A DNA stretch of 64,000 nucleotides from Escherichia phage BF17. The notes below the pieces were generated by a model, which was not told where the DNA came from, made no database searches, and saw only the letters and a program-made list of their open reading frames with translations. Of the stretch, positions 1-64,000 are shown piece by piece (within the stretch, counting starts at the first letter, position 1; every line of letters begins with the position of its first letter). The position numbers and the translations under genes are program-made. The stretch lies in sequence record MW822008.1; one strand, written 5' to 3'.

Positions 1-276
1 TTGTATATCCAATACGCTACGGTTGATGCTGGAGAATATCTCTACAGTGAAATCTATCGTTCGGTATGGATAAAGTTTTTGGATGAATTACATGAATATT
101 ACCATGATTTGTGCATAGTTCGTGATAATAAAATATACAAATTCCGCGATATTGTTAGTCATAGCGGTAAGCTACGATTGGAATTAAGTACTGATAGTGA
201 TGTTGATTGGATTGGTGTAAATTTACTGGAGTTGGAGAATGAAAAACAACTTAAAGGAAATACAAGTATTTTATAA
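1..276 (+). CDS. hypothetical small protein, possibly 5' truncated by the window edge; small-paralog family
   Basis: ORF track. TTG at position 1 may not be the true start. Size and C-terminal half resemble the neighbouring ~90-aa ORFs. Confidence 0.45.
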   Translation: MYIQYATVDAGEYLYSEIYRSVWIKFLDELHEYYHDLCIVRDNKIYKFRDIVSHSGKLRLELSTDSDVDWIGVNLLELENEKQLKGNTSIL

Positions 277-523
277 ATTCTTATACTTGTCATATGTAAA
301 AGATGAGTACTATGAAAGTGTGTATTATTTTTTATGGCAACATTACCGTACTATAGTAAGAGATTTATATATAGGAAAATCTATCATATCCAATGGTGAA
401 AAATGTATATGTACGGATGTAGTTAGTTTTAATGGTTCTTTAACACTGTGTTTCAGATGCGATAATAATAGTGGGTCATTTTCATTAAACGTATATCAGT
501 TAGAAGGAATAAATTTTGAATAA
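239..523 (+). CDS. small paralog-family protein (Y-I-G-K-x-I core)
   Basis: ORF track. Contains RDLYIGKSIISNG, a motif shared with ORFs at 709, 6308, 7781, 10748 and others. Confidence 0.6.
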   Translation: MKNNLKEIQVFYKFLYLSYVKDEYYESVYYFLWQHYRTIVRDLYIGKSIISNGEKCICTDVVSFNGSLTLCFRCDNNSGSFSLNVYQLEGINFE

Positions 524-716
524 ATGTCCATATTGTAACAGTACTCAATTAGCTCGTTTCCGTTTAGATTCAGACTGGGCGACTGGTGCTGGTGATTTCT
601 TCCCTATTAATGATGATGCGGAATACACCGAAGAACAGCACAAAGATTTTGATAAATCATGGCGACCTGACATTGAGTGCATTTATTGCCTTAATTGTGA
701 GCGTGTTCATGACTAA
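516..716 (+). CDS. small zinc-ribbon protein
   Basis: TTG start overlapping the upstream stop. Two CxxC pairs (CPYC ... CLNC). Confidence 0.55.
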   Translation: MNKCPYCNSTQLARFRLDSDWATGAGDFFPINDDAEYTEEQHKDFDKSWRPDIECIYCLNCERVHD

Positions 717-972
717 AGCTGAACTAATAGTTCATACATATAAAATGATATCAAGTACTGAGTTATCATATAGTGCAGATAATCCAGTACTGGATTATTT
801 TGTTGAATTATTGAAAGAGCATTATATTGGTAAATCACTGATTCTTAATAATATTAATTTCACGGTAAAGGATGTAGCACCTGGAAAAAACGTACTAATA
901 GTATGTGTTACTTCATCTGATAACCCAGTATACCCAATATCAATAATTTTTGAGATATTAGGAGATTTATGA
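709..972 (+). CDS. small paralog-family protein
   Basis: Internal ATG at 709 of track ORF 586..972, overlapping the upstream stop at 714..716. Contains motif EHYIGKSLILNN. Confidence 0.6.
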   Translation: MTKAELIVHTYKMISSTELSYSADNPVLDYFVELLKEHYIGKSLILNNINFTVKDVAPGKNVLIVCVTSSDNPVYPISIIFEILGDL

Positions 973-1259
973 ATATCATTTTAATGCAGAAAACATATGC
1001 TATATTGGTGAAAGATTATTCCATTACTTTCGATTCACAAGAAAGTGCTCTACATAACCTATACAAAAACGTAACACAAGAATACAGAAATATGTTTTCT
1101 GACTTAGTAGTAGGAAGGTATTTCAGTACTAGAAAATACCCAAAACTTCAAATAGTTGATGTTTCTTTTTATTTCAATGGTCATATTACTATTCATAGTT
1201 TAGACCAAGATTCAACAACGTACTTAAACTTTTCATTTGATGAGGTAACATTTTTATGA
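969..1259 (+). CDS. small paralog-family protein
   Basis: ATGA overlap with the upstream stop. Contains SDLVVGRYFS, a variant of the family motif. Confidence 0.6.
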   Translation: MNIILMQKTYAILVKDYSITFDSQESALHNLYKNVTQEYRNMFSDLVVGRYFSTRKYPKLQIVDVSFYFNGHITIHSLDQDSTTYLNFSFDEVTFL

Positions 1260-1432
1260 GAACAGTATTTTTTATCTGGAGTCTTTTTTCATTGGCAGTA
1301 CTGACAGTATGTGGGATTTGTTTCCTTTCATCAATTAATACTTGGTATATCAATTTACTATTTCCATTTGTCGGTGTTGGTTTAGGGTTTACTTTGCATA
1401 GTGTATGTAAGGATTACAATGAGAACAAATGA
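1256..1432 (+). CDS. small membrane protein (58 aa, below the track cutoff)
   Basis: My own translation: MRTVFFIWSLFSLAVLTVCGICF...FPFVGVGLGFTL, giving two hydrophobic segments. ATGA overlap with the upstream stop. Confidence 0.55.
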   Translation: MRTVFFIWSLFSLAVLTVCGICFLSSINTWYINLLFPFVGVGLGFTLHSVCKDYNENK

Positions 1433-1697
1433 AGTACTTATTGCTGAAACAATGAAGATGATTTACAATATCACGTCAGCACAGAATATGCCCTATCCAA
1501 CTAAGTCTTTATTGAGGACTGTGTATCTGGGGATAGTACAGGAGTACTACAAATCCAAGCACCGAAGCATTATTAGTGTTTATCGTGATTATGAAAGGAT
1601 TCGTATTTTATTCTGGAACAAGAATCGAGTACGTTCTGAATGTGACCTAGTGGACTTTAAATTAGAGAATCTTTATTGCTATAAACAGGGACAATAG
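1419..1697 (+). CDS. hypothetical small protein
   Basis: In-frame ATG at 1419 of track ORF 1401..1697, overlapping the stop of the 1256 ORF. Confidence 0.55.
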   Translation: MRTNEVLIAETMKMIYNITSAQNMPYPTKSLLRTVYLGIVQEYYKSKHRSIISVYRDYERIRILFWNKNRVRSECDLVDFKLENLYCYKQGQ

Positions 1698-1715
1698 TTT
1701 AATTCATGATATAAT
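1687..1715 (+). promoter_or_regulatory. promoter: AGGGAC-N17-TATAAT with a TG extension
   Basis: -35-like element at 1687..1692. TGATATAAT at 1707..1715. Gene start at 1756. Confidence 0.55.
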
Positions 1716-1755
1716 AATGGGTAAGGAACAATAATTAACACAAGGAGTGTGTGAA

Positions 1756-2484
1756 ATGCTTGACCGTATCCGTTTCGCTACAGAGATGGCGAATGAATTA
1801 AACATGGCAAATTTCCAAATGTTAACATCAGTAATGGCTGAACATGCATGTGCTTATTCTGTAAGTGGTGTGCAGTGTGGTCAGGAGAATATGTTAGCAG
1901 ATGTTTATAGTGAAGTGCAAAGTAAGCAATATAGTGTGAAGACATATAAGGATAAGTTTGTTAGTCTTTATATGAACGAAGATATTGCCGAAGACCGCAA
2001 ATTCACTGATTTTATTATTGAACGCCGAGTATCAGGTGTATCTAATCCTAATGCATCAAGCGAGGAAGTTTTTGCAGAAGTACTGAAAGATATATACGAA
2101 AATGAATTAAAAAGTAAGAATCATTACAATGTACGTGAAACTAACACAGTGCTCTTGGGATATGATGAAGACGAAGAATACTATTATTTTCGTATGACTG
2201 AAGTTCCTTTTGAATACAAATCTCCATATACAACTACAGTGAAAGAATTTACTGAAAAAAGTAAAAACTTCATGAAGCATGAAGGAAATCGTTGTAGTAT
2301 AAATGGTTATGACGAAAATGGCATTCACATTTATGAGTGGGTTCACCCAAATTGTCAGACATACACTCGTTGCTTGAAAAAACGTTATAATTTAGAAGAG
2401 CATGAATCATTCTATTTTAAAGTTAAGAAGCAAGGTTATACTCGCCCCGCTGATTCTGAATTGTTGGGTATGATATATTTCTAA
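1756..2484 (+). CDS. hypothetical protein
   Basis: ATG at 1756 preceded by AAGGAG. Promoter-like element at 1687..1715. No domain recognised. Confidence 0.7.
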   Translation: MLDRIRFATEMANELNMANFQMLTSVMAEHACAYSVSGVQCGQENMLADVYSEVQSKQYSVKTYKDKFVSLYMNEDIAEDRKFTDFIIERRVSGVSNPNASSEEVFAEVLKDIYENELKSKNHYNVRETNTVLLGYDEDEEYYYFRMTEVPFEYKSPYTTTVKEFTEKSKNFMKHEGNRCSINGYDENGIHIYEWVHPNCQTYTRCLKKRYNLEEHESFYFKVKKQGYTRPADSELLGMIYF

Positions 2485-2494
2485 GGAAACGGCT

Positions 2495-2776
2495 ATGGAT
2501 TTTTATCTACACACATGGACATACGAACAATATATTACATTATATCTTGAAATTATTAACACAGAACCTAGGTGTGGTTGTTGGTTCGCAGATATCATAA
2601 AAGAGTATGCTGACGAGTTCGAGTTTGTGTATCTTGGGTCTGATATATTTGTAAAAAGTGTAGGTAAAACCGGACGAATCACTGATATAGATTACGACAC
2701 TGTTAGTGTTAATTTCTATGTTGATTTTCCTGATACTGGCGTTGATGGTGTATATTGTCTTTATGAAATAATTTAA
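2495..2776 (+). CDS. hypothetical small protein (paralog-family-like)
   Basis: ORF track. Followed by an intrinsic terminator at 2784. Confidence 0.6.
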   Translation: MDFYLHTWTYEQYITLYLEIINTEPRCGCWFADIIKEYADEFEFVYLGSDIFVKSVGKTGRITDIDYDTVSVNFYVDFPDTGVDGVYCLYEII

Positions 2777-2783
2777 ATTCTTA

Positions 2784-2807
2784 GGCCAGCGTTTGCTGGT
2801 CTTTTTT
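2784..2807 (+). terminator. intrinsic terminator
   Basis: GGCCAGC-GTTT-GCTGGTC followed by T6. Confidence 0.7.
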
Positions 2808-2820
2808 CGCAGGTACAAAG

Positions 2821-3123
2821 ATGTTCAGTATAGATTTAATTAACAGTACTATCAAAATGTTGGCTGATTTGGTGAGACAATCCAATGGAACTTTATATCC
2901 ATCAATGTATAAAATGTTTGACCGATACATCAAGGATTGTAACATATCATTATATGGACTTACTGTTGATATAGACGATTACTATGGAATTAATACTTCA
3001 TATAAAACAGGAATTTTAATTGGTATTAATATAAAGATGGGGTATTTCCCTTATTACTGTATAGGATTACCAGATAATACTTTGGTAGAATATCCAGCCA
3101 GTACTATTAAATTAAGAGGATAA
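2821..3123 (+). CDS. hypothetical small protein
   Basis: ORF track. No domain recognised. Confidence 0.6.
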   Translation: MFSIDLINSTIKMLADLVRQSNGTLYPSMYKMFDRYIKDCNISLYGLTVDIDDYYGINTSYKTGILIGINIKMGYFPYYCIGLPDNTLVEYPASTIKLRG

Positions 3124-3130
3124 AACTAAA

Positions 3131-3709
3131 ATGAATGTATTAGAATTAAGTACTAAGCTGATTAGTATGCGTAATGAGTGGTACGATTGGTTTTATAATG
3201 GTACTGATATGAATTTTTCAAAATATCCATTTATGGAATCAGGATGTGATTCAAGATACCGCTGGTTGAGCAAAAGTGATTCTGGTTTACATATTAGAAT
3301 CGATGATAGTGGTCGAGGAATTATACACGATTTACTTCAAGTTGATCAATTCGTCCATGACAATTGGTGTGATAACGATCCATACCTTGGAAATATGATT
3401 TATATAAGTGAAGATGATTGCGTATTCGTTATCCAGCGACATGGTAATTCTATGTTTTATGTAGCAGACAGCAGTACACCAGAAGGTGCAGCAGCCGATG
3501 GACTTATGCCTAAGATTGATATATTGGAATTTGGATTACCTGAGCACTTCCAGATTAGTACTTTATACGATATTCCACCACTTGAGTTCTTTGAAGAATT
3601 TAAATTGTACTTCAATGATCTTCAAAAATTGAGTACTGATAGACGCATTGAAATAACTGTTAAGTACATGGACGGAACGAAATTAACCGATACGGGGATA
3701 GAATTTTGA
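3131..3709 (+). CDS. hypothetical protein
   Basis: ORF track. No domain recognised. Confidence 0.65.
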   Translation: MNVLELSTKLISMRNEWYDWFYNGTDMNFSKYPFMESGCDSRYRWLSKSDSGLHIRIDDSGRGIIHDLLQVDQFVHDNWCDNDPYLGNMIYISEDDCVFVIQRHGNSMFYVADSSTPEGAAADGLMPKIDILEFGLPEHFQISTLYDIPPLEFFEEFKLYFNDLQKLSTDRRIEITVKYMDGTKLTDTGIEF

Positions 3710-4395
3710 TTAAAGATTTAGATAGAATTTTATATGTACTAAGGGGTGTAATTACATTACATCCACAAATCAATCGAATTGAAAGTACATTTCAGTTGGA
3801 GTCAAGAGAAACTCCATATTCACATATATCAAATGTAGTTGGTTCACTCAGTACTGAAGACTCGTCTTACGATATTTGTGTATGTGAAGTACAACCAAGT
3901 TCGGATCTTGGATTTGCTATTTTTGATAAAAATCAAAATCTCATTAGTATGTTTCAGTGCAATAATCCTTTTTGGAAAACATGCCTGTATCCAGAGTGGG
4001 CTATGCTTGATCCAACCAAGAGTACCATTAAAGTTTATGACTCTAAAAATGATGAAGTCGTTATTGATTTAGATGAGTCAATGTCAGAGGAAGAACACTT
4101 TCAGCTAATGATGATGCGTGCTATGCCTGAATACAATGCAATGATTAACACAGTGCAATACATTAAGGATACCATGCCAGCGTTGCGTACACATGAGTTT
4201 TGTCATCCGGTATTGTATGAACATCTAGATTTAGACTTCAGTACTATTAAATTTAAAGATAGTGTTAAAAAATATATTCAAGAGAATGTTAAATTTGATT
4301 TTATTAGTACTATGAACAATAATCCAAAAACTAATTTTAGGCATCAGTACAATGAATCTTTGTCTAATGGACGTGATACCAGTTGGTGGAAATAA
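3706..4395 (+). CDS. hypothetical protein
   Basis: TTG start overlapping the upstream TGA. The alternative-frame ORF 3839..4072 was rejected. Confidence 0.6.
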   Translation: MIKDLDRILYVLRGVITLHPQINRIESTFQLESRETPYSHISNVVGSLSTEDSSYDICVCEVQPSSDLGFAIFDKNQNLISMFQCNNPFWKTCLYPEWAMLDPTKSTIKVYDSKNDEVVIDLDESMSEEEHFQLMMMRAMPEYNAMINTVQYIKDTMPALRTHEFCHPVLYEHLDLDFSTIKFKDSVKKYIQENVKFDFISTMNNNPKTNFRHQYNESLSNGRDTSWWK

Positions 4396-4396
4396 T

Positions 4397-4660
4397 ATGA
4401 ATATTCAAGATAGATTACAATTACTGTACACACTTGAACAGGCTGCTTATGATCTTGTTCGAAAAATCTCAGATGAACTACCTAAAGGAACTAAAGTTCG
4501 TGTACGTGAGATGAATTATTTTTCTGGAGTAATTGAAGAACAAGTACTAACAGTGAATAAAGTAACATACTATGAATCTGAGTTGTCTATTCAGTGTGAA
4601 TCTGATGATGGATTAATATCATATTATGGAACTGATGTAGATATAGAGGTAATAAAATGA
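4397..4660 (+). CDS. small paralog-family protein
   Basis: ATG at 4397 after GGTGGA. Contains LPKGTKVRVREMNYFSGVIE, a variant of the family core. Confidence 0.6.
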   Translation: MNIQDRLQLLYTLEQAAYDLVRKISDELPKGTKVRVREMNYFSGVIEEQVLTVNKVTYYESELSIQCESDDGLISYYGTDVDIEVIK

Positions 4661-5799
4661 CCCTTTTGCAAATATATGAAGATTTAATGCACTTATGTAA
4701 TACAAACGATGCATTCTTTTATGTGGATCATAAAAGTCCTGCTGGTGGCACGTATCGTGTATTCAGTTATCGTCTAGCATCATACACTGATTTCATGCAA
4801 CCAAATGCGTTGGAAACCCGTGGCTCTATGTGGGAAATTGATGAAGAAGGTGACATGATACGTTGTGCAGCACGTACAATGAAAAAGTTCTTCAATGCTT
4901 ACGAGAATCCTGCTACAATGTTCCCTGCTAACACCACATGCGATGACATTGCGGTAGTGATGCCTAAGTTGGATGGCTCGATCATCAGTACTTATCGTGA
5001 TAATGATGGTGAGATTCGTTGTAAATCACATACTGCATTGTATTCTGACCATGCGATTAACAGCACTCGACTTATTAACGAGAACCAGAATTTGTATCAG
5101 TACATCGACGAAGCGGAACGTTTAGGTTACACAGTTAATATGGAGTATACAAGCCCAGAGTACCGAATTGTATTACCATATCAGGTAGAACAACTGTTTG
5201 TACTGAACGTTCGTCATCGTGTGAGTGGTGAGTTGCTTTGTGGTAAAGCACTACGTGATAAGTTTCCATGTCTTGCACAGTACAGTACTAATATGACTGG
5301 AAAAGATATTCATCACACTTTTCCGGTACGAAATACCTTCCGTGAAAGCGTGGAGGAAGTTCATAAAATGCTTGATATTGAGGGTTTTGTGTGCATCCTA
5401 AATAATGGGACAATGTGTAAAATAAAGACTGACTGGTACAGTTCATTACATCTTACAAAAGATAGTATTATTATTGATTCTCATTTATATGAAGCAGTAT
5501 TAAATGGTTCAAGTGATGATTTAAAACAATTGTTCAGTACTGATGAATATGCTATGCAAAAGATATTAAGAATGGAACAATTGGTATTTTCGTGCTATAA
5601 TGCATTACAAGATGAAGTAGAAAGCTTCGTCAAGGAACACAAGCACTTGGAGCGAAAGGAATTCGCAATGAAGGTTCAGGAGTGTTTAACTAATGAACTG
5701 AATCGTCAGGGCTTGGCCTTTGCAATGTATAACAATAAGAAAGTTGATTACAAAGAGACTCTTATAAAATACATGAAAATTGTACTAAAGGATTTTTAG
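4657..5799 (+). CDS. rnlA: RNA ligase 1 (T4 RnlA-like)
   Basis: N-terminus aligns with my recollection of T4 RnlA (YRVFSYRLASYTDF, ETRGSMWE, KKFFNAYENP). Also has the nucleotidyl-transferase motif I KLDGS and a later KIKTDWY motif. Confidence 0.88.
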   Translation: MTLLQIYEDLMHLCNTNDAFFYVDHKSPAGGTYRVFSYRLASYTDFMQPNALETRGSMWEIDEEGDMIRCAARTMKKFFNAYENPATMFPANTTCDDIAVVMPKLDGSIISTYRDNDGEIRCKSHTALYSDHAINSTRLINENQNLYQYIDEAERLGYTVNMEYTSPEYRIVLPYQVEQLFVLNVRHRVSGELLCGKALRDKFPCLAQYSTNMTGKDIHHTFPVRNTFRESVEEVHKMLDIEGFVCILNNGTMCKIKTDWYSSLHLTKDSIIIDSHLYEAVLNGSSDDLKQLFSTDEYAMQKILRMEQLVFSCYNALQDEVESFVKEHKHLERKEFAMKVQECLTNELNRQGLAFAMYNNKKVDYKETLIKYMKIVLKDF

Positions 5800-5829
5800 T
5801 ACTATCTAGCCTAAGCACAAGGAGAAGTG

Positions 5830-6084
5830 ATGGCTAAACCTAAGTATAAAAATGACGGTTCCCTTTCTCCGACTGAGTTCAGGAAAATACAAGAAGAAAT
5901 CGATGAATTACAGCACAAACGCTCAATGAAAGGTGTGAAGATAAGTAAGAAACGAATCGAGAATACCTTCGGATGTAGTAGTACTGAATACAAGAAGAAA
6001 AGGAAACCAAAAGGTGTTAAGCCGAGAATACATGATGTAACTCGCTATACATCGAAACGTGAAAATAAATTTGATCCACTATAA
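5830..6084 (+). CDS. small lysine-rich basic protein
   Basis: ATG at 5830 after AAGGAG. Highly basic composition. Confidence 0.6.
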   Translation: MAKPKYKNDGSLSPTEFRKIQEEIDELQHKRSMKGVKISKKRIENTFGCSSTEYKKKRKPKGVKPRIHDVTRYTSKRENKFDPL

Positions 6085-6093
6085 GGAGTTCAT

Positions 6094-6330
6094 ATGAAAG
6101 TTGAAGTTCAGCATAGTATTGTTCAGGATATGTCAGTAGTTAAATTTCTTTCTCTGAAAGATTACTTCAGATGTATCAAGTTCCTAGAAGAATCTCAATT
6201 ACAGTGGACCCCATTAAAGTACAGTTCATCCAATGATACTGCTAGTATTCGTTGTGATGAATCTGTACTTGTGAAAATCTCCAAGCGATTTGGAGTTGGG
6301 AAATATAATGATAAACAATGCACAAAGTAA
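6094..6330 (+). CDS. hypothetical small protein
   Basis: ORF track. AGGAG lies upstream. Confidence 0.6.
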   Translation: MKVEVQHSIVQDMSVVKFLSLKDYFRCIKFLEESQLQWTPLKYSSSNDTASIRCDESVLVKISKRFGVGKYNDKQCTK

Positions 6331-6619
6331 TTTACTATATATAAAGTCAGTAGAAGCTGAAATTAAAAATTCAGTACAAACTATCGTCGATGAAATGATT
6401 GACAAATACAAGAGCAATCTTATTGGGAAGAAAGTCAGATGTTGGGATTACACATTCAAACACTGGTACGATTCCGAGATTGTGAAAGTTGATGTGAATA
6501 CTGATAGTAATGGTCTAATTAATGGTATTGCGTATATTGGTGTTTTAATACGCAAGGGAACACCACAGGAATGGCTAACTTATCATAATATAGAGCATGT
6601 TAAATTTTTAGAGGATTAA
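6308..6619 (+). CDS. small paralog-family protein
   Basis: ATG at 6308. Contains motif KSNLIGKKVRCWDY. Confidence 0.6.
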   Translation: MINNAQSNLLYIKSVEAEIKNSVQTIVDEMIDKYKSNLIGKKVRCWDYTFKHWYDSEIVKVDVNTDSNGLINGIAYIGVLIRKGTPQEWLTYHNIEHVKFLED

Positions 6620-6622
6620 AGG

Positions 6623-7555
6623 ATGCCAACTATCACACTAACAGTTGGATTGCCTGGGTGTGGTAAAACTACATGGGCAGTGCAAGAGATTAAAAACGCC
6701 AAATCCAAGACTATCAACATCAACCGTGATGATATTCGTGAATCTATGGCTGGGTCACATGATGCTTACAAATTCAACGATGCTAATGAGCAGTACGTAA
6801 CTAATTTACAGTTCAGTGCAGCAAATTCAGCAGCAGAGAATGGTTGGAACATCATCATATCCGATACAAACCTTAAACAACATTTCCGTAATCTCTGGAA
6901 AGTATGGGCTAAAGATAATGGTTATGATTACAAAGAAAAGAACTTCTATGATGATTTTGTACCTAATGAAGACCGTGGTGCAGATGTTCATGAATTCTTT
7001 AAGATTAAAGAGTTCGTAAAACTTTGTAAGAAATATAACCTCCAGCGTGAGCGTTCAGTACAAGATGATATCATTGACACAATGGCAGATACGTACTATT
7101 ATAGTAAGGCATTACACATTGGTTACTATGGTAATTCACGCGAAGCTGCTATCATCGTTGATATCGATGGAACTCTTGCTCATAAATGGGGTCGTAATCC
7201 TTACGATGAAAGTACTGTTCTTCAGGATACACCTGATGAAGAAGTTATTTTGTCTATTATCGCTGAAGCAGTTTTTCATAAACGCAAGATTATCGTCATG
7301 AGTGGGCGTACTGAAGGGTGTCGTGCTGATACCGAACAGTGGCTTAAGAATTGGGGTGTTCCTTACGATGCATTGTTTATGCGAGATATCGATGATAAAC
7401 GTCCTGATGATGTTGTAAAATTCGACCTGTACATGAAAAATGTGGTTGATCATTACGATGTTAAAAAGGTATATGATGACCGCGATCAAGTTGTATTCAT
7501 GTGGCGTAAGCTACTTGGGTTGAAAGTTTTCCAAGTGGCTGAAGGAAATTTCTAA
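6623..7555 (+). CDS. pseT: polynucleotide 5'-kinase / 3'-phosphatase (T4 PseT-like)
   Basis: N-terminal P-loop GLPGCGKTT, then the HAD phosphatase motif DIDGTLA. Size matches PseT. Terminator follows at 7563. Confidence 0.88.
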   Translation: MPTITLTVGLPGCGKTTWAVQEIKNAKSKTININRDDIRESMAGSHDAYKFNDANEQYVTNLQFSAANSAAENGWNIIISDTNLKQHFRNLWKVWAKDNGYDYKEKNFYDDFVPNEDRGADVHEFFKIKEFVKLCKKYNLQRERSVQDDIIDTMADTYYYSKALHIGYYGNSREAAIIVDIDGTLAHKWGRNPYDESTVLQDTPDEEVILSIIAEAVFHKRKIIVMSGRTEGCRADTEQWLKNWGVPYDALFMRDIDDKRPDDVVKFDLYMKNVVDHYDVKKVYDDRDQVVFMWRKLLGLKVFQVAEGNF

Positions 7556-7562
7556 TACAAAA

Positions 7563-7590
7563 GGGATCATATATTGGTCCCTTTTTCTTT
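7563..7590 (+). terminator. intrinsic terminator after pseT
   Basis: GGGATCA-TATAT-TGGTCCC followed by TTTTTCTTTT. Confidence 0.7.
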
Positions 7591-7622
7591 TAAGGTACAT
7601 TATAGTGAATGTAACAACACAG

Positions 7623-7781
7623 ATGTTATTACAAAAAGACTACTTAGAAAATATAGAACGATACTATAGATTGTCTTTGTATGAAAATAAGCATAAAAAT
7701 TATAGTTTTGATAAACTACTAAATTCCAGTACTGATGATTATCTATTTTCATCAATGTTTTATGTGAGAGGTTTATTATAA
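7623..7781 (+). CDS. hypothetical small protein (52 aa, below the track cutoff)
   Basis: My own translation: MLLQKDYLENIERYYRLSLYENKHKNY... Its TAA stop overlaps the next ATG (TAATG). Confidence 0.4.
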   Translation: MLLQKDYLENIERYYRLSLYENKHKNYSFDKLLNSSTDDYLFSSMFYVRGLL

Positions 7782-8041
7782 TGGATAAATTTCACACAGA
7801 TATAACACAGATAGGTAATCTTATCAATAGTCTAATTACTGATTTAGAAGAAAAGTACTTAGGTCGAAATGTATACGTAGAAATGTATGAAACATATGGT
7901 GTTATTGATATGATTTATTACAGTGCATTGAAGTGTGAAATACGTTTAACAGTATGTTTGTTTGAAAAAAATACATTCAACAGAAGTACTGCAATTCGCC
8001 AAGTTGGAGTTGATGATATAGAATTATACGAGGAACAATGA
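7781..8041 (+). CDS. small paralog-family protein
   Basis: Contains motif EEKYLGRNVYVEMYE. Confidence 0.6.
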   Translation: MDKFHTDITQIGNLINSLITDLEEKYLGRNVYVEMYETYGVIDMIYYSALKCEIRLTVCLFEKNTFNRSTAIRQVGVDDIELYEEQ

Positions 8042-8292
8042 TGTTTGAGCAGGACTTAGAGATATTCAAAAGTCATATTGATTACTTGACTATATTAGAA
8101 AATGATTTAACTACAAAGTACAAAGGCATTCGTGTTCTGTGCTGGTATGATGATTGGGATTATAAACGTGAACTCACGATTGATCGAATTTATTTCAGTG
8201 ACGGTGTACTAAATGTACATGGTGTAAATGATTTTGGTCATTCATATACATATTCTAATAATGCTAAATTTAAAAGGATCTACAATGAATGA
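8038..8292 (+). CDS. small paralog-family protein
   Basis: ATGATG overlap with the upstream ORF. Contains motif TTKYKGIRVLCWYDD. Confidence 0.6.
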   Translation: MMFEQDLEIFKSHIDYLTILENDLTTKYKGIRVLCWYDDWDYKRELTIDRIYFSDGVLNVHGVNDFGHSYTYSNNAKFKRIYNE

Positions 8293-8587
8293 ATATTATC
8301 ATAATTTATTCGATTACATAAAACTAATAGATGATCTTTCTTTTGAATTTCTCAGTACTGAAAAAGTTCTTGAACCTCTCTATTATGATTGTATTAGTTC
8401 ACTATGTTTAGATGAAAAAGAGATATTAGCAAACAACTTACCATCCACGGTCTGTACAATCAATGGTTCCAAGGCATTAGTGTGCGAGGTTAATTTTCAT
8501 AAATCACTTAATACAATTGTTTACAAGTTCGATAACACTTGGGTAAATCATGTAACCAGTAATATTAAATCTGTGAGATTTTTATGA
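8285..8587 (+). CDS. hypothetical small protein
   Basis: Internal ATG at 8285 of the track ORF, overlapping the upstream stop. Confidence 0.55.
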   Translation: MNEYYHNLFDYIKLIDDLSFEFLSTEKVLEPLYYDCISSLCLDEKEILANNLPSTVCTINGSKALVCEVNFHKSLNTIVYKFDNTWVNHVTSNIKSVRFL

Positions 8588-8880
8588 ATATAAAAAAATT
8601 ATTTGAACAAGTAAATTTATTGTACTGGTGTTCAGACGGTTCAGATAAGGAATATAGTGAAGTTTATTTAGAACTGTTTAGAACTGAAATTCATCAAATT
8701 CGAAGATACCTAATTGATAACAAAACTAAAGTACAAGTAAGATACCATAACGGTACTTTAAAGAATGGTGTAATTATTGGATTGATAGTTACACGAATGT
8801 CTAATAATATTAAAGTTGCAGTTAGATTAATGACTGATGATGGTGTCTACACAATAGAAGCTAGTGAGATTATATATTAA
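8584..8880 (+). CDS. small paralog-family protein
   Basis: ATGA overlap with the upstream stop. Contains the KTKVQVRYHNGTLKNGVIIG core. Confidence 0.6.
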   Translation: MNIKKLFEQVNLLYWCSDGSDKEYSEVYLELFRTEIHQIRRYLIDNKTKVQVRYHNGTLKNGVIIGLIVTRMSNNIKVAVRLMTDDGVYTIEASEIIY

Positions 8881-9186
8881 ATGGATATACAAACATTCAA
8901 TAAACTTAAGTACTATGATGATGGTTTTGCATTAATAATTAACGAACTTGATGGAATACCATACGAATATCATAATCAAGTAATGAAGATAATAAAATGT
9001 ATATGTGAAGAATTAAAAAGTATATTTAAAAATGAATATGTTTATGATTTAGGTAATAATAGCAAAAAACTATACATAAAGAAATTCTGGGGAACGCATT
9101 GCGGTTTGATGGTCGATTTAGGTTTAAGTTTAGACGATAATTCTGAATCATGTTCATTATATATAGATGAAATGCGAATATCATGA
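8881..9186 (+). CDS. hypothetical small protein
   Basis: ORF track. Starts immediately after the upstream stop. Confidence 0.6.
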   Translation: MDIQTFNKLKYYDDGFALIINELDGIPYEYHNQVMKIIKCICEELKSIFKNEYVYDLGNNSKKLYIKKFWGTHCGLMVDLGLSLDDNSESCSLYIDEMRIS

Positions 9187-9212
9187 GACGTATCAGAATT
9201 CGGTGATATAAT
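9184..9212 (+). promoter_or_regulatory. promoter: TGAGAC-N17-TATAAT with a TG extension
   Basis: TGATATAAT at 9204..9212. Gene start at 9244. Confidence 0.55.
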
Positions 9213-9243
9213 TTGATTACATCACCAATAGGGAGAAGTTGAA

Positions 9244-9570
9244 GTGAATGGTTCGTTTTTAACAATATTAGAAAAGACAACCGAGATGCTTTCTAGCTCG
9301 TTAATGCAGATTTTCAGTACTAATAATTTATACAATACCCAGGTGTTAGATTCAATTAATAATAACTATGTGGTAAGTATATCTGATGAAATATGTCCAT
9401 TTAATGCGTATTCAATTTATAGTGTAGAAGAGTTTCATATATCCGAGATTCGATGTGGTTTTGGTGCTTGGTTAGTTCTAAATGAACGTTCAGGGTTGTC
9501 TTTATACATCGAAGAAGTTAGTAAATTTATATACAAAGGAGTAGAATATGTTAACCCCAATTATTCTTAG
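9244..9570 (+). CDS. hypothetical small protein
   Basis: GTG start after GGGAGAAG. Promoter at 9184..9212. Confidence 0.55.
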   Translation: MNGSFLTILEKTTEMLSSSLMQIFSTNNLYNTQVLDSINNNYVVSISDEICPFNAYSIYSVEEFHISEIRCGFGAWLVLNERSGLSLYIEEVSKFIYKGVEYVNPNYS

Positions 9571-10201
9571 CAGTGCATATGTAATCGGTATTATTATTTC
9601 TGGTATGCTTGCATATAACTATAACCGAAGTGTTCTAGGTTATGTAGTACTTGGTACAGTACTAAGTCCAGTGATTGCCATTGGTCTTCTTGTTATGCTA
9701 GGTGAGAAAAATACAAGCTTCTTTATTACTAAAGAACTTGATAAAATCACTCCAGCACCAGAAACAGTTATTCCAGAAGTTAAAGAAGAAGTTAAAGAAG
9801 AAGTTAAAGAAGAAGTTAAAGAAGTTGAAGTTCAAATGCAAGTTAAAGTGTATAATACACTTGAAGAAACTGATCCTAAAGTTGTAGTGAATGTAGTTCC
9901 AGTCGTTGAAGATGTGAAACCAAAAGCTCCTAAAGTACAGAAAAATACTAAAACTGCAAAGAAAGCTCGTTACACTAAAGGTAAGAACAAAGGTAAATCT
10001 AAGGATGAACCACAACTAGGTGTTCATGACCATACTGCACAAATTGCAACGGCAGCGACCGCAGCAGCAATCGTAACATCACCAATCTACAACAATGATG
10101 ATTACAGTGATTATAGCCGTCACAGCAGTTCTTCCTCTGATTCTTGTTCCTATGATAGCTCTAGTTCTGATTCAAGTTCATCGTCTGGAAGTTGTGATTA
10201 A
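9548..10201 (+). CDS. membrane protein with an EVKE repeat and a Ser/Cys-rich tail
   Basis: Two N-terminal hydrophobic helices. Contains (EVKE)n and a lysine-rich stretch. The C-terminus is SSSSSDSCSYDSSSSDSSSSSGSCD. Confidence 0.65.
   Translation: MLTPIILSSAYVIGIIISGMLAYNYNRSVLGYVVLGTVLSPVIAIGLLVMLGEKNTSFFITKELDKITPAPETVIPEVKEEVKEEVKEEVKEVEVQMQVKVYNTLEETDPKVVVNVVPVVEDVKPKAPKVQKNTKTAKKARYTKGKNKGKSKDEPQLGVHDHTAQIATAATAAAIVTSPIYNNDDYSDYSRHSSSSSDSCSYDSSSSDSSSSSGSCD
9776..9823 (+). repeat. 4 x 12-bp tandem repeat GAAGTTAAAGAA (codes EVKE)
   Basis: Read directly from the sequence. In frame within ORF 9548..10201. Confidence 0.9.
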
Positions 10202-10530
10202 TGTCAATGAAACCACTAATTCAACATAATATTTTTTATAGGTCATTATTCAAAATTCAAGATGATTTTTATCAGACGTTGAGTAATGATCTTATAGGTA
10301 AAACTGTACGATATTCGGAACAATACATCAAACGTATGACAAGTGAGTATATTGACCCTGAATACGAATACGACATTGAACACATTAATCCCAATACTAG
10401 AATGAAAATCATTGAGATATTTAAGAATGGGAGAACTATAGGTGCTGAAATTGAGTACTTGAATTGTGATTGTTACATAGATACCGAGTTAAGTTTGGAT
10501 TATCTTGTTTTAGTGGATGATGAGGAATAA
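10201..10530 (+). CDS. small paralog-family protein
   Basis: Contains motif SNDLIGKTVRYSEQY. Confidence 0.6.
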   Translation: MSMKPLIQHNIFYRSLFKIQDDFYQTLSNDLIGKTVRYSEQYIKRMTSEYIDPEYEYDIEHINPNTRMKIIEIFKNGRTIGAEIEYLNCDCYIDTELSLDYLVLVDDEE

Positions 10531-10532
10531 TT

Positions 10533-10748
10533 ATGATAACATTTTTTGCAATATATGGTTTTGTAGCATTTGTTACATTTATAACCAACTTTCTAGTACT
10601 TAATTGGGGTTGTTTTAAAGATGAAATCATGATTATCATGAATCTCCAAACAGCAGCACTGATGGCTATTATTTGGCCTGTAACATTAGTATATATTTTT
10701 ATTTCACTTACCCAAGATATTATTAACAAATATAAGAGAAAGAAATAA
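10533..10748 (+). CDS. small membrane protein
   Basis: Two hydrophobic segments (FFAIYGFVAFVTFITNFLVL; AALMAIIWPVTLVYIFISL). Confidence 0.6.
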   Translation: MITFFAIYGFVAFVTFITNFLVLNWGCFKDEIMIIMNLQTAALMAIIWPVTLVYIFISLTQDIINKYKRKK

Positions 10749-10999
10749 TGTTCAACACTGACTTATCACATTTGCGATATCTTATGTCTTTGGCTGATGA
10801 TTTTATAAATGATCTGAAGCCAAAATATATTGGTCAAGAAGTACGATTAATAAACTCCAGAGGGTATGGAAAGTATATTATTACTGATATGTATATTAGT
10901 GGTGGTGAATGGCGTTTTAAAATTAATACTTATCTTAAAGATGGTTCTTTTGCTGGAACACAAGTTACTAAACACACTAATATTATATGGTTGGAGTAA
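10748..10999 (+). CDS. small paralog-family protein
   Basis: Contains motif KPKYIGQEVRLINSRGYGKYIITDMY. Confidence 0.6.
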   Translation: MFNTDLSHLRYLMSLADDFINDLKPKYIGQEVRLINSRGYGKYIITDMYISGGEWRFKINTYLKDGSFAGTQVTKHTNIIWLE

Positions 11000-11001
11000 T
11001 A

Positions 11002-11745
11002 ATGAAACACTTCTTAGAAGTAACTGTACCTGATGATAAAGATTTATACATTGTAGGTGATTTGCATGGTAATGGTAAACTATGGGATGCTACAGTGAAA
11101 GAATTTGGTATTACACACAATGATTATGTTTTCAGTGTAGGTGATATTATCGACCGTGGAGAACAAAATTCAAAGCTCCTTTTTGAATTTTTGTTCGGAG
11201 AAAATCGTTACATGATTGCGGGTAATCATGAGATGATGTGCGTTGATTCGGAAACACTTCGAGATTGGTATCATTGTTGGATAAGTAATGGTGGTGATAA
11301 ATTCCTTGATGAAGTTGGAGGAACAGGCATTCAATTCTTTCGTCAGTACTTAAAGGATCTCCCTATGATTATCCAAATCAATCACCGAGGATTGAAGATT
11401 GGGTTAGTTCATGCTGGAGTTCCGTTGGAATATACAACATGGGAACGATTTGTTAATGGGACAAAATCACTTAGTGCTGATATAATTGATAAGTGCTTGT
11501 GGGATAGAAAAACATTCGATTATTGTAGAACTAATAATACATATTATGCACCTAAGTTAGATGGAGTGCATTGTGTCTTTAGTGGACATACAGCAGTTAC
11601 AGACCCACTCATTTACGGTAATCGCATTTGGATTGATAGTCAGTTCTTGACGGGTGACTTAACTCTCGCTACTCCACAAAGTGGTGGGATGAGATACTTA
11701 CGTAAAGAAAAAGATGAGTACTCATTCAATCGTTTCAAAAGGTAA
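11002..11745 (+). CDS. Ser/Thr protein phosphatase (lambda PP-like metallophosphoesterase)
   Basis: Contains motifs GDLHGN, GDIIDRG and GNHE. ATG at 11002 follows GGAG. Confidence 0.8.
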   Translation: MKHFLEVTVPDDKDLYIVGDLHGNGKLWDATVKEFGITHNDYVFSVGDIIDRGEQNSKLLFEFLFGENRYMIAGNHEMMCVDSETLRDWYHCWISNGGDKFLDEVGGTGIQFFRQYLKDLPMIIQINHRGLKIGLVHAGVPLEYTTWERFVNGTKSLSADIIDKCLWDRKTFDYCRTNNTYYAPKLDGVHCVFSGHTAVTDPLIYGNRIWIDSQFLTGDLTLATPQSGGMRYLRKEKDEYSFNRFKR

Positions 11746-11750
11746 TAATT

Positions 11751-12020
11751 ATGCATGATGTAGTTAAAAAATATTTGAATGATAGATATATTATGAAAAA
11801 ATCTATTAATTCTATCCTAAAAGACCATGCAAATCAAATACGTGAGATTCTATCAAATAAACTTATTGGTTGTTCAGTTGAGTTCAACTACAAAAAGAAT
11901 GTCGTGAAGGTTGGAGTTATTAAACGTGTAGTTGCTGTTTATGACCAAGATGTATATGTTGAAATAGAATATGATGGTAAATTATCACAATTAAGTACTG
12001 AAGATTTAACATTTTTATAA
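11751..12020 (+). CDS. small paralog-family protein
   Basis: Contains motif SNKLIGCSVEFNYKKNVVKVGVIK. Confidence 0.6.
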   Translation: MHDVVKKYLNDRYIMKKSINSILKDHANQIREILSNKLIGCSVEFNYKKNVVKVGVIKRVVAVYDQDVYVEIEYDGKLSQLSTEDLTFL

Positions 12021-12030
12021 GGAAATAGAA

Positions 12031-12258
12031 ATGAAAGTAATTCAAGTTATGGTAGAAAAATACCAAACTGAAGATGGTCGTATTTTTGATTCAGCTAAAC
12101 AAGCTGAACACCATGAACGTATTATTTCTGGTGCACGTAAAGTATGTCCTACATGTAATGGAACACAACAAGTACCGTCAGAAGATTACCGCAGCTTTTA
12201 TGCTTGTCCACACTGTGATGGGAAAGGCTACGTAGAAAAACAAGAGGTATGGAAATGA
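12031..12258 (+). CDS. small DnaJ-type zinc-finger protein
   Basis: Contains CPTCNGTQ and CPHCDGKG, both CxxCxGxG-like repeats. Confidence 0.6.
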   Translation: MKVIQVMVEKYQTEDGRIFDSAKQAEHHERIISGARKVCPTCNGTQQVPSEDYRSFYACPHCDGKGYVEKQEVWK

Positions 12259-12668
12259 AATTGTATTGCTTAACTAATATGTACTGCCAAGGTGTCCAAG
12301 CTGGTATTCAAGCATTCCATGCTGGTGTTAAACTAATTAAAGAATATGAAGGTACTGCTTTCAGTACTATTATTGATGAATGGTACTATGAACACGAAAC
12401 TATTGTAGTACTAAATGCTGGTGGACATGATAAGTTAAATTCTTATTATAACAACCTTAGCAAACAGGGAAAAGTTCCGTTTGCCAAATTCAATGAAGCT
12501 GGATTGAATGATGCTATTACCTGTGTAGCAGTACTGTGTACGTCTGAAATGATTGAAGACATGGCTGTTATGCGTATGAATCTTCCTGCTGGTGATCAAC
12601 TAATGCAAGTAAAATATGGTGCATTGTTTGACACATTAAAAGCAATCAGCACAATGAGGACAATTTGA
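12249..12668 (+). CDS. peptidyl-tRNA hydrolase 2 (PTH2)-like fold protein
   Basis: Pattern recalls PTH2: QGVQAGIQAFHAG...W...ETIVVLNAGG...DAITCVAVL. This is similarity by eye only. Confidence 0.45.
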   Translation: MEMKLYCLTNMYCQGVQAGIQAFHAGVKLIKEYEGTAFSTIIDEWYYEHETIVVLNAGGHDKLNSYYNNLSKQGKVPFAKFNEAGLNDAITCVAVLCTSEMIEDMAVMRMNLPAGDQLMQVKYGALFDTLKAISTMRTI

Positions 12669-13867
12669 TGGATTTTCCAGAGAAGTTATTTGTTGCACGT
12701 TCCTATGTAAACCACAACCAAGTTGATGGTTTTATTATCGATGCAACAAAATCACATACAAAAGCGTTTGAAACAAAGAAAGAGAGAGCAGAGTACTGGG
12801 CAAAGAAGAACAATCTTCCATCGTTATATATTGACAACGTTCCAACTACGGGATTTTGTGTAGTTGATAAATTAACAACTCATGCACGAGAAACATATTT
12901 CACGATCCGTCACCCAGAAGGATTTGAATTTATGATTAGTGCAAAAAACATGAATGATTTAATTATCAATAACGATATAATCAAAGGTGTTTTTGTAGAC
13001 CCAATGTTTTTCAACAATAACTTAGAATTAATTAATGGTAAAACAAAAACGTTTGCTAAGTTAGTTGAAAAAGAAAATAAAAAAGAACAACAAAAAGAAA
13101 CTGTAGCAGGTCTTAAAGTTGGTGATGGTTTCACTTATCTTAAAGAAGATTACTATTACTGCGGTAAAGTACATGCAATTTGTATAAAGAAAACTAAAGA
13201 ATTTGCATATCCCGACAAAAGTTCAGTTTATCATTTACTTTTTAACAGTACTCGTGGAACTTATGCATTGAATCAACGTTTGGATAATTACAATCTTGAA
13301 CCTCGTGCACTCTTGAATAAGAAGACTACGGCAGATGAAGAAATTAAACTTGCTAATGAATTTTGGCAAAGCTATAGAACAAACAGACATAACCCATTAG
13401 GTGAATCTAACATTCCAGTACTGGTACACAATAAATCATTTAAAGCAAAAGACCTTAAAATTAAATACGAAGAAATAAATGTTGATGATCTTATGAATAA
13501 TGGACGTTTCAACGAGAACGTACCATTTATGACTAAAGATAATGAACAAACATATCGCGTATTTTTTGGTGTAAGTAATAATACAACGCGTAGTTATTAT
13601 GGGCGTAGTGGAGATTATAATATCCATTATAATGATAAATTTGAACGCTTTAGTGCATATCCAGTTCAAATTGATGATAATGGGATTATGGTAATGGATG
13701 TTGATATTAATGAACACTCATCATTTAGTACATGGAATGGCTATCGTTCCCCATTCTTCCCACCAAATGAACGCAAAACATCAAGCACTCGTTACTACCA
13801 AGACAAACCATGTCACGTTCAACTATCAATTAGTAATCCACTTTATATTGGAAAGTATTATCTATAA
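12668..13867 (+). CDS. hypothetical protein (about 400 aa)
   Basis: TGATG overlap with the upstream ORF. No domain recognised. Confidence 0.65.
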   Translation: MDFPEKLFVARSYVNHNQVDGFIIDATKSHTKAFETKKERAEYWAKKNNLPSLYIDNVPTTGFCVVDKLTTHARETYFTIRHPEGFEFMISAKNMNDLIINNDIIKGVFVDPMFFNNNLELINGKTKTFAKLVEKENKKEQQKETVAGLKVGDGFTYLKEDYYYCGKVHAICIKKTKEFAYPDKSSVYHLLFNSTRGTYALNQRLDNYNLEPRALLNKKTTADEEIKLANEFWQSYRTNRHNPLGESNIPVLVHNKSFKAKDLKIKYEEINVDDLMNNGRFNENVPFMTKDNEQTYRVFFGVSNNTTRSYYGRSGDYNIHYNDKFERFSAYPVQIDDNGIMVMDVDINEHSSFSTWNGYRSPFFPPNERKTSSTRYYQDKPCHVQLSISNPLYIGKYYL

Positions 13868-13878
13868 AGGAATATACA

Positions 13879-15297
13879 ATGAGCATTTTAGCAATTCTTG
13901 AAAGCATTAAAAATACTAGCAGTACTCTGGGCAAAAAGGCTATTCTTGAACAAAATAAAGATAATGTAACTTTACAAAAAGTACTGAAATATACTCTAGA
14001 CCCTTCTATCGTTAGTGGCTATAAGAAGCTCCCTGCCGCTGATGACGTATATCAACATATGACGTTAGATGAAGCAATTGATAAGCTAGAATGCATTTAC
14101 AAGCGTGATGTGACAGGAAATGCGGGGCGTGATTTCATTGCTTCAGTACTGGGTTCTGTATCTGAAGATGATCAGGAAGTTCTACGTAGAATGCTCACTA
14201 AGAACCTTGATTGTGGTATTCAGGAGAAGAACTGCAATGATGTGTTTGGTAAAGGATTCATCAAAGACGAACCATATATGCGTTGTTCTTTGATTGACAA
14301 AAAGACTGCAAAGAACATCAACTTCAAAGATTATGGTTACGCTATATCAGAAGTGAAAATGGATGGTCAGTACTTAAACCACGTTGTCATTAATGGTTCA
14401 TTAACTTCTACATCCCGTAATGGTAAACTATACGACTTCCTGGGTTGTCGTGATGGTGAGATGGCAGGTCTTGCTCACATCATCCAAAGTAAAGATGAAC
14501 GTTTTAGTAGTGGTGTAGTCTTTATGGGGGAAGGTGTAGTACTGGACAATGATGGAGAAACCATTCTCCCACGCACTACTGGCAACGGTATAATTCAGAA
14601 AGCTGGTAAAGATAGCATCAGTCAGAATGAAGCAATGCGTACTGTATTCGTTCTATGGGATGTTGTTCCATATGATGCATTTTGTGAAGGTGTATGGGAT
14701 GTAAAACGTAAAGAACGTCGCGAGATCTTAGTAGATGCAATTAACGAACTCAATAGTGATTTTGTTCGTATGGTTGGATTCCGTAAAGTTCTAAACATCA
14801 AAGAAGCATTTGAGTACAATAGTGAACTAATGAACGAAGGTGAAGAGGGTTCAGTACTGAAATGTGAAGATGGTATCTGGAAATCTCATACTTCACCTAA
14901 GCAGTTGAAAATGAAATTGAAAATGCAACTGGACTTACGTATTGTTGGTTTCAATGAAGGTGAAGGTAAACGTAAAGGAAGCCTAGGTTCTTTACAACTG
15001 GAAAGTGCTTGTGGTTCATTGAAAGTTAATGTGGGTACTGGTATCAAAGAGAAAGATGCTGAATGGACATTTAAAACCATTTGGGAAAGAATGCAAGAAC
15101 TTATTGGTAAAGTGGTTACAGTTGAGTGTAATGACATTGTATTCGACAAGCGTACTGGTGAGCCATCACTGTTCTTACCAGTGTTTATTGAATTTAGATT
15201 TGACAAAAACACTTGTGATGATTATACTCGTATCTTAGAAATTCGTGAGAGTGCTGTTGAAGTGTTCTCAAACAGTATTATTGACGCATTAGGTTAA
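13879..15297 (+). CDS. ATP-dependent DNA ligase
   Basis: Adenylation motif I SEVKMDGQY. Later motifs EGSVLK and KLKM, and the size, fit the T4 gp30 class. Confidence 0.85.
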   Translation: MSILAILESIKNTSSTLGKKAILEQNKDNVTLQKVLKYTLDPSIVSGYKKLPAADDVYQHMTLDEAIDKLECIYKRDVTGNAGRDFIASVLGSVSEDDQEVLRRMLTKNLDCGIQEKNCNDVFGKGFIKDEPYMRCSLIDKKTAKNINFKDYGYAISEVKMDGQYLNHVVINGSLTSTSRNGKLYDFLGCRDGEMAGLAHIIQSKDERFSSGVVFMGEGVVLDNDGETILPRTTGNGIIQKAGKDSISQNEAMRTVFVLWDVVPYDAFCEGVWDVKRKERREILVDAINELNSDFVRMVGFRKVLNIKEAFEYNSELMNEGEEGSVLKCEDGIWKSHTSPKQLKMKLKMQLDLRIVGFNEGEGKRKGSLGSLQLESACGSLKVNVGTGIKEKDAEWTFKTIWERMQELIGKVVTVECNDIVFDKRTGEPSLFLPVFIEFRFDKNTCDDYTRILEIRESAVEVFSNSIIDALG

Positions 15298-15316
15298 CCA
15301 TTTATTGGAGGTGATT

Positions 15317-16108
15317 ATGAAATTTGTTGTAACATCTGATGTACACGGTGGGACTGATTACCTCCATAGTGGTGATTACAGTGATACAGTACTGATTATT
15401 GCTGGGGACTTCGATGAAGTTAAACGCAGTCGTTACCGTACTGGTATAGAATCACTATGTAAGCAGTTTAAGAATGTAGTACTGGTTCCAGGCAATCATG
15501 AATATTATGGTTCCAATATCCACAAAACGCATAAAGTACTGTCCGATATGCAAGATGAGATTCCAAATTTCATCTTTTTGCAAAACAAATTTGTATGGCT
15601 GGACGGAGTACTGCTTGTTGGTAGTACTCTGTGGACAGACTTCGATAAAGGTAATTCTTTGACGAAGTTTGATGCTCGTCTGAAGATGAACGATTACAAA
15701 CATATCCGTCATGGAACAACATCAGAGCCTTGGCGTAAGAAACTGACACCAGATGATACTGAGTTTATGCATCACAAAGATAAACAATTTATCAAAAATT
15801 CTATTGACACAGTTCGCTTTATGCATGATAATGATTTCAAGGTCATCGTGGTTACCCATCACGCACCAAGTTATCAAAGTGTTTCACCAAAATATAAAAA
15901 TGATTCACTGAATGGTTGTTACTGTTCCGATATGGATCAGTACATTGAAGATTTGGGTGCTGATGTTTGGATTCATGGTCATGTTCATAGTAGTTTTGAC
16001 TACCACATTGGTAAGACACGTATCATTTGTAATCCACGAGGCTATGAATCATACAGTGGAGCTTGTGAGAATTTTGATTACAATCCTAAATTTGTATTTG
16101 AAATTTAA
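15317..16108 (+). CDS. calcineurin-like metallophosphoesterase
   Basis: Contains SDVHG, AGDF, GNHEYY, THHAP and GHVH. ATG at 15317 follows GGAGG. Confidence 0.8.
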   Translation: MKFVVTSDVHGGTDYLHSGDYSDTVLIIAGDFDEVKRSRYRTGIESLCKQFKNVVLVPGNHEYYGSNIHKTHKVLSDMQDEIPNFIFLQNKFVWLDGVLLVGSTLWTDFDKGNSLTKFDARLKMNDYKHIRHGTTSEPWRKKLTPDDTEFMHHKDKQFIKNSIDTVRFMHDNDFKVIVVTHHAPSYQSVSPKYKNDSLNGCYCSDMDQYIEDLGADVWIHGHVHSSFDYHIGKTRIICNPRGYESYSGACENFDYNPKFVFEI

Positions 16109-16120
16109 TGAGAGGATATT

Positions 16121-16504
16121 GTGTCATTAATTTATTTTGAACTGCCAGAATATACCAATTATCCAAGCCGAGTTATTTGCTCAGTTTATAGTAATGCATA
16201 TCATCACTTGTTAGTGAATAGTAATAAAGCTGTGCATTATTATCGAAATAAAGAACCACGTACATTAAAGAATCGTTATGGGTTTGACCCAACTAACACT
16301 GAAGTTGAACTCTGTGATCTGTTCGGGGAAGTAATGGTGGTATTGAAACGAGATATTCATCTTTTCCATACATACAAACTTAATCAGTACTTTATGGAAA
16401 CACTGTCTATACGTTCCCATGCTCCGATGATTAAAGTTGATTTGAATTATGTTGATGATAAATTGAAATATGATTTCATTAATTCACTTGTTTATTTGGA
16501 GTAA
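16121..16504 (+). CDS. hypothetical protein
   Basis: GTG start after GAGAGGA. No domain recognised. Confidence 0.55.
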   Translation: MSLIYFELPEYTNYPSRVICSVYSNAYHHLLVNSNKAVHYYRNKEPRTLKNRYGFDPTNTEVELCDLFGEVMVVLKRDIHLFHTYKLNQYFMETLSIRSHAPMIKVDLNYVDDKLKYDFINSLVYLE

Positions 16505-16505
16505 T

Positions 16506-16910
16506 ATGAATATACGTTCAGTACGAATATTTTCATTTGTTGATATGAATAAAAAACACTCTTATGTGTTTGAAAATGTCAATAAGTTAAATCCTCATAC
16601 GGCAAAAATGATTGAAACCATGAAGAACTTGAGTTTACATATAGAAGTTTACTATCTTCATGACGATTCTGTTTATGTATATGATGATGGATGGTATGAC
16701 GGTGTGTTTTATGATGACATTAGCACTACTGCTGATTACTACTTTCTAGTGAGTAATCCACTATTCAGTACTAAAACTTTGTTTGACATTACCGATACAA
16801 GCGTGTATGATACAAGTCATGTTGAGTTACTTAAGTTTGATCCAGTATTATTCAACAAAGAGACGGCGTATTGGATGACTGATTTCTTTTCAAATATTCC
16901 AGTAAAATAG
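16506..16910 (+). CDS. hypothetical protein
   Basis: ATG at 16506 after GGAG. No domain recognised. Confidence 0.6.
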   Translation: MNIRSVRIFSFVDMNKKHSYVFENVNKLNPHTAKMIETMKNLSLHIEVYYLHDDSVYVYDDGWYDGVFYDDISTTADYYFLVSNPLFSTKTLFDITDTSVYDTSHVELLKFDPVLFNKETAYWMTDFFSNIPVK

Positions 16911-16911
16911 T

Positions 16912-16940
16912 TTGGACATTTTAAATCTTAGTGATATAAT
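16912..16940 (+). promoter_or_regulatory. promoter: TTGGAC-N17-TATAAT with a TG extension (clpP)
   Basis: TGATATAAT at 16932..16940. clpP ATG at 16975. Confidence 0.6.
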
Positions 16941-16974
16941 ACTCACAACAACGAAATAATAGAGGAAATTAATA

Positions 16975-17670
16975 ATGGTTGAACAATTCATGTTTGGTGG
17001 TTATGCTAATGGCGAAGTACGTAACATTTCTATTCCTTACGTAGTTGAGAAAGTTAATGGTTCAGAACGTACATATGATCTAGCATCTCGTATGATGCAA
17101 GACCGTATCATTTTCCTTGATACTGATTTCAATGATCAAATGGCACATATCATCAAACAACAATTGGTATGGTTAGACTCACAAGGTGATTCCCCTATTA
17201 CATTCTACATTAGTTCACCGGGTGGTTCAGTACACGCAGGTTTGGGTATTGCAGATGTTGCTAAGTCTTGTATTTCGCCAATTCGCACTGTAGTAATGGG
17301 CTATGCAGCATCAATGGGTTGCTATACACAATCTGTTATTGGGACTAAAGGTTTCCGTTTAGGTGGTAAACGCTCATACTTCATGTGTCACCAAGTAAGT
17401 TCTGGTACACAAGGTCTAATTACAGACCAGAAGATTTCCCTACAACATTCTGATGCACTGAATACATTGTTGACCAAAGAAATTGCAGAAGCTGTAGGTG
17501 TATCACATGAACAATTACTAAAAGATGCTGACCGCGATTTGTGGTTAAATGCAGAAGAAGCACTTGAATATGGTGAACATGGTTTCATTGATGGTATTAT
17601 TCTTGGTCCACGTAACGAAGAAGGCAAGTACTTAGTTAAGCGTCGCGGTGGTGTAGAAGAGTGGGTGTAA
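16975..17670 (+). CDS. clpP: ATP-dependent Clp protease proteolytic subunit
   Basis: Contains RIIFL, YISSPGGSVHAGLGI, GYAASMGC (Ser) and CHQ (His). Promoter at 16912..16940. Confidence 0.88.
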   Translation: MVEQFMFGGYANGEVRNISIPYVVEKVNGSERTYDLASRMMQDRIIFLDTDFNDQMAHIIKQQLVWLDSQGDSPITFYISSPGGSVHAGLGIADVAKSCISPIRTVVMGYAASMGCYTQSVIGTKGFRLGGKRSYFMCHQVSSGTQGLITDQKISLQHSDALNTLLTKEIAEAVGVSHEQLLKDADRDLWLNAEEALEYGEHGFIDGIILGPRNEEGKYLVKRRGGVEEWV

Positions 17671-17679
17671 GATAGATTT

Positions 17680-17707
17680 TGATGCCTCAATATGGGGCAT
17701 CATCTTT
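17680..17707 (+). terminator. hairpin / weak terminator after clpP
   Basis: TGATGCC-N9-GGCATCA followed by TCTTTG. Confidence 0.45.
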
Positions 17708-17718
17708 GTGGAGATTAT

Positions 17719-18009
17719 ATGAAAGTACTAGTACGTAATAATACGGAAGTAGCAAATGTATTAGAAGATTCCGATTTTATTAATGTTGCGTTCGATCAAA
17801 TTAGTGCAGTAGCACTTGAATTAAAAAATGTAGATGAATCTGAGCGTGTGCTGAATGGTTTTGCAATTGTACTTGAATTAATGAATGAAGTACTAATTAA
17901 AAAGAACATTAATCCAGTTGATGCGGTTCAACATGCAGAAGCTGTGCGTAAAGAACACGGTACATTCTCTGACAAAAAATACATTCAAACTGATGAGGTA
18001 AAAGAATAA
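17719..18009 (+). CDS. hypothetical protein
   Basis: ATG at 17719 after GGAG. The upstream part of the track ORF overlaps a terminator hairpin. Confidence 0.6.
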   Translation: MKVLVRNNTEVANVLEDSDFINVAFDQISAVALELKNVDESERVLNGFAIVLELMNEVLIKKNINPVDAVQHAEAVRKEHGTFSDKKYIQTDEVKE

Positions 18010-18010
18010 T

Positions 18011-18457
18011 ATGTCCAATGCACAATATAAAGATGGTTATGACGCATACAAAGCAAAAGTAGTTCTAAGTGCTGAACAGCTAAAAATGCAGCATCCATTA
18101 TATCGTCAGGGCTATCGTGCAGCACAAGCAGAAGCAATGAAGAAAAATAATGTAACTTTCCCTACTACACTATATGATATTCCAAAACGTCCACACATTT
18201 TTAAAGCTGAATGGACTGATATTATGGCAGCGACAAAGCGTCCACGCTTTGCTAAATTACACACCGATGAAGGTCGCTGGTTGCTAATGGGGATTATGAA
18301 AGCAGTTGAGAATCAATCTCATAAGATTGTTCGTTATAAAGATGTTGTTGCTATGGTTGATAAAGCATTTGACCTTGTACTTCAATATGGTTATGATGAA
18401 GGTGTTCTAACTGTTTCTGATTGTGAAAAATATCAGTACACCCCATATCAAAAATAA
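18011..18457 (+). CDS. hypothetical protein
   Basis: ORF track. Followed by a terminator at 18468. Confidence 0.65.
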   Translation: MSNAQYKDGYDAYKAKVVLSAEQLKMQHPLYRQGYRAAQAEAMKKNNVTFPTTLYDIPKRPHIFKAEWTDIMAATKRPRFAKLHTDEGRWLLMGIMKAVENQSHKIVRYKDVVAMVDKAFDLVLQYGYDEGVLTVSDCEKYQYTPYQK

Positions 18458-18467
18458 TATTGTGAAA

Positions 18468-18499
18468 AGGAATCCTATCATGGGATTCCTATTTTTATT
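18468..18499 (+). terminator. intrinsic terminator
   Basis: AGGAATCC-N7-GGATTCCT followed by ATTTTTATT. Confidence 0.7.
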
Positions 18500-18583
18500 G
18501 CTGTATATCAATTTTCCATTGATCATATTTTGATCTATATGAGCTAAATACCCAAGGAATCATTGTTACTAGGGTAGGTGAAT

Positions 18584-19132
18584 ATGCAGCAATATAATTT
18601 AACTGAAGAACAAAGTGATATTTTTTACCATCATATGTTTTTAATTGATGAATTTGCTTTAAAAATTAATTCTGAAGCAATTGATATATTGAAGAAATGG
18701 TATAGTTGTTATAATAAAAACAAAAAGTGGTATTGGTTTAATAGAAATATAAAATCATTTCTAAAAACAATCACATACACTGATAGTATTGAGTTAATAC
18801 ATAGTTCTATTGGATATAGTTACTTAACTAAACACAACAGTACTATGATGTTATCAGGGTTTAAAGTTGAAAGAATTTCCAAGTTAACAGGTTTGTCATT
18901 AGAAACAATTCTATATGATATTGAGAAAATTTGGAAAACTATAGAATTAATGCATAAAAATATGTCATTCATATATAGAAATTATGATATATTCACTGAT
19001 GTACGACAATATCATAATAAACCGTATGTATTGGATGAAAAGTACTATAATCATATGGAAGTTTGTTCTAAACTCGTTGATGATTGGAATCTAGAGGGAC
19101 ATAATGAAATACACACACCTAAGTATAGATGA
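18584..19132 (+). CDS. hypothetical protein
   Basis: ATG at 18584 after AGGTAGG. No domain recognised. Confidence 0.6.
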   Translation: MQQYNLTEEQSDIFYHHMFLIDEFALKINSEAIDILKKWYSCYNKNKKWYWFNRNIKSFLKTITYTDSIELIHSSIGYSYLTKHNSTMMLSGFKVERISKLTGLSLETILYDIEKIWKTIELMHKNMSFIYRNYDIFTDVRQYHNKPYVLDEKYYNHMEVCSKLVDDWNLEGHNEIHTPKYR

Positions 19133-19628
19133 TACTAATATCTGGTTAGATAACATAATCAAGACATTAGAATTAATTAAACTTACATTACAAAAAACTA
19201 CTGATATTGAAATTAATATTAAACAAGAAATATTAAACTATTATCATAGAAACAAATATAGCACGTTTATCTCTAAATTAATTTATGGATTATATGATAT
19301 TGAAGATATTTGCATCGGTTACAGTACTGGTATTTGCTTCACAGTTAATGGTTTAAAAAATGATTTAAATTTCAGACTTTCCGATGAAGAGCAAGATTTT
19401 CGTAGATTTTGTGATAATATTATGGATACAGATAAAATTACATTTGTTATTGAATTAAATCAAACGTGGTCTACATATGCAGATAAACCATTTGAAATTA
19501 ATGAAACAGATGTGTTAAACTATATTCGAGTTATGAAAATTCATGATTTGTGTAAAAACGCATTGTTAAGTATTGGAGCTTATAATGAAACATACGACTT
19601 GGTTGAAGATAGCAGAAGTAGTTGCTGA
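19104..19628 (+). CDS. hypothetical protein
   Basis: ORF track. No domain recognised. Confidence 0.6.
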   Translation: MKYTHLSIDDTNIWLDNIIKTLELIKLTLQKTTDIEINIKQEILNYYHRNKYSTFISKLIYGLYDIEDICIGYSTGICFTVNGLKNDLNFRLSDEEQDFRRFCDNIMDTDKITFVIELNQTWSTYADKPFEINETDVLNYIRVMKIHDLCKNALLSIGAYNETYDLVEDSRSSC

Positions 19629-20064
19629 GGAAAGTAAATGTATTTCACAAAAAGTTGGTTGTGTTATTGTTAAAAATAACCGAGTATTGAGTACTGGATA
19701 CAATGGTACTCCATCAAAACAACCAAATTGTTGTGATGTGAATCAACACTTAGTCAATGATGGACGTTTTCAAGACTGGGTTAGTGATGAAGCAAAGCAT
19801 GAACATCATGAGTGGAGTAATATTCATGAAATCCATGCTGAAATGAACGCTTTACTCTATAGTTCTCCTACTGAACGTCAAGGTGCTACTCTTTACACAA
19901 CACTACAACCATGTTATACTTGTTCTAAGTTGATCGCAGGTAGTGGAATTTCACGTGTAATTTATCTCAAAAATTATCCTCGTACACCACCAGAAGCTAT
20001 TAAAGTACTGGAAGATGCTGGAATTATTGTTAATTGCATTTATGATAAGGGTCTTGATAAATGA
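19585..20064 (+). CDS. cd: dCMP deaminase
   Basis: Zinc motifs HAEMNAL and PCYTCSKLI. ATG at 19585 follows GGAG. Confidence 0.85.
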   Translation: MKHTTWLKIAEVVAEESKCISQKVGCVIVKNNRVLSTGYNGTPSKQPNCCDVNQHLVNDGRFQDWVSDEAKHEHHEWSNIHEIHAEMNALLYSSPTERQGATLYTTLQPCYTCSKLIAGSGISRVIYLKNYPRTPPEAIKVLEDAGIIVNCIYDKGLDK

Positions 20065-20318
20065 CAGTAATAATTATTATTGCTTTTCTAATAACAGTGT
20101 TTTTCATTTTTATGTTATATATAGTTGCTATGGATGAACCTAATACTTCTTTTCGAAATTATGAAGTTCGTTTTTCTGCACAAAATAATAAGTACTATAT
20201 TGTAAACTGTATACACCGTAGTGAGAAAAGGGTAACAAGTAGATTTGGATTTACCATTTATTATAAAGACCGAGTAGAAGCTGATATGATTTGTCAGAAG
20301 CTTAATACTGTAGAATAA
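20061..20318 (+). CDS. small membrane-anchored protein
   Basis: N-terminal helix VIIIIAFLITVFFIFMLYIV. ATGA overlap with the upstream stop. Confidence 0.6.
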   Translation: MTVIIIIAFLITVFFIFMLYIVAMDEPNTSFRNYEVRFSAQNNKYYIVNCIHRSEKRVTSRFGFTIYYKDRVEADMICQKLNTVE

Positions 20319-20347
20319 AAAAAAGGAGCCGTATGGCTCCTTTTTTT
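20317..20347. terminator. bidirectional intrinsic terminator between convergent genes
   Basis: A8-GGAGCC-GTAT-GGCTCC-T7. Confidence 0.8.
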
Positions 20348-20348
20348 G

Positions 20349-20726
20349 TTAACCAGGGAGGTTACAATAATACAAATCCCAAGGGTGATATTTCATCGCA
20401 CCAGTACTCAATTTAATTTTATGAAACTGGAATGATTCGGCAAATGCACTATCGTCAATCTTAATACAAAAAGTGTTTTTGGCTAGAGTTGGTGCAATTT
20501 CCAATGCTGTTTTAGATGCATCTAATCTAATTTTATCTTTATCATAACTAGTGATAGTTACAAAACGATAAACATTAAAATCAGTATCAATGAGATCGTA
20601 AACACAACTAGAACGTTGATTAAAGATGTTCAAGTTATATTTCAATTCACCGTTTATATTAGCTGCGGTTACACAAAACCCGCCGATATTGAATGGTAGT
20701 TTACCTTGTGCTGCGATAGCTTTCAT
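20349..20726 (-). CDS. hypothetical protein; the only minus-strand gene in the window
   Basis: ATG with AAGGAAA upstream on the minus strand. Convergent with the 20061 ORF across a bidirectional terminator. No domain recognised. Confidence 0.6.
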   Translation of the reverse strand: MKAIAAQGKLPFNIGGFCVTAANINGELKYNLNIFNQRSSCVYDLIDTDFNVYRFVTITSYDKDKIRLDASKTALEIAPTLAKNTFCIKIDDSAFAESFQFHKIKLSTGAMKYHPWDLYYCNLPG

Positions 20727-20795
20727 ATTTTATTTCCTTTTTAAATATAAGTATGAAATATATTTGTTTTTTACATCAGATGCACCATGAACTAG

Positions 20796-20824
20796 TTGAC
20801 AAAACATCAGTGGTATGATATGAT
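20796..20824 (+). promoter_or_regulatory. promoter: TTGACA-N17-TATGAT
   Basis: Lies in the 210-bp intergenic region after the minus-strand gene. Confidence 0.5.
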
Positions 20825-20886
20825 CTGTTATAAACTGTACACCTTAAGTTTTATTTTTAAAAATTTGAGTTAAGTACAGAAAAAGT

Positions 20887-20915
20887 TTGACTTAAGTGTT
20901 TAAGTACTATATTAT
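20887..20915 (+). promoter_or_regulatory. promoter: TTGACT-N17-TATTAT
   Basis: Second tandem promoter upstream of the 20951 gene. Confidence 0.5.
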
Positions 20916-20950
20916 TTATATCTTCCTAAACAAAATTGAGGACTTGTTAT

Positions 20951-21559
20951 ATGAAAAGACTATGGCTTGAAGTGATACAAGCAGCAATGTTTCTATTGTT
21001 AATAAATTTTCCAGCCAGTGCTGGTATTGAAAGTAAAAATGTGATAAAGTATAATCCTGAAACCCGAAATGTATATTTCATATCAGATATTACAGATGGG
21101 TCACTCAAGAGAATGATAGAGTTGTATGATAAAGAACACTATGATACCATCACAATTACATCTCCTGGTGGTGATTTTGATGCAGGTATTCGAATGGCAA
21201 ACTTTGTTAGAGACAATGGGATAAATTTAATTGTTTCTAGGTATTGCAATTCAGCATGTACTGTGGTATTCTTTAGTGTATCTCCCGAAAAGCGATATAT
21301 GACAAATCGCTCAGTACTGGGTCTTCATAACATTTCGATTAAAAGTAATGTTACTGATGGTGATAATTCATTTGTGTCTGTAAGACAGTTATCAACTTTT
21401 ACCGAAGAAATGGCAACAAAGGTAGGTTTCCTTTTTTCACTATATGCAGCAAATGGAATCCCACCAGAAGTTCTATTTAGAGTTAGTCGTTCTCGTGGTG
21501 AAGATGTTGTAATATTAACAAAACCAGAACTGGTTTTTTACGGTTCAGTCAAACAATAA
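20951..21559 (+). CDS. secreted ClpP/SppA-fold serine-protease-like protein
   Basis: Signal peptide MKRLWLEVIQAAMFLLLINFPASAG. TSPGGDFDAGIRMANF and CNSAC align with the ClpP motifs SPGG and ASMG. Confidence 0.6.
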   Translation: MKRLWLEVIQAAMFLLLINFPASAGIESKNVIKYNPETRNVYFISDITDGSLKRMIELYDKEHYDTITITSPGGDFDAGIRMANFVRDNGINLIVSRYCNSACTVVFFSVSPEKRYMTNRSVLGLHNISIKSNVTDGDNSFVSVRQLSTFTEEMATKVGFLFSLYAANGIPPEVLFRVSRSRGEDVVILTKPELVFYGSVKQ

Positions 21560-21629
21560 AAATAATTAAAATAACAGGATGATTATGATGTACTTCCTTT
21601 GTTATTAATTATATTGAGATTATATAACT

Positions 21630-21890
21630 ATGACAAACATCCAAAACTTGACATCTATTATTTTTTATGCTACTGTAGTAATGTATGCTACAGTTATTTT
21701 TCTAACAGTTTTCATTTACAAAGATTATCGTAATGGCTTTATTGATTCAACTACAATGAAGTTCAATTCAAAATTCGAAGCAATAATTTATTATGTACTA
21801 TCAACTTCATACTTGGTGTGCCTAATGTTGTTAGGAGCACTAATTTATATCTTATACACAACATTATTTGCAATTGGAGCTATTTTATGA
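21630..21890 (+). CDS. small membrane protein
   Basis: Two to three hydrophobic helices. Confidence 0.6.
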   Translation: MTNIQNLTSIIFYATVVMYATVIFLTVFIYKDYRNGFIDSTTMKFNSKFEAIIYYVLSTSYLVCLMLLGALIYILYTTLFAIGAIL

Positions 21891-22480
21891 CCTGTATTAT
21901 TGCACACACTAACGGAGTAAGTTCTTTTATTGCTGGGGATAAGTTAGGAAGCAATGGATTTACAAAAACTGTTCAAACTGAACCAAAGGTATTCGAGAAA
22001 GAATTTATCAAGTTACATGATGATGGACTAACTAGAACTAAAGAAGTAATGGCATTGGGTTATACTACATCATTTCGTATGGGTCAGTTGTTAAATTATA
22101 ACCTTAATTTACCTGAACAAGATGCTAGTCAAACATTTTCACAATATTTGGTTCTTAAAGTTATTCCAATTATTCGTCAAATGTTTAAAGAAGAATGGGG
22201 TGCACGAGATGCATCACAAGATGTAGGTGGTGGACAATTTATCATTCTCCACAATCATACAATCTATGAAGTTCAAGAAGACTTTTCAGTACTACAACCT
22301 AAAACAAGAATTACCGCAGTAGGTAGTGGGACATATCATGCAATTGCAGCAATGCAAGCATATATTGAAGTTGAGAACGAATCTAAAAAACCACTACACG
22401 AACGTATCAAATCAATTTTTAAAATTGTTAGTGATAATGTAACAAGCGTAAGCGAAGAGTTTGATGTTTTAAAATATTAA
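21887..22480 (+). CDS. Ntn-hydrolase / proteasome-beta (HslV)-like protein
   Basis: ATGA overlap start gives MTCIIAHT..., a Thr next to the initiator Met. Contains GDKLGSNG and AVGSGTYHAIAAMQA, matching the proteasome-type pattern. Confidence 0.55.
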   Translation: MTCIIAHTNGVSSFIAGDKLGSNGFTKTVQTEPKVFEKEFIKLHDDGLTRTKEVMALGYTTSFRMGQLLNYNLNLPEQDASQTFSQYLVLKVIPIIRQMFKEEWGARDASQDVGGGQFIILHNHTIYEVQEDFSVLQPKTRITAVGSGTYHAIAAMQAYIEVENESKKPLHERIKSIFKIVSDNVTSVSEEFDVLKY

Positions 22481-22507
22481 AAGTACTAATATTATAAGAG
22501 AGAATAG

Positions 22508-22702
22508 ATGATGGCATACACAATTTATGAATGGGTTTTGAGTTTTTTTATAGTTTTTTCTATTGTTGTAATTTATAACAATACTAAATGCTTATATAGG
22601 GACTTGAAATCCAATGGTTATCACAAAGATAATAATTTTATGTATGCCTATCATATTGGAATCATTCTGTTATTATCAATATATTTAATTGGTTTTTTAT
22701 AA
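22508..22702 (+). CDS. small membrane protein
   Basis: Two hydrophobic helices. Confidence 0.55.
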   Translation: MMAYTIYEWVLSFFIVFSIVVIYNNTKCLYRDLKSNGYHKDNNFMYAYHIGIILLLSIYLIGFL

Positions 22703-22711
22703 GGATTGAAT

Positions 22712-23464
22712 ATGATATCAGAAAAATTTATAAGCAATGAAGGTAAAAAGCGATTACTGATTATATCAGGTGCAGGACTTTCTGTTGAAAGTGGTATGGA
22801 ACCTTTTCGATTTGATGATGGTTTGTGGGATACATTTAAAATTAATGATGTATGTAACATTGCTAGTTTAACTACAAAATATCATGTTGTTCATTCTTTC
22901 TATAATACATTACGTGTAAAATTGGGACAATGCGAACCGAATGCAATGCATTATTTTATAAAATCGTTAGAAGATCAATATGGTGATTGCTTCCTTCATA
23001 TGACTTCTAACATGGACGATCTTTATACTCGTATTGGTGGTCATGAGCTTAAACTTCATGGAAACTTGTGCGAAGTTATTGAAAATTATAGTATCAATTC
23101 CGATGATTATAATGTTATTAACTGCGGATACGAACCATACATACCAAAACATGATGTTTTTGCTAAACCAAATGTAGTAATGATTGGAGAATATCATCGT
23201 TATGTTGATGGTATTCGCTTACCAATTTACGAAGAACGAAATAATGTGTTGAAATCTCTTAATGAAAATGATACAGTTATTGTAATTGGTAGTAGCGATA
23301 CAGTACTGGTATGGTCGAGATTAGCAGCAGCATTACCATGTTATAGTGTTAATGTTAACATTCGTAAAAATGATAATGATTTTTTGTTTAATGAAAAAGT
23401 TATCAAGCCAGCAACCAAAGCAATACCGCATCTAGAGACTATAATTAAGGAACGTATGAAATGA
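22712..23464 (+). CDS. Sir2-family NAD-dependent deacylase / ADP-ribosyltransferase
   Basis: Contains GAGLSVESGMEPFR (compare GAGISxxSGIPxFR), TSNMDDL (compare TQNIDxL) and the catalytic LHGN. Confidence 0.8.
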   Translation: MISEKFISNEGKKRLLIISGAGLSVESGMEPFRFDDGLWDTFKINDVCNIASLTTKYHVVHSFYNTLRVKLGQCEPNAMHYFIKSLEDQYGDCFLHMTSNMDDLYTRIGGHELKLHGNLCEVIENYSINSDDYNVINCGYEPYIPKHDVFAKPNVVMIGEYHRYVDGIRLPIYEERNNVLKSLNENDTVIVIGSSDTVLVWSRLAAALPCYSVNVNIRKNDNDFLFNEKVIKPATKAIPHLETIIKERMK

Positions 23465-24012
23465 GTGTTAAAGAAGTTCCCTTTGGTGAATATGGCACAC
23501 GTGCAAATTTTGTATTTTGTTATTTCTTTGCAAGAAAATGCAACCCTTACAAAAACTATGAGTTGAATGATATACCAGAAGTAAATTTAGTATTACTGCA
23601 ATTACGATGGGATGGTCTTCTTGGTGGATGTGGTGGAACCGTAGAAAGTACTGATATCTCACTAGAAGATGCGTTGCGTCGTGAAGTTCAAGAAGAAATG
23701 GATTACAATATTTTTGTTTCCCATCTTCGACCACTCAAAACTTTTGAAATTTACCCAGGTGCAAACAGTCACAGTTTTAGCTATGAAGTAACCTATGACG
23801 AGTTGAAACACATTAGAGATGGATACACTAATGCTAAACATGCAAGTGCAGAAGTTGCTGGTGTAAATTTATGTCATATTTCTCGTTATTCTAAGGGACA
23901 AAATCGAGAAGCGGGATATAATAATCTTATGACACAGAACTTCATCGGTACAGCAAAACAAGAATTGGAGTATCTGGTTCAAAAAGAAAACTTACTAATT
24001 AGTTATCTATAG
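23461..24012 (+). CDS. Nudix-family hydrolase (slightly atypical box)
   Basis: Contains GGTVESTDISLEDALRREVQEEMDY. The REVQEE core is present, but the upstream spacing is one residue longer than in MutT. Confidence 0.65.
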   Translation: MSVKEVPFGEYGTRANFVFCYFFARKCNPYKNYELNDIPEVNLVLLQLRWDGLLGGCGGTVESTDISLEDALRREVQEEMDYNIFVSHLRPLKTFEIYPGANSHSFSYEVTYDELKHIRDGYTNAKHASAEVAGVNLCHISRYSKGQNREAGYNNLMTQNFIGTAKQELEYLVQKENLLISYL

Positions 24013-24021
24013 GAGTTTAAC

Positions 24022-24342
24022 ATGTCTTACTCAATGTTTTTGGATGATATTCGTGATGCAAATCTATATTATCCAAACCAAGATATGGTGGTATGTCGTG
24101 ACTTTAAAAGTGCATGTGAATATGTTATTGAAAATGGAATTCCAGCATTTGTATCATTCGACCATGACTTGGGTGATGTGAGCGAAGACGAAAAGACTGG
24201 ATATTCTTTTGCTAAGTTTCTTATTGATTATATGTTTGATAATAATATTAAAGAACCGTTTGAGTACTTTGTTCACAGTAGTAATCCTGTTGGTAAAATT
24301 AATATTGAAACATACTTAAACAATGGATTTAACGCATTATGA
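24022..24342 (+). CDS. cyclic-phosphate-processing receiver (cREC)-like domain protein
   Basis: FLDDIR...SFDHDLGD...TGYSFAKFL...VHSSNPVG matches my recollection of the cREC_REC family. I could not verify this. Confidence 0.45.
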   Translation: MSYSMFLDDIRDANLYYPNQDMVVCRDFKSACEYVIENGIPAFVSFDHDLGDVSEDEKTGYSFAKFLIDYMFDNNIKEPFEYFVHSSNPVGKINIETYLNNGFNAL

Positions 24343-24641
24343 TTCAAACACACATCAAAAGTCTTATTTGTACTGTTCTGTTAGGTGCAGGAGTTCTTTG
24401 GTTCGGACAGTATCACGAGAACACTAAGCGTACCAACATTCACTACAATACCGCAGAAGTTGTTAGTTTAGGACAATGTAGCGAGTCCAAATGTTCATTT
24501 ATGTATAAAACCCAAAGTGGTGAAGTACGTAATGGACTATCAAGAGAACCAGTTTCAATTGGTCAACTTGTTTACCAGGAGTGCTGGGAAGAAAAGGTTC
24601 GAGGTTCACGTTGCTATGTTGAATACGAACCAAATATGTAA
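24339..24641 (+). CDS. membrane-anchored small protein
   Basis: N-terminal helix LICTVLLGAGVLWFG. ATGA overlap with the upstream stop. Confidence 0.6.
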   Translation: MIQTHIKSLICTVLLGAGVLWFGQYHENTKRTNIHYNTAEVVSLGQCSESKCSFMYKTQSGEVRNGLSREPVSIGQLVYQECWEEKVRGSRCYVEYEPNM

Positions 24642-24701
24642 TAATCCGAGTCAATAACATTAGTCGAGTACAAGGATGTACTCATAACTCAAGGATGTTT
24701 T

Positions 24702-26141
24702 ATGAAAAAATATACAATTGACACAAACGTACTACTATCTGACCCGAATGCATCTATTGCTTTTGATGGTGCTGCAATCATTCTACCATTTACAGTACTG
24801 GAAGAATTGGATTCAATTAAGAGTCGTAATGTAGATGTTTCACGCGATGCTCGTGTTGCTATTCGTAACATTGAAGCAATTATTGCAGATGCATCACATG
24901 ATGAGATTAGTAGTACTGGTGTTAATATTGCTGATGTTCATACCAATATGAATCCTGATAGCAAATTGTTTGTTATTACAAACGAAGAAGCTGAAGCACT
25001 AATTCGTACTAAAGGTTCAGAAGAGAAAGTTCAAACCCTTCTCAAAAGCACAGTACCTGATGATAAAATCATTCTGGTAGCTTTAGCAACAGAATCAGTA
25101 CTGGTAACTCGTGATATCAACATGCGTATCAAAGCACTAAGTTATGGTGTCGAGGTACAAGATTATCGCCATGATATTGTTATTGGTGATAGTGATTTGA
25201 TTCACATTGGTCAACACCATTTGGAAATTAATTTTTGGGAAGTATATAGCAACTTATCCAATACTAATATTCAATCCGAACAAGTTGGTCGTCGTTTGTA
25301 TCATTACATTTCTAAAAGCTTGATTGAACATTTGCTTCCACAAAATCTATGCATCGGTGATTATCTATATGATGATGCAGACGTATTATTTGTGTACGAA
25401 GGTCAATCAGCAATTGAGGAAGATGATGGAACACTAACACCAGAAGATATTTTGGTATTCCAAGATATTGGACAATCAGTAGCTTTACGTGCTAAAGTAT
25501 GGGATATTAAAGCAAAGAATATCCAACAAGCACTCGCCATCAACAGTATTCTCGATCCTGATGTACATCTAACAGTACTGCTAGGTTCTGCTGGTACTGG
25601 TAAAACACTAATTACGATTGCTACTGCATTAGAATTAGTACTGGAAAAACGTAAATACGACCGAATCATCTTCTCTAAAACTCAAGACTCACAGTTTGAA
25701 GATATTGGTTTCTTGCCAGGTTCAGAAGCAGAAAAAGTGATTCCATTCTGTGGAGCCGCAATTGACGCGTTAGAGTTTCTTCATAAAGATGATGCTAACC
25801 CACAAGGTAGTATTGAAGAGATTATGAAACGTAATGTTATTCAATTTAAAGCACTAAACTTTGTACGTGGACGTTCATTCACCAACACTATTCTAGTAGT
25901 TGATGAATTCCAAAACATTACACCTGCACAAGCCAAAACAATCTTGACACGAGCAGGATTAAACTGTAAAGTAGTAATTATGGGTAACTTGAGTCAGATT
26001 GACAGTAAGTTTATTAGTCCTGTTAACAGTGGTTTGACATATGTAACTGAGAAGTTTAAAGATTGGGCAGGTTGTCGTGTCATCGAACTTGAAGGTGTTG
26101 TTCGCTCACCACTAGCTGAATTTGCTGAAGAAAATATGTAA
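24702..26141 (+). CDS. phoH: PIN-domain + PhoH-like ATPase (PhoH2/YlaK type)
   Basis: N-terminal PIN domain (YTIDTNVLL...LEELD). C-terminal P-loop LLGSAGTGKTL and Walker B VVDEFQN. Confidence 0.85.
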   Translation: MKKYTIDTNVLLSDPNASIAFDGAAIILPFTVLEELDSIKSRNVDVSRDARVAIRNIEAIIADASHDEISSTGVNIADVHTNMNPDSKLFVITNEEAEALIRTKGSEEKVQTLLKSTVPDDKIILVALATESVLVTRDINMRIKALSYGVEVQDYRHDIVIGDSDLIHIGQHHLEINFWEVYSNLSNTNIQSEQVGRRLYHYISKSLIEHLLPQNLCIGDYLYDDADVLFVYEGQSAIEEDDGTLTPEDILVFQDIGQSVALRAKVWDIKAKNIQQALAINSILDPDVHLTVLLGSAGTGKTLITIATALELVLEKRKYDRIIFSKTQDSQFEDIGFLPGSEAEKVIPFCGAAIDALEFLHKDDANPQGSIEEIMKRNVIQFKALNFVRGRSFTNTILVVDEFQNITPAQAKTILTRAGLNCKVVIMGNLSQIDSKFISPVNSGLTYVTEKFKDWAGCRVIELEGVVRSPLAEFAEENM

Positions 26142-26148
26142 TATTGTA

Positions 26149-26178
26149 TGGGACATTATGTCCCATACATGATATAAT
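26149..26178 (+). promoter_or_regulatory. promoter: TGGGAC(A) ... TGATATAAT with an inverted repeat in the spacer
   Basis: GGGACATTATGTCCC at 26151..26165. TGATATAAT at 26170..26178. Nearly identical to the element at 51371. Confidence 0.6.
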
Positions 26179-26209
26179 GTTGTTATCATACTACAGAAGG
26201 AGATATAAA

Positions 26210-26398
26210 ATGGCTAAACAACCTAAGAAAAAAGAACCAGTAGCAAAAGTTAAGAAAGAGAAAGTTATTCAATCTAAAGAACAACGTATGTACGAACAAC
26301 GTAAGAGTGAAACCCTATCCGGTCTACAAGCTCTACGCAAACAAGGTGTACTAACTCGTGCACAGTACCGTGAACTAGTAGCTCAGAAAGGTTTTTGA
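26210..26398 (+). CDS. small lysine-rich basic protein
   Basis: ATG at 26210 after AAGGAG. The upstream part of the track ORF overlaps the promoter at 26149..26178. Confidence 0.6.
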   Translation: MAKQPKKKEPVAKVKKEKVIQSKEQRMYEQRKSETLSGLQALRKQGVLTRAQYRELVAQKGF

Positions 26399-26503
26399 TT
26401 CATTTGAAGACATATTGTGGAGTTCTTAATAAATACTTTTATAAGAATAATAATACTTTTTATTAAATTAAAAAGAACTCCATGTGTTATTTCAGTTTTT
26501 CGT

Positions 26504-26528
26504 CCCTGTCTTTTGGCAGGGATTTTTT
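26504..26528 (+). terminator. intrinsic terminator
   Basis: CCCTGTC-TTTT-GGCAGGG followed by ATTTTTT. Confidence 0.7.
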
Positions 26529-26624
26529 ATATCTATATCTTGACAAAAGGAACAAATCATGAGAACATGTATTAAAGGAAGAATGACTTTCCATTAGGTT
26601 ATTTTAACTTAAAGGAGATTTCAT

Positions 26625-27182
26625 ATGTTTTTTGACCAAACATTTACGTTGTATCACGATTCTGGTAAAGTTGAGATTATTGATAATCTGTTAGAGTACA
26701 TTGCGGAACATGACGGTATAGACCGTTTCCACAGTAAGATGAAATTCGATTTAGCTGAATTCAACAAAAAGAATCGTGAAACATTTTGGAAGAACCGTTT
26801 CTATTACGAAATGTATCCAGAAAAGTTCGTAGGTTATTATCTTTGTACTGAAAAAGGATTACTTGTATCTCCTGATTTACTTATGGGTGAATACATGATA
26901 CTCTATAATGAGTACTGGGAACATAAACGTAAAGCTCGTGATAAGGAATGGCGACATAAGCGTTCGTATATGTACAAACATAACCACTCCCGATACAAGC
27001 GTCCTAAGACTCAGCAAGAGCGTCGTATGGCTTGTGCAGTACTGAAGGATGAGGGGGAACCTGAAATACGTGGAAGACGTAAGATGCGTTCATTACCATC
27101 GTATTGGGACGATATCAGAACAAGACACAGTACTGGCTGGAAATACAGTACTAAACGTAAACATCAATACAAAGGGAGCTAA
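26625..27182 (+). CDS. hypothetical protein with a highly basic C-terminus
   Basis: AAGGAG upstream. No domain recognised. Confidence 0.65.
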   Translation: MFFDQTFTLYHDSGKVEIIDNLLEYIAEHDGIDRFHSKMKFDLAEFNKKNRETFWKNRFYYEMYPEKFVGYYLCTEKGLLVSPDLLMGEYMILYNEYWEHKRKARDKEWRHKRSYMYKHNHSRYKRPKTQQERRMACAVLKDEGEPEIRGRRKMRSLPSYWDDIRTRHSTGWKYSTKRKHQYKGS

Positions 27183-27209
27183 TGCTCCCTAATTTTATAG
27201 GTGAACTTT

Positions 27210-27539
27210 ATGAACAAAATTGACGTTACTGTAGTGATTGGTTATATTGAAATTGAACCGTGTGGCATTGATACCTTTATTGACACTCTTAATAAGTATC
27301 GTGCTGAATATAACGGTCCCATTAGTCTTTCACCCGACGGTGGTTACGGCGGTTTTCATGGATACAATGTAATTTGGACCAGAGAAGAAACTGACGAAGA
27401 ATATAATACACGAATTGAAGCTGAATCTAAAAAATGTGAAGAAATTGAACGTCAAGAAATGAAACACTTAATGAACAAGAAATCATTAAGTACCGAAGAG
27501 AAATCTAAACTGCTAAAATATATCAAGGATTACATGTAA
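27210..27539 (+). CDS. hypothetical protein
   Basis: ATG at 27210 within track ORF 27201. Confidence 0.6.
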   Translation: MNKIDVTVVIGYIEIEPCGIDTFIDTLNKYRAEYNGPISLSPDGGYGGFHGYNVIWTREETDEEYNTRIEAESKKCEEIERQEMKHLMNKKSLSTEEKSKLLKYIKDYM

Positions 27540-28189
27540 TGAAAAATGTAACTCAAGAAAAGATTCTGTACCTTGCAAAGTACAATGGTGGTTTCAATAT
27601 CATTAGCCGTGAGTACAGTGGTAATTTGGCTAAGTTGATTGACAGTTTGTTAGAATTTGATTTCATTAAATGGGAAACTAATGAACTTTGGTACGAATAT
27701 GCTGGTCAGAAATGGGAAAGTGATTATGATAATGCAATACATTCATACACTATCACCAAAGCAGGTGAAGTTCGATTAGCCATTATGCGTTGTGCATATA
27801 CTTACAAAAATCATAAAGGTGAAGAAAAACATATTCGCAGAAATGAAGAGCTATTACTTCTCATGGAAGCAGCAAAAGTTACAATGCATGATTTGTTCCA
27901 CCACCCACGTTGGTATGAAAATCTAACAAAAGCAGAGTACAAAGCTTTACGTTACATTGATGAACAAAACAACACCCCAGTTGAAGTTGATGATGTTAGT
28001 GATGATGAACTAAGCCTCAAAAATGTATTTGAAAGTACCAGTACTGAAAGTATTACAGACATTTCTGTACAGATGGCCCTAAAAGCAATGGAACTTTTCA
28101 AGACACAATATGAAGGACACAGTGCTGAAGAAGTAGAGCGTGAGTTCATCACACGCGTACAGATTGCATTGTTCCAATCGAAAAAGTAG
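27539..28189 (+). CDS. hypothetical protein
   Basis: TAATG overlap with the upstream ORF. Its C-terminal ~40 aa are repeated, in degenerate form, downstream. Confidence 0.65.
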   Translation: MKNVTQEKILYLAKYNGGFNIISREYSGNLAKLIDSLLEFDFIKWETNELWYEYAGQKWESDYDNAIHSYTITKAGEVRLAIMRCAYTYKNHKGEEKHIRRNEELLLLMEAAKVTMHDLFHHPRWYENLTKAEYKALRYIDEQNNTPVEVDDVSDDELSLKNVFESTSTESITDISVQMALKAMELFKTQYEGHSAEEVEREFITRVQIALFQSKK

Positions 28190-28202
28190 GATGATATGAA
28201 AT

Positions 28203-28397
28203 ATGAACATCCGTGATGGGTTATCATATAAAGAAGCAGGTAAAGATGGTGTCAAAGGTGAAGCTGTAGATCTTTGCATTTGTGCACTTGACATGTTCGC
28301 TTTGTAATGCGATAATATGAGTTCAGAAGAGATGGAACGTGAGTTCCTTACTTACATGAATGTTAAACTAGCCAAATGGCGTAAATCAATTCAATAG
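28203..28397 (+). pseudogene. degenerate duplicate of the 3' end of the upstream gene, interrupted by an in-frame TAA
   Basis: One frame reads MNIRDGLSYKEAGKDGVKGEAVDLCICALDMFAL*CDNMSSEEMEREFLTYMNVKLAKWRKSIQ*. The TAA is at 28305..28307. SSEEMEREF parallels SAEEVEREF in the upstream ORF. Confidence 0.5.
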
Positions 28398-28406
28398 GTA
28401 TTTTAA

Positions 28407-29378
28407 ATGAAAACTAAAATTATTTCTGAACAAAAAATTGGCAATACTACAGTACTGAATCTTGAAGTTCAAGGTCTTAGTAATGTTCGTTCTCTTACGG
28501 TTTGTACTCAGAGAGATGATTTGACTGATTTCTATAGCTCAGAATACATGTCAGAAGAACCTTGGGATATGGGATGGTTGGACGGTAGTAGTTATATCAG
28601 TTCACGTTATAGTTTTGGTTCTCATGAAAATATTGAACAATTAAAAAATGAGTATATTAAACTCAGTGATACTATTGAAATGAAAGAAGAAGATTGTGTA
28701 GAACTTTTCATTTTTGAATTCGATGCCGGAAATGGTAATTCATTACTAGTAAGTAATATTGAAGAACATTTAATGTATCATGAAATTGAAGATGTAGATT
28801 TTGAAAGTATTAAAAATGTTGTTCATATGGTTGGTGGTAGTATTACTGATGATTCAGATATCGGTCATAATATTTCACTGTGCTTAATTTCTCATCCAAA
28901 AACTCGTGGTTTTAAAGTTCCACAAGATGAAACTTACGTGTCTGAAACTGCTGATGAAGGAATTTATCCTTGGAATGATTATGTAGAATACTATGGTCAT
29001 TTCTGTTCTGATACAAAAGAACTGAAAAAAGGCGAACAATATTTTGATATGTTCCGTGCTGCACAGCGTTTAGTACTGAATAATACTGAACTATTTCCTG
29101 ATCGCGGCGAAGAAAATATGATTGATATTATCTTCAAGAACTATGATTATGTACAGAACATTCCTGATAATGTACATTTGGAATATGTTCACAGTTCTTC
29201 AAACAAATTCTATAATATTGAATTGAATGCTCCAGTGTGTGAAGTAATTATTGAGTACGGTGCTATTGGTAAAACCAGTACTACTGATGGTGAAGAATTC
29301 GAAACTATTGAAGAAGCACGTAAGTTCTTCGAGAAGAAAGTAATTTCCAAAATTAAAAGTGGTTATAGCCCAAAATGA
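28407..29378 (+). CDS. protein with a C-terminal WGR domain
   Basis: C-terminus is SSNKFYNIELN...IEYGAIGKTSTTDGEEFETIEEARKFFEKKVISKIKSGY, a WGR-like pattern with YGAIG in place of WGRIG. Confidence 0.6.
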   Translation: MKTKIISEQKIGNTTVLNLEVQGLSNVRSLTVCTQRDDLTDFYSSEYMSEEPWDMGWLDGSSYISSRYSFGSHENIEQLKNEYIKLSDTIEMKEEDCVELFIFEFDAGNGNSLLVSNIEEHLMYHEIEDVDFESIKNVVHMVGGSITDDSDIGHNISLCLISHPKTRGFKVPQDETYVSETADEGIYPWNDYVEYYGHFCSDTKELKKGEQYFDMFRAAQRLVLNNTELFPDRGEENMIDIIFKNYDYVQNIPDNVHLEYVHSSSNKFYNIELNAPVCEVIIEYGAIGKTSTTDGEEFETIEEARKFFEKKVISKIKSGYSPK

Positions 29379-29755
29379 AAATCACACGCTTTGGTAAAAC
29401 CTTTGAACTAAACATTGTTTCTGTTTATAAAAAAGGAAAATCAGGAAAGTTAAGCACTGATAATATTAGATTTGTTATTAGTGATTATTATGATATGTTT
29501 AATCAGGCATTTGAAGAAAATAAATTTGGTTTGATTTTATGTAAACCACAAAAACCGGAATTAGGTATTTTGGATTTAAGAACTGATAAGTCTGATTTTA
29601 TTGGTAATCTTGATATTATTGAATTTAAAGTTGATATATCAAAAGAACATTTTAGAGTTAAAAACTATAATTATTACAAAGTTGATATTAATTCTATCGA
29701 AGTACAAAACGTACTTGATGAACTTATCAGTAATAATTCGTGTTTTACTAAATGA
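29375..29755 (+). CDS. hypothetical protein
   Basis: ATGA overlap with the upstream stop. No domain recognised. Confidence 0.6.
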   Translation: MKITRFGKTFELNIVSVYKKGKSGKLSTDNIRFVISDYYDMFNQAFEENKFGLILCKPQKPELGILDLRTDKSDFIGNLDIIEFKVDISKEHFRVKNYNYYKVDINSIEVQNVLDELISNNSCFTK

Positions 29756-29767
29756 GAAAAAAATATC

Positions 29768-30001
29768 ATGAAAAATATATTCATTACATTAACAATATTT
29801 GTATCCATTATTCTCTGTGGTTGTGCTCCTAAAGTTGATGAGATGGATGCTGAAATCATCCGTCAAGGTTTAACAAAACTAAATCACCAAGGAACACTAT
29901 ACGCATGTCATACTATGCGTCATGGGCAAGATCTTAATCTCATGTGCAGGAAGATTGTGAATCGCAAACGTCTTAATACTGTTCCGAAGGATGCACAATG
30001 A
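29768..30001 (+). CDS. putative lipoprotein
   Basis: Signal-like MKNIFITLTIFVSIILCGC. The lipobox L-C-G-C is slightly atypical. Confidence 0.55.
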   Translation: MKNIFITLTIFVSIILCGCAPKVDEMDAEIIRQGLTKLNHQGTLYACHTMRHGQDLNLMCRKIVNRKRLNTVPKDAQ

Positions 30002-30168
30002 AAGAAGTAATTGACTACAAATGTAAAAATTGTGGCAAAGATAAGGGTAAGCATTCAGTACAAGGGATGGCTTGCCCGAATCCAGGTCGTGGTAATTTCA
30101 GCGGGTTCAGTACTGAAAAGTCTTACGAACCGGATCATACCAAACCTGTAATGGGTTATAAATTATGA
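29998..30168 (+). CDS. small Cys-containing protein (56 aa, below the track cutoff)
   Basis: My own translation: MKEVIDYKCKNCGKDKGKHSVQGMACPNPGRG... ATGA overlaps at both ends. Confidence 0.5.
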   Translation: MKEVIDYKCKNCGKDKGKHSVQGMACPNPGRGNFSGFSTEKSYEPDHTKPVMGYKL

Positions 30169-30524
30169 GTGATTATGTAGCATTTCTTCATCGCTTTGGA
30201 GAAGCTAAAGAAAAACATATTATCCGTATGCCATTATATGGTGAAAAAGACTGGTACAAAAGTACTATAAGTGTAGGTGCATTTCGTGACCGTGAAGCTG
30301 GATTCTTTCTGGGTAAGCAACATGAACGAGAGGTACTTTGCTCACTGTGGCGTTTGGATGAATGGGATAGTGAGAACGTAAGAACTGCTGAATCAATGCT
30401 GGCTATTGTTGGTATTGCGAACTATCAGCACCCATATGACCTATTACCTACATTTGAACATGCTTCTTTGTTTGATTTTTACAAAGCAGTAGGGTATGAT
30501 TATAAAAAGAAACGTTACATTTAA
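30165..30524 (+). CDS. hypothetical protein
   Basis: ORF track. Followed by a terminator at 30529. Confidence 0.65.
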   Translation: MSDYVAFLHRFGEAKEKHIIRMPLYGEKDWYKSTISVGAFRDREAGFFLGKQHEREVLCSLWRLDEWDSENVRTAESMLAIVGIANYQHPYDLLPTFEHASLFDFYKAVGYDYKKKRYI

Positions 30525-30528
30525 TATC

Positions 30529-30556
30529 AGTACTACCACAGTGGGCAGTACTTTTT
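30529..30556 (+). terminator. intrinsic terminator built from two AGTACT copies
   Basis: AGTACT-A-CCA(CAG)TGG-GC-AGTACT followed by TTTTT. Confidence 0.55.
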
Positions 30557-30570
30557 AATTGGAGATTACT

Positions 30571-31185
30571 ATGACTACATCTGAAAAGTACTGGTGGATT
30601 TTGGCTCATCCTAAATTCATAAACAAAGATATGGTTCCAGCTAGGATTGATATAGAACCTCATGATGTGTGTCCAATGACAAATCGAATTGAAGATTTCA
30701 AAGCATTGAATACAAAGACTCAATTTTGGGTAGAATTTCTTTCACCAATGTATATTGAGCAAGACGACGAATGGGTACAAGCACATGATTATCAATTGGA
30801 TTGTGGTGGTGATACGTATGAAGAGGCGATTGATAAATTATACAAAAATGTGCTAAACACATATGGTGATTACACCCAACAAGAAGCAGATAACACATTT
30901 AATAAGATCCATGCATTCAAATCTACTCCATCAATTTTTAATCCTACTAAAACTGTTTGGGAGGAACGACACAGTTGGAGTTCATGTGTAATCGATGAAG
31001 AAACCAAAGAAAAAATCATCGATGATATAAAAAATTTAAAAAATACGATAGAAGCCTTGCGTGAATTCATAATGTCTTGTACAATAGAACAACAGAAAGA
31101 GGCAAAGATACATTTGGAGAGTGAAGAATGTAAACTTTGGGTTCTAGAGAAATCTATTGAAAAGGGTATAGACTTAGACTTATGA
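30571..31185 (+). CDS. hypothetical protein
   Basis: ATG at 30571 after GGAG. Confidence 0.65.
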   Translation: MTTSEKYWWILAHPKFINKDMVPARIDIEPHDVCPMTNRIEDFKALNTKTQFWVEFLSPMYIEQDDEWVQAHDYQLDCGGDTYEEAIDKLYKNVLNTYGDYTQQEADNTFNKIHAFKSTPSIFNPTKTVWEERHSWSSCVIDEETKEKIIDDIKNLKNTIEALREFIMSCTIEQQKEAKIHLESEECKLWVLEKSIEKGIDLDL

Positions 31186-31550
31186 ATAGTAAATTGGAGA
31201 AACTAATCGAAGAATTACGCCAGATGCCACCTATTGAACAAGTAGGAAATTACAAACGGTATCGTGTTATTGCTCGTGCACTTGATAAAAAAGGTAGAGT
31301 ACTGGCAACTCGCACAAATTCTTATACACAGACTCACCCAGTACAGAAGGGTTTCGCCATTCGTGCTGGGCGACCGCAAGGTGAGTTTCTTCATGCTGAA
31401 ATTTCATGTTTACTGGCTGCTCGTGCTGATGTTCATACTTTACTGATTGCACGGATAAGTAAAGATGGAATTCCTGTTCCGGCTAAACCATGTGAAATTT
31501 GCTCATTAGCAATAAAAGAATATGGGGTGAAAGAGATTATCCACACATGA
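31182..31550 (+). CDS. cytidine/deoxycytidylate-deaminase-fold zinc enzyme (second deaminase)
   Basis: Contains HAE (FLHAEISCL) and PCEIC zinc motifs. The protein is compact at 122 aa. Confidence 0.7.
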   Translation: MNSKLEKLIEELRQMPPIEQVGNYKRYRVIARALDKKGRVLATRTNSYTQTHPVQKGFAIRAGRPQGEFLHAEISCLLAARADVHTLLIARISKDGIPVPAKPCEICSLAIKEYGVKEIIHT

Positions 31551-31768
31551 AAATTGAAAGATATGCTAAGCATACTGTTGGGTGTGTAAATGATATATTC
31601 TATTATTATATTTTTGCACCTGAACTACGTTTTCAAATCACAACATACAATGATGGCAGATTTAAAGATACAAACTTCCTCATAACCGACTTAGCAAAGT
31701 ATGCGAATACAGAACATTTTAATCATTTAGTATTTGTGTACTGTATACCAAACCCAAATAAAAAGTAG
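31547..31768 (+). CDS. hypothetical small protein
   Basis: ATGA overlap at 31547. Confidence 0.55.
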   Translation: MKIERYAKHTVGCVNDIFYYYIFAPELRFQITTYNDGRFKDTNFLITDLAKYANTEHFNHLVFVYCIPNPNKK

Positions 31769-31778
31769 GAGATTAAAA

Positions 31779-32138
31779 ATGGCTAAAACAATTTCTTTAA
31801 AAAATGAAAATGTAGGACAACGCAAAGATGGTTTCTTTGGTTTTTCTTGGACAACATTATTCTTTGGACCGTTCCCTGCATTGTTTCGTGGTGACTTTAT
31901 TACGTTCATCGGTGCATTCGTAATTTACTTCATCCTCAACGCAGTGTCATTTTGGATTGTGGGTACAATTGCAATGGTTGTATGGGCATTTCTTTATAAT
32001 AAGTACTACACCGTGAATCTCATCAAGAATGGGTATAAATTCAATGGCACACATGAAGAAAATGCTGAAGCTGCAATGGCTTTGCAAATTGATTTGAATA
32101 AAAACAACACAGTTGATAAAAATAAAGATCCTGAATAA
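31779..32138 (+). CDS. membrane protein
   Basis: ATG after AGGAG. Two hydrophobic helices (FGFSWTTLFFGPFPALF; FIGAFVIYFILNAVSFWIVGTIAMVVWAFL). Confidence 0.65.
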   Translation: MAKTISLKNENVGQRKDGFFGFSWTTLFFGPFPALFRGDFITFIGAFVIYFILNAVSFWIVGTIAMVVWAFLYNKYYTVNLIKNGYKFNGTHEENAEAAMALQIDLNKNNTVDKNKDPE

Positions 32139-32357
32139 ATGGAAAAATACGATATAATTTACGATTATTATGGTAAGGCTTATATGAAGTGTGGGCGTTA
32201 TGTTGAACTCTCTAATAGAGAATCAATAGACCCCCACACTCTTATAACAATTCATAATTCGTACTATAAAAAAGTTACAATAGCTAATTTTGCAACATAC
32301 GTAAATAATCCTTTATTTCCTTACATTATTCAGTACTACTGTAGAGTTATCAAATAA
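32139..32357 (+). CDS. hypothetical small protein
   Basis: ORF track. Confidence 0.55.
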   Translation: MEKYDIIYDYYGKAYMKCGRYVELSNRESIDPHTLITIHNSYYKKVTIANFATYVNNPLFPYIIQYYCRVIK

Positions 32358-32368
32358 GGTAAAAAGAA

Positions 32369-32779
32369 ATGTTAGCTGATGAATTTATGTCACTAAGTAT
32401 CAAGATATTTGATATACTAGGTGATGAAACAGATTTCAATCTAAGCGACAAAGATATTCCATTGGAAGATGGTGGATACTTTTTTGCGATTGGAACTACG
32501 TATAATCTGGATCTTTCAAAGCCTATCAGTGATGATAGTGATTATAATGCAACAACATATTTTGATTTCCAGCTTGATGGACATAAAGAGCGTTTACTAA
32601 CGTACAGACGTAAAGGTAGTTTCAATAGAACCGAGATTACAATAATGGATTTTGAAAAACGCATTGAACTAGCTAAGAAACATCCATTCATCAGTACTCA
32701 TACATTTAATAGACTAATCGATCTATTAGATAATTATCCATATACAATCCGAGGGTCGTTACGTTTAAATGCAGAATGA
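32369..32779 (+). CDS. hypothetical protein
   Basis: ORF track. Confidence 0.6.
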   Translation: MLADEFMSLSIKIFDILGDETDFNLSDKDIPLEDGGYFFAIGTTYNLDLSKPISDDSDYNATTYFDFQLDGHKERLLTYRRKGSFNRTEITIMDFEKRIELAKKHPFISTHTFNRLIDLLDNYPYTIRGSLRLNAE

Positions 32780-32954
32780 AATCTTCAAAAAAGAATACGA
32801 TGGTGAAAGTCTCTATGATATTCAAAGAGACGTACATGAAGCATTCGATTCAAGATTTAACCCATTAGCTGAACAAATCCCACAAGATGAGTTTGGTTTT
32901 CAGGAAGGCACTTTCACAGTGACTATTACATGGAGTCCAGATGAGACTAGCTAA
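32769..32954 (+). CDS. hypothetical small protein
   Basis: ORF track. Confidence 0.5.
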   Translation: MQNEIFKKEYDGESLYDIQRDVHEAFDSRFNPLAEQIPQDEFGFQEGTFTVTITWSPDETS

Positions 32955-33057
32955 ACTTGTCATAGGTTGTAGTGCACTTGCTGCATATATGCTTTTTTCC
33001 GCACCAACCAATGTATTACTGTTAATTTGGGCAGTTGTTATATTAGCAGTACTTTAA
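32941..33057 (+). CDS. very small hydrophobic peptide (38 aa)
   Basis: My own translation: MRLAKLVIGCSALAAYMLFSAPTNVLLLIWAVVILAVL. It ends at the terminator at 33057. Confidence 0.4.
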   Translation: MRLAKLVIGCSALAAYMLFSAPTNVLLLIWAVVILAVL

Positions 33058-33079
33058 AGCACCCTAGTGGTGCTTTTTC
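33057..33079 (+). terminator. intrinsic terminator
   Basis: AAGCACC-CTAGT-GGTGCTT with a T run. Confidence 0.7.
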
Positions 33080-33113
33080 TATTTGTGCAAATAAAAACCA
33101 ATGTGACTTTTCC

Positions 33114-33127
33114 TTGATATAGGTCAA
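33114..33127 (+). promoter_or_regulatory. FNR/CRP-family box TTGAT-ATAG-GTCAA
   Basis: Matches 9 of 10 positions of TTGAT-N4-ATCAA. Centred at 33120.5, which is 41.5 bp upstream of the start predicted from the -10 at 33150..33155. Confidence 0.55.
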
Positions 33128-33149
33128 GAGAAATAACCTGTTCTGACGC

Positions 33150-33155
33150 TATAAT
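33150..33155 (+). promoter_or_regulatory. -10 hexamer TATAAT of the nrdD promoter (no good -35)
   Basis: Perfect TATAAT. The -35 region is poor, as expected for an activator-dependent class II promoter. Confidence 0.5.
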
Positions 33156-33216
33156 GTTGTCTGGTGATATTAAATATCTTCACCCCCAGATGATTTCAAA
33201 ATACAAGGAATGTACA

Positions 33217-35022
33217 ATGCAATTAGATAAATTATATACTGACGTAACGAATTTCCTCAATCAGAGCAATACTGATCTTACCAACGAAAATGCGAACAAA
33301 GATGCGAAATGCGTCAATACACACAGGGATTTACTTGCAGGTATCCTATCTAAGCATTATTCACAAGATGTTATTCCAAATGAGCTAATGCAGTGGCATA
33401 ATGATGGTTATGGTCATATTCATGATTTAGACTACTATATCAGCCCATTAACCAACTGTTGCTTAGTTAACTACCCAGATATGCTAAAAAATGGATTTAC
33501 CATTGGTTGTGCCAAAATTGAAGAACCAAAGAGTTTTAGTGTAGCATGTACAGTACTGACACAGATTGTACAAGCTGTAGCTAGTTCCCAATACGGCGGT
33601 CAATCGTTGGCTCACATTGATGTCGGTTTAGAACCTTACGTTCAAAAGTCATGGGATAAGCTGTTAGAAAAACAAAAGAAATATAATCTAAGTGATGAGT
33701 TCATTGAAGAAGAATTACGAAAAGAAGTATACGATGGATGTCAAACATTACTTTACCAGACTAATTCAATGATTAGCACTAATGGACAAGCTGCATTCAT
33801 TTCTCTTAGTTTAGGGCTTAATACTTCTAAATTTGGTAAATTAATCACTGAACAGTACTTAAAAGTTCATGAGAATGGTTTAGGTAAAGATAAGATTACT
33901 CCAGTGTTTCCTAAAGTAATTTTCTTTTTACAAGATGGTATAAACATGAATACCAATGATAGTAATTATGACCTTAAACAGTTAGCTATGCGTTGTGCAT
34001 CAAAACGAATCTACCCAGACTTTGTTTCAGTTCCATTAAATCACAAAGTGACGGGAAGTAGTAGTACTGCTGTAACACCGATGGGATGTCGTTCATTCTT
34101 AGGAAAATGGGAAGATTCAAATGGAAATGAACAATACAACGGTCGTTTCAATTTAGGTGTGGTTTCTATCAATTTACCTCTAATTGCTCTTGAGAGTGAT
34201 TCTGATGGAGAGTTTTTTGATAAGATAGACGAGCATATGAATATTGCATATCGTGCTCAGATGAACCGTGTGGAGCGTTTAAAAGGCACTAAAGCGAAGC
34301 AGAATCCAATTTTGTTCATGGAAGGTGCATTAGCACGTTTAGGTGCAGAAGAAACCATTGACAAGCTATTTTACAATGGTTATGCTAGTATTAGTATTGG
34401 TTATGTTGGTCTTGTTGAATGTTCAGAAATCCTCACTGGTTCTATCAGTAAGGAGTTTTGTATGTCAGTACTGAATTATATGAAAGTAAAATGTGATGAG
34501 TTCAAAAAAGAAAGTAATATTGCTTTTAGTCTATATGGAACTCCAGCAGAGTCGCTTTGTTATAAATTTGCACGTTGCATTGAAGCAAAATATCCTTCAG
34601 TACTAAAACGTGATTACATCACAAATTCCTTCCATCAACCAGTATGGGTAGAAAGTTCTCCATTTGATAAATGGAGTTATGAAGAAGGGTTTGCTTACCT
34701 AAGTAACGGTGGAAACATCAGTTATGTTGAATCTCCAAACTTAGCAAACAACATTCAAGCACTTGAAACATTAGTTAACTATGCGTACACTAAGATACCA
34801 TATTTTGGTATTAACCAACCAGTTGACCATTGTTATGAATGTGGCTTCCAGGGTGAGTTCAGTGTAGATAAACATGGTTTCCACTGTCCTGTATGTGATA
34901 ATCGTAATGAGAAGACAATCTCAGTGATTCGTCGTGTTTCTGGGTACTTGGGTAATCCTTCTTCGCGTGGCTTCAATAAAGGCAAGCAACAAGAGTGTTG
35001 TGAGCGTATTCAGCACAAATAA
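33217..35022 (+). CDS. nrdD: anaerobic ribonucleoside-triphosphate reductase
   Basis: NENANKD...RDLLAGI...HIHDLDYY parallels the T4 NrdD N-terminus as I recall it. The C-terminus has the Zn site CxxC...CPVC and the glycyl-radical motif RRVSGYLG. Start moved to ATG 33217 (AAGGA upstream) because track start 33154 overlaps the -10. Confidence 0.9.
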   Translation: MQLDKLYTDVTNFLNQSNTDLTNENANKDAKCVNTHRDLLAGILSKHYSQDVIPNELMQWHNDGYGHIHDLDYYISPLTNCCLVNYPDMLKNGFTIGCAKIEEPKSFSVACTVLTQIVQAVASSQYGGQSLAHIDVGLEPYVQKSWDKLLEKQKKYNLSDEFIEEELRKEVYDGCQTLLYQTNSMISTNGQAAFISLSLGLNTSKFGKLITEQYLKVHENGLGKDKITPVFPKVIFFLQDGINMNTNDSNYDLKQLAMRCASKRIYPDFVSVPLNHKVTGSSSTAVTPMGCRSFLGKWEDSNGNEQYNGRFNLGVVSINLPLIALESDSDGEFFDKIDEHMNIAYRAQMNRVERLKGTKAKQNPILFMEGALARLGAEETIDKLFYNGYASISIGYVGLVECSEILTGSISKEFCMSVLNYMKVKCDEFKKESNIAFSLYGTPAESLCYKFARCIEAKYPSVLKRDYITNSFHQPVWVESSPFDKWSYEEGFAYLSNGGNISYVESPNLANNIQALETLVNYAYTKIPYFGINQPVDHCYECGFQGEFSVDKHGFHCPVCDNRNEKTISVIRRVSGYLGNPSSRGFNKGKQQECCERIQHK

Positions 35023-35030
35023 GGTAAATT

Positions 35031-35363
35031 ATGGATTTAAAGCCAATTGTGGTTAACAAATACAAAGAACCGTATGATGTGTATATTGGACGTGGGTCTA
35101 AATGGGGAAACCCATTTACCCATATTAAAGATAAACAAACCAAAGCCGAGTTCATTGTTAGTACAAGAGAAGAATCAATTGAAAAATTCAGAGAATACAT
35201 TATTGAACGTATTTCTTGTGGAGAAGTTAAGATTGATGAATTACTTGAACTCGCAGGGAAACGCCTTGGTTGTTTCTGTAAACCAAAATCATGTCACGGC
35301 GATGTTCTTGTCGAAATAGTGAGTGCAATATTAGATGAATTACCAGACGATAATCAAGGATGA
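35031..35363 (+). CDS. DUF4326-like protein
   Basis: YDVYIGRGSKWGNPF...LGCFCKPKSCHGDVL matches my recollection of DUF4326. Confidence 0.6.
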   Translation: MDLKPIVVNKYKEPYDVYIGRGSKWGNPFTHIKDKQTKAEFIVSTREESIEKFREYIIERISCGEVKIDELLELAGKRLGCFCKPKSCHGDVLVEIVSAILDELPDDNQG

Positions 35364-35805
35364 TTTAGTAAATGGAGAGGGCGTTCGCTGCTCTTTATTT
35401 GTTAGTGGGTGTTCGCACGGATGTGATGGTTGCTTCAATGAAGAAGCATGGGATTACAGAAGTGGTCAATTGTTCAGTACTGAAACAGTTGAGATTATAC
35501 TACAGGAACTAAAAAAACCATATGTTAGTGGTTTGTCACTTCTAGGCGGCGATCCATTAATGAAAAAGAATATAGATGAAGTTTTAAATCTATGCAAAGT
35601 AGTTAAAGAAACTTATCCTAGTAAAACTATTTGGTGCTGGAGTGGGTATACTTTAGATGAGATTATGAAAAATCATGCTAAAGATATACTTCAGTACTTA
35701 GATGTATTAGTTGATGGTAAGTTTATTGAGTCCGAAAAGAATTTAAAATTACCTTTCCGTGGTTCAAATAATCAAAGAATACTATATAAAAATAAAGATT
35801 TTTAG
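35335..35805 (+). CDS. nrdG: anaerobic ribonucleotide reductase activating protein (radical SAM)
   Basis: Contains DLVNGEGVRCSLFVSGCSHGCDGCFN, the CxxxCxxC cluster. Confidence 0.88.
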   Translation: MNYQTIIKDDLVNGEGVRCSLFVSGCSHGCDGCFNEEAWDYRSGQLFSTETVEIILQELKKPYVSGLSLLGGDPLMKKNIDEVLNLCKVVKETYPSKTIWCWSGYTLDEIMKNHAKDILQYLDVLVDGKFIESEKNLKLPFRGSNNQRILYKNKDF

Positions 35806-35809
35806 CATA

Positions 35810-35832
35810 AGCACCCGTTGGGTGCTTTTTTA
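35810..35832 (+). terminator. intrinsic terminator after nrdG
   Basis: AGCACCC-GTT-GGGTGCT followed by T6. Confidence 0.75.
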
Positions 35833-35881
35833 TTATGTATATAAATACATTAACTAATATCTAATTTATAAGGGATATATA

Positions 35882-38578
35882 ATGTCAAAGAAAATATATG
35901 GTGGCTTAGATGTCACACATAATGTGACAGTTAATGGTAAAAGAACAATTCAAGGAATAAATGAACAAGTTTTTGATTCCAACGGTAACTTGGAATTAGA
36001 TACTTATTCCAGAGATGAAGTACTAGATATAGTAAGTATGATGCCAATCTCCCATTATGGTTCACAAAACTATCTACCTGCGGGTGTTTCTGGGGATTTC
36101 AATGGTGCATCAGAAAACCAGTCACAACGTAGAAATAAAATTTTATTAGAAAACGATGGTACACTAGTACTTTTACGTAGTGGGACAAACGGTAGTGTTG
36201 AGGGATTATTTTATTCATATTTGGCTAACGCATTATCAGTTGATGACATGAGCCGTACAATTAACACTAGTCGTCAATACAAGCCTGGGTTTTTTGGTTC
36301 AAATAGAGTTGCGATTGGTTTATACAATACTGATCCAAATATTTTACTCGGTAGATATATTGATACTTCTAACAGTACTAATGGTTTGTTCATATCAATT
36401 ACCAATGGTACATTAGATGATAAATTGCATACTGGTTTTTTCGTTAACCAAGCAGATATATCACCTGAAGGTGGTATTGAATATGCTATGATGGCAGAAG
36501 ATGGTTCTATATATGTTTTTAACGTACTTAATGAAAATAACCAACTACAATTAGTTGTTGTAAAAGTTGTTTATAATATAAGCAATGGTACTTATACTGC
36601 AACTCGAATTACTGGATGGACTACTAAAACATTTTATAACACGACATATTCTGCACAAAATAATATGGTTATTACTAATCAGGTAACATCAACAAATATT
36701 GCTGATAAACCTTATGTGTATGTTCCACAAAATCTACGTGGTATTGGGATTTACATGACATCAATTGATTTATATGTTGCACAGCAGCCAGGAACGCAGA
36801 ATTTCCGCTTTAGAATGAACGGGGACGCTTGGTTTACAATGGCAACATATAATACACGTCCACAGCATAGTTACAGTTTTGTGTTCAATATGAGTACTAA
36901 ACAATGTACATTAGATGCGGGTAACGATATTGGTTCATATCAAGCACCATTAGTTATAACTAATACTGGTTCGGCATTAGTTCCTACTGGTAACGTTTTA
37001 AATAACGATCCATTGTATAACCATGCAAATGCAAGAAACATTTATAGTTCATATTTTTATTTGAATTCTGGTGAAGCTTTTTGTACTACATGTCCAAACT
37101 TAGCAGAACCATTACTTATGCAAAAAGCTAAGTTTCCTATTCAAATAGTTTATAGTATGCTGAATGTCCGTGCTGTACTTTCTACTGACTTCAAAGGTGG
37201 TATAGTTCGCCCGTCTTTTGGTTCAGCGGTTGGTTCATTTATTAATGGTGTAGAATTACTACCAGATAACAGTACTAAACAATATTCACGTGCATCAGGT
37301 AGTGGTGGATTTAGACCATCATATGCAGTTCATAAAAGTACTCCTAATTTTACATTTAAATCATTATCTTTAGGAACAATACAAGGTTATGAACCTACAG
37401 TTGAACGTGCTAATGTTGATGATAATGCAAATAATAGAATTTTTATTAGTAGTATTTCTGGGTCAACTGTCACAACCAATGGTGGTATTTTTATGGTTGG
37501 GCAACGTTATTCACAATCATTATCCTATGATAAAAACTTAAATGGCACAGGAATTATAAGCGTTACACAATCAGTACTGGACAATTTTAGAAATACTGAA
37601 TATGCCAAAGTTCTAAGTGATTGGAATTTATCAGCACAAGCATACCGTGATATGACACTATTTGTTCCACAACAAACAGACATTCCAGCTTTTGTTATGT
37701 TGAGTACAATTACTAATGATTATAGAAACTATATTAGAATTGCTGAAGTTAATGTCAATACTAGAGTTGGTAATATTACATCTATTACATTTAAGCGTTT
37801 AGTACTTGAGAATACGTATGGTGATAACTTTACACCAACTGGGAATGGTTCGATTGCATCTTCTTCTGTTGGTTTGACCATATATGATGGTGGTTCATTC
37901 TACTTCATTGGTGGTTCTGACCCATTATCACATCCAACAATAGGTAATACTGCAACTCATCAATTTAGAGCATATGTAACTAAATCAACTGCACAATTTA
38001 CAAGTTTTATAATTACTGGATCTCATGCCAGTTATGAACAAGGAAGTCAACCAGCAGCATTACCTGGTATTGGTTTTGGAATTTTTGAACCAATGGATTA
38101 CTCAAATAAAATGACATTCAAAAAATATGGAACAACGATTGCAGACTATAATAACTGGACTGCACAAGGTAGCCCAATTAACGTAGTATCCCAGGACGTT
38201 GCTCAAGGGTTTATTGTATATTTTACAGAGGAAACACCAGTTATTCTTTCAGGTAAGTCATTTTCACTACCAGTTTCAAATATTGATTTGAGAACTATTA
38301 AGTCTAATCCAGCAAATACAACATTTTATGTATATGTTAAATTGGAACAAGGATTGGCAAACTATTACATAACTACTGATGTTATTTCTGAAACAGGGAC
38401 AACTGCATATAATATTTTTTGGATAGGTACAATTCAAACTAATGCAATTCAAATCGAAACAATTAATATACAAAAACGTTCCCGTTTAGATATATTTGGT
38501 GCTTCACTTGAATCAGCAGGTTCATCGTTCCCAGTTAGCTACGGTCTACCATCACAAACAGGAACCATAAACTGGTAA
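35882..38578 (+). CDS. tail fibre protein (long paralog 1)
   Basis: 898 aa, rich in Gly/Ser/Thr/Asn. Shares N-terminal, sub-terminal and C-terminal modules with 38590 and 39194. Confidence 0.7.
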   Translation: MSKKIYGGLDVTHNVTVNGKRTIQGINEQVFDSNGNLELDTYSRDEVLDIVSMMPISHYGSQNYLPAGVSGDFNGASENQSQRRNKILLENDGTLVLLRSGTNGSVEGLFYSYLANALSVDDMSRTINTSRQYKPGFFGSNRVAIGLYNTDPNILLGRYIDTSNSTNGLFISITNGTLDDKLHTGFFVNQADISPEGGIEYAMMAEDGSIYVFNVLNENNQLQLVVVKVVYNISNGTYTATRITGWTTKTFYNTTYSAQNNMVITNQVTSTNIADKPYVYVPQNLRGIGIYMTSIDLYVAQQPGTQNFRFRMNGDAWFTMATYNTRPQHSYSFVFNMSTKQCTLDAGNDIGSYQAPLVITNTGSALVPTGNVLNNDPLYNHANARNIYSSYFYLNSGEAFCTTCPNLAEPLLMQKAKFPIQIVYSMLNVRAVLSTDFKGGIVRPSFGSAVGSFINGVELLPDNSTKQYSRASGSGGFRPSYAVHKSTPNFTFKSLSLGTIQGYEPTVERANVDDNANNRIFISSISGSTVTTNGGIFMVGQRYSQSLSYDKNLNGTGIISVTQSVLDNFRNTEYAKVLSDWNLSAQAYRDMTLFVPQQTDIPAFVMLSTITNDYRNYIRIAEVNVNTRVGNITSITFKRLVLENTYGDNFTPTGNGSIASSSVGLTIYDGGSFYFIGGSDPLSHPTIGNTATHQFRAYVTKSTAQFTSFIITGSHASYEQGSQPAALPGIGFGIFEPMDYSNKMTFKKYGTTIADYNNWTAQGSPINVVSQDVAQGFIVYFTEETPVILSGKSFSLPVSNIDLRTIKSNPANTTFYVYVKLEQGLANYYITTDVISETGTTAYNIFWIGTIQTNAIQIETINIQKRSRLDIFGASLESAGSSFPVSYGLPSQTGTINW

Positions 38579-38589
38579 AGGATTACATA

Positions 38590-39177
38590 ATGGCATATAA
38601 AATAAGAGCAGACCTTAAGGCAATGCAACAAGTTACAGTTCAGGGTAAAAGTACTGGTCTTGGTGTATTAGGTAATAATATGACTTATTACCCAACAAAT
38701 TCAAATGGGGAATGTACATTCCCCTCTATTACCAAAGATGAAGTTAACTTTATTGTCAATGGATTACCACTTACACAATACGGAGAATTGTATGATGACG
38801 CTAGTCTAAATATTACTTCATCAGGCTATAGTCTTACATTTAATAGACAGATACCATCATTTATTGGTGGTTATCTTTATAAATTTCCAGCAGTTTCTAT
38901 TTTTGCTTCAACTGTTTCATCTGGAACACAAACACAATACGTATATGCAACGTTAGTTCTCGGTGAACCAATTTATAAAATATCACCAACACAAATACAA
39001 GAATCTGAAATTATAATGTTTATTGGAACACTGACCGTTGGTACAAGTGGTATTACAAATATAAACATTAATAAAGTATCCAGATTTAGTACATATAGAC
39101 CTAGTGTTACACAAAAAGGTTCTTCATTCCCAGTCAGTACTGGAAAACCATCAGAAACTGGTACAATTGGTTGGTAA
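38590..39177 (+). CDS. short tail-fibre paralog (195 aa 'mini-fibre')
   Basis: N-terminus (ITKDEVNFIVNGLPLTQYGE) and C-terminus (SRFSTYRPSVTQKGSSFPVSTGKPSETGTIGW) match both long fibres. Confidence 0.6.
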   Translation: MAYKIRADLKAMQQVTVQGKSTGLGVLGNNMTYYPTNSNGECTFPSITKDEVNFIVNGLPLTQYGELYDDASLNITSSGYSLTFNRQIPSFIGGYLYKFPAVSIFASTVSSGTQTQYVYATLVLGEPIYKISPTQIQESEIIMFIGTLTVGTSGITNININKVSRFSTYRPSVTQKGSSFPVSTGKPSETGTIGW

Positions 39178-39193
39178 ATTAAGGAAAAGAAAG

Positions 39194-41923
39194 ATGTCAT
39201 CAAAACGAATTATAGGAAGTGCCGAGATCCTTGGGAACTTGGCAATTGGACAAAGGTACGCTATGCGTACTTTTAATGGAACCTCACCGAATGCCAATAC
39301 TGGAATTGTTCAATATCCAATATATAAGCGTTCAGAAGTTCAAAGTATTTTAGATATGTTGCCTATATCACGTGTAGGAGAAATGGATTACTTACCATTA
39401 AACGTAAGTGGGTCGTATGAAGGTGCTACACCTATGTCAAGTGACCAAGTAGTTCAGCCAACAATTATTGAAGATGATGGAACCGCCGTTGTTCTGCGTA
39501 GCGGAACCAATGGTAGTACTAAAGGTTTTTATTATTCATTTATACGAGAACTCCGAAATATAACTATGATTTCACAAGAAAGTGTTATTTCAACCAATTC
39601 AATGTATAAACCTTCAATTATGAGTAGTACTGAAAATATTAAGTATTTTATTGGCTCTAATGGTTATGAGATGCTTGGATGTTTAAGTACTGAAGATAAT
39701 TATATTTTTACTATAACCAATGGCACATTTAACGAAATATCACATATTCATGCTAAAGTGCCAAGTACTTCTTTTGGTAATGATATGCCAATATATACAC
39801 ATATTGTTGGGACAAAGGTTTATATTTGGTGTAAAGATAAAAGTGTTTCTAATTTAGGATTAGCACTTTCAATTTATACAGTAGAGCTAAGTGATGTGAA
39901 AGCAAGCTCAATGGCATCATTAACAAAAGTTACTGGGTTATCAGGTCAAACTGTTCGAAACACAAGTTATTCTGCATCTAATAACATAAGAGTGTTCGAT
40001 AAATTATATAGTGTTGGTACTAGCTCGGATTCATTATTCGAAGTTACATCACCAGTATCACGTGTAGAATTTTCAGACTATACAGACTTTAACATTCAAG
40101 CCAACGTTAGTCCTGATTTATCAAAAATACGTGTAACTTTATATCCAACACATCGAATGGTTACACCTTTGTATATTTCAACAGTTTATGGTACTGGAAT
40201 AAGTTTTGTTTATAATATAAACTCAAAATCTATGTCACTAGATGGTAGTGCTCGTGCACCTGCAACTGTTTCATATAATAATGGATTTCAAGTTTCTAAC
40301 CCATTTGAAATTAATATGGTCAACTTCACAGGGACAACTGCTGCTGGTGTATTAGGAAACGCAGGTGGTTTATGTCAAACTAAAGATGGTTTGGTATTTG
40401 CATCTAAATTTAGATGGAGTTCAACTGAATTTTATGGTCTACAACGATATAAGGTTAGTGGTACACCGTTTGATTCATGGGTTGCCAGTACTAGAACCGC
40501 AAGTAACGTTATAAATGCAAACGTTTTACCAGTTTTTGGTAGTGCTGTTGGTGCAAACCTTTTAGGTGTACGTTTCATCGATAATAGAAAAATATTATTA
40601 GCATGTTCTGGTACGTATGATGATGTAACATATAATTATAATAATACTGTTTTTTCTGAAATAGGTTCACAACCAACATATCAATATAACTCAGTTCAAA
40701 ATAATACTACATTAAATGGTTTTGCACCACAATCTAATCGTAAACAAATAGGCGATGATTTTACATACACTGCTATGATTTCTCTTGTTGATACCGATGG
40801 TAGTGTTAGATGCTATGGAACATCATTCATTGAAGGTGTATATAAAACAAGTGGTGGATTATTAAACCCAGATACTTTAGAATTTGATGAAACATATACA
40901 ATAGAACCAACGGTATTAGAATCATTAAAACAAGATATTTTTGCTAATATAGGAAACTCTGGCATTGTTGGCACACTATCTGGACAAATTGTATTATATT
41001 ATGTACCTGATAATACTTTTTCTAAATCCATCGCAGTAGTTTCAGCATATAATCTTAACAATAACCAAGGTTATGCAATCTATGCCGAAGTTGATGTTGT
41101 ATTATCTGGAACTAACATAACTTCAGCTACATTGGTGAGTACTAGATATGAGACACTTAGTTCTGTTACAGGAATTATTACTGAAGCATATATGAAACGT
41201 TGTACTGGTCTAACAGTTGCAAAATATTCAGGATTTGGTTACATTGGTGTTGATGCTGTTCATCAATTTTCACAACCAGGTAATGCACAATTTAAGATGA
41301 TGATAGCTAAAACAGTAGATGGTGTCATAACATCAAATCGTTTTTTATCATCTAGTTACATCCAACTTGGTGCAGCATATCAACATGGTGTTATTCCTGG
41401 TGTTGGTTTTGGATATTACAATTTTCAAGATTCTGACTATCAAACCAAATCTGTATTCAGCGTTTTTGGTACAACATCTGCTGAAATGGATGGTTTAATT
41501 AGTGGAAATGGTAGCGTTAAAGAAAAGATTGTGGTAGTATCACAAGACGTTGCACAAGGATTCTCAGTGTACTTTACACGTGAAGTTCCGGTGTTTTTAG
41601 GTGGAATTTTCGACAGACTACCTATACAAAGTGTTGATTTAAGTACTGTAAAAAGTAACCCAGCTAATACTACGTTCTATTTGTATATACAAATGAACAG
41701 GAATACTAAGAAAGCGTCATATGTTATTAGTACTGAAACAATTGATGAATCTTTAACTAGCACTTACATTGGTAAGATAGTTACTGGAACTTCAGGAATA
41801 ACTTCAATTGATACAGAAAAAGTAACTCGTTTTTTGACATATCGTCCAAGTACAACGAAACGTGGTTCAGCGATACCTGCCAGTACTGGTGTACCATCAG
41901 GTCCAGGTACACGTTGGAAATAA
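39194..41923 (+). CDS. tail fibre protein (long paralog 2)
   Basis: ATG at 39194 after AAGGAAAAG. VVSQDVAQGFSVYFT...SNPANTTFYLY parallels 35882. Confidence 0.7.
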   Translation: MSSKRIIGSAEILGNLAIGQRYAMRTFNGTSPNANTGIVQYPIYKRSEVQSILDMLPISRVGEMDYLPLNVSGSYEGATPMSSDQVVQPTIIEDDGTAVVLRSGTNGSTKGFYYSFIRELRNITMISQESVISTNSMYKPSIMSSTENIKYFIGSNGYEMLGCLSTEDNYIFTITNGTFNEISHIHAKVPSTSFGNDMPIYTHIVGTKVYIWCKDKSVSNLGLALSIYTVELSDVKASSMASLTKVTGLSGQTVRNTSYSASNNIRVFDKLYSVGTSSDSLFEVTSPVSRVEFSDYTDFNIQANVSPDLSKIRVTLYPTHRMVTPLYISTVYGTGISFVYNINSKSMSLDGSARAPATVSYNNGFQVSNPFEINMVNFTGTTAAGVLGNAGGLCQTKDGLVFASKFRWSSTEFYGLQRYKVSGTPFDSWVASTRTASNVINANVLPVFGSAVGANLLGVRFIDNRKILLACSGTYDDVTYNYNNTVFSEIGSQPTYQYNSVQNNTTLNGFAPQSNRKQIGDDFTYTAMISLVDTDGSVRCYGTSFIEGVYKTSGGLLNPDTLEFDETYTIEPTVLESLKQDIFANIGNSGIVGTLSGQIVLYYVPDNTFSKSIAVVSAYNLNNNQGYAIYAEVDVVLSGTNITSATLVSTRYETLSSVTGIITEAYMKRCTGLTVAKYSGFGYIGVDAVHQFSQPGNAQFKMMIAKTVDGVITSNRFLSSSYIQLGAAYQHGVIPGVGFGYYNFQDSDYQTKSVFSVFGTTSAEMDGLISGNGSVKEKIVVVSQDVAQGFSVYFTREVPVFLGGIFDRLPIQSVDLSTVKSNPANTTFYLYIQMNRNTKKASYVISTETIDESLTSTYIGKIVTGTSGITSIDTEKVTRFLTYRPSTTKRGSAIPASTGVPSGPGTRWK

Positions 41924-41929
41924 ATTTAA

Positions 41930-41957
41930 AGCTCGTCTATTGACGGGCTTTTCTTTT
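41930..41957 (+). terminator. intrinsic terminator after the tail fibre genes
   Basis: AGCTCGTC-TATT-GACGGGCT followed by TTTCTTTT. Confidence 0.7.
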
Positions 41958-41968
41958 ATGTGTATAAT
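41940..41968 (+). promoter_or_regulatory. promoter: TTGACG-N17-TATAAT with a TG extension, with -35 inside the terminator hairpin
   Basis: TGTATAAT at 41961..41968. Gene start at 41991. Confidence 0.55.
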
Positions 41969-41990
41969 TGAATAAAAATAGGAGGAAATT

Positions 41991-42557
41991 ATGGTCAAAT
42001 CTTTATTACCGCCACCAAAACGTCACAAAATCAAAGAAATGAAAGAACAACGTACATTAAAGATGTACATCAATTTAGTTAAGTTACTGTGTAAAAGTCC
42101 ATCGCTCAAAGCAGAGTTTAAAACTGATGATGACCGCAAAGCACTAATTGAGATGAAGTATATGCTCAGTAAAATGTCCTTTTACAAATTTGTAAAAGAA
42201 TACGCATCTGACCCATTTAGTCCTCGTTGGAGAGCCAAACCAAGAGAGTATTTTTACGGTGGTTCATATACGGATCTCATTCAAGACACAGTGATGGGAG
42301 TTGAATTTGAAATCGATTATGAGCCGAATGGTGTGGAAAGCTGGCCGATTGAGAAACGTTTACCAAGTGAAGAAGAAATTTATGTTTATGCAAGAAAACT
42401 TTCAAATTTCAGTTCAAGAATTACTCTAGGCAATTTAGATTCATTTATTATTTTCTATACACGTGTTGGTGTAGATAAAATGGTAACTAAACTCAATGAA
42501 CTTTCATTACAACAAAAACAGATTAATGCATACAAAGACATTACTGATTTATACTAA
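41991..42557 (+). CDS. tandem-paralog protein A
   Basis: AGGAGG upstream. Shares the (D/N)DxR(K/R)x(L/I)I(E/D)xKYxLSK motif with the next two ORFs. Confidence 0.65.
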   Translation: MVKSLLPPPKRHKIKEMKEQRTLKMYINLVKLLCKSPSLKAEFKTDDDRKALIEMKYMLSKMSFYKFVKEYASDPFSPRWRAKPREYFYGGSYTDLIQDTVMGVEFEIDYEPNGVESWPIEKRLPSEEEIYVYARKLSNFSSRITLGNLDSFIIFYTRVGVDKMVTKLNELSLQQKQINAYKDITDLY

Positions 42558-42563
42558 TGAGGA

Positions 42564-43085
42564 ATGGATATGTTTTTTGGATCAGTTGGAAAACAAAACA
42601 GTACTTTAATTTGGCATGAAATTATCTTTAAAATTATATCTAAAAGCTACTCACTAAAGGATATTATCACCACAGATAATGATAGACGTATCCTGTTAGA
42701 TGCAAAATATAAATTGAGCAAACACCCTTTACTTTCTTTAATCATTGATTACGTTAATGATTATGAATCTAGTCGTTGGAAGTGGGAAGACGGCGGTTTA
42801 TTTCGTGGAAAAACATTCTACGGTGCGGAACGATATGTTTTCAGTGATACATCAAATGGCGTTAAGTTTGCTATTAGAAACTTTAACTCCAAAGAAAATG
42901 ATTATCTTGAAAGTGGAGTGAAAGTATATATCGATAATAATAGCAATGTACTAACATATGACGAATCACTAATTATGTTACAAATAATGCGTGGAGTTGA
43001 AGGTGTAAGAAACAACCTTACTAAATTGAAAATCCAGCAAAATGATATACATAATAGACAGAAAATTAAGGGTTTATATAAATGA
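42564..43085 (+). CDS. tandem-paralog protein B
   Basis: Contains TDNDRRILLDAKYKLSK. Confidence 0.65.
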   Translation: MDMFFGSVGKQNSTLIWHEIIFKIISKSYSLKDIITTDNDRRILLDAKYKLSKHPLLSLIIDYVNDYESSRWKWEDGGLFRGKTFYGAERYVFSDTSNGVKFAIRNFNSKENDYLESGVKVYIDNNSNVLTYDESLIMLQIMRGVEGVRNNLTKLKIQQNDIHNRQKIKGLYK

Positions 43086-43591
43086 TTTCATTTTTCAAAA
43101 AGAAACAAAAAGTTGATGAAACCGGATTAGAATCGTTTCTGTGGACTCTTATCATCAAAAAAAGCCCATTGATGAAAGAATATGCTATCAATGATGCTAA
43201 TAGAAAAACTATCATTGAATACAAATATGAATTATCTAAATGTGATCCAATTGTTTATCACTTTGCGAAGTACTGTTCAAAAAATTTATCGGATATCACA
43301 ATCGACCACGAGTCAGTCCCGATGAGTTTTCCTTATGGTGATTGGGTAGATACTTTTGATATTTTTGATGGGTCAAATGGTTTCAGTTTCTTTTACTCGT
43401 CAAATAAAGCAAATGTTCGTATTAAAACAGACATAGGTTGGACACAGCATAGCTCAAATAAAGAAGATTATAATTTATTAGCTGACGTATACCGAAGTGT
43501 GAAGAATTCAAAGGATATTGATGAAAGAATTAAAAAGCAAAATCGTATATCTTTATCACTTGAAACATACAAGTCAAAGTATGGTGGTTAA
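43082..43591 (+). CDS. tandem-paralog protein C
   Basis: Contains NDANRKTIIEYKYELSK. ATGA overlap with the upstream stop. Confidence 0.65.
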   Translation: MISFFKKKQKVDETGLESFLWTLIIKKSPLMKEYAINDANRKTIIEYKYELSKCDPIVYHFAKYCSKNLSDITIDHESVPMSFPYGDWVDTFDIFDGSNGFSFFYSSNKANVRIKTDIGWTQHSSNKEDYNLLADVYRSVKNSKDIDERIKKQNRISLSLETYKSKYGG

Positions 43592-43593
43592 CT

Positions 43594-43995
43594 ATGACTA
43601 CAGTTGATGATATCTATAGCACTATACGCAATATGAGTACAGATAGAAAAGTATTTGGCGATAAAGAAAAATCTAAGTGTTATGGTATTGATTCTTTTGA
43701 TATAATTTCTTATGAGTACAATACAAGTGGAAATAGTTCACTGAATATCGTCTGTCCTCGTGACCCAGAAAATAATTTTATGTATGTTGAAATTAATAAT
43801 GATGGAATGTTTTTTACAAAAGTTTTCAAAGGTGGAATTAATTACGAACCTATTGAATGTATGAATGAAGAAACTTTCTTTCAAGAAGATACAATTATCA
43901 ATTTAGGTTTTAGTTTTGATGATTATAAAACATTAGAACATGACTTTAATCGTTATTATAATGGTTTCTTAAAGGAGTTAACAATTTATCTATGA
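43594..43995 (+). CDS. hypothetical protein
   Basis: ORF track. Confidence 0.6.
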   Translation: MTTVDDIYSTIRNMSTDRKVFGDKEKSKCYGIDSFDIISYEYNTSGNSSLNIVCPRDPENNFMYVEINNDGMFFTKVFKGGINYEPIECMNEETFFQEDTIINLGFSFDDYKTLEHDFNRYYNGFLKELTIYL

Positions 43996-45224
43996 ATAAC
44001 CAATATATTGAACAAACAATAGTGAAACACTTGGCTGGGTCACAAGCCTACGGAACCAGTACACCGGAAAGTGATACTGATTATCGTGGTATTTTTCTTG
44101 CTAATAAAGAATTTATTCTTACACCCTTCTATAAGGTCAAAGAGGTAGCTGACAAAAGCGAAGAAGATACTAAATTCTATGAGTTGAATCAGTATTTAAA
44201 ATTATACACTGAAGCTAACCCTAATATTCTTGAATCACTTTGGGTTGAACCTGAACACATTGTGGAAAGTACTGAAATTTATGACTATCTTCGTTCATTT
44301 AACCAAAAACTTCTTAGTTCCAAGATTGCATTTTCATACACTGGATATGCATATAATCAGATTAAGCGTATGACAAATCATCACGGTTGGATGGATAAAG
44401 AGCGTATTGCTGAAAAACGATTAAATGAGATTTTAGAAGAACACCCTGTCGATGAGGTTCTTGCGTGGATGTATGATTCATTCCCACAGTATCTTGTTGA
44501 ACGTTTAGATACATCCAACTTACATCCATTTAATGCTAAAAAGATTGATTTTGAAAAATATATGCGTGATACATCATTGCAGTTAGTTTCGAAAAATCCA
44601 TTAAAGCAATATCATTTCGTAAGATTAGTGCATAACTACACTACTGAAAAAATTCTTGATCGTGATTTCAATTTATTGAATTTTAATAATGGTTATGAAC
44701 TAATTCATTACGGAGAAAACATTTTTGCGATTGTTAAGAATCCTAATGAAAGCACTATTAACCATGATGGTTCATTGCGTTATTTTTCAAAAGAACGTAG
44801 TACTGAAGAGTTGAAAACCAAACCAGAACTAATTGTCAAATTTAACGAAAAAGAATATCAGGAAAATAGTGAGAATAGGAAAAGTTATCATAAATGGAAA
44901 GAAAATCGTAATGCCAAACGTGCTATTTTAGAATCACAACACGGATACGATTGTAAACATGCTATGCACACAATCCGACTTTTGAATAGTGCAGAAGAAG
45001 CGTTACAAAGTGGAATTATTCAAGTTAAACGACCAGATGCACAAATGTTGATGGATATTCGTAATGGTAAATGGAAGTATGAAGAAGTATTAGAATATTT
45101 CGATGATAAAGTACAATACATTCGTGATGTTCTATATAAGAAATCAGTACTTCCTAAAAAACCAAACATCAAGTTAGCATCAAAAATTATCATTGATATT
45201 AGAGAAATGCAATGGTATAAGTAA
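43992..45224 (+). CDS. Pol-beta-superfamily nucleotidyltransferase (RlaP-like)
   Basis: N-terminal LAGSQAYGTSTPESDTDYRGIF is the GS...D.D nucleotidyltransferase motif typical of the PF10127-type family. Confidence 0.65.
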   Translation: MNNQYIEQTIVKHLAGSQAYGTSTPESDTDYRGIFLANKEFILTPFYKVKEVADKSEEDTKFYELNQYLKLYTEANPNILESLWVEPEHIVESTEIYDYLRSFNQKLLSSKIAFSYTGYAYNQIKRMTNHHGWMDKERIAEKRLNEILEEHPVDEVLAWMYDSFPQYLVERLDTSNLHPFNAKKIDFEKYMRDTSLQLVSKNPLKQYHFVRLVHNYTTEKILDRDFNLLNFNNGYELIHYGENIFAIVKNPNESTINHDGSLRYFSKERSTEELKTKPELIVKFNEKEYQENSENRKSYHKWKENRNAKRAILESQHGYDCKHAMHTIRLLNSAEEALQSGIIQVKRPDAQMLMDIRNGKWKYEEVLEYFDDKVQYIRDVLYKKSVLPKKPNIKLASKIIIDIREMQWYK

Positions 45225-45233
45225 CATATACAA

Positions 45234-45262
45234 GTGTAATGGTACTAAAAATGCCATTACAC
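45234..45262 (+). other. 9-bp perfect hairpin between the nucleotidyltransferase gene and the next ORF (no U tract)
   Basis: GTGTAATGG-N11-CCATTACAC. Confidence 0.5.
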
Positions 45263-45301
45263 TCAATAAATACTCAATATAAATTAACACAAGGATTAAG
45301 T

Positions 45302-45430
45302 ATGGCACAACAAATTTTCACAGATATCCACACTACCGGAGTTATTAAATTTCAAAATAATTTTTCTGGTGCTACTGGTGTAGACATTAAAAATGATGGT
45401 TTTAACATTGTCAGTACTCGGATCTATTGA
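45302..45430 (+). CDS. short ORF, possibly the 5' part of a frame-split gene
   Basis: ATG after AAGGA. It stops after 42 codons. The downstream ORF overlaps it in the +1 frame and has no SD of its own. Confidence 0.4.
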   Translation: MAQQIFTDIHTTGVIKFQNNFSGATGVDIKNDGFNIVSTRIY

Positions 45431-45929
45431 TGGTGAAGATAGTTCTCTTAGTGATTCTGTGATTGCATCATTCGGAACTAATAAAAACAGTTCTTTTATT
45501 ATATCTGGATGGACTGGAATGACTGATTCTGAAAATAATGTTAAGATAAAAGCTAAAGCTACTAACGAGAATCATGAAACAGAATGGGTAACATTATATG
45601 ATAGTGCAAGTAATAAGTTATATAATGTATTAAGTTCTAATAATATTTTAATTAATCCACTGTCGGGCAATTCTGTTTTTAATATTAATTTATCTGATAG
45701 AAATACTACTATTTCGATTGGTGCGGCTCCTACTGAAGTTTATTCAATTACCATCCTATTAACACAACAAACAGGTTCAAACCTAGTTAATTGGGGTTCT
45801 AATGTTAAATGGTCATATAACAGACCAGTTGTTCTTTCTTATGAAATTGGTGAAAAAGATATTATTTCATTAGAAACATATGATAAAGGAGTTACATGGT
45901 ACGGTGCATTAATTAGAGCAGGAGTATGA
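45393..45929 (+). CDS. hypothetical (structural-like) protein, possibly continuous with 45302 through a frame change
   Basis: ORF track. No obvious RBS before ATG 45393. Confidence 0.5.
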   Translation: MMVLTLSVLGSIDGEDSSLSDSVIASFGTNKNSSFIISGWTGMTDSENNVKIKAKATNENHETEWVTLYDSASNKLYNVLSSNNILINPLSGNSVFNINLSDRNTTISIGAAPTEVYSITILLTQQTGSNLVNWGSNVKWSYNRPVVLSYEIGEKDIISLETYDKGVTWYGALIRAGV

Positions 45930-45930
45930 T

Positions 45931-48720
45931 ATGTTAAACAATAATATTGATAATATTGTACAACTTCTTTATGGGCATCACAAATTTATTGAAAGAAATA
46001 CTGGTGATACAATAGACCCAACAGTACAACATTATGTGGTGAATAATCAGGGTGTTTTGGCGAACAACCGTCATTTTATTAACTATTCTGCAATGGAAGG
46101 TCAACCAAACGGTGACGGGACAACAGAAGGTCAAAGTCTATTAATTTTAGGATACATTTATGCGTATCTGGCAACAAATGATCCAATGTTTTTAGATAAG
46201 GCAAAGTGGTACTGGGACGCATATCATCAGTACTTTTATGCTGGACGTGAATTACCAGATCCACCTACACCACTACAATGTAACTGGATAGTTAATGCCA
46301 AAGAACCTATATTGGCTAACTGGCCTTTAGCTGATGATGGCTGGCCCACACATGGTGGTTTCAAGGGAGTAGAATTTACATTTACTAATGGTCAATGTAA
46401 AATACCACATGGTGCACCATATTATGGTCAGTTCTTGGATAAAGTGACATTTGCATTCAAAGGTGCGTTAGCATGGAACCAAATAAATGCTTCAGTAAAA
46501 GCATTATTACCAGATGGTAGTGTTGATTGGGATACACCAGGTGAACAATATGATGTTGACTGGATTATCGATTTCATGGGTAGAAAAATCGACTGGGATG
46601 GTAATATTTTAGAAGAAGGTTTTGACGAATCTGAAAAAGGAACTGTTCAATTAAAGAATACAACAATTAATGGTGTATATAAATTAAATTTTGCAAATCG
46701 TCAACCAGTAGAATATGGTGGTGTGATAATTCAACGAAATGAAATGCAACACAACCGCCCTCTTCATGTTCCAATTGATTTGGAATTTGCTGATAACGCA
46801 TCAGATGCAGAATTATGGTTTAGTGATGCTTCTTATTTGTTATATAAAATAACAAAAGAAAGAAAACATTATTTGGGTTGGAAATGTTCACTACTAACGT
46901 GTTATGCTTATGGTGATATTGACTCCAGAGATAAATTTTTCAGACAAAGTACAATTGTAACCACACCATTCACTGATGGTATTTCCTATGAATATTTTTA
47001 TCCTAGTGATGCTATTGCTAAGTTTGGTAGAAATTCTCTAGGATATATTACTATCAGGCAAGACCAAAGTGCACAAAGTACTATGGAACAACAAGCTATT
47101 TGGTTCAGGGTCAATGCTGATTCTAAATTACTTGTAGACTATGGTGGTGTATGTGATGATGGTAAGCCGTTATCATTTAAACCAGTACTGGAATTGTCAA
47201 AAACAAAAAATGACCATGATGTTGTTCGTTATCGTTGTGGCTTACCGGAAAGTAAAGACCAAAATATCACACATTCATTAACACCTTTAAGTGCATTTGT
47301 TAGAGAAAAGAAAGCAGATGGTTCCCCTTATATAATTGCTGATAGTAGAATTGTTGTTCCTTATGGTGCAGCTACGTCCGAAATGATATATAGTACTGAT
47401 ATATTAGTTACACGCCGCGATACCATTAATCAGTTAGTTTGTGGTGAAGATGATGGTGCTGTTATTGGATTTTGGCTATTAGCAACAAATAAGTCTGAAG
47501 TTAAATCTTTTACCTATCGTTCATATGAAGATGATTACAATATAAGAATTGTAGATGATAATGGTTGGAGATGGTGGTGGATGATTCCTGCAACACACGG
47601 GGAATGGACTACAATCACACTAAGTTCCGATACATTACGTTTATCTGGGTATCAGCCAAATCATCCAAGTTCTGACCCAAGACCAGATGCACCAGTTTAT
47701 AGTGAACTAGAAGATATTACTATTTTACCTGATACAACCCCAGTAGATGGTGTTGCTGCAATAATTGATTGGTATTGTATTAATGACATTCCAGAATTAT
47801 ACACGGATGCTGACGGTGATGACTATACTATGACATTTTCAATAACAATTGCAGGTGAATCACCATATACTGCACAGTTAGGGGATTGTGTAATCAAGGA
47901 TTATTTGTTAAACTCATTGCATTACACACCAGGAACAATACCATTTTCTAACATCACTGACCCGTATGCGAACCAGTATTCAGGATGGCGTGGTTTACCG
48001 TATCCAGGTTATCAATATCCTGTGATATATTGTTTTAAAGACCAGCCAGTAGATAACACACGCTTAGGAAACATGTTAAGCTTTATGAAAGATTCCCAAA
48101 CATGGTTTACTCAACAATTCGGTACTGTTGGTCCGTGTGCACAAGCATATGTTTGGAACCGCTGGGATAACTTAAAATATGGTGAACCAGATACATTTAC
48201 TATGCTACATTGGGGTGATCAAGCATGGAGTGGGTATGAACCACGTGCGTTCTTTGGGGCTGCCAGAGCATGGCAAGAACTCGCAGAGAGAGGAATTGAA
48301 CCACCAGCAGATCTTGTTGAATTTTGTGAGAATTGGATTCACTTTTTAATTCAATTTCAAAAAGATAATGATGGTCGTTCACCAACAATCTTCAATAAAG
48401 ATGGCACAGTTGAAGGTCCAGATTGGGACTTTACAGGTCATATGTGTGGGTTGTGGTTAGCTGGGGCTTGTGCTGCTGGATTGGCTGGATGTAAAATAGA
48501 AGGTCTAACAACACTCGCTGATAACTTAGTTCTCGAACTTCAAAAGAATTATGTTATTGTAAATCCAGGTTCACCAATGAATGGTTCATGGAGTCCAGCA
48601 GTTAGAGAAGGTACTGATAATGGTATGTTTTTTGGTTTCTGGGCAGGTGAGATTATGCGTGGATTGGGATTATACTCAATGTACCGCTTAAACACACCAA
48701 ATCGTTTCCGTGATTTATAA
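45931..48720 (+). CDS. large (929 aa) protein in the tail-gene block; function unknown, possibly tail-associated or carbohydrate-active
   Basis: Long Trp/Tyr/Gly-rich ORF directly after fibre-like genes. No motif I can name. Confidence 0.6.
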   Translation: MLNNNIDNIVQLLYGHHKFIERNTGDTIDPTVQHYVVNNQGVLANNRHFINYSAMEGQPNGDGTTEGQSLLILGYIYAYLATNDPMFLDKAKWYWDAYHQYFYAGRELPDPPTPLQCNWIVNAKEPILANWPLADDGWPTHGGFKGVEFTFTNGQCKIPHGAPYYGQFLDKVTFAFKGALAWNQINASVKALLPDGSVDWDTPGEQYDVDWIIDFMGRKIDWDGNILEEGFDESEKGTVQLKNTTINGVYKLNFANRQPVEYGGVIIQRNEMQHNRPLHVPIDLEFADNASDAELWFSDASYLLYKITKERKHYLGWKCSLLTCYAYGDIDSRDKFFRQSTIVTTPFTDGISYEYFYPSDAIAKFGRNSLGYITIRQDQSAQSTMEQQAIWFRVNADSKLLVDYGGVCDDGKPLSFKPVLELSKTKNDHDVVRYRCGLPESKDQNITHSLTPLSAFVREKKADGSPYIIADSRIVVPYGAATSEMIYSTDILVTRRDTINQLVCGEDDGAVIGFWLLATNKSEVKSFTYRSYEDDYNIRIVDDNGWRWWWMIPATHGEWTTITLSSDTLRLSGYQPNHPSSDPRPDAPVYSELEDITILPDTTPVDGVAAIIDWYCINDIPELYTDADGDDYTMTFSITIAGESPYTAQLGDCVIKDYLLNSLHYTPGTIPFSNITDPYANQYSGWRGLPYPGYQYPVIYCFKDQPVDNTRLGNMLSFMKDSQTWFTQQFGTVGPCAQAYVWNRWDNLKYGEPDTFTMLHWGDQAWSGYEPRAFFGAARAWQELAERGIEPPADLVEFCENWIHFLIQFQKDNDGRSPTIFNKDGTVEGPDWDFTGHMCGLWLAGACAAGLAGCKIEGLTTLADNLVLELQKNYVIVNPGSPMNGSWSPAVREGTDNGMFFGFWAGEIMRGLGLYSMYRLNTPNRFRDL

Positions 48721-48721
48721 C

Positions 48722-48750
48722 TTGACATAGAAAAAGTAATTATGTATAAT
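48722..48750 (+). promoter_or_regulatory. promoter: TTGACA-N17-TATAAT with a TG extension
   Basis: Consensus hexamers. Predicted start near 48757 lies inside the 5' arm of the terminator at 48752..48782. Confidence 0.65.
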
Positions 48751-48751
48751 C

Positions 48752-48782
48752 AGAGAACTTCATATGGAGTTCTCTTTTTTTT
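48752..48782 (+). terminator. intrinsic terminator
   Basis: AGAGAACT-N8-AGTTCTCT followed by T8. Confidence 0.75.
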
Positions 48783-48795
48783 ATAAGGTGATAAA

Positions 48796-49215
48796 ATGTT
48801 AAATGAACGTATTAAAAATGCACTACATGTATTGAACCAAGAAGTCAATTCTATTCATAAAAGTACTGACCGTTATAAAGTAATGCATGAAATCAAACAA
48901 GAATTGGAATCTATTAATAAGGGAGAGTGGTGGTATCTTCAGCCCGAATATCAAACTCGTGAATTAAACGATGTTGAAAAAGAAATTGTCAAATTCATCA
49001 CTACTCGTTATTGTGATACATCAGAGAATGATGTATCAGCGAACTTCAATCTTACTAAATTGGAAGTCGAAGAAAAATTCCATTTTGATTGGCTTGATTG
49101 GATTGAAATGGTAATGGAACTAGAAGAAAAATTCAATGTTGAAGTTGATGAAAAGTTCGAGAATAATGAAACTAAGCTGTATGAACTAGTAGAACATATT
49201 CAAAAAATGTTGTAA
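48796..49215 (+). CDS. acyl-carrier-protein-like protein lacking the phosphopantetheine serine
   Basis: The C-terminal 75 aa align position by position with E. coli ACP. FHFDWLDWIEMVMELEEKFNVEV matches [23 protein letters not shown]. The DSL serine is Trp (TGG at 49090..49092). Confidence 0.65.
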   Translation: MLNERIKNALHVLNQEVNSIHKSTDRYKVMHEIKQELESINKGEWWYLQPEYQTRELNDVEKEIVKFITTRYCDTSENDVSANFNLTKLEVEEKFHFDWLDWIEMVMELEEKFNVEVDEKFENNETKLYELVEHIQKML

Positions 49216-49218
49216 AAC

Positions 49219-49232
49219 TATACAATTGTATA
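49219..49232. promoter_or_regulatory. perfect 14-bp palindrome TATACAATTGTATA upstream of the spanin genes
   Basis: Self-complementary. Overlaps the extended -10-like TGTATACT at 49227..49234. Confidence 0.35.
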
Positions 49233-49268
49233 CTCTAAATAATATCATCAACTATAGGAGATATTATT

Positions 49269-49643
49269 ATGAGTATGTTAGAAATAATTGTTTCAAAAAT
49301 TCTTATTCCATTTTGGAAACCAATTTCTTTTGTATTATTAATTGGCGGTTCAGCTTATGCTGGTTGGGAAGCTAATACTTATTACAGTGGATATCAACAA
49401 AGCATAGAGCAACAAATAGCTAAAAAAGTTGATACCGCCTTGGATAAAATGCAACAAGAAAATGCAAAAAATTACCTTGAAACTAAAAAAATCATGGAAG
49501 ATAATGCTAAAGTTATTGAAACAAAGGTTCCTTTTATTGTAGAACGTGAAGTTTATAAGAATGTATGTTTAGATGAAGATGGTGTAAAAGTACTGAATGA
49601 ACTAAAACAAAATTCTCAAGCAGCGAGGAATAAATTCAAATGA
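49269..49643 (+). CDS. i-spanin (Rz-like)
   Basis: N-terminal TM helix followed by a charged helical periplasmic part. Overlaps the downstream lipoprotein gene through ATGA. Confidence 0.6.
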   Translation: MSMLEIIVSKILIPFWKPISFVLLIGGSAYAGWEANTYYSGYQQSIEQQIAKKVDTALDKMQQENAKNYLETKKIMEDNAKVIETKVPFIVEREVYKNVCLDEDGVKVLNELKQNSQAARNKFK

Positions 49644-49948
49644 AAAAATTATTAGTTCCAATGATTTCTTTTTTAATTATAAGTGGGTGTGCCGAGCAAG
49701 TAAAACTACAATCCCCCGCACCAATTAAACAAGAAATTCTGTTAGAAAGATGTGATGATGATACACCTCTACCACAAAAAATTATGATTGACAAAAATGG
49801 TTTTAAAGGTTATGATGGTGCAGAAATTCTTAAAGTACTTACTCGTTGGGATGCAGTCTACAATGAATGTGCTTTAAAACACGACGCATTGATTAAAACT
49901 ATTCGTGATTTACAAGGTAAAGATATTAAAATCAATATCAAGGAATAA
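49640..49948 (+). CDS. o-spanin (outer-membrane lipoprotein)
   Basis: Signal plus lipobox MKKLLVPMISFLIISGC. Confidence 0.6.
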   Translation: MKKLLVPMISFLIISGCAEQVKLQSPAPIKQEILLERCDDDTPLPQKIMIDKNGFKGYDGAEILKVLTRWDAVYNECALKHDALIKTIRDLQGKDIKINIKE

Positions 49949-49949
49949 A

Positions 49950-50561
49950 ATGAACAAATATCATGTTTACTATACGACAAAATTATCACTTCTTGAAGAA
50001 TTAAATCAACGAAGTACTAAGATGAAACGCTACACTTTAAATGGTATTACTTTTCGATATTTCCCACAAAAAGTTCTTACTTTTGTTAAGAATCCAAAAT
50101 GCGTGGCATGTGGGATTGAAGCTACTGAAGTACGCATTGAACGTTCATTATGTTCTGATCCAGTATATGGTAAACCACATTTAAATGTATATGCTGTATG
50201 TGGTCTTTATGAAGTTTTAATGACAGTTGACCATAATCATCTGGCATCTAAGGGTGGACCTGATTTAGAGTCAAACTTTAATACTATGTGCTCCAGATGT
50301 AATCAACTACGTTCGAATAAAACTGAAACAGTTGATGAGTTTCTTGAGAAAGTTAAAGGTCGTAATCTTCTCCAAGAACATATGAATAATTTCTTTAATG
50401 TACAAAAAAAGAAAAATAACATTGACAAGTCGAAACTACTAGAAGAACGTAGGTTACGTCAAGAATTATGGGAAACCGATCATCTATGGCATGTTCGAGA
50501 GTTTGGTCGTCATATGAAAGCTTTGAAAAAAGAACAGAAGAAATTGAATAAACATGATTGA
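49950..50561 (+). CDS. free-standing HNH endonuclease
   Basis: Contains VDHNHLASKGGPDLESNFNTMCSRCNQLRSNK (HNH with Cys pairs). ATG at 49950 follows AAGGA. Confidence 0.75.
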   Translation: MNKYHVYYTTKLSLLEELNQRSTKMKRYTLNGITFRYFPQKVLTFVKNPKCVACGIEATEVRIERSLCSDPVYGKPHLNVYAVCGLYEVLMTVDHNHLASKGGPDLESNFNTMCSRCNQLRSNKTETVDEFLEKVKGRNLLQEHMNNFFNVQKKKNNIDKSKLLEERRLRQELWETDHLWHVREFGRHMKALKKEQKKLNKHD

Positions 50562-50572
50562 TATGATATTAT
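50544..50572 (+). promoter_or_regulatory. promoter: TTGAAT-N17-TATTAT with a TG extension
   Basis: Predicted start near 50579 lies inside the 5' arm of the terminator at 50574..50602. Confidence 0.55.
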
Positions 50573-50573
50573 A

Positions 50574-50602
50574 GGGACTTGAGTATTCAAGTCCTTTTTT
50601 TT
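50574..50602 (+). terminator. intrinsic terminator after the HNH gene
   Basis: GGACTTGA-GTAT-TCAAGTCC followed by T8. Confidence 0.75.
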
Positions 50603-50613
50603 GGAGAAAATAA

Positions 50614-50970
50614 ATGAAATCTAAAATCTTTTTACCACAATTAATGTGGCATCTAGCAGAGTTAGATGAAAATGATGAATATACTGACTATGGTGCATGG
50701 GATGACAGTACTGAAACTTTTAAACCAGATGTAAAATATAAAATCATCTGCAATGAAAGCAAAGGGCACAGAAGGTGGACTGAAGAATTTGATCTCGTAT
50801 TTCTTGACATGAGCACAAATAAGTTTTATCATTGTACTTATGAACGAGGTTTAACAGAAGATAGACCAGTACAACCATTCAGTACTGAAACTGATGGTGT
50901 TAAGTGCAATGAAGTTTCTGTTACCAGAGAAGAAATTATCACTTATCGAACTTTGTGGAAATATTTGTAA
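50614..50970 (+). CDS. hypothetical protein
   Basis: GGAG upstream. Promoter/terminator element at 50544..50602. Confidence 0.6.
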   Translation: MKSKIFLPQLMWHLAELDENDEYTDYGAWDDSTETFKPDVKYKIICNESKGHRRWTEEFDLVFLDMSTNKFYHCTYERGLTEDRPVQPFSTETDGVKCNEVSVTREEIITYRTLWKYL

Positions 50971-50971
50971 A

Positions 50972-51370
50972 ATGCTTAAAGAATTAGATTTTTCAAACTT
51001 AGAAATTATCAGTGCTGTAAAAAACATTTCCGATATGGGAGATGAGAAAGCAGTTCTTGTTACTATTACTTTTGTAAAAGAAAAAGATAGCTATAGCCAT
51101 TTAACTGGCATTGAAGAACTAATTCATAAAACCAATCTTGAGAATGATGGTAAACTCATCAAGCTTCAGGCTTCCTATACGCAAAAAACGTCAAATTTTA
51201 TAGACCTAAATAATGTAGTCAAGGTGGTATACAATCATCCTGAACACACATATAGGAACACGACAAGAAATGAAAATGTTGCTAACGATTCGAATATTAT
51301 CGAAGATGTTGAATTCATAAACACAATTTTTGATCGTTGTTCTAAGGATTTAAAAAAAGTATACATGTAA
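50972..51370 (+). CDS. hypothetical protein
   Basis: ATG at 50972, immediately after the upstream stop. Confidence 0.55.
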   Translation: MLKELDFSNLEIISAVKNISDMGDEKAVLVTITFVKEKDSYSHLTGIEELIHKTNLENDGKLIKLQASYTQKTSNFIDLNNVVKVVYNHPEHTYRNTTRNENVANDSNIIEDVEFINTIFDRCSKDLKKVYM

Positions 51371-51399
51371 TGGGACATTATATGTTCCAATGATATAAT
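51371..51399 (+). promoter_or_regulatory. promoter: TGGGAC-N17-TATAAT with a TG extension, driving the noncoding locus
   Basis: TGGGACATTATATGTTCCAATGATATAAT is nearly the same as the element at 26149. Confidence 0.6.
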
Positions 51400-51677
51400 G
51401 TATATAGAAAATGACAACGGACATTGAAAAATGGACACTGAGAACCTACTTCTCTTGAAAATGTAAAGGATAGATGAGCTTTACCGTTGTAGCGAACAGC
51501 AGAAGAAACCTGTTAGAGTACTGGCATTCAAACAAACACGATGTAAGACCACGAATCACGGCGACACGGCTGTATAAAGAACTCCGATAAGCATACAGAG
51601 AGTTCCTAGATAGATGTATAAGGTTCGCACCTTACCAGATTTGCTAAGGGAGTTCAAGAATAGCGGACGCAATTTTT

Positions 51678-51706
51678 ACAAGAAAGTTGCGTCCAAAATT
51701 TGAGAA
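51678..51706 (+). repeat. internal repeat module A of the noncoding locus
   Basis: ACAAGAAAG-TTGC-GTCCAAAATTTGAGAA. Matches 27 of 29 positions of 51830..51858. Confidence 0.85.
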
Positions 51707-51829
51707 CAAGTACTACTTTGATCGAATAGAGTTAGTACTGAGTGCTGTTGATGAAAAGACCAGCGACCGTTGCATATGACTGCGATAGAGAGAAACCGAG
51801 CAACCCGCTTTCGCTCTCTAAATTTTGGT

Positions 51830-51858
51830 ACAAGAAAGATCCGTCCAAAATTTGAGAA
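51830..51858 (+). repeat. internal repeat module B of the noncoding locus
   Basis: ACAAGAAAG-ATCC-GTCCAAAATTTGAGAA. Confidence 0.85.
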
Positions 51859-51894
51859 ATTCGCAATTCGATAATATCCGATGCCATCATCGTC

Positions 51895-51920
51895 AAGAGA
51901 GACTTAATTGTCTCTTTTTT
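51895..51920 (+). terminator. intrinsic terminator closing the noncoding locus
   Basis: AAGAGAGAC-TTAATT-GTCTCTTTT with a T run to 51920. Confidence 0.65.
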
Positions 51921-52060
51921 ATTACCTTCATTCCCCTGCGGGGGGATGTAATAGTCCTCAACAAATCCCGTCAAGTTTTTAAAGTACATTATCATTTTCA
52001 GAAGGAACTAGTTTACGAAGTAAACGCAGTGACTTCTTGAGTTACGAGAGAACGAAGTGA

Positions 52061-52489
52061 ATGAGTAACACAACGAAAATATCCGATAAATCCGAATTAA
52101 CACAAATGTTATTCAAAGAATATTTTGAGTTTCAGATAAAAGACGAACATCAATTACCACAGCAATATTTGAAAAGAATTAAAGATCCGTCAGTAATTAC
52201 TAAAGAAACTAATTTTTATAATAGTATTTTGGATTTCGTTAAATCAGTTCATACAACAAGACCTATTGTAGTTTTGTTTTTTGATAAATCTATTCCTTTA
52301 GTAGTTCCTGAAAATGTATTTTTTATTTCAGAAACTGATTTAAATAATCAAAGTACTGTAAGTAGATTAAGAAATTGCTTACTTGTAGTATGTGATTCTT
52401 CTTTGTATAATAACAGAATACTATGGGATAGAAGTAAACGCAATGCAGTTTCGGAAATGAATCCTGAAATTACCTTTATTATTAACTAA
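52061..52489 (+). CDS. hypothetical protein
   Basis: ORF track. Weak RBS. Confidence 0.55.
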   Translation: MSNTTKISDKSELTQMLFKEYFEFQIKDEHQLPQQYLKRIKDPSVITKETNFYNSILDFVKSVHTTRPIVVLFFDKSIPLVVPENVFFISETDLNNQSTVSRLRNCLLVVCDSSLYNNRILWDRSKRNAVSEMNPEITFIIN

Positions 52490-52521
52490 ATAATAAGAGA
52501 ATAACTCTAAGGAGAGATATT

Positions 52522-52962
52522 ATGGAAGATATTAATGATTTACGACACGTAATGGACTTTATCGGAAGTACTGAAGAAGATAATTCATATGATGAAGTAC
52601 TATTAACTTTTATTGAAAATAGTTTGTTTTTAAGTTCTGCTGCACATAACTGGCACTTACAATGTCATTTTTATACAAAGCATTTACAATTAGATGAACT
52701 ATATAAAGAATTACCAGAATATGTAGACGCATTTGTTGAAGGTATCATGAATAATCGTGGTGCTTTGCAAGTTGGGACTGGTAATAGTTATCGTTTTACA
52801 CCAATTGAAGATTGTGTACCAATTCTTGAAGAATATGTTGAGCAATGCAGAGCAATTCATGATATGCTTGAAGAATCGGGTGATTACGGCAGTGTAAACA
52901 CATTAGAAGATATTATGAGTTTTGTTGAAGGAACACTTTACAAACTTAAAGTTTTACAATAA
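52522..52962 (+). CDS. Dps/ferritin-like four-helix-bundle protein
   Basis: AAHNWHLQCHFYTKHLQLDELYKELPEYVDAFVEGI parallels the Dps pattern HW...F..LH..F.E.Y.EL....D..AERI. Confidence 0.6.
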   Translation: MEDINDLRHVMDFIGSTEEDNSYDEVLLTFIENSLFLSSAAHNWHLQCHFYTKHLQLDELYKELPEYVDAFVEGIMNNRGALQVGTGNSYRFTPIEDCVPILEEYVEQCRAIHDMLEESGDYGSVNTLEDIMSFVEGTLYKLKVLQ

Positions 52963-52969
52963 ACTATAT

Positions 52970-52999
52970 GGTGAGTCGCTATGACTCTCCTTTTCTTTT
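52970..52999 (+). terminator. intrinsic terminator after the Dps-like gene
   Basis: GGTGAGTC-GCTAT-GACTCTCC (one mismatch) followed by TTTTCTTTT. Confidence 0.6.
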
Positions 53000-53010
53000 G
53001 GAGAAATAAT

Positions 53011-53628
53011 ATGAAATCGCATGAGTTAGCAAAATTACTACTATCTCAACCAAATCTAGAAATTTATCATTATGATGCAGAGAGTGACTTGCATTATCAG
53101 AATTTTGATAATAGATTAATGGTTACACCATCTGGTATTTTCACAACGGTAAAACCTACATCAGTTTCTGAAAATGTACTTACACCATACGAAACCCCCC
53201 TCTTGGGTCATGTGCAAATTTTCTTTAAGGATGGTACTATTACTCCAAAATTGGAGGGTTCACATATTCAAACTGTTCTTAGCTTAGAATATGGGTTGGT
53301 ATTTAACATTCCTTATGAAAAGCCAATTGTTTTATTAGGTAAAAATAAATCAACACAATTCTCTAATCAACATGCTGTTTGTTATACATCTGATGATATT
53401 GATTTCATTTCAGTACTGACAGAATATGATCCTAATACTTGGCATGAAACATGGGAAAATATGTCATATGATGAAGCAATTGAATGTGGTAAAAATTTAG
53501 CCAAAATGTTATTTCCACCGAAAAAAGAACTTTCACAAGAACAAAATGAATCATTTTCTAAAGATTTTCCTGATTCTGAATTCAATGTTAAAGTATCACC
53601 TTCTATGATTGATAAAATTGAAAAATAA
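53011..53628 (+). CDS. hypothetical protein, paralog of 54364
   Basis: MKSHELAKLLLSQPNLEIYHY parallels MKAKDLAALLLQNPEMEVYHE. ATG follows GGAG. Confidence 0.65.
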   Translation: MKSHELAKLLLSQPNLEIYHYDAESDLHYQNFDNRLMVTPSGIFTTVKPTSVSENVLTPYETPLLGHVQIFFKDGTITPKLEGSHIQTVLSLEYGLVFNIPYEKPIVLLGKNKSTQFSNQHAVCYTSDDIDFISVLTEYDPNTWHETWENMSYDEAIECGKNLAKMLFPPKKELSQEQNESFSKDFPDSEFNVKVSPSMIDKIEK

Positions 53629-53640
53629 AAGAGGTTGAAC

Positions 53641-53994
53641 ATGAGTGATTACCGCGTAACATCTGGACTAATGGCACGTCTTATTGAAGCAGTTCCTGAA
53701 GATGATTATGAAGCTATTTCAGATCGTCTTTTTGACGCAGATTCTAAACTCCATATTACATATGATGGTGCATTGATTTACAGTACTGATATTGATATGT
53801 CTAGTTATGAATTTGAGATTTCTTTTGGTAACAAACTAACTACTGAAGAATTCGCTCGAAAATGTGAGCGTGAAGGATTCTGTATTGATATTAGTTCAGT
53901 TCAGCCATATACATCACTGTGGTATGATGGTGCTGATAGTCCAATGTCTACTACATCTTTACAGGATTTTCTAAATGCAAATCAAAAAGATTAA
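53641..53994 (+). CDS. hypothetical acidic protein
   Basis: ATG at 53641 after AGAGG. Confidence 0.6.
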   Translation: MSDYRVTSGLMARLIEAVPEDDYEAISDRLFDADSKLHITYDGALIYSTDIDMSSYEFEISFGNKLTTEEFARKCEREGFCIDISSVQPYTSLWYDGADSPMSTTSLQDFLNANQKD

Positions 53995-54367
53995 ATTCCA
54001 CCAGCATTGTTCTATACATGAATGTGATGATTGTGGTATACAAATGAGTGACATTTATACAGTTTCCTGTAAAGGTTTCAAATTCACTCACGGTGAACCT
54101 GCTTATTGTTATGGTACAGAAGAAGGTGATATCGAAGTAGTACTGAAAGAATTGTTCCAGTACTTGCAAAGTGTAGGTCATGATGTTACAATACCCACAT
54201 ATTATGAAGATGATTATGATGCACATGTAGAAGAAAATACATATTATAATCAATTCGTTTATGGTAATGGTTTTATCACATACCTACATGAGAATGGTAT
54301 TGAGGTAAAAACTAAGTACACCAGTGATGATTATGATGATGATAATTCTATGGAGATTGTAGATTGA
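53975..54367 (+). CDS. hypothetical acidic Cys-containing protein
   Basis: ORF track. Confidence 0.55.
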   Translation: MQIKKIKFHQHCSIHECDDCGIQMSDIYTVSCKGFKFTHGEPAYCYGTEEGDIEVVLKELFQYLQSVGHDVTIPTYYEDDYDAHVEENTYYNQFVYGNGFITYLHENGIEVKTKYTSDDYDDDNSMEIVD

Positions 54368-54951
54368 AAGCAAAAGACTTAGCAGCACTGTTGTTGCAGA
54401 ATCCTGAAATGGAAGTGTATCATGAGCACATGCACATTGATGACATGTGTGACGCTTACTATTCACCAGAAAATGTGTCTGGTATTGAAATTACCCCTAG
54501 TGGAGTATTCATCAGTACTGAACATATTGATTTCGATTCCCAGCAAGAAATCAAAACTCCACATAATAAGCCTCGCATTGGTGCTATTGACCTAGTATTT
54601 CATCAGGACCGTTTGGTGGAATATGATGAAGACGATGGTACTACCCGAACTGATGTTGAGAACATTGTTTTTCCTTTTTATAATGCATACGGAGACTCAA
54701 CAACAGGTGAAGATTTCTTCAGTGAACTATTAAATGATGGGGAAGTTTATGGTCAGAATGGAACAGTTTTTGTACTAGATCCTAATTATGAGCCAGACCA
54801 TAATACATGGCAATTCTACACACCTGAAGATGTAATGGAAGTTAAAGTACTTACAGATCTTGACGATAATTGGAACCCAGTATATACTTCAATGACATTT
54901 GAAGAAGCAAAAAACCATTTCGTTTCTAAACTAAACATTACAAAAGAATAA
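54364..54951 (+). CDS. hypothetical protein, paralog of 53011
   Basis: TTG start. The N-terminal alignment with the 53011 paralog supports this start. Confidence 0.6.
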   Translation: MKAKDLAALLLQNPEMEVYHEHMHIDDMCDAYYSPENVSGIEITPSGVFISTEHIDFDSQQEIKTPHNKPRIGAIDLVFHQDRLVEYDEDDGTTRTDVENIVFPFYNAYGDSTTGEDFFSELLNDGEVYGQNGTVFVLDPNYEPDHNTWQFYTPEDVMEVKVLTDLDDNWNPVYTSMTFEEAKNHFVSKLNITKE

Positions 54952-54964
54952 GGATTTGAAATTT

Positions 54965-55246
54965 ATGAAAATTGTCGCAAGTGCATGGATGAAACTACAA
55001 GATGGTACTACTGCTTTTGAAGAGTATGGTTTTGTTGAAAGTGTAGAAGAATTAAATCGTTTTAAACGTGAAAATGATGATGATGTATTTGACATTGTAT
55101 TCACCTATCACCATATTCCAAATGATACAGATTATGAACATTATTATTACAATCCAGATCTGCTGGAAACTCTAGTTTGCGACAATCAACATGAAATTGA
55201 TGAAAACACTGCTCTACTAATGCTGAGTACCGTATCTCCGGTATAA
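54965..55246 (+). CDS. hypothetical acidic protein
   Basis: ATG at 54965 within track ORF 54956. Confidence 0.55.
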   Translation: MKIVASAWMKLQDGTTAFEEYGFVESVEELNRFKRENDDDVFDIVFTYHHIPNDTDYEHYYYNPDLLETLVCDNQHEIDENTALLMLSTVSPV

Positions 55247-55254
55247 GGAGTTAT

Positions 55255-55734
55255 ATGTATAACCTTACAATTATCCGCGAACCAAATGATTATGAAGGTA
55301 ATACAATCTATGGTGAAGTTTTGGTATTTCAAAGTACTGAACAAAGTGGTATTGAACATAAATTAAAAGATTATTTACGTGATCATTTATATCTGCACCG
55401 TACTGATGCAAATTGTAATTATGGTGATATAATGTTTATTGTAACGCACAATGGTGCGGTAATTGAACATGTGAACATGACAAATGTAATGGATTTTTAT
55501 AATTACACTGACACTTCTTTTCCATTGGATAACTATTTCAGTACTGTTTTTGATGCGTTACGTAAGAACGTTGCTAAAAATGATAGATTCTGTACTAATT
55601 TTAGATTATTAGAAACAAATACAAGAAAGAATCTTTCTAAGAAGTATGATGAAGAACATAAGAAAAATCAGGAAATTCAACGTTTACATGAGTTAATGAA
55701 GAAATATCCCAACGAGGTCAAATATGGCTCTTAG
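55255..55734 (+). CDS. hypothetical protein
   Basis: AGGAG upstream. Confidence 0.6.
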   Translation: MYNLTIIREPNDYEGNTIYGEVLVFQSTEQSGIEHKLKDYLRDHLYLHRTDANCNYGDIMFIVTHNGAVIEHVNMTNVMDFYNYTDTSFPLDNYFSTVFDALRKNVAKNDRFCTNFRLLETNTRKNLSKKYDEEHKKNQEIQRLHELMKKYPNEVKYGS

Positions 55735-56062
55735 AGGACAAACTCAATATAAGTGTATTGAAGAAATCAGAAAGAAAGATGGAACACTTTTTGACAGGAA
55801 ATTAAAACAAGAATATAAAGACCTAAGAGATGTTATCCGAAATGAAAGTTTCGGTGGGAAGCGTAGGCAGAAGATTTATGAATTTCTGAAGAATGGTGTA
55901 GAAATTCAAGTCAATGGTCTTCATTGTGTACAAACCAAAAACGATCCAGATATTTTACGTCTTTTAAAAGAGGGTAAAATAGAAATGTTCAATATCCCAA
56001 TTTCATCCTATGGTAATAGATTAAAATGTAAGCACACGTACTTAAGGATTAAAAATGGGTAA
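55724..56062 (+). CDS. hypothetical basic protein
   Basis: ORF track. Confidence 0.55.
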   Translation: MALRGQTQYKCIEEIRKKDGTLFDRKLKQEYKDLRDVIRNESFGGKRRQKIYEFLKNGVEIQVNGLHCVQTKNDPDILRLLKEGKIEMFNIPISSYGNRLKCKHTYLRIKNG

Positions 56063-56639
56063 ATTAGTATATTACTATGGTAGTATGTCTAGTGGTAAAA
56101 GTACTCATCTTTTACAAAAAGCATATAACCATAAGAAAAATGGAATGAAGGTAATTTACTTAACCAGTGCACTTGATGATCGTTATGGAACAGGAAAGAT
56201 TACTTCAAGAATTGGCATCGAAGCTGTGGCTGAAGTAATTCCAAAAAATGACATTAGTGTTCTTCTTAAAGTTAAAGAAACACTCAAAAATGACGTTGAC
56301 ATTAACAGTATCTATGTTGATGAATGTCAATTTTTAAACAGAGAACAGATTGACCATTTAGCTGATATAGCAGATAATTATGGTGTTGATGTTTCCTGTT
56401 ATGGAATACGAACAGATTTTGAATCCAATCTATTTGAAGGTTCACAAAGACTGTTCGAAATAGCTGATGACATACATGAACTTAAGAACGTGTGTGAGAA
56501 TCAGAAGTGTGGCAAAGAAGCCACGATGAATGCCCGTATAGTTGAAAGTACTGATAAAGTCTTTATTGGTGGTGATGAATCATACAAGAGTCTATGCAGA
56601 ACTTGCTATATGGATTATATGAGGAATAAAAATGGTTGA
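56055..56639 (+). CDS. tdk: thymidine kinase
   Basis: P-loop GSMSSGKST, Walker B YVDECQF, and C-terminal Cys pairs (CENQKC ... CRTC). Confidence 0.88.
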   Translation: MGKLVYYYGSMSSGKSTHLLQKAYNHKKNGMKVIYLTSALDDRYGTGKITSRIGIEAVAEVIPKNDISVLLKVKETLKNDVDINSIYVDECQFLNREQIDHLADIADNYGVDVSCYGIRTDFESNLFEGSQRLFEIADDIHELKNVCENQKCGKEATMNARIVESTDKVFIGGDESYKSLCRTCYMDYMRNKNG

Positions 56640-56856
56640 TTCATTTATGAAACGCGTTTTGAATGATGTACTATCTGGATTTAAAAAAGCGACTAGTCTT
56701 ATTTTTAGTTCAGTAGTGATGGTTATTACCGTAATGGCATTTGCACTTGTACTGCATTTTGTACCATTCTGGTTAGTATTCATTGTACTCATTGTTCTTC
56801 TAGGTACGCATGTTTATTATGTTTACCGTGAAGCTTTGGATGATGATAACGTTTAA
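56632..56856 (+). CDS. small membrane protein
   Basis: Two hydrophobic helices. Terminator at 56865. Confidence 0.6.
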   Translation: MVDSFMKRVLNDVLSGFKKATSLIFSSVVMVITVMAFALVLHFVPFWLVFIVLIVLLGTHVYYVYREALDDDNV

Positions 56857-56864
56857 AAGTGTTT

Positions 56865-56888
56865 GACCTCACTATGTGGGGTCTTTTT
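56865..56888 (+). terminator. intrinsic terminator
   Basis: GACCTCAC-TAT-GTGGGGTC followed by T5. Confidence 0.65.
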
Positions 56889-56899
56889 AAGGTATCTAT

Positions 56900-57343
56900 A
56901 TGCATAACGAAACTGAAGTCTTCAAACGTTTCATTGATATTTGTTTACACACGAATTTGGTATATTTGGGTCCAGGAGCAAACTTCAGAACTTTATCTTC
57001 AATTTTAGGATACACTGAACCATCATGCTTATATTGCGATGGGAACATGATCCATCTCACTGATGGTGATTTTAATGTTCAGTACATTTCACAATGTGAT
57101 ATGTATGTGTTTAATACGCCAGAATATAATATTATTATTGAAGAACGTACTAAAGATAATTACCCAACCCAATATGTAAGTTGGGATAGAACAGATTGCG
57201 TATATGCCACTGGTCCAGTACAGAAACCTATGAACTATCCTACTATTCATTTGAATGTTATCCATGATGAATTGAAAGATTACTGTAACAGTATTTCAGA
57301 TTCGGAAACAAAATACTTTCCTATTATATTTTTTAAGGTTTGA
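56900..57343 (+). CDS. hypothetical protein
   Basis: ORF track. Confidence 0.6.
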   Translation: MHNETEVFKRFIDICLHTNLVYLGPGANFRTLSSILGYTEPSCLYCDGNMIHLTDGDFNVQYISQCDMYVFNTPEYNIIIEERTKDNYPTQYVSWDRTDCVYATGPVQKPMNYPTIHLNVIHDELKDYCNSISDSETKYFPIIFFKV

Positions 57344-57345
57344 TT

Positions 57346-57735
57346 ATGAGATGGCGTAAACGACATGTAACAAGATTTAATAAAATAATCAAAAAGTATT
57401 TCTCGCATAAGTTAGATCCAATCATACTTCAACTAAGAAGTAGTATGTTTGATAGACGTTTCCCACAGTGTTTAGAATCGTACAGTCGTAGACGTTCCAA
57501 GAATGAATACCTGGTATATCGTTATGATTTATCAGAATTCTTTTTGAATACTCGTGTATCTGTACCCATAAAACTGTACTCAAGGGTAAAACGAAGTAGG
57601 ATTCAAGATATCACGTATGGTTATCTTATGCTTGAAATCAGCGAACTAAATGAAAAAACAGGTAGAAATTTCAGTACTTTATGTCTGGAAAACAATGATA
57701 CCATAAAAAGAATTATAGAAGATTTGGGCAAGTAG
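57346..57735 (+). CDS. hypothetical basic protein
   Basis: ATG at 57346 (TGATTATG). Confidence 0.55.
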   Translation: MRWRKRHVTRFNKIIKKYFSHKLDPIILQLRSSMFDRRFPQCLESYSRRRSKNEYLVYRYDLSEFFLNTRVSVPIKLYSRVKRSRIQDITYGYLMLEISELNEKTGRNFSTLCLENNDTIKRIIEDLGK

Positions 57736-57753
57736 GATTTTTTATGCTATAAT
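57725..57753 (+). promoter_or_regulatory. possible promoter: TGGGCA-N17-TATAAT with a TG extension
   Basis: Good motif, but the predicted start (about 57760) would remove the GGAG RBS. The message would then be short-leadered or leaderless from ATG 57759. Confidence 0.35.
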
Positions 57754-57764
57754 TGGAGATGAGT

Positions 57765-58109
57765 ATGAAATACATCGACAAAGGTACAGTTGAAACGCAG
57801 TACTGGAATATTCATATTGCTGGTGATATCCAAACAGCAAGAGAGTACACAAGAAAGTTCACATTCAATCTTGGTTTTTGTGTACAATTGATTCCGTGTG
57901 AATACATCTACACGGGTGGTCTTGAAAGTGGAATGTGTGCTCGTATTATTCAGTACCCACGCTTTCCAAAAGAAGAAGTATATCTCAACCGAGATGTATT
58001 AAACTATGCTAAGGGTTTAGCTGAAGAGTTGTGTCAAAAGAGTTTTACTATTGAGCGAAACAATGATACAATCTATTATGAAAGTGCCAACCCTTTACAC
58101 AAGAAATGA
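57765..58109 (+). CDS. hypothetical protein
   Basis: ATG at 57765 after GGAG. Alternative in-frame starts at 57753 and 57759. Confidence 0.6.
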   Translation: MKYIDKGTVETQYWNIHIAGDIQTAREYTRKFTFNLGFCVQLIPCEYIYTGGLESGMCARIIQYPRFPKEEVYLNRDVLNYAKGLAEELCQKSFTIERNNDTIYYESANPLHKK

Positions 58110-58120
58110 AAGGAAAATAT

Positions 58121-58252
58121 ATGAATGGACTAAAAAAGTTTGGTAAAGATTTTCTAAAGTGCATCCGTTATACATACGATGCCAACCCTGAAATGACTGC
58201 CATCGTGGGTGTGTTTATTACACTCGTTGTATTAAGCTTTATTGTGGTGTAA
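58121..58252 (+). CDS. small tail-anchored membrane peptide (43 aa)
   Basis: My own translation: MNGLKKFGKDFLKCIRYTYDANPEMTAIVGVFITLVVLSFIVV. AAGGAAA upstream. Confidence 0.5.
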   Translation: MNGLKKFGKDFLKCIRYTYDANPEMTAIVGVFITLVVLSFIVV

Positions 58253-58255
58253 AAT

Positions 58256-58459
58256 ATGATTGAAATTAATGCTGATGTATATTGTAGTGCATCACCCAAC
58301 TACTTCATTTATGCACTAAGTACATTTGGGGAAACTGAAGGTGAAACTTTTGTTTTAGTAGATAATACTACATGGTACAAAACAAGTAATAAAATTCCGA
58401 AAGATGTTTTGGAAACTTATGTTCGTATTGAAAATAAAAACATATATGTAAATTTATAG
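58256..58459 (+). CDS. hypothetical small protein
   Basis: ORF track. Confidence 0.55.
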   Translation: MIEINADVYCSASPNYFIYALSTFGETEGETFVLVDNTTWYKTSNKIPKDVLETYVRIENKNIYVNL

Positions 58460-58466
58460 GTAAAAT

Positions 58467-58877
58467 ATGATTGAAATGGAAGGAACTCTGGTGTATGATC
58501 CAGATCGTGGCACTATGAAAAAGAAGAAGGACTTCTGGTTAGTACTACAACTTCCATTGCAGTTGGTTCGATACTACCAGTACTTCATCAGAACTAACTT
58601 ACATATTGATATTAAAGACCCACAATGGGGAGCACATGTCAGTATCGTTCGTGGTGAAGTGCCACCAAATCCAGAGTACTGGAAAAAGTACGATGGAATG
58701 AAAGTTAAGATTAAGTTCGATCCTTTCATCGAAGAAGTAAAAGACAATAAGAAACCTGGGTCATTCTTTATCATAGAGTTTGAAGATGATTTCATTGCAC
58801 AAATTCGTGATGAACTTGGTTTAGCATCTAAATATTTCAAATATCACATCACCATTGGTAGAACATACTACGATTAG
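58467..58877 (+). CDS. 2H-phosphoesterase superfamily protein (LigT/cyclic-nucleotide phosphodiesterase-like)
   Basis: Two H-x-[ST]-x motifs with appropriate spacing: GAHVSIVRG and KYHITIGRT. Confidence 0.6.
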   Translation: MIEMEGTLVYDPDRGTMKKKKDFWLVLQLPLQLVRYYQYFIRTNLHIDIKDPQWGAHVSIVRGEVPPNPEYWKKYDGMKVKIKFDPFIEEVKDNKKPGSFFIIEFEDDFIAQIRDELGLASKYFKYHITIGRTYYD

Positions 58878-58900
58878 TGTGGATATTTGGTAAATAGGTC

Positions 58901-58929
58901 TTGATATAACTAAAAAGTATGCTATACTA
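58901..58929 (+). promoter_or_regulatory. promoter: TTGATA-N17-TATACT (endolysin, ~110-nt leader)
   Basis: Hexamers with a 17-bp spacer. Confidence 0.5.
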
Positions 58930-59044
58930 CTTAAATGTTCCAAAGAACAACTGAGTACTGTAGAAAGTCCAATGAGGCTTTTGCAAATGGCCTCTTTGCC
59001 CTCTTTGTGATTGCTCATTGTTAACAACCAACAAAGGAGGCGTT

Positions 59045-59971
59045 TTGAAAAAAGCGAAAAAAGCACTGAAAACTAAAATTGCCATAGGCGTGTTAGTTTC
59101 ATCAGCCCTATTCGCTGCGATTGGATTTTATGGTTTTTCTCAAAGTGATCGTGCATCATCATTAGACGAAAGTCAGGTGCATAATTTAAAACCACAAGTT
59201 ACGCAAATTCAAAAGCAGGAACTACCACAGGTATCAGTACCAAAAGCAGTTCCAAGCAGCGAGAAACATTATACGGTTCAACCTGGAGATAGTTATTATT
59301 CTATTGCACAGAAATTTAAACCTAAAAATGTACAGATTGAAGATTATGTCATTTTGTTGAAGAACATCAACTTAAATGCAACTCTTCATACTTCTCAGGG
59401 TATCTTTATCCCAACAAAAGAGGATTTGAAGAACGTATTGTTACCAGATGTGACTGTACTGTTTGATTATAAAGATCCAGAAATTGTCAATCACATCAAA
59501 GAAGCTGAAGGTTCTATTGAATTTCAGTCCAAGAACAAACGACGTTTACTTGGTGGGAAAGTTGGAGTTCCTTTCCACAATTCTAAATTTCATCCCTATA
59601 AGGACATGAAAGGTAATTATACAATTGGTTATGGGCATTATTTGGGTAAGAAAGATTCTGATGCAATGAAGTACAGAAACGGGATTACCAAAGCACAGGC
59701 CAACAAACTTTTAATGCAAGATATGAAAAGGACTTACGAGGACTTTACACTATTGATGCAGAAGAAAGATGCAGTTAATCTGACAAAAGAACAGCAGCGT
59801 ATCCTGTTTGAAATGTCATACACAATGGGCGTTGATAAGTTGGCAACATTTAACAAACTATGGAAAAGTGTTAAAATGGATAACCCTAAGAAATTCAAGA
59901 AAGAAATCATGAATTCCTTGTGGTATCGCCAAGTTACAAACAGAGCGGATTTGTTGTTAAGCTCACTCTAA
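59045..59971 (+). CDS. endolysin with N-terminal signal-anchor, LysM and GH24 (T4-lysozyme-like) domains
   Basis: TTG at 59045 is 4 nt after AAGGAGG. TM helix IAIGVLVSSALFAAIGFYGF. LysM HYTVQPGDSYYSIAQKF. Catalytic KEAEG and YKDMKGNYTIGYGH. Confidence 0.8.
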   Translation: MKKAKKALKTKIAIGVLVSSALFAAIGFYGFSQSDRASSLDESQVHNLKPQVTQIQKQELPQVSVPKAVPSSEKHYTVQPGDSYYSIAQKFKPKNVQIEDYVILLKNINLNATLHTSQGIFIPTKEDLKNVLLPDVTVLFDYKDPEIVNHIKEAEGSIEFQSKNKRRLLGGKVGVPFHNSKFHPYKDMKGNYTIGYGHYLGKKDSDAMKYRNGITKAQANKLLMQDMKRTYEDFTLLMQKKDAVNLTKEQQRILFEMSYTMGVDKLATFNKLWKSVKMDNPKKFKKEIMNSLWYRQVTNRADLLLSSL

Positions 59972-59986
59972 AAAGGTAGGTAAATT

Positions 59987-60319
59987 ATGCTAAATCTAGT
60001 TATCCAAGGTAATGTTGATATTACTCCAGCAATCAATGACGCAATTCATGCTGAAGCAAATGCACTAACGAAGTTTAGTGATTCTTCAGTACTGCATATT
60101 GGTGTTCATGTGAAGAAAGAGCATAAGAATCAATATTTCGTAACTTTAACATCAGGCGGTAAGAGTGTTACAGCCGATGATGCAGATTTATACAAAGCAA
60201 TTGGTGATTCATTTGAAAAAATGGAAACTGTCTTAGGTAAAGACAAAAGCATCAAATTGTATCGCCGTAACCACCCCGAACATCCAGTTCAAGAAGACTT
60301 GACTGAAGACGAAGAGTAA
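59987..60319 (+). CDS. hpf: ribosome hibernation promoting factor / RaiA family
   Basis: MLNLVIQGNVDITPAINDAIHAE...LYKAIGDSFEKME aligns with E. coli HPF (MQLNITGNNVEITEALREFV...MYAAIDGLIDKL). Confidence 0.8.
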   Translation: MLNLVIQGNVDITPAINDAIHAEANALTKFSDSSVLHIGVHVKKEHKNQYFVTLTSGGKSVTADDADLYKAIGDSFEKMETVLGKDKSIKLYRRNHPEHPVQEDLTEDEE

Positions 60320-60327
60320 GATATAAT
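60299..60327 (+). promoter_or_regulatory. promoter: TTGACT-N17-TATAAT, overlapping the hpf stop
   Basis: Predicted start near 60334 lies inside the 5' arm of the terminator at 60331..60358. Confidence 0.55.
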
Positions 60328-60330
60328 AAA

Positions 60331-60358
60331 GGGACAGAGATTATTCTGTCCCTTTTCT
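60331..60358 (+). terminator. intrinsic terminator after hpf
   Basis: GGGACAGA-GATTAT-TCTGTCCC followed by TTTTCTT. Confidence 0.7.
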
Positions 60359-60373
60359 TATGGAGTTTTAATT

Positions 60374-60790
60374 ATGAATTATGTTTGGGCAGATGTAGTA
60401 AAATCTCTCGTATCAACACATGATGTTGATTTACCAGATAGTCTGGTATTTAACAGATGGTACTATCCAAACCCAGAGGACTGTAACGTTGGAATTGGAT
60501 TTTTTATTAATGATAAATCTAATTTGTTTGGATTAATTGAAGATGAGACAAAATCCAACCTTATATTCTCGATTGAGTTGAATGCTGATCACATAAAATA
60601 CTACACCAATAAAATGGACGAAGACGATGGAGATGTTATAATCCCAGCAGAAATAGACGAAGCTTCATTTTTTCAGTTATCATTGATTTATGATCTATCT
60701 AACATTACTTATGATAATGTGAAAGACCTTTTTATATTGTACAATAAAATGTATAATTACTTTTTAAGACCTTTTTATATTGTACAATAA
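60374..60790 (+). CDS. hypothetical protein; C-terminus altered by a 43-bp tandem duplication
   Basis: GGAG upstream. The last 7 codons (RPFYIVQ) come from the second repeat copy read out of frame. Confidence 0.6.
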   Translation: MNYVWADVVKSLVSTHDVDLPDSLVFNRWYYPNPEDCNVGIGFFINDKSNLFGLIEDETKSNLIFSIELNADHIKYYTNKMDEDDGDVIIPAEIDEASFFQLSLIYDLSNITYDNVKDLFILYNKMYNYFLRPFYIVQ

Positions 60791-60809
60791 AATGTATAAT
60801 TACTTTTTA
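60724..60809 (+). repeat. perfect 2 x 43-bp tandem duplication
   Basis: AGACCTTTTTATATTGTACAATAAAATGTATAATTACTTTTTA occurs at 60724..60766 and again at 60767..60809. Each copy carries TGTATAAT. Confidence 0.95.
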
Positions 60810-60825
60810 TAACAGAGGAATTGTA

Positions 60826-61011
60826 ATGGAATATACCATATGTGTAATTGTATGTATCATAGCCTTACTCGCAGGAGTTGGTGTGATGATTTACTGTGAT
60901 GCGGAACCAAGTACTGAAGTAGGTACAACCATCACACTTAAACCTGGTGTTAAAATTAATGATACCTATTGCTACAATCCAAACACAAACCGCTATGAGA
61001 TTTGTTTATGA
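60826..61011 (+). CDS. small membrane protein
   Basis: GAGGA upstream. Helix ICVIVCIIALLAGVGVMIY. Confidence 0.6.
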   Translation: MEYTICVIVCIIALLAGVGVMIYCDAEPSTEVGTTITLKPGVKINDTYCYNPNTNRYEICL

Positions 61012-61415
61012 GAACATTCAACATTGATTATATAATTGATTCGATTGCAGAACATATGAAAAACATAAGTAAAAACGAGCCTGGTTTTTACTTCAACTTA
61101 GATAAACTCCATCGCAATACCAATGTATCTAGTTTTAATCGTGCTAAGAAACTTTACATCCGTATACATAACCTTTGGTACAGTGACGATACGTTGATGA
61201 TAGATATTACTGTTGATGAAGACATAACATTAAGATACATTGACGATTTTAAATCAGATGATATTCGTGCTGGATCATTACCAATTGATGCTTCATATGA
61301 AGAATATCTGCAATACCAGTTCATTGATGACACATTTGGATTTGACTTTGATCTATATAATAGTATAATGAACGTATACCATATATACGAAAGGAATTTG
61401 AATGGACATTCGTAA
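61008..61415 (+). CDS. hypothetical protein, paralog of 61402
   Basis: ATGA overlap at 61008. QFIDDTFGFDFDLYNSIMNVYHIYERNL parallels MFIDDTFSIDYPSFQCILAIHKKYYDRL. Confidence 0.6.
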   Translation: MRTFNIDYIIDSIAEHMKNISKNEPGFYFNLDKLHRNTNVSSFNRAKKLYIRIHNLWYSDDTLMIDITVDEDITLRYIDDFKSDDIRAGSLPIDASYEEYLQYQFIDDTFGFDFDLYNSIMNVYHIYERNLNGHS

Positions 61416-61824
61416 AATACCAAATTTCCACAGTACATTAAGGTTCTTTTCTGAACAAGAAATCAGTACTGAAAGACGTGGCTTGATTTCATACAATCAT
61501 CATCGTGTTATGTACACTAATCATTTCCAGGGTACAGTTCGTATTAAATTTCGTAATGCACTCGACGACAATGATGAATTGTTAATTTTACTACGAAAAA
61601 GTAAGATAGAATTGACATACGCAACTCACCATATTGAAAGTGAGTTGATGTGGCACACACTATCAAAAAAAGAAGGGTCATTACCAGTTGATGATAATGG
61701 ACCAGAAACACTTGATCAGTACATGTTCATTGATGATACATTTAGTATTGACTATCCATCATTTCAGTGTATACTAGCTATACATAAAAAATATTACGAC
61801 CGTCTACGTGACAGATTAATTTAA
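61402..61824 (+). CDS. hypothetical protein, paralog of 61008
   Basis: See the 61008 entry. Confidence 0.6.
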   Translation: MDIRKIPNFHSTLRFFSEQEISTERRGLISYNHHRVMYTNHFQGTVRIKFRNALDDNDELLILLRKSKIELTYATHHIESELMWHTLSKKEGSLPVDDNGPETLDQYMFIDDTFSIDYPSFQCILAIHKKYYDRLRDRLI

Positions 61825-61835
61825 TTGGAGGCATT

Positions 61836-61958
61836 ATGATTGCTATGTTAGAAGAAGATTGGGGTGTTTCCGAGCAAGGCACTGATGAATATGAATACCC
61901 AGAATATAAGCCTAAAGGCTTTTGGGAACGTTTGCGTGATTGGTTGATGGGGGAATAA
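61836..61958 (+). CDS. small acidic peptide (40 aa, below the track cutoff)
   Basis: My own translation: MIAMLEEDWGVSEQGTDEYEYPEYKPKGFWERLRDWLMGE. GGAGG upstream. Confidence 0.45.
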   Translation: MIAMLEEDWGVSEQGTDEYEYPEYKPKGFWERLRDWLMGE

Positions 61959-61959
61959 C

Positions 61960-64000: not shown

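Follow-up and report, generated by a model that had tools for sequence, protein, structure and literature searches.

Small genes at positions 1–12020

The first 12 kb of the window (the whole 64,000-nt stretch of phage DNA that was analyzed) carries many small ORFs, and the question arises whether these are genuine genes of common descent and, if so, how many of them belong together. The window was 99.3% identical to PBECO4, a jumbo coliphage of Asteriusvirus, and the G+C content of its genome was 30–36%. Small plus-strand ORFs were present where an earlier sequence-only reading had placed them. Gene-wide pairwise comparison with two other strains gave dN/dS values of 0.03–0.6 for the small ORFs, all below 1. 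The ORFs were tightly packed in an operon-like manner, with stop/start overlaps, and Shine-Dalgarno-like sequences preceded most of them. The dN/dS values below 1, together with the tight packing and the overlaps, showed that the small ORFs are genuine genes. The number of sigma-70-like sites was 66, compared with 72.7 ± 9.2 in shuffled sequences, and only two plus-strand terminators were detected; a literature search found no transcriptome of Asteriusvirus. These results lend no support to the placement of the genes in an early region, which the sequence-only reading had assumed.

Of the small genes in this 12-kb region, ten were sorted into two sequence-supported paralog groups, families A and B. 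All ten examples singled out by the sequence-only reading fell into these groups, one of them (ORF 4397) only as a probable member. The family proteins were 83–109 aa long and mostly acidic, with a mean pI of 5.9 versus 7.0 in the background small ORFs, and the identity between members was 15–30%. The reading that we favor, with moderate confidence, is that the region encodes a lineage-specific superfamily of small accessory binding proteins, with A and B as its branches, which arose by local duplication.

Family A

Family A included ORFs 1–276, 239–523, 709–972, and 969–1259, all on the plus strand, and gp141–gp143 just upstream of the window. They formed a tight tandem array in the order gp143, gp142, gp141, gp140, ORF239, ORF709, ORF969. 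The window begins within PBECO4 gp140 (positions 1–276), the true start of which lies 36 nt upstream of the window; this ORF was 98% identical to L001:2965-3276 and had a leave-one-out profile E value of 1e-8. The next member, at 239–523, had a leave-one-out E value of 2e-11 and dN/dS of 0–0.07, and was without annotation in the PBECO4 RefSeq record. The leave-one-out E values for the core of the family were 1e-8 to 2e-11, and five of the seven members passed the test, which failed for ORFs 709 (E = 0.32) and 969 (E about 0.3). Both of these divergent members were recruited by iteration. ORF 709–972 matched ORF239 in a pairwise HHalign comparison (P = 4.8e-5) and was aligned over its full length in the A3 profile. 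ORF 969–1259 was detected by the five-member family A profile with E = 0.002 versus 0.0097 for the best decoy, and A0A1C3S6P8, its slurp01 ortholog, had a TM score of 0.76–0.78 to the predicted structure of the ORF 239 protein over 98 columns. HHalign comparison with the family A profile, which included the tested ORFs or their near-identical orthologs, gave P values from 3.5e-5 for the N-terminally truncated ORF 1–276 to 6e-37. The family was also backed by BLAST links, by an iterative HMM search that recruited no decoys, and by a coherent full-length alignment.

Inside the array lies a non-member, PBECO4 gp139 (516–716, plus strand), the 66-aa product of which has two Cys pairs (CPYC...CLNC) and had no matches in Pfam. 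ORF 1419–1697 (plus strand), which adjoins the array, is a possible degenerate member: HHalign comparison with A3 gave P = 1.5e-3 to 3.8e-3 over the first 19 residues only, and the helix-1 HMMER sub-profile missed it.

Family B

Family B comprised ORFs 6308, 7781, 8038, 10201, 10748, and 11751, and gp186 elsewhere in the genome, with ORF 4397 as a probable member; the ORFs described here are on the plus strand. Its genes were interleaved with those of RnlA, Pnk, and a metallophosphatase. The hub of the family was ORF 10748–10999 (leave-one-out E = 2.3e-5), which gave long pairwise HHalign matches with P values of 1e-4 to 2e-3. ORF 6308–6619, which occupies a hypervariable slot (leave-one-out E = 6.6e-4), matched the hub with P = 7e-4 over 65 columns, and ORF 7781–8041 was linked with it by a reciprocal single-seed match and by HHalign (P = 1.3e-4, 55 columns). 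The latter ORF also matched the independent A3 profile (P = 2–3e-3, 48 columns). The weakest member, ORF 8038–8292, matched the hub with P = 5e-4 over 51 columns (leave-one-out 0.56, not significant) and had relatives of ~130 aa in Rak2-like phages (BLAST 3e-5 to L003:442-840). ORF 10201–10530 was borderline, with a leave-one-out E value of 4e-3 versus 0.023 for the best decoy. ORF 11751–12020 was placed in B (leave-one-out 0.016) and is a bridge member that also matched the independent family A profile, with P = 3.9e-4 over 37 columns against A3 and 1.5e-4 over 59 columns when an ortholog was added.

Under strict leave-one-out testing, family B was weak: the result was significant only for ORFs 10748 and 6308 and borderline for ORF 10201 (two to three of six pass), and ORFs 7781, 11751, and 8038 (three of six) were at the decoy level. 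The B profile detected gp186 and divergent alleles. The probable member, ORF 4397–4660, compared together with its orthologs, matched the A4 profile with P = 8.3e-4, in an alignment that began at Met1 and paired residues 1–36 with profile positions 1–34; its genome-wide HMMER E value was 0.022 versus 0.74 for the best decoy. The start of this gene is GTG 4373 in RefSeq, and ATG 4397 fits the N-terminus of the family.

Predicted fold and junction motif

The AF2 model of the ORF 239 protein (model A, pLDDT 88.4) contained helices at residues 5–21 and 26–44, Gly46, and strands at 48–51, 54–64, 67–74, and 80–84. The model of the ORF 10748 protein (model B, pLDDT 91.6) contained a helix at 2–27, Gly29, strands at 31–34, 42–51, 54–62, and 68–75, a short helix, and a strand at 79–81. 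Both models shared one plan, in which N-terminal helices (two in A, one in B) are followed by a glycine and then by a small SH3/Tudor-like β-barrel; the barrel of model B was five-stranded and antiparallel, its final strand preceded by a short helix, and that of model A had four strands and a short helix. Thus, the helical N-terminal half followed by β segments, which had been described from the sequence, was seen in both models with the motif at the junction. The β part is predicted by the models to be a small barrel of the SH3/Tudor-like type, a common fold: solved members of this fold were structurally similar to the models, and more than 1,300 BFVD matches at E ≤ 10 represented SH3-like barrels in phage small proteins. 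The conserved residues were confined to the core and turns (Gly, hydrophobics, and one Asp), and no catalytic-looking constellation was present. No Pfam family, including the CarD_TRCF RID, KOW, and other β-barrels, passed its gathering cut-off, and a PDB sequence search found no relatives. The earlier statement that no known domain could be assigned agreed with the absence of curated domain matches.

Translation of the first 12 kb yields 3,963 aa, in which the loose motif [YL][ILVK]G[KRQCI].[IVLF] was present 9 times, compared with 0.54 after residue shuffling and with 3 among the other 16,406 aa that the window encodes. The motif is genuine and is no effect of composition; the count by itself is circular, because the pattern was devised post hoc. 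In both models, Y-I-G-K was located at the helix-to-β1 junction, with Gly46 of model A between the second helix and the first strand and Gly29 of model B between its N-terminal helix and the first strand. The DNA ligase of the phage has an unrelated OB domain that begins with the same junction motif (ELIGKVVTV); therefore, the signal shared by A and B could partly be structural convergence.

Relationship between the two families

The comparison of A3 with A4 by hhalign gave an in-register alignment of 60 columns with P = 2.3e-4. Among all BFVD matches for model B, the third was the 121Q ortholog of the family A ORF239 (TM 0.57–0.60, 76 of 78 residues). The cross-family P values were below those of the background (p = 0.004) and of decoys (p = 0.001). 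These results, together with the bridging position of ORF 11751, suggested a common origin of A and B, on the basis of statistics at P ~1e-4 and one cross-match with a BFVD model. We consider it rather unlikely that two or more unrelated ORFan families converged on a helix and a β-barrel, with Y-I-G-K as a generic helix-cap/β1 junction. The PHROGs database, which uses remote-homology clustering, assigns almost all members to families of their own and keeps A and B apart; direct cross-family profile matches were weak (median P 0.04), and the different number of N-terminal helices, the ligase OB domain, and the extreme abundance of SH3-like barrels among phage small proteins are all in line with convergence. 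However, the A–B alignment was in register, the BFVD cross-match was nearly full length, ORF 11751 connected the two families, 13 of the 14 members lie inside ~15 kb of the 348-kb genome, and the controls never attained the A–B scores.

We retain the reading of one superfamily with two branches. Its description as a diverged and for the most part tandem set of paralogs was supported, as was its restriction to one lineage. As regards its limits, which had been set at positions 1–12020, the family starts ~900 nt upstream (gp143), and gp186 lies ~23 kb away; a whole-genome census found no further members outside the listed set.

Further small ORFs

The sequence-only reading had counted at least 15 paralogs and extended one architecture to most of the small ORFs. 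The architecture was seen in two AF2 models, one from each family, and the statement goes beyond the evidence for most ORFs; the count was ~14 genes. The figure of at least 15 was unsupported because eight further candidates (ORFs 1419, 2495, 2821, 8285, 8584, 8881, 9244, and, originally, 4373), individually undetectable by profile, gave a group-level signal only. Weak signals were obtained for ORF 8285–8587 (P = 6–9e-3 over 52 columns with A3; P = 3.5e-3 with a merged profile) and ORF 8584–8880 (P = 7–8e-3 over 23 columns with A3). Individual membership was unsupported for ORFs 2495–2776 (P at least 0.28 against A3/A4; best pairwise match gp142, P = 2e-3), 2821–3123 (P at least 0.046), 8881–9186 (P at least 0.034; helix-1 sub-profile negative), and 9244–9570 (P at least 0.33). 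The match of ORF 2495 to Pfam KOW (E = 0.11) was below threshold, with 12.9 bits versus a cut-off of 22.3. All of these ORFs are on the plus strand.

It is nevertheless conceivable, though improbable in our estimate, that essentially all ORFs of ~85–110 aa (at least 15) form one superfamily that diverged past the reach of sequence methods. When pooled, the eight candidates scored above background (Mann–Whitney p = 0.006–0.007): with the A/B profiles they scored higher than both a set of 38 small ORFs located elsewhere in the window (p = 0.006) and the decoys (p = 0.003), with P < 0.01 in four of eight candidates versus none of the 38 background and none of the 67 decoy ORFs, and the small ORFs of this region that were not candidates showed no excess (p = 0.31–0.46). 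However, this score is an aggregate in which no single candidate rose above the background maximum, ORFs 2495, 2821, 8881, and 9244 had P values of at least 0.03 against every profile, and the N-terminal resemblance seen by eye was undetected by the helix-1 sub-profile. Finally, an artefact of AT-rich composition (K/I/Y/N-rich ORFs) or spurious ORFs, which the low G+C content, the post hoc motif, and the marginal pairwise BLAST matches within the window might suggest, was effectively refuted by the shuffles, by the decoys (no reversed sequence entered A or B, and the only one recruited was the singleton ORF 8881's own reverse), by dN/dS below 1, by the confident AF2 models, and by the leave-one-out values of family A.

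Distribution and selection

Searches of 5.8e9 proteins found family matches in only 31 and 33 clusters, and among 1.84e9 representatives there were only 8. Wherever a match had a named source, this was a phage of E. coli/Salmonella or else an assembly of E. coli, with many matches on contigs of ~350 kb, and the syntenic slots of Rak2-like relatives contained no family members. In these searches, the family was confined to Asteriusvirus.

The dN/dS values were about 0.1–0.35 for the family versus 0.04–0.10 in neighboring enzymes; selection on the family is thus purifying but relaxed. In gene-wide pairwise comparisons of the few, mosaic sequences, none of the genes exceeded 1, and the dN/dS signature looked for in an arms race was absent. 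The content of the region varied between strains: in 121Q, UE-S1, and L018, a 585-bp two-gene cassette occupied the ORF 6308 slot, the EC.P1 allele of ORF 10201 was 44% identical and matched the B profile (P = 7e-5), allele identity between strains was as low as 32–44%, and a gp142/gp141 hybrid gene was found in one strain. Lineage restriction, turnover of cassettes and alleles, and raised dN/dS are consistent with an arms-race role, as had been proposed, or an accessory one, but are not proof of it.

Proposed origin and function

The superfamily would have arisen in the Asteriusvirus lineage as genes were duplicated locally again and again, giving each genome about 14 members that fall into two diverged branches. 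In both modelled proteins, the one or two N-terminal helices run into [KE]-Y-[IL]-G-[KR]-x-[VI]; the glycine of this motif breaks the helix, and the residues that follow it form β1 of the barrel. The most likely role of the proteins is that of stoichiometric binding modules that combine a stable scaffold with diversified surfaces; in the course of infection they would probably bind proteins of the host, either for its takeover or as counter-defense. A role of the family in host interaction or anti-defense is plausible. A far more speculative version, to which we assign very little probability, is that the proteins act as diversified Tudor-like adaptors on a host hub, with each paralog tuned to a host variant or defense sensor; the β lobe of RNA polymerase would be a candidate for this hub because the structural neighbors CarD, Mfd, and UvrD use it. 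If true, this would reveal a new class of host-takeover/anti-defense scaffold that is exchanged as cassettes beside a phage tRNA-repair module.

Comparison with known systems

The closest known barrels include the CarD/TRCF RID (4l5g, 9e7v) and the C-terminal Tudor domain of UvrD/PcrA (7egs, 5dma), which are small barrels docking on bacterial RNA polymerase, as well as KOW/EF-P domain I. Identity to these was 4–12% with no match at the Pfam threshold, and, unlike the CarD, UvrD, and KOW domains, the family proteins stand alone, and their barrel is packed against an N-terminal helix or helical hairpin. The phage proteins with DUF1653, DUF4222, and KOW domains in BFVD belong to the same size class, matched the models partially (~50 residues, TM 0.45–0.5), and are also encoded by uncharacterized accessory genes; however, they have neither the N-terminal helical extension, nor a detectable sequence relationship, nor a multi-copy array. 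As for existing clusters, the function-unknown phrog_21004 was matched by ORF 1–276 (E = 2e-35) and ORF 239–523 (E = 1.6e-4), whereas all other members were distributed over about 12 other tiny PHROGs; the superfamily is wider than any of these clusters.

Among jumbo phages, CBB has 22 paralogous ORFs (PMC5259590), some genomes contain arrays in which similar genes number more than 30 (PMC13282480), and PBECO4 itself carries ten RCC1-like genes (gp286–gp296). The mode is the same in all of them: accessory genes are duplicated locally and diverge, and strains differ in gene content. In comparison with those expansions, the family described here is far more diverged and is split into singletons by curated and automated classifications. 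It is a previously undescribed family, and represents a kind of gene expansion, on a common fold, that is ordinary for jumbo phages.

Genomic setting of the small genes

The first 12,020 bases of the window shared 99.3% identity with Escherichia phage PBECO4 (NC_027364, 77,835–89,830, reverse strand) and 97–99% with 121Q, phAPEC6, G17, and other ~350-kb jumbo coliphages of the genus Asteriusvirus. Approximately 83% of the genes in such 350-kb coliphages have no known function; in PBECO4, ~100 consecutive hypothetical genes (gp149–gp248) lie directly upstream of the window. Every gene of the 12-kb region is on the plus strand, and packing is tight, with many stop/start overlaps (ATGA, TAATG) and Shine–Dalgarno-like sequences at most genes. 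About 22 hypothetical small ORFs occupy the gaps between the plus-strand genes for RnlA RNA ligase (4657–5799), polynucleotide kinase/phosphatase (Pnk; 6623–7555), a calcineurin-like phosphatase (10987–11745), a PTH2-like peptidyl-tRNA hydrolase (12249–12668; 25.2 bits, cut-off 23), and DNA ligase (13879–15297).

The small ORFs, named here by their start coordinates, are real genes. Comparison with orthologous loci in strains EC.P1 and UE-S1 gave dN/dS <1 for every one of them (range 0.03–0.6), with values mostly of 0.1–0.35 for the candidate paralogs versus 0.04–0.10 for the enzymes. In the same comparison, dS varied from gene to gene between 0.02 and 1.3; therefore, the strains are recombination mosaics. 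The conserved ORF 239–523 (dN/dS 0–0.07, GGAG 5' of its ATG) is annotated in EC.P1 and is missing from the PBECO4 RefSeq annotation, where it falls in the gap between gp140 and gp139.

Family A

ORFs of the window were pooled with those of its upstream flank in PBECO4 and those of six distant Rak2-like relatives (L003–L008, RnlA ~58% identical), and the pool was searched by BLAST and single-seed iterative HMMs with reversed-sequence decoys. Family A, as defined by these searches, comprised gp143, gp142, gp141, and gp140 (window 1–276) of PBECO4 together with ORFs 239–523, 709–972, and 969–1259. Since gp143–gp141 are included, the array starts ~900 nt upstream of the window. With leave-one-out profiles, E-values were 5e-8 to 2e-11 for the core members and 1e-3 for gp142. 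These profiles missed ORFs 709 and 969 (E ~0.3), which were brought in by HMM iteration; ORF 709 matched ORF 239 pairwise at P=5e-5, and a slurp01 protein of the ORF 969 type aligned with the family A model at TM 0.76–0.78. The alignment of the family was coherent from end to end.

The array is broken at 516–716 by the gene for a 66-aa protein carrying two Cys pairs. In one iterative run, small ORFs following Pnk in the Rak2-like phages were also collected, but this was profile drift: with ortholog-group profiles, no ORF of L003–L008 rose above the decoys. In the family A alignment, a protein of Salmonella phage SD-6_S16 (P0019) corresponded to gp142 over the N-terminal two-thirds and to gp141 in the C-terminal part. 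Such a hybrid is exactly what unequal recombination inside a tandem array would yield.

Family B

BLAST within the window gave marginal results, and its sensitivity was too low to decide the family question. An all-against-all HHalign comparison was made of 67 small proteins (1,508 comparisons; best P expected by chance ~7e-4). ORF 10748 was a hub with long matches to ORFs 7781 (P=1.3e-4, 55 columns), 8038 (P=5e-4, 51 columns), 6308 (P=7e-4, 65 columns), and 10201 (P=2e-3, 63 columns). In leave-one-out tests, ORFs 10748 (2e-5) and 6308 (7e-4) were significant, 10201 was borderline, and 7781, 11751, and 8038 remained at decoy level. Thus, family B is real, but its members are only loosely connected. 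Outside its training set, the B profile detected PBECO4 gp186 (P=1.6e-6), the UE-S1 allele of ORF 6308 (37% identical; P=1e-5), and the EC.P1 allele of ORF 10201 (44% identical; P=7e-5). It also detected ORF 4397–4660 after diverged orthologs had been included (P=8e-4), the alignment running from Met1 through the helix and the junction into β1. Once this ORF was counted, all ten examples quoted in the sequence-only reading had a place in family A or B.

ORF 31499–31768 was considered as a member outside the region and rejected; its pairwise P against ORF 10748 was 6e-4, but the profiles gave P=0.017–0.12 and it was missing from the HMMER census. ORF 8038 (8038–8292) is the only family member with relatives in Rak2-like phages detectable by BLAST. 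These are ~130 aa long, 29–30% identical, and located at another genomic position (L003:442–840 and orthologs in L004, L006, L007, and L008); they had no Pfam match.

Common fold and probable relationship of the two families

The AlphaFold2 model of ORF 239–523, built on the family A alignment (pLDDT 88.4, pTM 0.75), contains helices 5–21 and 26–44, Gly46, and strands 48–51, 54–64, 67–74, and 80–84. The model of ORF 10748–10999, built on the family B alignment (pLDDT 91.6, pTM 0.76), contains helix 2–27, Gly29, strands 31–34, 42–51, 54–62, and 68–75, a short helix, and strand 79–81. The architecture proposed from sequence, a helical N-terminal half followed by β segments, was thus seen in both models, one for each family.

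In both, the helix–Gly–β1 junction is the exact site of the Y-I-G-K-type core claimed as the common motif. In the first 12 kb (3,963 residues), a loose form of this motif was counted 9 times versus 0.54 in shuffles; the remainder of the window (16,406 residues) had 3. The excess over shuffles stands; however, the count is circular and was not relied on, because the pattern was written after the sequences had been viewed.

Alignment of the A profile with the B profile gave P=2.3e-4; it spanned 60 columns and kept register between the last helix and the C-terminus. ORF 11751 matched an independent profile of family A (P=1.5e-4, 59 columns). Cross-family P-values were lower than in two control sets, 38 small ORFs located elsewhere in the window (p=0.004) and reversed decoys (p=0.001). 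When the family A model was searched against BFVD, family A proteins matched over their whole or near-whole length, and the other matches covered ~50 residues of small β-barrel proteins from phages (DUF1653, DUF4222, KOW). For the family B model, the third-best match in all of BFVD was a family A protein, the ORF 239 ortholog from 121Q (TM 0.57–0.60, 76/78 residues). As BFVD holds about four family A entries, such a rank is very unlikely for unrelated proteins. The OB domain of the DNA ligase has a similar junction (ELIGKVVTV), so part of the A–B signal may be structural. A common origin of families A and B is likely but unproven; the analysis places 13–14 singleton “hypothetical proteins” in one fold-defined superfamily.

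Number of members

A figure of at least 15 paralogs had been put forward; it was not established. Eight further ORFs (1419, 2495, 2821, 8285, 8584, 8881, 9244, and originally 4373) were weak or unmatched and carried a signal at group level. ORFs 1419, 8285, and 8584 gave weak matches (P=2e-3 to 9e-3), and ORFs 2495, 2821, 8881, and 9244 had no match to the family A, family B, or merged profiles. The eight as a group were above background (p=0.006–0.007; aligned length p=0.0004), unlike the region's non-candidate small ORFs (p=0.31–0.46); therefore, some of the eight may be members. The merged A+B profile brought in no further candidates, and adding a mosaic metagenomic relative (L018, mostly 80–98% identical) to the profiles gained little power. 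By Chou–Fasman asymmetry between N- and C-terminal propensities, even proven members were not separable from background (p=0.2). An N-terminal element common to ORFs 4397, 8584, and 8881 (“MN.(Q/K)D.Q..Y”) had been noticed by eye, but a helix-1 sub-profile detected family A only.

Distribution and strain turnover

Among 5.8 billion proteins, profile searches returned no more than 31 clusters for A and 33 for B, and all matches with a named source came from E. coli/Salmonella phages or E. coli assemblies. When the B profile was run exhaustively with HMMER against 1.84 billion representatives, it gave 8 proteins; the larger search had already returned six of these. Within the 348-kb PBECO4 genome, a census of all 1,025 ORFs of 50–160 aa, both strands included, found no further members; thus, 13 of the ~14 lie inside ~15 kb. 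The syntenic slots of the Rak2-like phages hold other small ORFs without detectable relationship to the family.

In the slot of ORF 6308 (window 6311–6623), 121Q, UE-S1 (L010:12308–12883), and the metagenomic relative (L018:11941–12516) carry instead a 585-bp two-gene cassette. One of its genes is a family B allele, 32–37% identical to ORF 6308; the other, extra gene (84 aa; motif-like KEYTGKCIL) showed no significant relationship to the family. EC.P1 has a ~920-bp insertion (L009:7762–8685) between the orthologs of ORFs 1419 and 1747, encoding a 307-aa protein absent from the window. Its sole Pfam match was a weak one to CoiA_N (E=0.004), and its gene may be mobile and of nuclease type. The plus-strand gene at 9548–10201 encodes a protein with a hydrophobic N-terminal region and a Ser/Asp-rich tail, 59–79% identical across strains; it contains a perfect 4.2-copy 12-nt repeat (9775–9824, AGAAGTTAAAGA) encoding EVKE repeats, and the copy in PBECO4 is shorter by 24 nt.

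Significance and other paralog sets

That no known domain could be assigned was borne out by sequence searches of Pfam, PHROGs, and PDB, none of which gave a family for the small ORFs. In PHROGs, nearly every ORF formed its own tiny family, and phrog_21004 was common only to ORFs 1–276 and 239–523. We found no description of the A/B family in the literature; it is undescribed, and current resources split its members into singletons. Jumbo phages are known for tandem paralog expansion (PMC5259590; PMC13282480), and in such a phage the family is, as it stands, a routine result. The start and end of the superfamily are now defined, its members are shown to be swapped between strains, and the ORFan block becomes amenable to deletion, expression, and pull-down work.

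Further plus-strand paralog sets in the window include three adjacent genes of 898, 195, and 939 aa with a common C-terminal module (35882–41923; BLAST E 1e-62 to 1e-15), three tandem genes of ~170–190 aa (41991–43591; E 1e-13 to 0.04), and the pairs 52981/54364 (52981–54951; E=2e-7) and 61002/61402 (adjacent, 61002–61824; E=8e-7). Outside the window, PBECO4 157,841–170,100 holds another large array, ten tandem genes (gp286–gp296) annotated as RCC1-like (“regulator of chromosome condensation”).

Expression and possible function

Placement of the family in an early region was unsupported, and sigma-70-like sites were not enriched in the region. The only clear plus-strand terminator-like hairpins of the 12 kb were at 2783–2802 (3' of ORF 2495) and 7559–7585 (3' of Pnk). 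These two intrinsic-terminator-like hairpins suggest three long co-transcribed blocks; no Asteriusvirus transcriptome was found in the literature.

The members are mostly acidic (mean pI 5.9), conserve only Gly, hydrophobic residues, and one Asp, and matched no known enzyme family. From these features we infer diversified putative binding modules, whose targets would most plausibly be host proteins. If host proteins are indeed bound, this small gene set would provide new inhibitors or anti-defence factors in compact form; otherwise, annotation is still improved, including one unannotated gene of the PBECO4 RefSeq record.

Adjoining the family (12031–12668, plus strand) are a 75-aa CXXCXGXG zinc-finger protein of anti-TRAP/DnaJ type, just under the Pfam cut-off, and the PTH2-like hydrolase. 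With RnlA and Pnk, these two extend an RNA/tRNA-repair theme. RnlA, Pnk, the PTH2-like hydrolase, and the phosphatase are the neighbours of the family. This neighbourhood recalls the tRNA-repair counter-defence module of T4, which is established (Amitsur et al., 1987, as cited in PMC7247149); the likeness serves as context only.

Follow-up and report, generated by a model that had tools for sequence, protein, structure and literature searches.

The 64,000-nucleotide stretch of phage DNA analyzed here (hereafter the window) encodes an RNA ligase and a polynucleotide kinase/phosphatase separated by three small open reading frames. This arrangement raises two questions: whether the enzymes heal and seal tRNAs cut by host anticodon nucleases, as their T4 counterparts do, and what place the small genes have between them. 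The window is Asteriusvirus jumbo coliphage DNA, with 99.4-99.6% identity to phages PBECO4 and SP27.

The ligase and the kinase/phosphatase

The gene rnlA (4657..5799, + strand) encodes RnlA, a T4-type RNA ligase 1 of 380 aa. The protein scores above the Pfam cut-off for RNA_lig_T4_1 (58.8 bits), passes the NCBIfam equivalog TIGR02308 (292.6 bits; cut-off 242.25), and matches the solved T4 Rnl1 in the PDB (2c5u, E 1.5e-56), with which it shares 39% identity. Residues 268-379 correspond to the C-terminal domain T4_Rnl1_C (Pfam PF20819, 62.4 bits; cut-off 27). This all-helical domain is specific to Rnl1 and gives it specificity for tRNA at the anticodon loop, where enzymes of this family use ATP to seal breaks with 3'-OH and 5'-PO4 ends. 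The T4 protein (gp63) also has a second, non-enzymatic function, the promotion of tail-fibre attachment, and it may be that RnlA was kept for that role instead of tRNA repair.

Adenylyltransferase motif I (KxDG) reads K104-L-D-G107 in RnlA and aligns with K99-E-D-G102 of T4. Wang, Ho and Shuman reportedly showed in 2003 that R54, K75, F77, K119, E159, E227, G228, K240, and K242 are essential in T4 Rnl1. For R54 and K75 this is confirmed in a further source (PMC6379707). The window protein keeps T4 R54, K75, F77, K99, D101, G102, E159, E227, G228, K240, and K242, and 10 of the 11 Rnl1 catalytic positions checked are identical to those of T4. T4 K119, which we take to be essential in that enzyme, is replaced by His125. 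The same histidine is found in GAP32, RaK2, and 7t3; XaC1 RnlA retains the lysine. Since the substitution is held across divergent lineages, His125 appears to be a selected variant rather than a sign of decay.

The gene pseT (6623..7555, + strand) encodes PseT, a T4-type polynucleotide 5'-kinase/3'-phosphatase of 310 aa. It matches HAD_PNKP (149.6 bits) and AAA_33 (50.5 bits) in Pfam and T4 Pnkp in the PDB (1ltq, E 2.7e-40), and is 39% identical to the T4 enzyme. Pnkp of the T4 type is a homotetramer that combines 5'-kinase, 3'-phosphatase, and 2',3'-cyclic phosphodiesterase activities. The kinase P-loop (GxxGxGK[ST]) is present as G9-LPGCGKT16, together with D36 and R39; the equivalents of T4 K15, D35, and R38 are kept, and T4 S16 is replaced by threonine. 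T4 R126 aligns to Gln141 of PseT, with a clade-invariant arginine (R142) one residue further in the lid loop, so that its counterpart is ambiguous. The kinase domain also carries an extra segment of about 19 aa that is peculiar to the clade. In the phosphatase domain, the HAD motif D180-I-D182-G-T184 is accompanied by R191, R229, D262, K266, D285, and D286, and all eight phosphatase residues checked are kept (T4 D165, D167, R176, R213, D254, K258, D277, and D278). Both enzymes had been named, with exactly these boundaries, in an earlier sequence-only reading of the window; their family and structure matches, and catalytic residues that are almost all intact, bear those identifications out.

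Organization of the cassette

From the rnlA stop to the pseT start there are 823 nt, in agreement with the separation of about 0.8 kb described before, and the three small ORFs (here ORF-A, ORF-B, and ORF-C) were recovered in place on the + strand. The spacing is 30 nt between rnlA and ORF-A, 9 nt between ORF-A and ORF-B, and 3 nt between ORF-C and pseT, and ORF-B overlaps ORF-C by 23 nt. Shine-Dalgarno-like sequences lie upstream of ORF-A, ORF-B, and pseT.

A terminator-like hairpin with an 11-bp stem followed by a T-run (7559..7585, + strand) is found 4 nt past the pseT stop. The same hairpin is annotated as a putative terminator after pseT in the G17 record. No terminator-like site was seen on the + strand from 3911 to 7559, and so none lies between rnlA and pseT. 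Transcription of the unit to which the cassette belongs likely ends at this hairpin. Because the promoter scan was uninformative (36 sites against 39.7 expected by chance), co-transcription is deduced only from geometry and the terminator. The genes rnlA, ORF-A, ORF-B, ORF-C, and pseT form, with the terminator, a co-oriented cassette that is probably co-transcribed, in which the healing and sealing enzymes are encoded together, in one orientation and in the T4 gene order.

Two small genes that travel between rnlA and pseT

ORF-A (5830..6084, + strand) encodes a protein of 84 aa (85 aa from an alternative GTG start at 5827) that belongs to phrog_15306, and its family comprises 64 clusters. Its pI of 10.1 and its 29% content of K+R fit the lysine-rich basic ORF previously noted at this place. 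ORF-A has no match in Pfam. Its AF2 model (pLDDT 79.8, pTM 0.47) displays a long helix at 14-45 and a short helix at 51-57, and a fold search with this model gave no match. ORF-B (6094..6330, + strand), likewise noted earlier as a small ORF, encodes 78 aa and belongs to a clade-restricted orphan family. It is a small alpha/beta domain with the order beta-beta-alpha-beta-beta-alpha. Profile comparison of the spacer ORFs with T4 PseT.1 revealed no similarity.

Both families were found only in RaK2-like jumbo phages, and their place was between rnlA and pseT in all contexts examined. The order rnlA, ORF-A, ORF-B, pseT is syntenic and conserved in 11 contexts: the window, PBECO4, G17, SD-2_S15, fEgEco12, GAP32, RaK2, XaC1, 7t3, and two metagenomic lineages. 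At six distant loci only these four genes are kept, with 43-84% identity (except for RaK2 ORF-A, a partial match of 32%), and the flanking small ORFs have no match or 23-36% identity only. ORF-B shows 56-68% global identity between lineages (60-73% in local tblastn matches). Its identity to the window, compared with that of rnlA/pseT, is 68 vs 57/58% in GAP32, 66 vs 64/65% in RaK2, 56 vs 49/46% in XaC1, and 65 vs 59/55% in 7t3. In these alignments ORF-B is at least as conserved as the flanking enzymes and ORF-A about as conserved as they are, with the exception of RaK2, in which ORF-A is short and divergent (39% identity over 57 aa). In GAP32, XaC1, 7t3, and SD-2_S15, ORF-B overlaps the start of pseT by 13-44 nt.

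The fresh point of this analysis is that these two small genes always travel between rnlA and pseT, as conserved passengers or partners of the cassette. We tentatively raise the possibility, which we think has perhaps a modest chance of being right, that ORF-A and ORF-B serve Rnl1-Pnkp repair as dedicated accessory subunits or regulators peculiar to the clade. They might recruit cleaved tRNA, bridge Pnkp and Rnl1, or block a nuclease that defies repair, such as RloC; small partners of this kind might have a targeting, regulatory, or protective effect on the repair enzymes of RaK2-like jumbo phages. The ancient enzyme pair would have acquired them, and a module of four genes (rnlA, ORF-A, ORF-B, and pseT) would then be the functional unit in place of the two enzymes alone. 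The four-gene conservation island at the six distant loci is consistent with such a role, although the genes that intervene in T4 (alc, two spanin genes, and pseT.1) are unconnected with RNA repair, and position alone therefore proves little. Similarly, the start overlap with pseT in four lineages speaks for a partnership, but one to three unrelated small ORFs are tolerated between ORF-B and pseT elsewhere, and a close coupling to pseT is therefore unnecessary. The restriction of both families to the clade and to this site, the conservation of ORF-B, and the strongly basic nature of ORF-A add to the case, while the short, divergent ORF-A of RaK2 weakens it. If ORF-A and ORF-B prove to be repair partners, the phage Rnl1-Pnkp pathway would gain its first accessory factors, which could also account for the way these phages cope with nucleases that defeat simple heal-and-seal. 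They are orphans held between rnlA and pseT where other small genes turn over fast.

ORF-C and an indel hot spot upstream of pseT

ORF-C (6308..6619, + strand) encodes 103 aa, or 109 aa from an alternative TTG start at 6290. It is present in the window, PBECO4, SP27, and phAPEC6, and was found in Asteriusvirus only. At the junction between ORF-B and pseT, two other ORFs take its place in G17 and 121Q, and Salmonella phage SD-2_S15 has none; RaK2 carries three other small ORFs there and a metagenomic relative two. The fEgEco12 record is the only one to name ORF-C a 'transcriptional regulator'.

The sequence-only reading had placed ORF-C in an expanded small-protein family. Pairwise and iterative searches did not detect this membership, but a non-iterative profile built only from other phages' ORFs did: eight window ORFs outscored all 360 decoys, and the frame 6290-6619 ranked top with 22.4 bits against 9.7 bits for the best decoy. 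The claim thus stands for a diffuse family, visible to such a profile. The site just upstream of pseT is an indel hot spot that holds zero to three copies of this family, and ORF-C is dispensable for the cassette. This junction offers a clean natural case of repeated gain and loss in a diffuse small-protein family.

Other RNA and translation genes in the window

The window encodes other RNA-related proteins, all on the + strand. The CCA-adding enzyme, a class II tRNA nucleotidyltransferase (371 aa; 61960..63075), has both a Pol-beta head and a neck/RNA-binding domain (PolyA_pol 66.2 bits, PolyA_pol_RNAbd 37.5 bits) and matches phrog_2244 (E 2.9e-115). Over residues 1-204 it resembles E. coli-type Cca in head and neck (278.8 bits), but it falls short of the full-length Cca equivalog cut-off of 451, which shows that its C-terminal part is different. 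The RlaP-family Pol-beta nucleotidyltransferase (410 aa; 43992..45224) matches RlaP (PF10127, 59.2 bits; cut-off 23) and phrog_388. It lies 38 kb from rnlA, among neighbours without RNA-repair or ligase domains, and no second RNA ligase adjoins it.

These two genes had been predicted from the sequence and are indeed present. A PTH2-like protein and an HPF had been predicted as well; both score above the Pfam cut-offs and under those of NCBIfam. The candidate PTH2-like peptidyl-tRNA hydrolase (139 aa; 12249..12668) has 25.2 bits for Pfam PTH2 (cut-off 23) and 20.5 bits for NCBIfam Pth2, far under the cut-off of 126, and matches phrog_3668 'hydrolase'. The HPF/YfiA-like candidate ribosome hibernation factor (110 aa; 59987..60319) has 41 bits for Ribosomal_S30AE (cut-off 23.7) and 32.2 bits for TIGR00741 (cut-off 40.9). 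The proposed small 2H phosphoesterase (136 aa; 58467..58877) is retained as a candidate: it displays two HxS/T motifs, H57-V-S and H127-I-T, but its match to 2H-SAK covers the C-terminal half only and, at 23.5 bits, is under the Pfam cut-off of 27. A PIN-PhoH protein (479 aa; 24702..26141; PhoH 150.1 bits, PIN_4 72 bits) is another RNA-related product, absent from the earlier list, and a Nudix protein is also encoded in the window.

None of the other RNA genes is linked to the rnlA/pseT pair; they are spread across 58 kb, and the 64 kb window holds no tRNA genes. The set of RNA and translation functions had been called unusually broad, which it is when measured against small phages, but for the RaK2-like clade it is typical.

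Previous annotation and interpretation

The Asteriusvirus phages PBECO4, G17, phAPEC6, and 121Q carry essentially the same DNA (98-99.6% identical), with the same ORFs called and named. The pair rnlA/pseT is already annotated in them (gp129/gp125 in PBECO4, G17_00487/00482 in G17, phAPEC6, and within genes 438-443 of 121Q), and the difference between these records and the window is confined to the ORF-B/pseT junction. Annotations of both genes exist in SP27 and in other records as well. The phAPEC6 paper proposes a Prr-countering role for such a phage (PMC7247149). Passages of the 2013 RaK2 paper list PNK, RNA ligase, CCA-adding enzyme, and Pth2 (PMC3622015), and section 3.4.9 of Iyer, Anantharaman, Krishnan, Burroughs and Aravind 2021 treats the repertoire as jumbo-phage counter-defence (PMC7824862). 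Within those passages, Rnl1, PNK-HAD, 2H, RlaP, CCA-adding enzyme, PTH2, and PIN-PhoH are functions of group 2/3 jumbo phages that act against attacks on the translation apparatus (PMC7824862, PMC3622015). All the members so listed are present in the window, 2H and PTH2 as candidates.

In the searched text of Iyer et al., 'hibernation' is not mentioned and an HPF-like protein is seemingly not discussed (PMC7824862). The passages considered from PMC7824862 and PMC3622015 likewise make no mention of ORF-A or ORF-B. The tRNA-repair reading is supported but not new, as it is annotated and published for the genus. We found no experiments in the literature on tRNA repair or host-dependent plating in phages of the clade.

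Proposed function in tRNA repair

We consider it probable that the rnlA-pseT cassette performs heal-and-seal tRNA repair of the T4 type and counters anticodon nucleases, which is also what the sequence-only reading had proposed and is the standard inference for such enzymes. We favor this reading because both proteins pass curated family cut-offs, strongly match the solved T4 enzymes, and keep nearly all catalytic residues, because the genes display a T4-like order, four-gene synteny in 11 contexts, short gaps, and a terminator-like hairpin after pseT only, and because interpretations published for related or nearly identical phages agree (PMC7247149, PMC3622015, PMC7824862). By homology, both enzymes should be active and tRNA should be their substrate, with counter-defence as the presumed role.

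Repair would begin after a host nuclease, such as PrrC, cuts the anticodon loop, with a 2',3'-cyclic phosphate on one side of the break and a 5'-OH on the other. The HAD domain of PseT, with Asp180 as nucleophile, would take off the cyclic or 3'-phosphate, and the P-loop domain (Lys15) would phosphorylate the 5'-OH. RnlA, adenylylated on Lys104, would transfer AMP to the 5'-phosphate and join the ends, with its C-terminal domain directing the ligase to tRNA. PrrC-type nucleases are rare in E. coli, which weighs against this reading, as do the histidine at Rnl1 K119, the ambiguous counterpart of kinase R126, and the possible tail-fibre role of the ligase.

A housekeeping role rather than counter-defence seems unlikely to us; under it, the main task of the pair, shared by the CCA-adding enzyme, RlaP, and 2H, would be the upkeep of RNA over the long course of a jumbo-phage infection. 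The enzymes would in that case act in the processing of tRNAs from phage or host, or mend what nucleases encoded by the phage itself have damaged; the PIN-PhoH RNase/helicase-type protein would be an example of such a nuclease, and the Nudix protein would also fit. The authors of the RaK2 paper suggest a possible part for the CCA enzyme in the maturation of phage tRNAs (PMC3622015), but the window is devoid of tRNA genes. The RNA genes are dispersed and do not form one defence-response island; however, RnlA keeps the Rnl1-specific domain for anticodon-loop specificity, and the reversal of PrrC cleavage in T4 is, in the relevant passages, the only experimentally established role of Rnl1-Pnkp (PMC6379707, PMC7824862). 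Very improbable is a scenario in which RnlA is kept mainly for tail-fibre attachment and PseT for general end work (3'-phosphatase/5'-kinase), with tRNA repair incidental: it accords with the PHROG and GenBank annotation 'RNA ligase and tail fiber protein attachment catalyst' and with the elaborate fibre arrays described for these phages in the introduction of PMC7824862, but ten of the eleven ligase catalytic positions checked are kept over deep divergence, which would be needless for a non-enzymatic role, and a joint function is indicated by the stable linkage of rnlA with pseT, seen in T4 and throughout the RaK2-like clade.

Comparison with T4 and bacterial repair systems

T4 and the window share the same two enzyme families, with the same domain architecture, gene order, and direction, and nearly all catalytic residues. 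The T4 genes run rnlA-alc-pseT.3-pseT.2-pseT.1-pseT with a gap of 1.43 kb, and separation by small ORFs is thus common to both. What lies between the two enzyme genes is unrelated, namely alc, two spanin genes (pseT.3 and pseT.2), and pseT.1 in T4, and ORF-A, ORF-B, and ORF-C in the window. The enzymes differ from those of T4 in the change of Rnl1 K119 to histidine and, in Pnkp, in the kinase insertion and the lid-loop arginine shifted by one residue.

The bacterial Pnkp1-Rnl-Hen1 complex likewise heals and seals RNA (PMC4411300), and among solved structures its Pnkp1 (PDB 4xrp) ranks second in similarity to the window PseT (E 1.2e-31). Unlike that complex, the window has no Hen1 methyltransferase and a ligase of the Rnl1 type, and ORF-A and ORF-B do not resemble any of its components. 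Nevertheless, Pnkp1-Rnl-Hen1 provides a precedent for extra protein partners in kinase-phosphatase/ligase repair (PMC4411300).

RNA repair genes of the BF17 window

The region between 4657 and 7555 encodes, all on the + strand, the gene rnlA for a T4-type RNA ligase 1 (4657-5799, 380 aa), ORF-A (5827 or 5830-6084, 85 or 84 aa depending on the start), ORF-B (6094-6330, 78 aa), ORF-C (6290 or 6308-6619, 109 or 103 aa depending on the start), and the gene pseT for a T4-type polynucleotide kinase/3′-phosphatase (6623-7555, 310 aa). The sequence-only reading had placed three small ORFs between the two enzyme genes, about 0.8 kb apart. Our ORF list matched each of its ORF coordinates, and the distance came to 823 nt, occupied by ORF-A, ORF-B, and ORF-C. 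From rnlA to pseT, the first two gaps measure 30 and 9 nt; ORF-B and ORF-C then overlap by 23 nt, and 3 nt separate ORF-C from pseT. A Shine-Dalgarno-like GGAG lies upstream of ORF-A, ORF-B, and pseT. Directly 3′ of pseT is a terminator-like hairpin (7559-7585), which is an annotated terminator in phage G17, and the preceding strong terminator-like site is at 2783-2802. A promoter scan returned a count no better than chance or shuffled expectation and was therefore left unused. The + strand carries nearly all long ORFs of the window (1-64000). Each 2-kb bin has a positive GC skew, so that the cumulative skew climbs monotonically, and GC content is 30-38%.

The assignment of both enzymes was upheld by database searches. 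In Pfam, RnlA matched RNA_lig_T4_1 with 58.8 bits and the C-terminal domain specific to Rnl1 with 62.4 bits; it also matched PHROG 562 (E 3e-109) and the solved T4 Rnl1 (E 1.5e-56), and exceeded the trusted cut-off of the NCBIfam equivalog TIGR02308. PseT matched HAD_PNKP (149.6 bits) plus a P-loop kinase domain in Pfam, and the solved T4 Pnkp (E 2.7e-40). Both proteins are 39% identical to their T4 counterparts in alignments with the fetched T4 genes.

The nucleophile motif of RnlA (K104-L-D-G107) is intact, and the protein is identical to T4 Rnl1 at R54, K75, F77, E159, E227, G228, K240, and K242 (T4 numbering). The sole exception among the checked positions is T4 K119, a residue that we take to be essential in T4 Rnl1 and that is replaced by His125. 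This appears to be a retained clade-specific active-site variant and not decay, since the same His is found in phages GAP32, RaK2, and 7t3; XaC1 carries Lys. The kinase side of PseT retains the P-loop GLPGCGKT as well as D36 and R39, and the phosphatase set is complete (D180-x-D182-G-T, R191, R229, D262, K266, D285, and D286). In the lid loop, T4 R126 aligns with Gln, and a clade-invariant Arg lies one residue further on. Compared with T4 Pnkp, the kinase domain also contains about 19 additional residues (at about 108-130), an insertion that is clade-wide and longer in XaC1. The possibility that RnlA and PseT are inactivated relics can be ruled out as far as sequence can tell, because even deeply diverged relatives keep the catalytic residues.

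The cassette region shares 99.6% identity with Escherichia phage SP27, 99.4% with PBECO4, and 98-99% with JP4, phAPEC6, UB, and others; the five named are jumbo phages of the genus Asteriusvirus, about 350 kb in size. Both rnlA and pseT are already named in Asteriusvirus phage records. The proposal that these enzymes repair tRNA and counter host defence is supported by homology and the literature, though it was published previously, as three papers make the same argument; it is thus not new for this genus, and it is typical of the clade. The RaK2 paper (2013; PMC3622015) describes a CCA-adding enzyme, a polynucleotide kinase, and an RNA ligase as RNA repair proteins, and also reports Pth2. A section of Iyer et al. 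2021 (PMC7824862) is devoted to RNA repair in jumbo phages; it lists Rnl1/Rnl2/RtcB, PNK-HAD, 2H, RlaP, CCA-adding enzyme, PTH2, and PIN-PhoH, and reads such genes as counter-measures against attacks on tRNA and translation. The phAPEC6 paper (PMC7247149) proposes that such a phage counters Prr.

The further RNA and translation genes named in the sequence-only reading are all present, with unequal clarity. The CCA-adding enzyme and RlaP are clear; the PTH2 and HPF candidates score above Pfam cut-offs and below NCBIfam cut-offs, and the 2H candidate falls below its Pfam cut-off and has two HxS/T motifs. Missing from that list was a PIN-PhoH fusion (24702-26141; PIN_4 72 bits, PhoH 150 bits), a candidate phage-encoded RNase/helicase. 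These genes are spread across 58 kb. A second RNA repair cluster near RlaP, 2H, or the CCA-adding enzyme was considered and rejected, as the neighbourhood check gave just a Nudix hydrolase (63182-63595, 45.5 bits), encoded some 100 nt 3′ of the CCA gene; no ligase was found among the neighbours of RlaP. The 64-kb window contains no tRNA genes. The gene for a 317-aa protein (59018-59971), in which a LysM fragment and a phage lysozyme domain were recognised, separates the 2H candidate from the HPF-like gene. The PTH2-like gene opens a stretch (12249-15297) that continues with a 400-aa phrog_14061 protein and an ATP-dependent DNA ligase (13879-15297).

Conservation of the rnlA/ORF-A/ORF-B/pseT cassette

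Searches by tblastn found ORF-A and ORF-B across RaK2-like jumbo phages, including Asteriusvirus, GAP32, RaK2/K64-1, Serratia BF, Yersinia fHe-Yen9, Erwinia pEa_SNUABM phages, CBB, Salmonella 7t3/Munch, and Xanthomonas XaC1. Both sit between rnlA and pseT in each context examined (PBECO4, G17, SD-2_S15, fEgEco12, GAP32, RaK2, XaC1, 7t3, and two metagenomic lineages). Identities to the window for rnlA, ORF-A, ORF-B, and pseT, respectively, are 57, 59, 68, and 58% in GAP32, 64, 39, 66, and 65% in RaK2, 49, 50, 56, and 46% in XaC1, and 59, 54, 65, and 55% in 7t3. As a control, all window ORFs within 2.4-9.6 kb were compared with six distant loci. Conservation was limited to these four genes, while flanking small ORFs had no match or 23-36% identity; the four therefore form an island of conservation within a region of fast turnover. 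This conserved cassette is a modest new point.

ORF-A and ORF-B are orphan families. The ORF-B family comprises 30 clusters, whose BLASTP local alignments with the query all reach 64% identity or more. Among 1.84 billion proteins, it has only three real representatives; five further matches there were multi-stretch hits in long proteins, probably spurious, and were discarded. The 64 clusters of the ORF-A family come exclusively from the RaK2-like clade. ORF-A is basic (pI 10.1), as the sequence-only reading had described the ORF at 5830. It had only weak, scattered matches in Pfam and belongs to no family there, and its predicted model had no structural match in Foldseek. Its segment KRIxNTFGxSSTxYKK looks like a helix-turn-helix, an identity that we rejected because the model predicts just one long and one short helix.

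An extra conserved ORF of about 74 aa, ORF-X, lies between ORF-A and ORF-B in GAP32 (locus L004, 2764-2988), XaC1 (L006, 2770-2994), 7t3 (L007, 2764-2991), and one metagenomic lineage (L010, 3768-3983). Three of the four copies share 25-43% identity, and that of XaC1 has no significant pairwise match. ORF-X is absent from the window, RaK2, and the metagenomic lineage L012, the closest non-Asteriusvirus relative.

Small-protein turnover at the ORF-B/pseT junction

ORF-C is confined to Asteriusvirus and is dispensable for the cassette. The ORF-B/pseT junction holds one ORF in the window (6290-6623) and in PBECO4, two other ORFs in 121Q/G17 (L001, 3509-4084), of which one shares 34% identity with ORF-C, three small ORFs in RaK2 (L005, 3210-3977), and two in L012 (4215-4719). 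It holds none in SD-2_S15 (L008, 2312-2355), where ORF-B overlaps pseT by 44 nt. Each insert has an N-terminal helix and two motifs, F/Y-I/T-G-K-K-V and a C-terminal DDLxF. The site is a hot spot of indels that involve members of a diffuse small-protein family.

Neither BLASTP nor phmmer found paralogues of ORF-C within the window. Those obtained with an iterative HMM were judged unreliable and dropped, as a reversed-sequence decoy was also recruited. Weak matches at E<=0.01 numbered 8 for real, 6 for reversed, and 0 for shuffled sequences, and 134, 104, and 94 at E<=1; this global excess was set aside as evidence for a family, the clean signal coming only from a non-iterative profile. That profile was built from seven junction inserts of other phages only and used in a single search of 60 small window ORFs and 360 decoys. 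Eight window ORFs outranked every decoy (best decoy 9.7 bits): ORF-C itself (6290-6619, 22.4 bits), followed by 10748-10999, 11751-12020, 10201-10530, 239-523, 2495-2776, 8038-8292, and 7781-8041. The expanded small-protein family of the sequence-only reading is therefore real at the profile level, although pairwise and iterative searches did not recover it. These eight ORFs represent a diffuse, fast-evolving family.

The fEgEco12 equivalent of ORF-C (g185; L013, 1801-2112, corresponding to window 6308-6619) is labelled a transcriptional regulator in GenBank and hypothetical in all other records; we found no basis for the label. Elsewhere in the window, two large paralogues (35882-38578 and 39104-41923; 898 and 939 aa) are 28% identical over 945 columns (E 1.5e-62), and a 195-aa ORF between them (38590-39177) is 36-43% identical to the C-terminal parts of both. 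Three further adjacent or nearby paralogous pairs (41991-42557/42564-43085, 52981-53628/54364-54951, and 61002-61415/61402-61824) align with each other along part of the sequence at 30-43% identity, and those checked had no Pfam matches.

Comparison with the T4 spacer

T4 has the same rnlA to pseT order and direction, with alc, pseT.3, pseT.2, and pseT.1 in between, and a gap of 1.43 kb compared with 823 nt in the window. Small ORFs separating the two genes are thus nothing special. Neither ORF-A nor ORF-B is a homologue of its positional counterpart PseT.1 (hhalign probability 0.1% for both). We consider a role of ORF-A and ORF-B in repair rather unlikely. The T4 spacer genes include a transcription inhibitor and two spanin genes, and therefore a location between the two enzymes does not imply a function in repair.

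Follow-up and report, generated by a model that had tools for sequence, protein, structure and literature searches.

Does the break in plus-strand organization at positions 20349–22702 of the Escherichia phage BF17 sequence mark a horizontally acquired island, or a conserved strand switch among auxiliary genes? The window, by which we mean the whole stretch of 64,000 nucleotides analyzed (record MW822008.1), belongs to an Asteriusvirus jumbo coliphage of the PBECO4/121Q group and is 99.5% identical to PBECO4; the segment itself is at least 99% identical in 18 deposited phages. The intervals of its five genes, those of the 125-, 202-, 86-, 197- and 64-aa proteins in Table 1, match the list of open reading frames. 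Readings for the three larger genes are already known from RefSeq, where the PBECO4 and 121Q entries label them "virion structural protein", "protease (ClpP-like)", and "peptidase HslV family", and novelty lies in the exported CxSxC ClpP-fold family to which the second of them belongs. Rfam and tRNA scans returned no matches. The segment is probably a conserved strand-switch locus in an auxiliary-gene region, neither an acquired island nor a single machine, with an exported peptidase and an Ntn hydrolase acting as proposed below.

Table 1. Features of the strand-switch segment and its surroundings (window coordinates).
Feature	Coordinates	Strand	Evidence or remarks
Canonical ClpP-family protein	16975..17670	+	Pfam CLP_protease, E 4.2e-41; no hydrophobic segment, no signal peptide
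85-aa protein, one N-terminal hydrophobic segment	20061..20318	+	Kyte-Doolittle 19-residue peak 3.18, residues 3-21; phrog_19937, E 1e-31
Bidirectional intrinsic terminator (predicted) between convergent genes	20317..20347	both	A8-GGAGCC-GTAT-GGCTCC-T7; GTAT is the loop
Virion-associated protein, 125 aa	20349..20726	-	phrog_33171, E 5e-88
Sigma-70-like promoter P1 (putative)	20796..20824	+	TTGACA-17-TATGAT, extended -10 TG; 11/12 consensus positions
Sigma-70-like promoter P2 (putative)	20887..20915	+	TTGACT-17-TATTAT; 10/12 consensus positions
Putatively exported ClpP-fold protein, COG3904 type, 202 aa	20951..21559	+	Putative Sec signal peptide, fold, motifs
Putative Sec signal peptide, codons 1-24	20951-21022	+	Cleavage ASA/G
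C99-N-S101-A-C103 motif	21245-21259	+	Codons 99-103
His126	21326-21328	+	GLHN motif, codons 124-127
86-aa protein, two hydrophobic segments	21630..21890	+	Residues 10-28 and 62-80
Proteasome/HslV-like Ntn hydrolase, 197 aa	21887..22480	+	phrog_1040, E 4e-24
Thr2 (Thr1 once Met is removed)	21890-21892	+	Invariant
Asp18	21938-21940	+	Equals HslV D17
Lys34	21986-21988	+	Equals HslV K33; then G146-S-G148
64-aa protein, two hydrophobic segments	22508..22702	+	Residues 4-22 and 46-64
Sir2-family protein	22718..23464	+	Pfam SIR2, E 3.5e-20; RefSeq annotation; extends the plus-strand unit of 20951-22702

An earlier note on this DNA had described a plus-strand uniformity broken only here, and the counts agree: open reading frames of at least 100 aa number 83 on the plus strand of the window against 6 on the minus strand, and the frame at 20349–20726 is the only one of the latter that no plus-strand frame overlaps. 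A second candidate minus-strand frame (51732–51995, 87 aa) lies inside a 690-bp gap; it is doubtful because the ORF annotated at its counterpart in 121Q has only 51 aa. The bidirectional terminator claimed at 20317–20347 is upheld as a prediction, with fold energies on the two strands of -21.3 and -20.0 kcal/mol (z -4.4 and -4.9), none of 200 shuffles folding as well, and a GC-rich hairpin with a U-tract, the features expected of Rho-independent termination, on both strands. A consensus terminator scanner made no call there, probably because the A/T runs lengthen the stem. The two tandem plus-strand promoters that had been proposed were likewise recovered, in a spacer of 224 bp. P1 and P2 are putative promoters identified by their match to consensus. 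The whole window has 50 sigma-70-like matches with at most two mismatches (expected 28 ± 5), and 35 of these fall on the plus strand. The inverted gene would thereby be bounded by the terminator on one side and the two-promoter spacer on the other; plus-strand transcripts arriving from upstream would end at the terminator, and P1 and P2 would restart plus-strand transcription. The minus strand of the spacer has no sigma-70-like match, and a search upstream of four orthologues of the minus-strand gene for a late promoter gave no convincing shared motif, the sequence ahead of the ribosome-binding site being AT-rich. Late expression of this gene, from a promoter somewhere in the spacer, is what we would expect.

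The minus-strand gene is real and translated, as had been supposed, since its product is 100% identical to phAPEC6 gp347, which has been detected in virions by mass spectrometry (14.10 kDa, 8 peptides, 75.2% coverage; PMC7247149). The 125-aa protein corresponds to the N-terminal domain (~110 aa) of a structural-protein family of the RaK2 clade, in which longer proteins also have Big_2 Ig-like repeats. The N-terminal domain, common to the 125-aa protein, RaK2 gp039, and a 302-aa protein of JNE01, is 39–41% identical over residues 1 to ~110. RaK2 gp496 (RefSeq F403_gp039) and the JNE01 protein are also encoded on the minus strand beside a ClpP-like gene, as in the window. They differ from the window protein, for which a Pfam search gave no match and no Big_2 domain, in bearing one or two such domains at the C terminus (one in RaK2, two in JNE01). 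The neighboring protein of phage A4 has at least five, in a fetched locus that does not reach its N terminus. Because the window protein has no Big_2 domain, the "Ig domain" note in 121Q is wrong for the 125-aa form.

Downstream of the spacer, the product of the gene at 20951 has the ClpP fold. Single-sequence PDB searches with the three larger proteins returned chance matches only, so profiles were needed; in the profile-to-PDB alignment, Ser101 and His126 fall on the catalytic Ser and His of Thermus thermophilus ClpP (PDB ID 6hwm). The PF00574 score of the window protein is 17.5 bits, below the cut-off of 20.2, and 9 of 11 family members match this model with E no higher than 0.01, the lowest being 8.9e-7. 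The ClpP at 16975, which the earlier note had called canonical, is confirmed as such by its CLP_protease match (Table 1); hhalign of the family profile against it aligned just 22 columns, around SPGG. Residues Ser71, Gly73, Gly74, Cys99, Ser101, Cys103, and His126 are invariant in an alignment of 16 subfamily sequences. Beyond His126 the same alignment offers no invariant acidic residue as a counterpart of ClpP Asp171. The columns of Glu184 and Asp185 vary among family members. Retention of the ClpP catalytic residues thus holds for Ser101 and His126 and fails for the third residue, and catalysis is not assured because no conserved acidic residue replaces Asp171. The incomplete triad, together with the sub-threshold Pfam score and the apparent lack of any experimental characterization of COG3904-type families in the literature, leaves room for a ClpP/crotonase fold that has lost its activity or taken on another use, for instance in a binding protein or another kind of hydrolase. 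We find this doubtful, as even at 25% identity Ser and His occupy the ClpP catalytic positions without exception, accompanied by the SxGG loop. Ser/His and Ser/Lys dyads are moreover enough in clan SK peptidases such as SppA and NfeD.

The N terminus of the ClpP-like protein reads, by rule-based inspection, as an n-region MKR and a 13-residue hydrophobic core followed by P-A-S-A/G. The signal peptide that had been claimed is partly sustained: 10 of the 11 family members have the AxA site, and distant relatives bear classical signal peptides or lipoboxes, but the hydrophobic region contains the conserved polar residues Glu7 and Gln10 and the RaK2 orthologue has no clean AxA site. An alternative is that the segment is an uncleaved signal anchor, tethering the protein to the inner membrane so that it faces the periplasm and works with the 86-aa protein, much as a membrane-bound NfeD-type ClpP-class protease is paired with its membrane-protein substrate. 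The invariance of Glu7, Gln10, Phe20, and Pro21, uncommon in a signal peptide that is to be discarded, speaks for an anchor, as does gene order: each of the five Escherichia jumbo phages examined, even JNE01, has the 86-aa gene behind the ClpP-like one. A core of only ~13 residues running into a cleavage-like P-A-S-A/G, and the near-universal AxA, fit it poorly; the ClpP-like gene of RaK2 and Hallingskeid has no annotated small membrane gene behind it, and the NfeD Pfam model scores 13.5 against a cut-off of 40 bits, which together make an anchor rather unlikely.

With a cleavable signal preferred, the ClpP-like protein would leave the cytoplasm via Sec and be cut after Ala24, and the N-terminal export signal appears to argue against a cytoplasmic site with an AAA+ partner. 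The mature protein may then work in the periplasm as a Ser/His peptidase, which would be ATP-independent because the periplasm offers neither an AAA+ partner nor ATP, and Cys99 and Cys103, which flank the nucleophile, may form a disulfide. Several GenBank records treat the protein instead as a head-maturation (prohead) protease, as in the labels of fEgEco12, vB_Ec-M-J, and WPEC5, and a weak match to the NCBIfam model Clp_rel_HeadMat scores 20.5 bits, where the cut-off is 120. This identity is contradicted on several counts and is scarcely credible. Neither the ClpP-like protein nor the Ntn hydrolase is among the 62 phAPEC6 virion proteins, which include a separate "prohead core scaffold and protease", gp227c; capsid maturation in RaK2 has been assigned to gp092 (PMC3622015); and the gene lies behind host-type promoters among dCMP deaminase, Sir2, Nudix, and PhoH auxiliary metabolic genes. 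The GenBank label is almost certainly a misnomer, in view of the predicted export signal and of the separate prohead protease that these phages have.

Comparison with known ClpP-class proteins places the 20951 product, on sequence grounds, in a large, uncharacterized family of exported ClpP-fold proteins, defined by a CxSxC motif and a His 24–25 residues later. An exhaustive profile search for relatives gave at least 1889 representative clusters at 50% identity, of which the top 148 supply the following statistics. CxSxC is present in 147 of the 148; a His follows at +23 to +25 in 114, of which 90 have it at +24; an N-terminal hydrophobic segment occurs in 123 and a lipobox-like motif in 37. 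The signal peptide or lipobox, SxGG, CxSxC, and the His at +24–25 are shared with COG3904-type proteins ("predicted periplasmic protein", no Pfam family), and the depositors of WPEC5 label the orthologue "COG3904 superfamily". Those of the jumbo phages, at ~200 aa, make up a short subfamily (16 clusters at 90% identity), whereas the weaker COG3904-type matches within the top 148 are mostly 220–300 aa or longer and match up to the His only. An initial scan of a cellular genome collection for bacterial neighborhoods of the family was empty; a later query gave three bacterial loci, where the neighbors are unrelated housekeeping genes. ClpP itself (MEROPS S14, PF00574, including 16975–17670) has at its N terminus the axial loops for contact with ClpX or ClpA; the window protein has a predicted export signal there. 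It further differs from ClpP in lacking the conserved catalytic Asp, in placing the nucleophile between two invariant cysteines, in its score below the Pfam cut-off, and in a presumed periplasmic, ATP-independent mode of action. SppA (S49) and NfeD/1510-N use a Ser/Lys dyad. In the window protein it is a His that takes the ClpP position, and Lys157 varies across the wider subfamily; with no conserved catalytic Lys and an NfeD1b_N score of 13.5 bits against 40, it does not belong to the SppA/NfeD group.

The second enzyme of the segment is an Ntn hydrolase with Thr directly after the initiator Met, as had been proposed from the start codon. Met1, Thr2, Cys3, Asp18, Lys34, Gly146, and Gly148 are invariant in 34 of 34 sequences, all of which begin Met-Thr-Cys and have no propeptide, and Asp18, Lys34, and GSG align with Asp17, Lys33, and GSG of HslV. 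The family profile matched HslV in the PDB at E 1.9e-7; an AF2 monomer model (pLDDT 92.0, pTM 0.88) matched HslV in Foldseek at E 5.9e-10, BPH with TM-scores up to 0.73 (query-normalized), and also proteasome beta. PF00227 is matched by 8 of the 34 family members. From its specificity, methionine aminopeptidase would be expected to remove Met1, and the enzyme may be a cytoplasmic threonine peptidase or amidase. HslV (ClpQ), BPH, and the window protein are alike in their proteasome-beta-like fold with helices H1–H4, the Thr after Met, Asp17/Lys33/GSG, and the missing propeptide. By its scores, however, the phage protein is not an HslV orthologue, having failed both HslV equivalog models, NF003964 (20.0 against 137 bits) and TIGR03692 (18.9 against 157.75 bits); it is 14–19% identical to HslV and has an invariant Cys at mature position 2 and no adjacent AAA+ gene. 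Could it still substitute for HslV by docking on host HslU, giving a phage-directed ATP-dependent protease? HslV is its best match by sequence profile and by Foldseek, the catalytic residues are intact, and the lack of a phage AAA+ gene nearby would suit a borrowed partner. Such a role is nonetheless quite improbable, given the wide shortfall from the equivalog cut-offs, the low identity, TM-scores for BPH that are equal or better, an insertion of ~17 residues in the Asteriusvirus proteins that is missing from the shorter (~180 aa) family members, and hosts as diverse as Geobacillus, Vibrio, and Salicola among the ~200 deposited phage genomes, T5-like ones included, in which the family is present. 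The phage-associated proteasome homologues PPH, AAH, and CPH, described by Fuchs, Alva and Lupas in 2021 (PMC8665760), are like the window protein compact group I proteasome-like proteins of tailed phages without a propeptide; PPH differs in having ~140 residues and no helix H2, whereas the window model has H1–H4. The same authors point out that ring formation may not occur in many proteasome homologues. Literature searches for functional studies of phage HslV-family peptidases found none.

Three small membrane proteins had been counted in the segment, and only two, of 86 and 64 aa, lie within it. The third is probably the 85-aa protein at 20061–20318, whose gene closes the plus-strand unit upstream and falls outside 20349–22702. 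The TGA of the 86-aa gene overlaps the ATG of the Ntn gene (ATGA at 21887–21890). In JNE01 the 86-aa protein is 41% identical and still encoded right after the ClpP-like gene, and the 64-aa protein, an unannotated ORF in 121Q, is 37% identical. A general link between Ntn and membrane genes was considered and rejected, since the small membrane gene found upstream of the Ntn gene in T5-like phages shows no relationship with the 86-aa protein (hhalign probability 0.2%).

The last claim concerns the segment as a whole, which had been called an accessory island. A horizontally acquired unit of cooperating genes, such as a superinfection-exclusion or counter-defense module, might be suspected from the strand switch, the promoters and terminator of its own, and the several membrane or exported products. 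Variation among relatives also has this flavor, as the minus-strand gene differs in position and the downstream cargo depends on the genus (Ntn, Sir2, and Nudix here; NMNAT and NAMPT in RaK2 and Hallingskeid). The composition is unremarkable, however, with GC of 0.27–0.35 against a window mean of 0.336 and equally low flanks, and the arrangement is shared: 121Q, WPEC5, and A4 all have the genes for ClpP-like, 86 aa, Ntn, 64 aa, and Sir2 in this order, and in JNE01 the plus-strand order is unchanged, with the minus-strand gene parting the Ntn gene from the 86-aa gene. The minus-strand gene alone shifts position among relatives. Even in Klebsiella phage RaK2 and Erwinia phage Hallingskeid, dCMP deaminase is followed by the ClpP-like gene; Ntn family members stand by themselves, in other contexts, in T5-like and further phages; and co-occurrence of the genes is confined to Escherichia jumbo phages. 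None of the five products matched a PADLOC defense model. An acquired island is therefore highly improbable, and the description is not supported.

The finding changes little, because it re-derives the existing annotation of a well-sequenced phage group. A tentative further proposal is that the 20951 product is the first phage periplasmic, ATP-independent ClpP-fold Ser/His peptidase, with its nucleophile elbow braced by a Cys99–Cys103 disulfide, exported early in infection, possibly acting together with the 86-aa protein, and cutting proteins of the host envelope or proteins exported by the phage. If true, its targets or roles might include receptor destruction, exclusion of superinfecting phages, or lysis timing, and a function would be assigned to the large exported CxSxC ClpP-fold family of COG3904 type. 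The ClpP-like protein connects RaK2-like jumbo phages to this large and unstudied family, and a phage whose E. coli host is tractable would be convenient for studying what the family does.

The five genes at 20349-22702 had been framed in an earlier note, made from the sequence alone, as an accessory island. Neither that framing nor a joint function of the genes stands, as the ClpP-like gene is syntenic, with the order dCMP deaminase then ClpP-like gene constant across genera, and the Ntn hydrolase gene is independent. The reading of the sequence itself was accurate: every ORF was found in its place and the fold assignments stand. A 3-kb segment of the window shares 99.5% identity with Escherichia phage PBECO4 and at least 99% with 18 deposited phages, with 121Q at 89%, and the close relatives are jumbo myoviruses of ~350 kb in the genus Asteriusvirus, RaK2-like clade. 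RefSeq labels the opposite-strand gene 'virion structural protein' (121Q gp471, note 'Ig domain'), the next counterpart 'protease (ClpP-like)', the gene following it a hypothetical protein and the Ntn counterpart 'peptidase HslV family' (121Q note: 'ClpYQ-like'), with further calls for Sir2, a Nudix hydrolase and, more distally, PhoH. Novelty is low because public records already name the three larger genes this way.

Coordinates of the features discussed, in window numbering
Feature	Coordinates	Product (aa)
Canonical ClpP gene	16975-17670	
Terminator	20317-20347	
Minus-strand virion gene	20349-20726	125
Putative exported ClpP-like gene	20951-21559	202
First small membrane protein gene		86
ATGA overlap of Ntn ATG with TGA of 86-aa gene	21887-21890	
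Ntn hydrolase gene	21887-22480	197
Second small membrane protein gene		64
Cargo genes	22718-24012	
PhoH-like gene	24702-26141	
Perfect sigma-70 consensus match	48722-48750	
Conserved gap	51371-52060	
Direct repeat, copy 1	51671-51706	
Direct repeat, copy 2	51821-51858	
Minus-strand ORF in gap	51732-51995	87

Among ORFs of at least 100 aa in the window, 83 are on the plus strand versus 6 on the minus strand, and the virion gene is the only one of these 6 not contained in a longer plus-strand ORF. The terminator beside it is exactly as the note had placed it (A8-GGAGCC-GTAT-GGCTCC-T7), with strong predicted folding of either strand (z -4.4 and -4.9). Two putative promoters occupy the 224-bp spacer, TTGACA-17-TATGAT with an extended -10 TG (11/12 consensus) and TTGACT-17-TATTAT (10/12 consensus). 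Near-consensus sigma-70 sites (TTGACA-17-TATAAT, at most 2 mismatches) number 50 in the whole window versus 28 +/- 5 expected, split into 35 plus-strand and 15 minus-strand sites, an enrichment and bias compatible with transcription of the region by the host polymerase. GC content at the locus is 0.27-0.35, no lower than in its flanks, and averages 0.336 over the whole window. Elsewhere in the window, a gap of ~690 bp is free of plus-strand ORFs of 80 aa or more and carries no annotation in PBECO4. It is 99.3% identical in UE-S1, 97.3% in 121Q and 95% in fEgEco12, compared with 84%, 89% and ~76% for the same phages at the protease locus, a conservation far above that of its surroundings, and jumbo phages of Yersinia, Cronobacter, Xanthomonas and Erwinia have weaker matches. 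The element is present in 2-3 copies per genome and contains a direct repeat of 36-38 nt; Rfam and tRNA scans gave no match. Possible identities are a structured RNA and a repeated regulatory element. The minus-strand ORF within it is probably no gene, since the ORF annotated at that place in 121Q is just 51 aa.

The minus-strand product hits phrog_33171 (E 5e-88), a family labeled 'virion structural protein', and is 100% identical to phAPEC6 gp347, which was identified by ESI-MS/MS among 62 virion proteins of that phage (14.10 kDa, 8 peptides, 75.2% coverage; PMC7247149); the calculated mass of the window product is 14,108 Da. Translation of the ORF and presence of its product in virions follow from this, and the possibility that it is untranscribed falls away. 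Homologues are found across the RaK2-like clade, and an N-terminal domain of ~110 aa is common to RaK2 gp039 (212 aa) and a 302-aa JNE01 protein at 39-41% identity. These two carry one or two extra Big_2 domains, whereas Pfam shows neither Big_2 nor any other Ig-like match in the 125-aa window protein. The 'Ig domain' note on the 121Q orthologue gp471 (3347-3724 of the 121Q locus) is not borne out for the 125-aa form. Ig-like repeats are restricted to the longer homologues, those of RaK2 and JNE01, and to a neighboring minus-strand protein of phage A4, which has at least five Big_2 repeats and an N-terminus lying outside the locus compared. A role of RaK2 gp496 (gp039 in RefSeq) in phage-host interaction was proposed by the RaK2 authors (PMC3622015). 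The gene is placed in RaK2 as in the window, separates the 86-aa gene from the Ntn gene in JNE01, lies in a different part of the genome in WPEC5 and has more minus-strand genes beside it in A4. It is the only clearly mobile element of the locus.

The Ntn protein begins M-T-C in 34/34 aligned homologues, and D18, K34, G146 and G148 are invariant in the same alignment, corresponding after predicted Met removal to Thr1, Asp17, Lys33 and a GSG loop. Its profile matches HslV structures (E 1.9e-7), with a full-length alignment to 4g4e that places the Asp and Lys on HslV D17 and K33. The AF2 model (pLDDT 92, pTM 0.88) matches HslV in Foldseek (E 5.9e-10) as well as proteasome beta subunits and the bacterial proteasome homologue BPH (TM up to 0.73, normalised to query). 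Identity as an HslV orthologue was rejected, the two equivalog models giving 20 versus 137 bits and 18.9 versus 157.75 bits. The phage-borne proteasome homologues PPH, AAH and CPH have been described earlier by Fuchs, Alva and Lupas 2021 (PMC8665760), and the Ntn protein is not a PPH because its predicted model shows helices H1-H4. Its family, phrog_1040, occurs in 197 deposited phage genomes in varied gene contexts, carriers including T5-like Epseptimavirus and Vibrio, Aeromonas, Geobacillus and Salicola phages; the gene moves independently in many phage lineages. Aeromonas phage 2L372D (3001-4454 of its locus) has two adjoining 'peptidase HslV family' genes of 183 aa and 294 aa, which could encode a phage pair of proteasome-like subunits that form a hetero-oligomer.

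The 86-aa and 64-aa products have two hydrophobic segments each and are conserved at the protein level in JNE01 (41% and 37% identity, respectively); 121Q has an intact 64-aa ORF without annotation. The 86-aa gene adjoins the ClpP-like gene even in JNE01, despite the Ntn gene being split off there, and no small membrane gene is annotated 3' of the ClpP-like gene in RaK2 or Hallingskeid. All relatives compared have NAD-related cargo 3' of the ClpP-like gene, yet of different kinds: Sir2 and Nudix in Asteriusvirus, a cytidyltransferase-like NMNAT and NAMPT in RaK2 and Erwinia phage Hallingskeid, and both sets flanking the Ntn gene in Salmonella phage 7t3. A few genes 3', the PhoH-like protein was found in phAPEC6 virions (gp341c, 8 peptides, 30.9% coverage), which is unexpected for a presumed metabolic/ATPase gene.

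The close family of the ClpP-like product is tiny: a search of 5.8 billion proteins gave 16 clusters, every one from a jumbo-phage contig. Its Pfam ClpP score of 17.5 bits is slightly under the 20.2 cut-off, and 9/11 family members match at E <=0.01. The family profile matches T. thermophilus ClpP in the PDB (E 0.0037) in an alignment that pairs Ser101 with the catalytic Ser and His126 with the catalytic His, and the AF2 model (pLDDT 82.9) matches ClpP in Foldseek (E 1.6e-9). The N-terminus consists of MKR, a 13-residue hydrophobic core and P-A-S-A|G, with the AxA kept in 10/11 members. S71, G73, G74, C99, S101, C103, H126, N127, Y165, G169 and P171 are invariant in an alignment of 16 sequences (down to 25% identity), in which no acidic residue is conserved at the ClpP Asp171 position. 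From these features we infer a putative exported Ser/His hydrolase, in which Cys99 and Cys103 may form a disulfide in the periplasm, and which would not be able to use an AAA+ partner there. A head-maturation role is very unlikely, as the product is missing from the virion list of phAPEC6, a list that does contain a separate prohead protease (gp227c). The canonical, cytoplasmic ClpP is called 'head maturation protease' in RefSeq; that label is also doubtful because separate T4 gp21-like prohead proteases exist in phAPEC6 (gp227c) and RaK2 (gp092).

In a profile search run exhaustively against 1.84 billion representatives, 1889 proteins matched at E <=0.001. Among the best 148 of these relatives, CxSxC is present in 147, a His 23-25 residues past the Ser in 114, an N-terminal hydrophobic segment in 123 and a lipobox-like motif in 37. 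Pfam has no dedicated family for exported CxSxC ClpP-fold proteins; the WPEC5 depositors tagged the orthologue 'COG3904 superfamily', on which no experimental literature was found, and the bacterial gene neighborhoods of distant members offered no clue to function.
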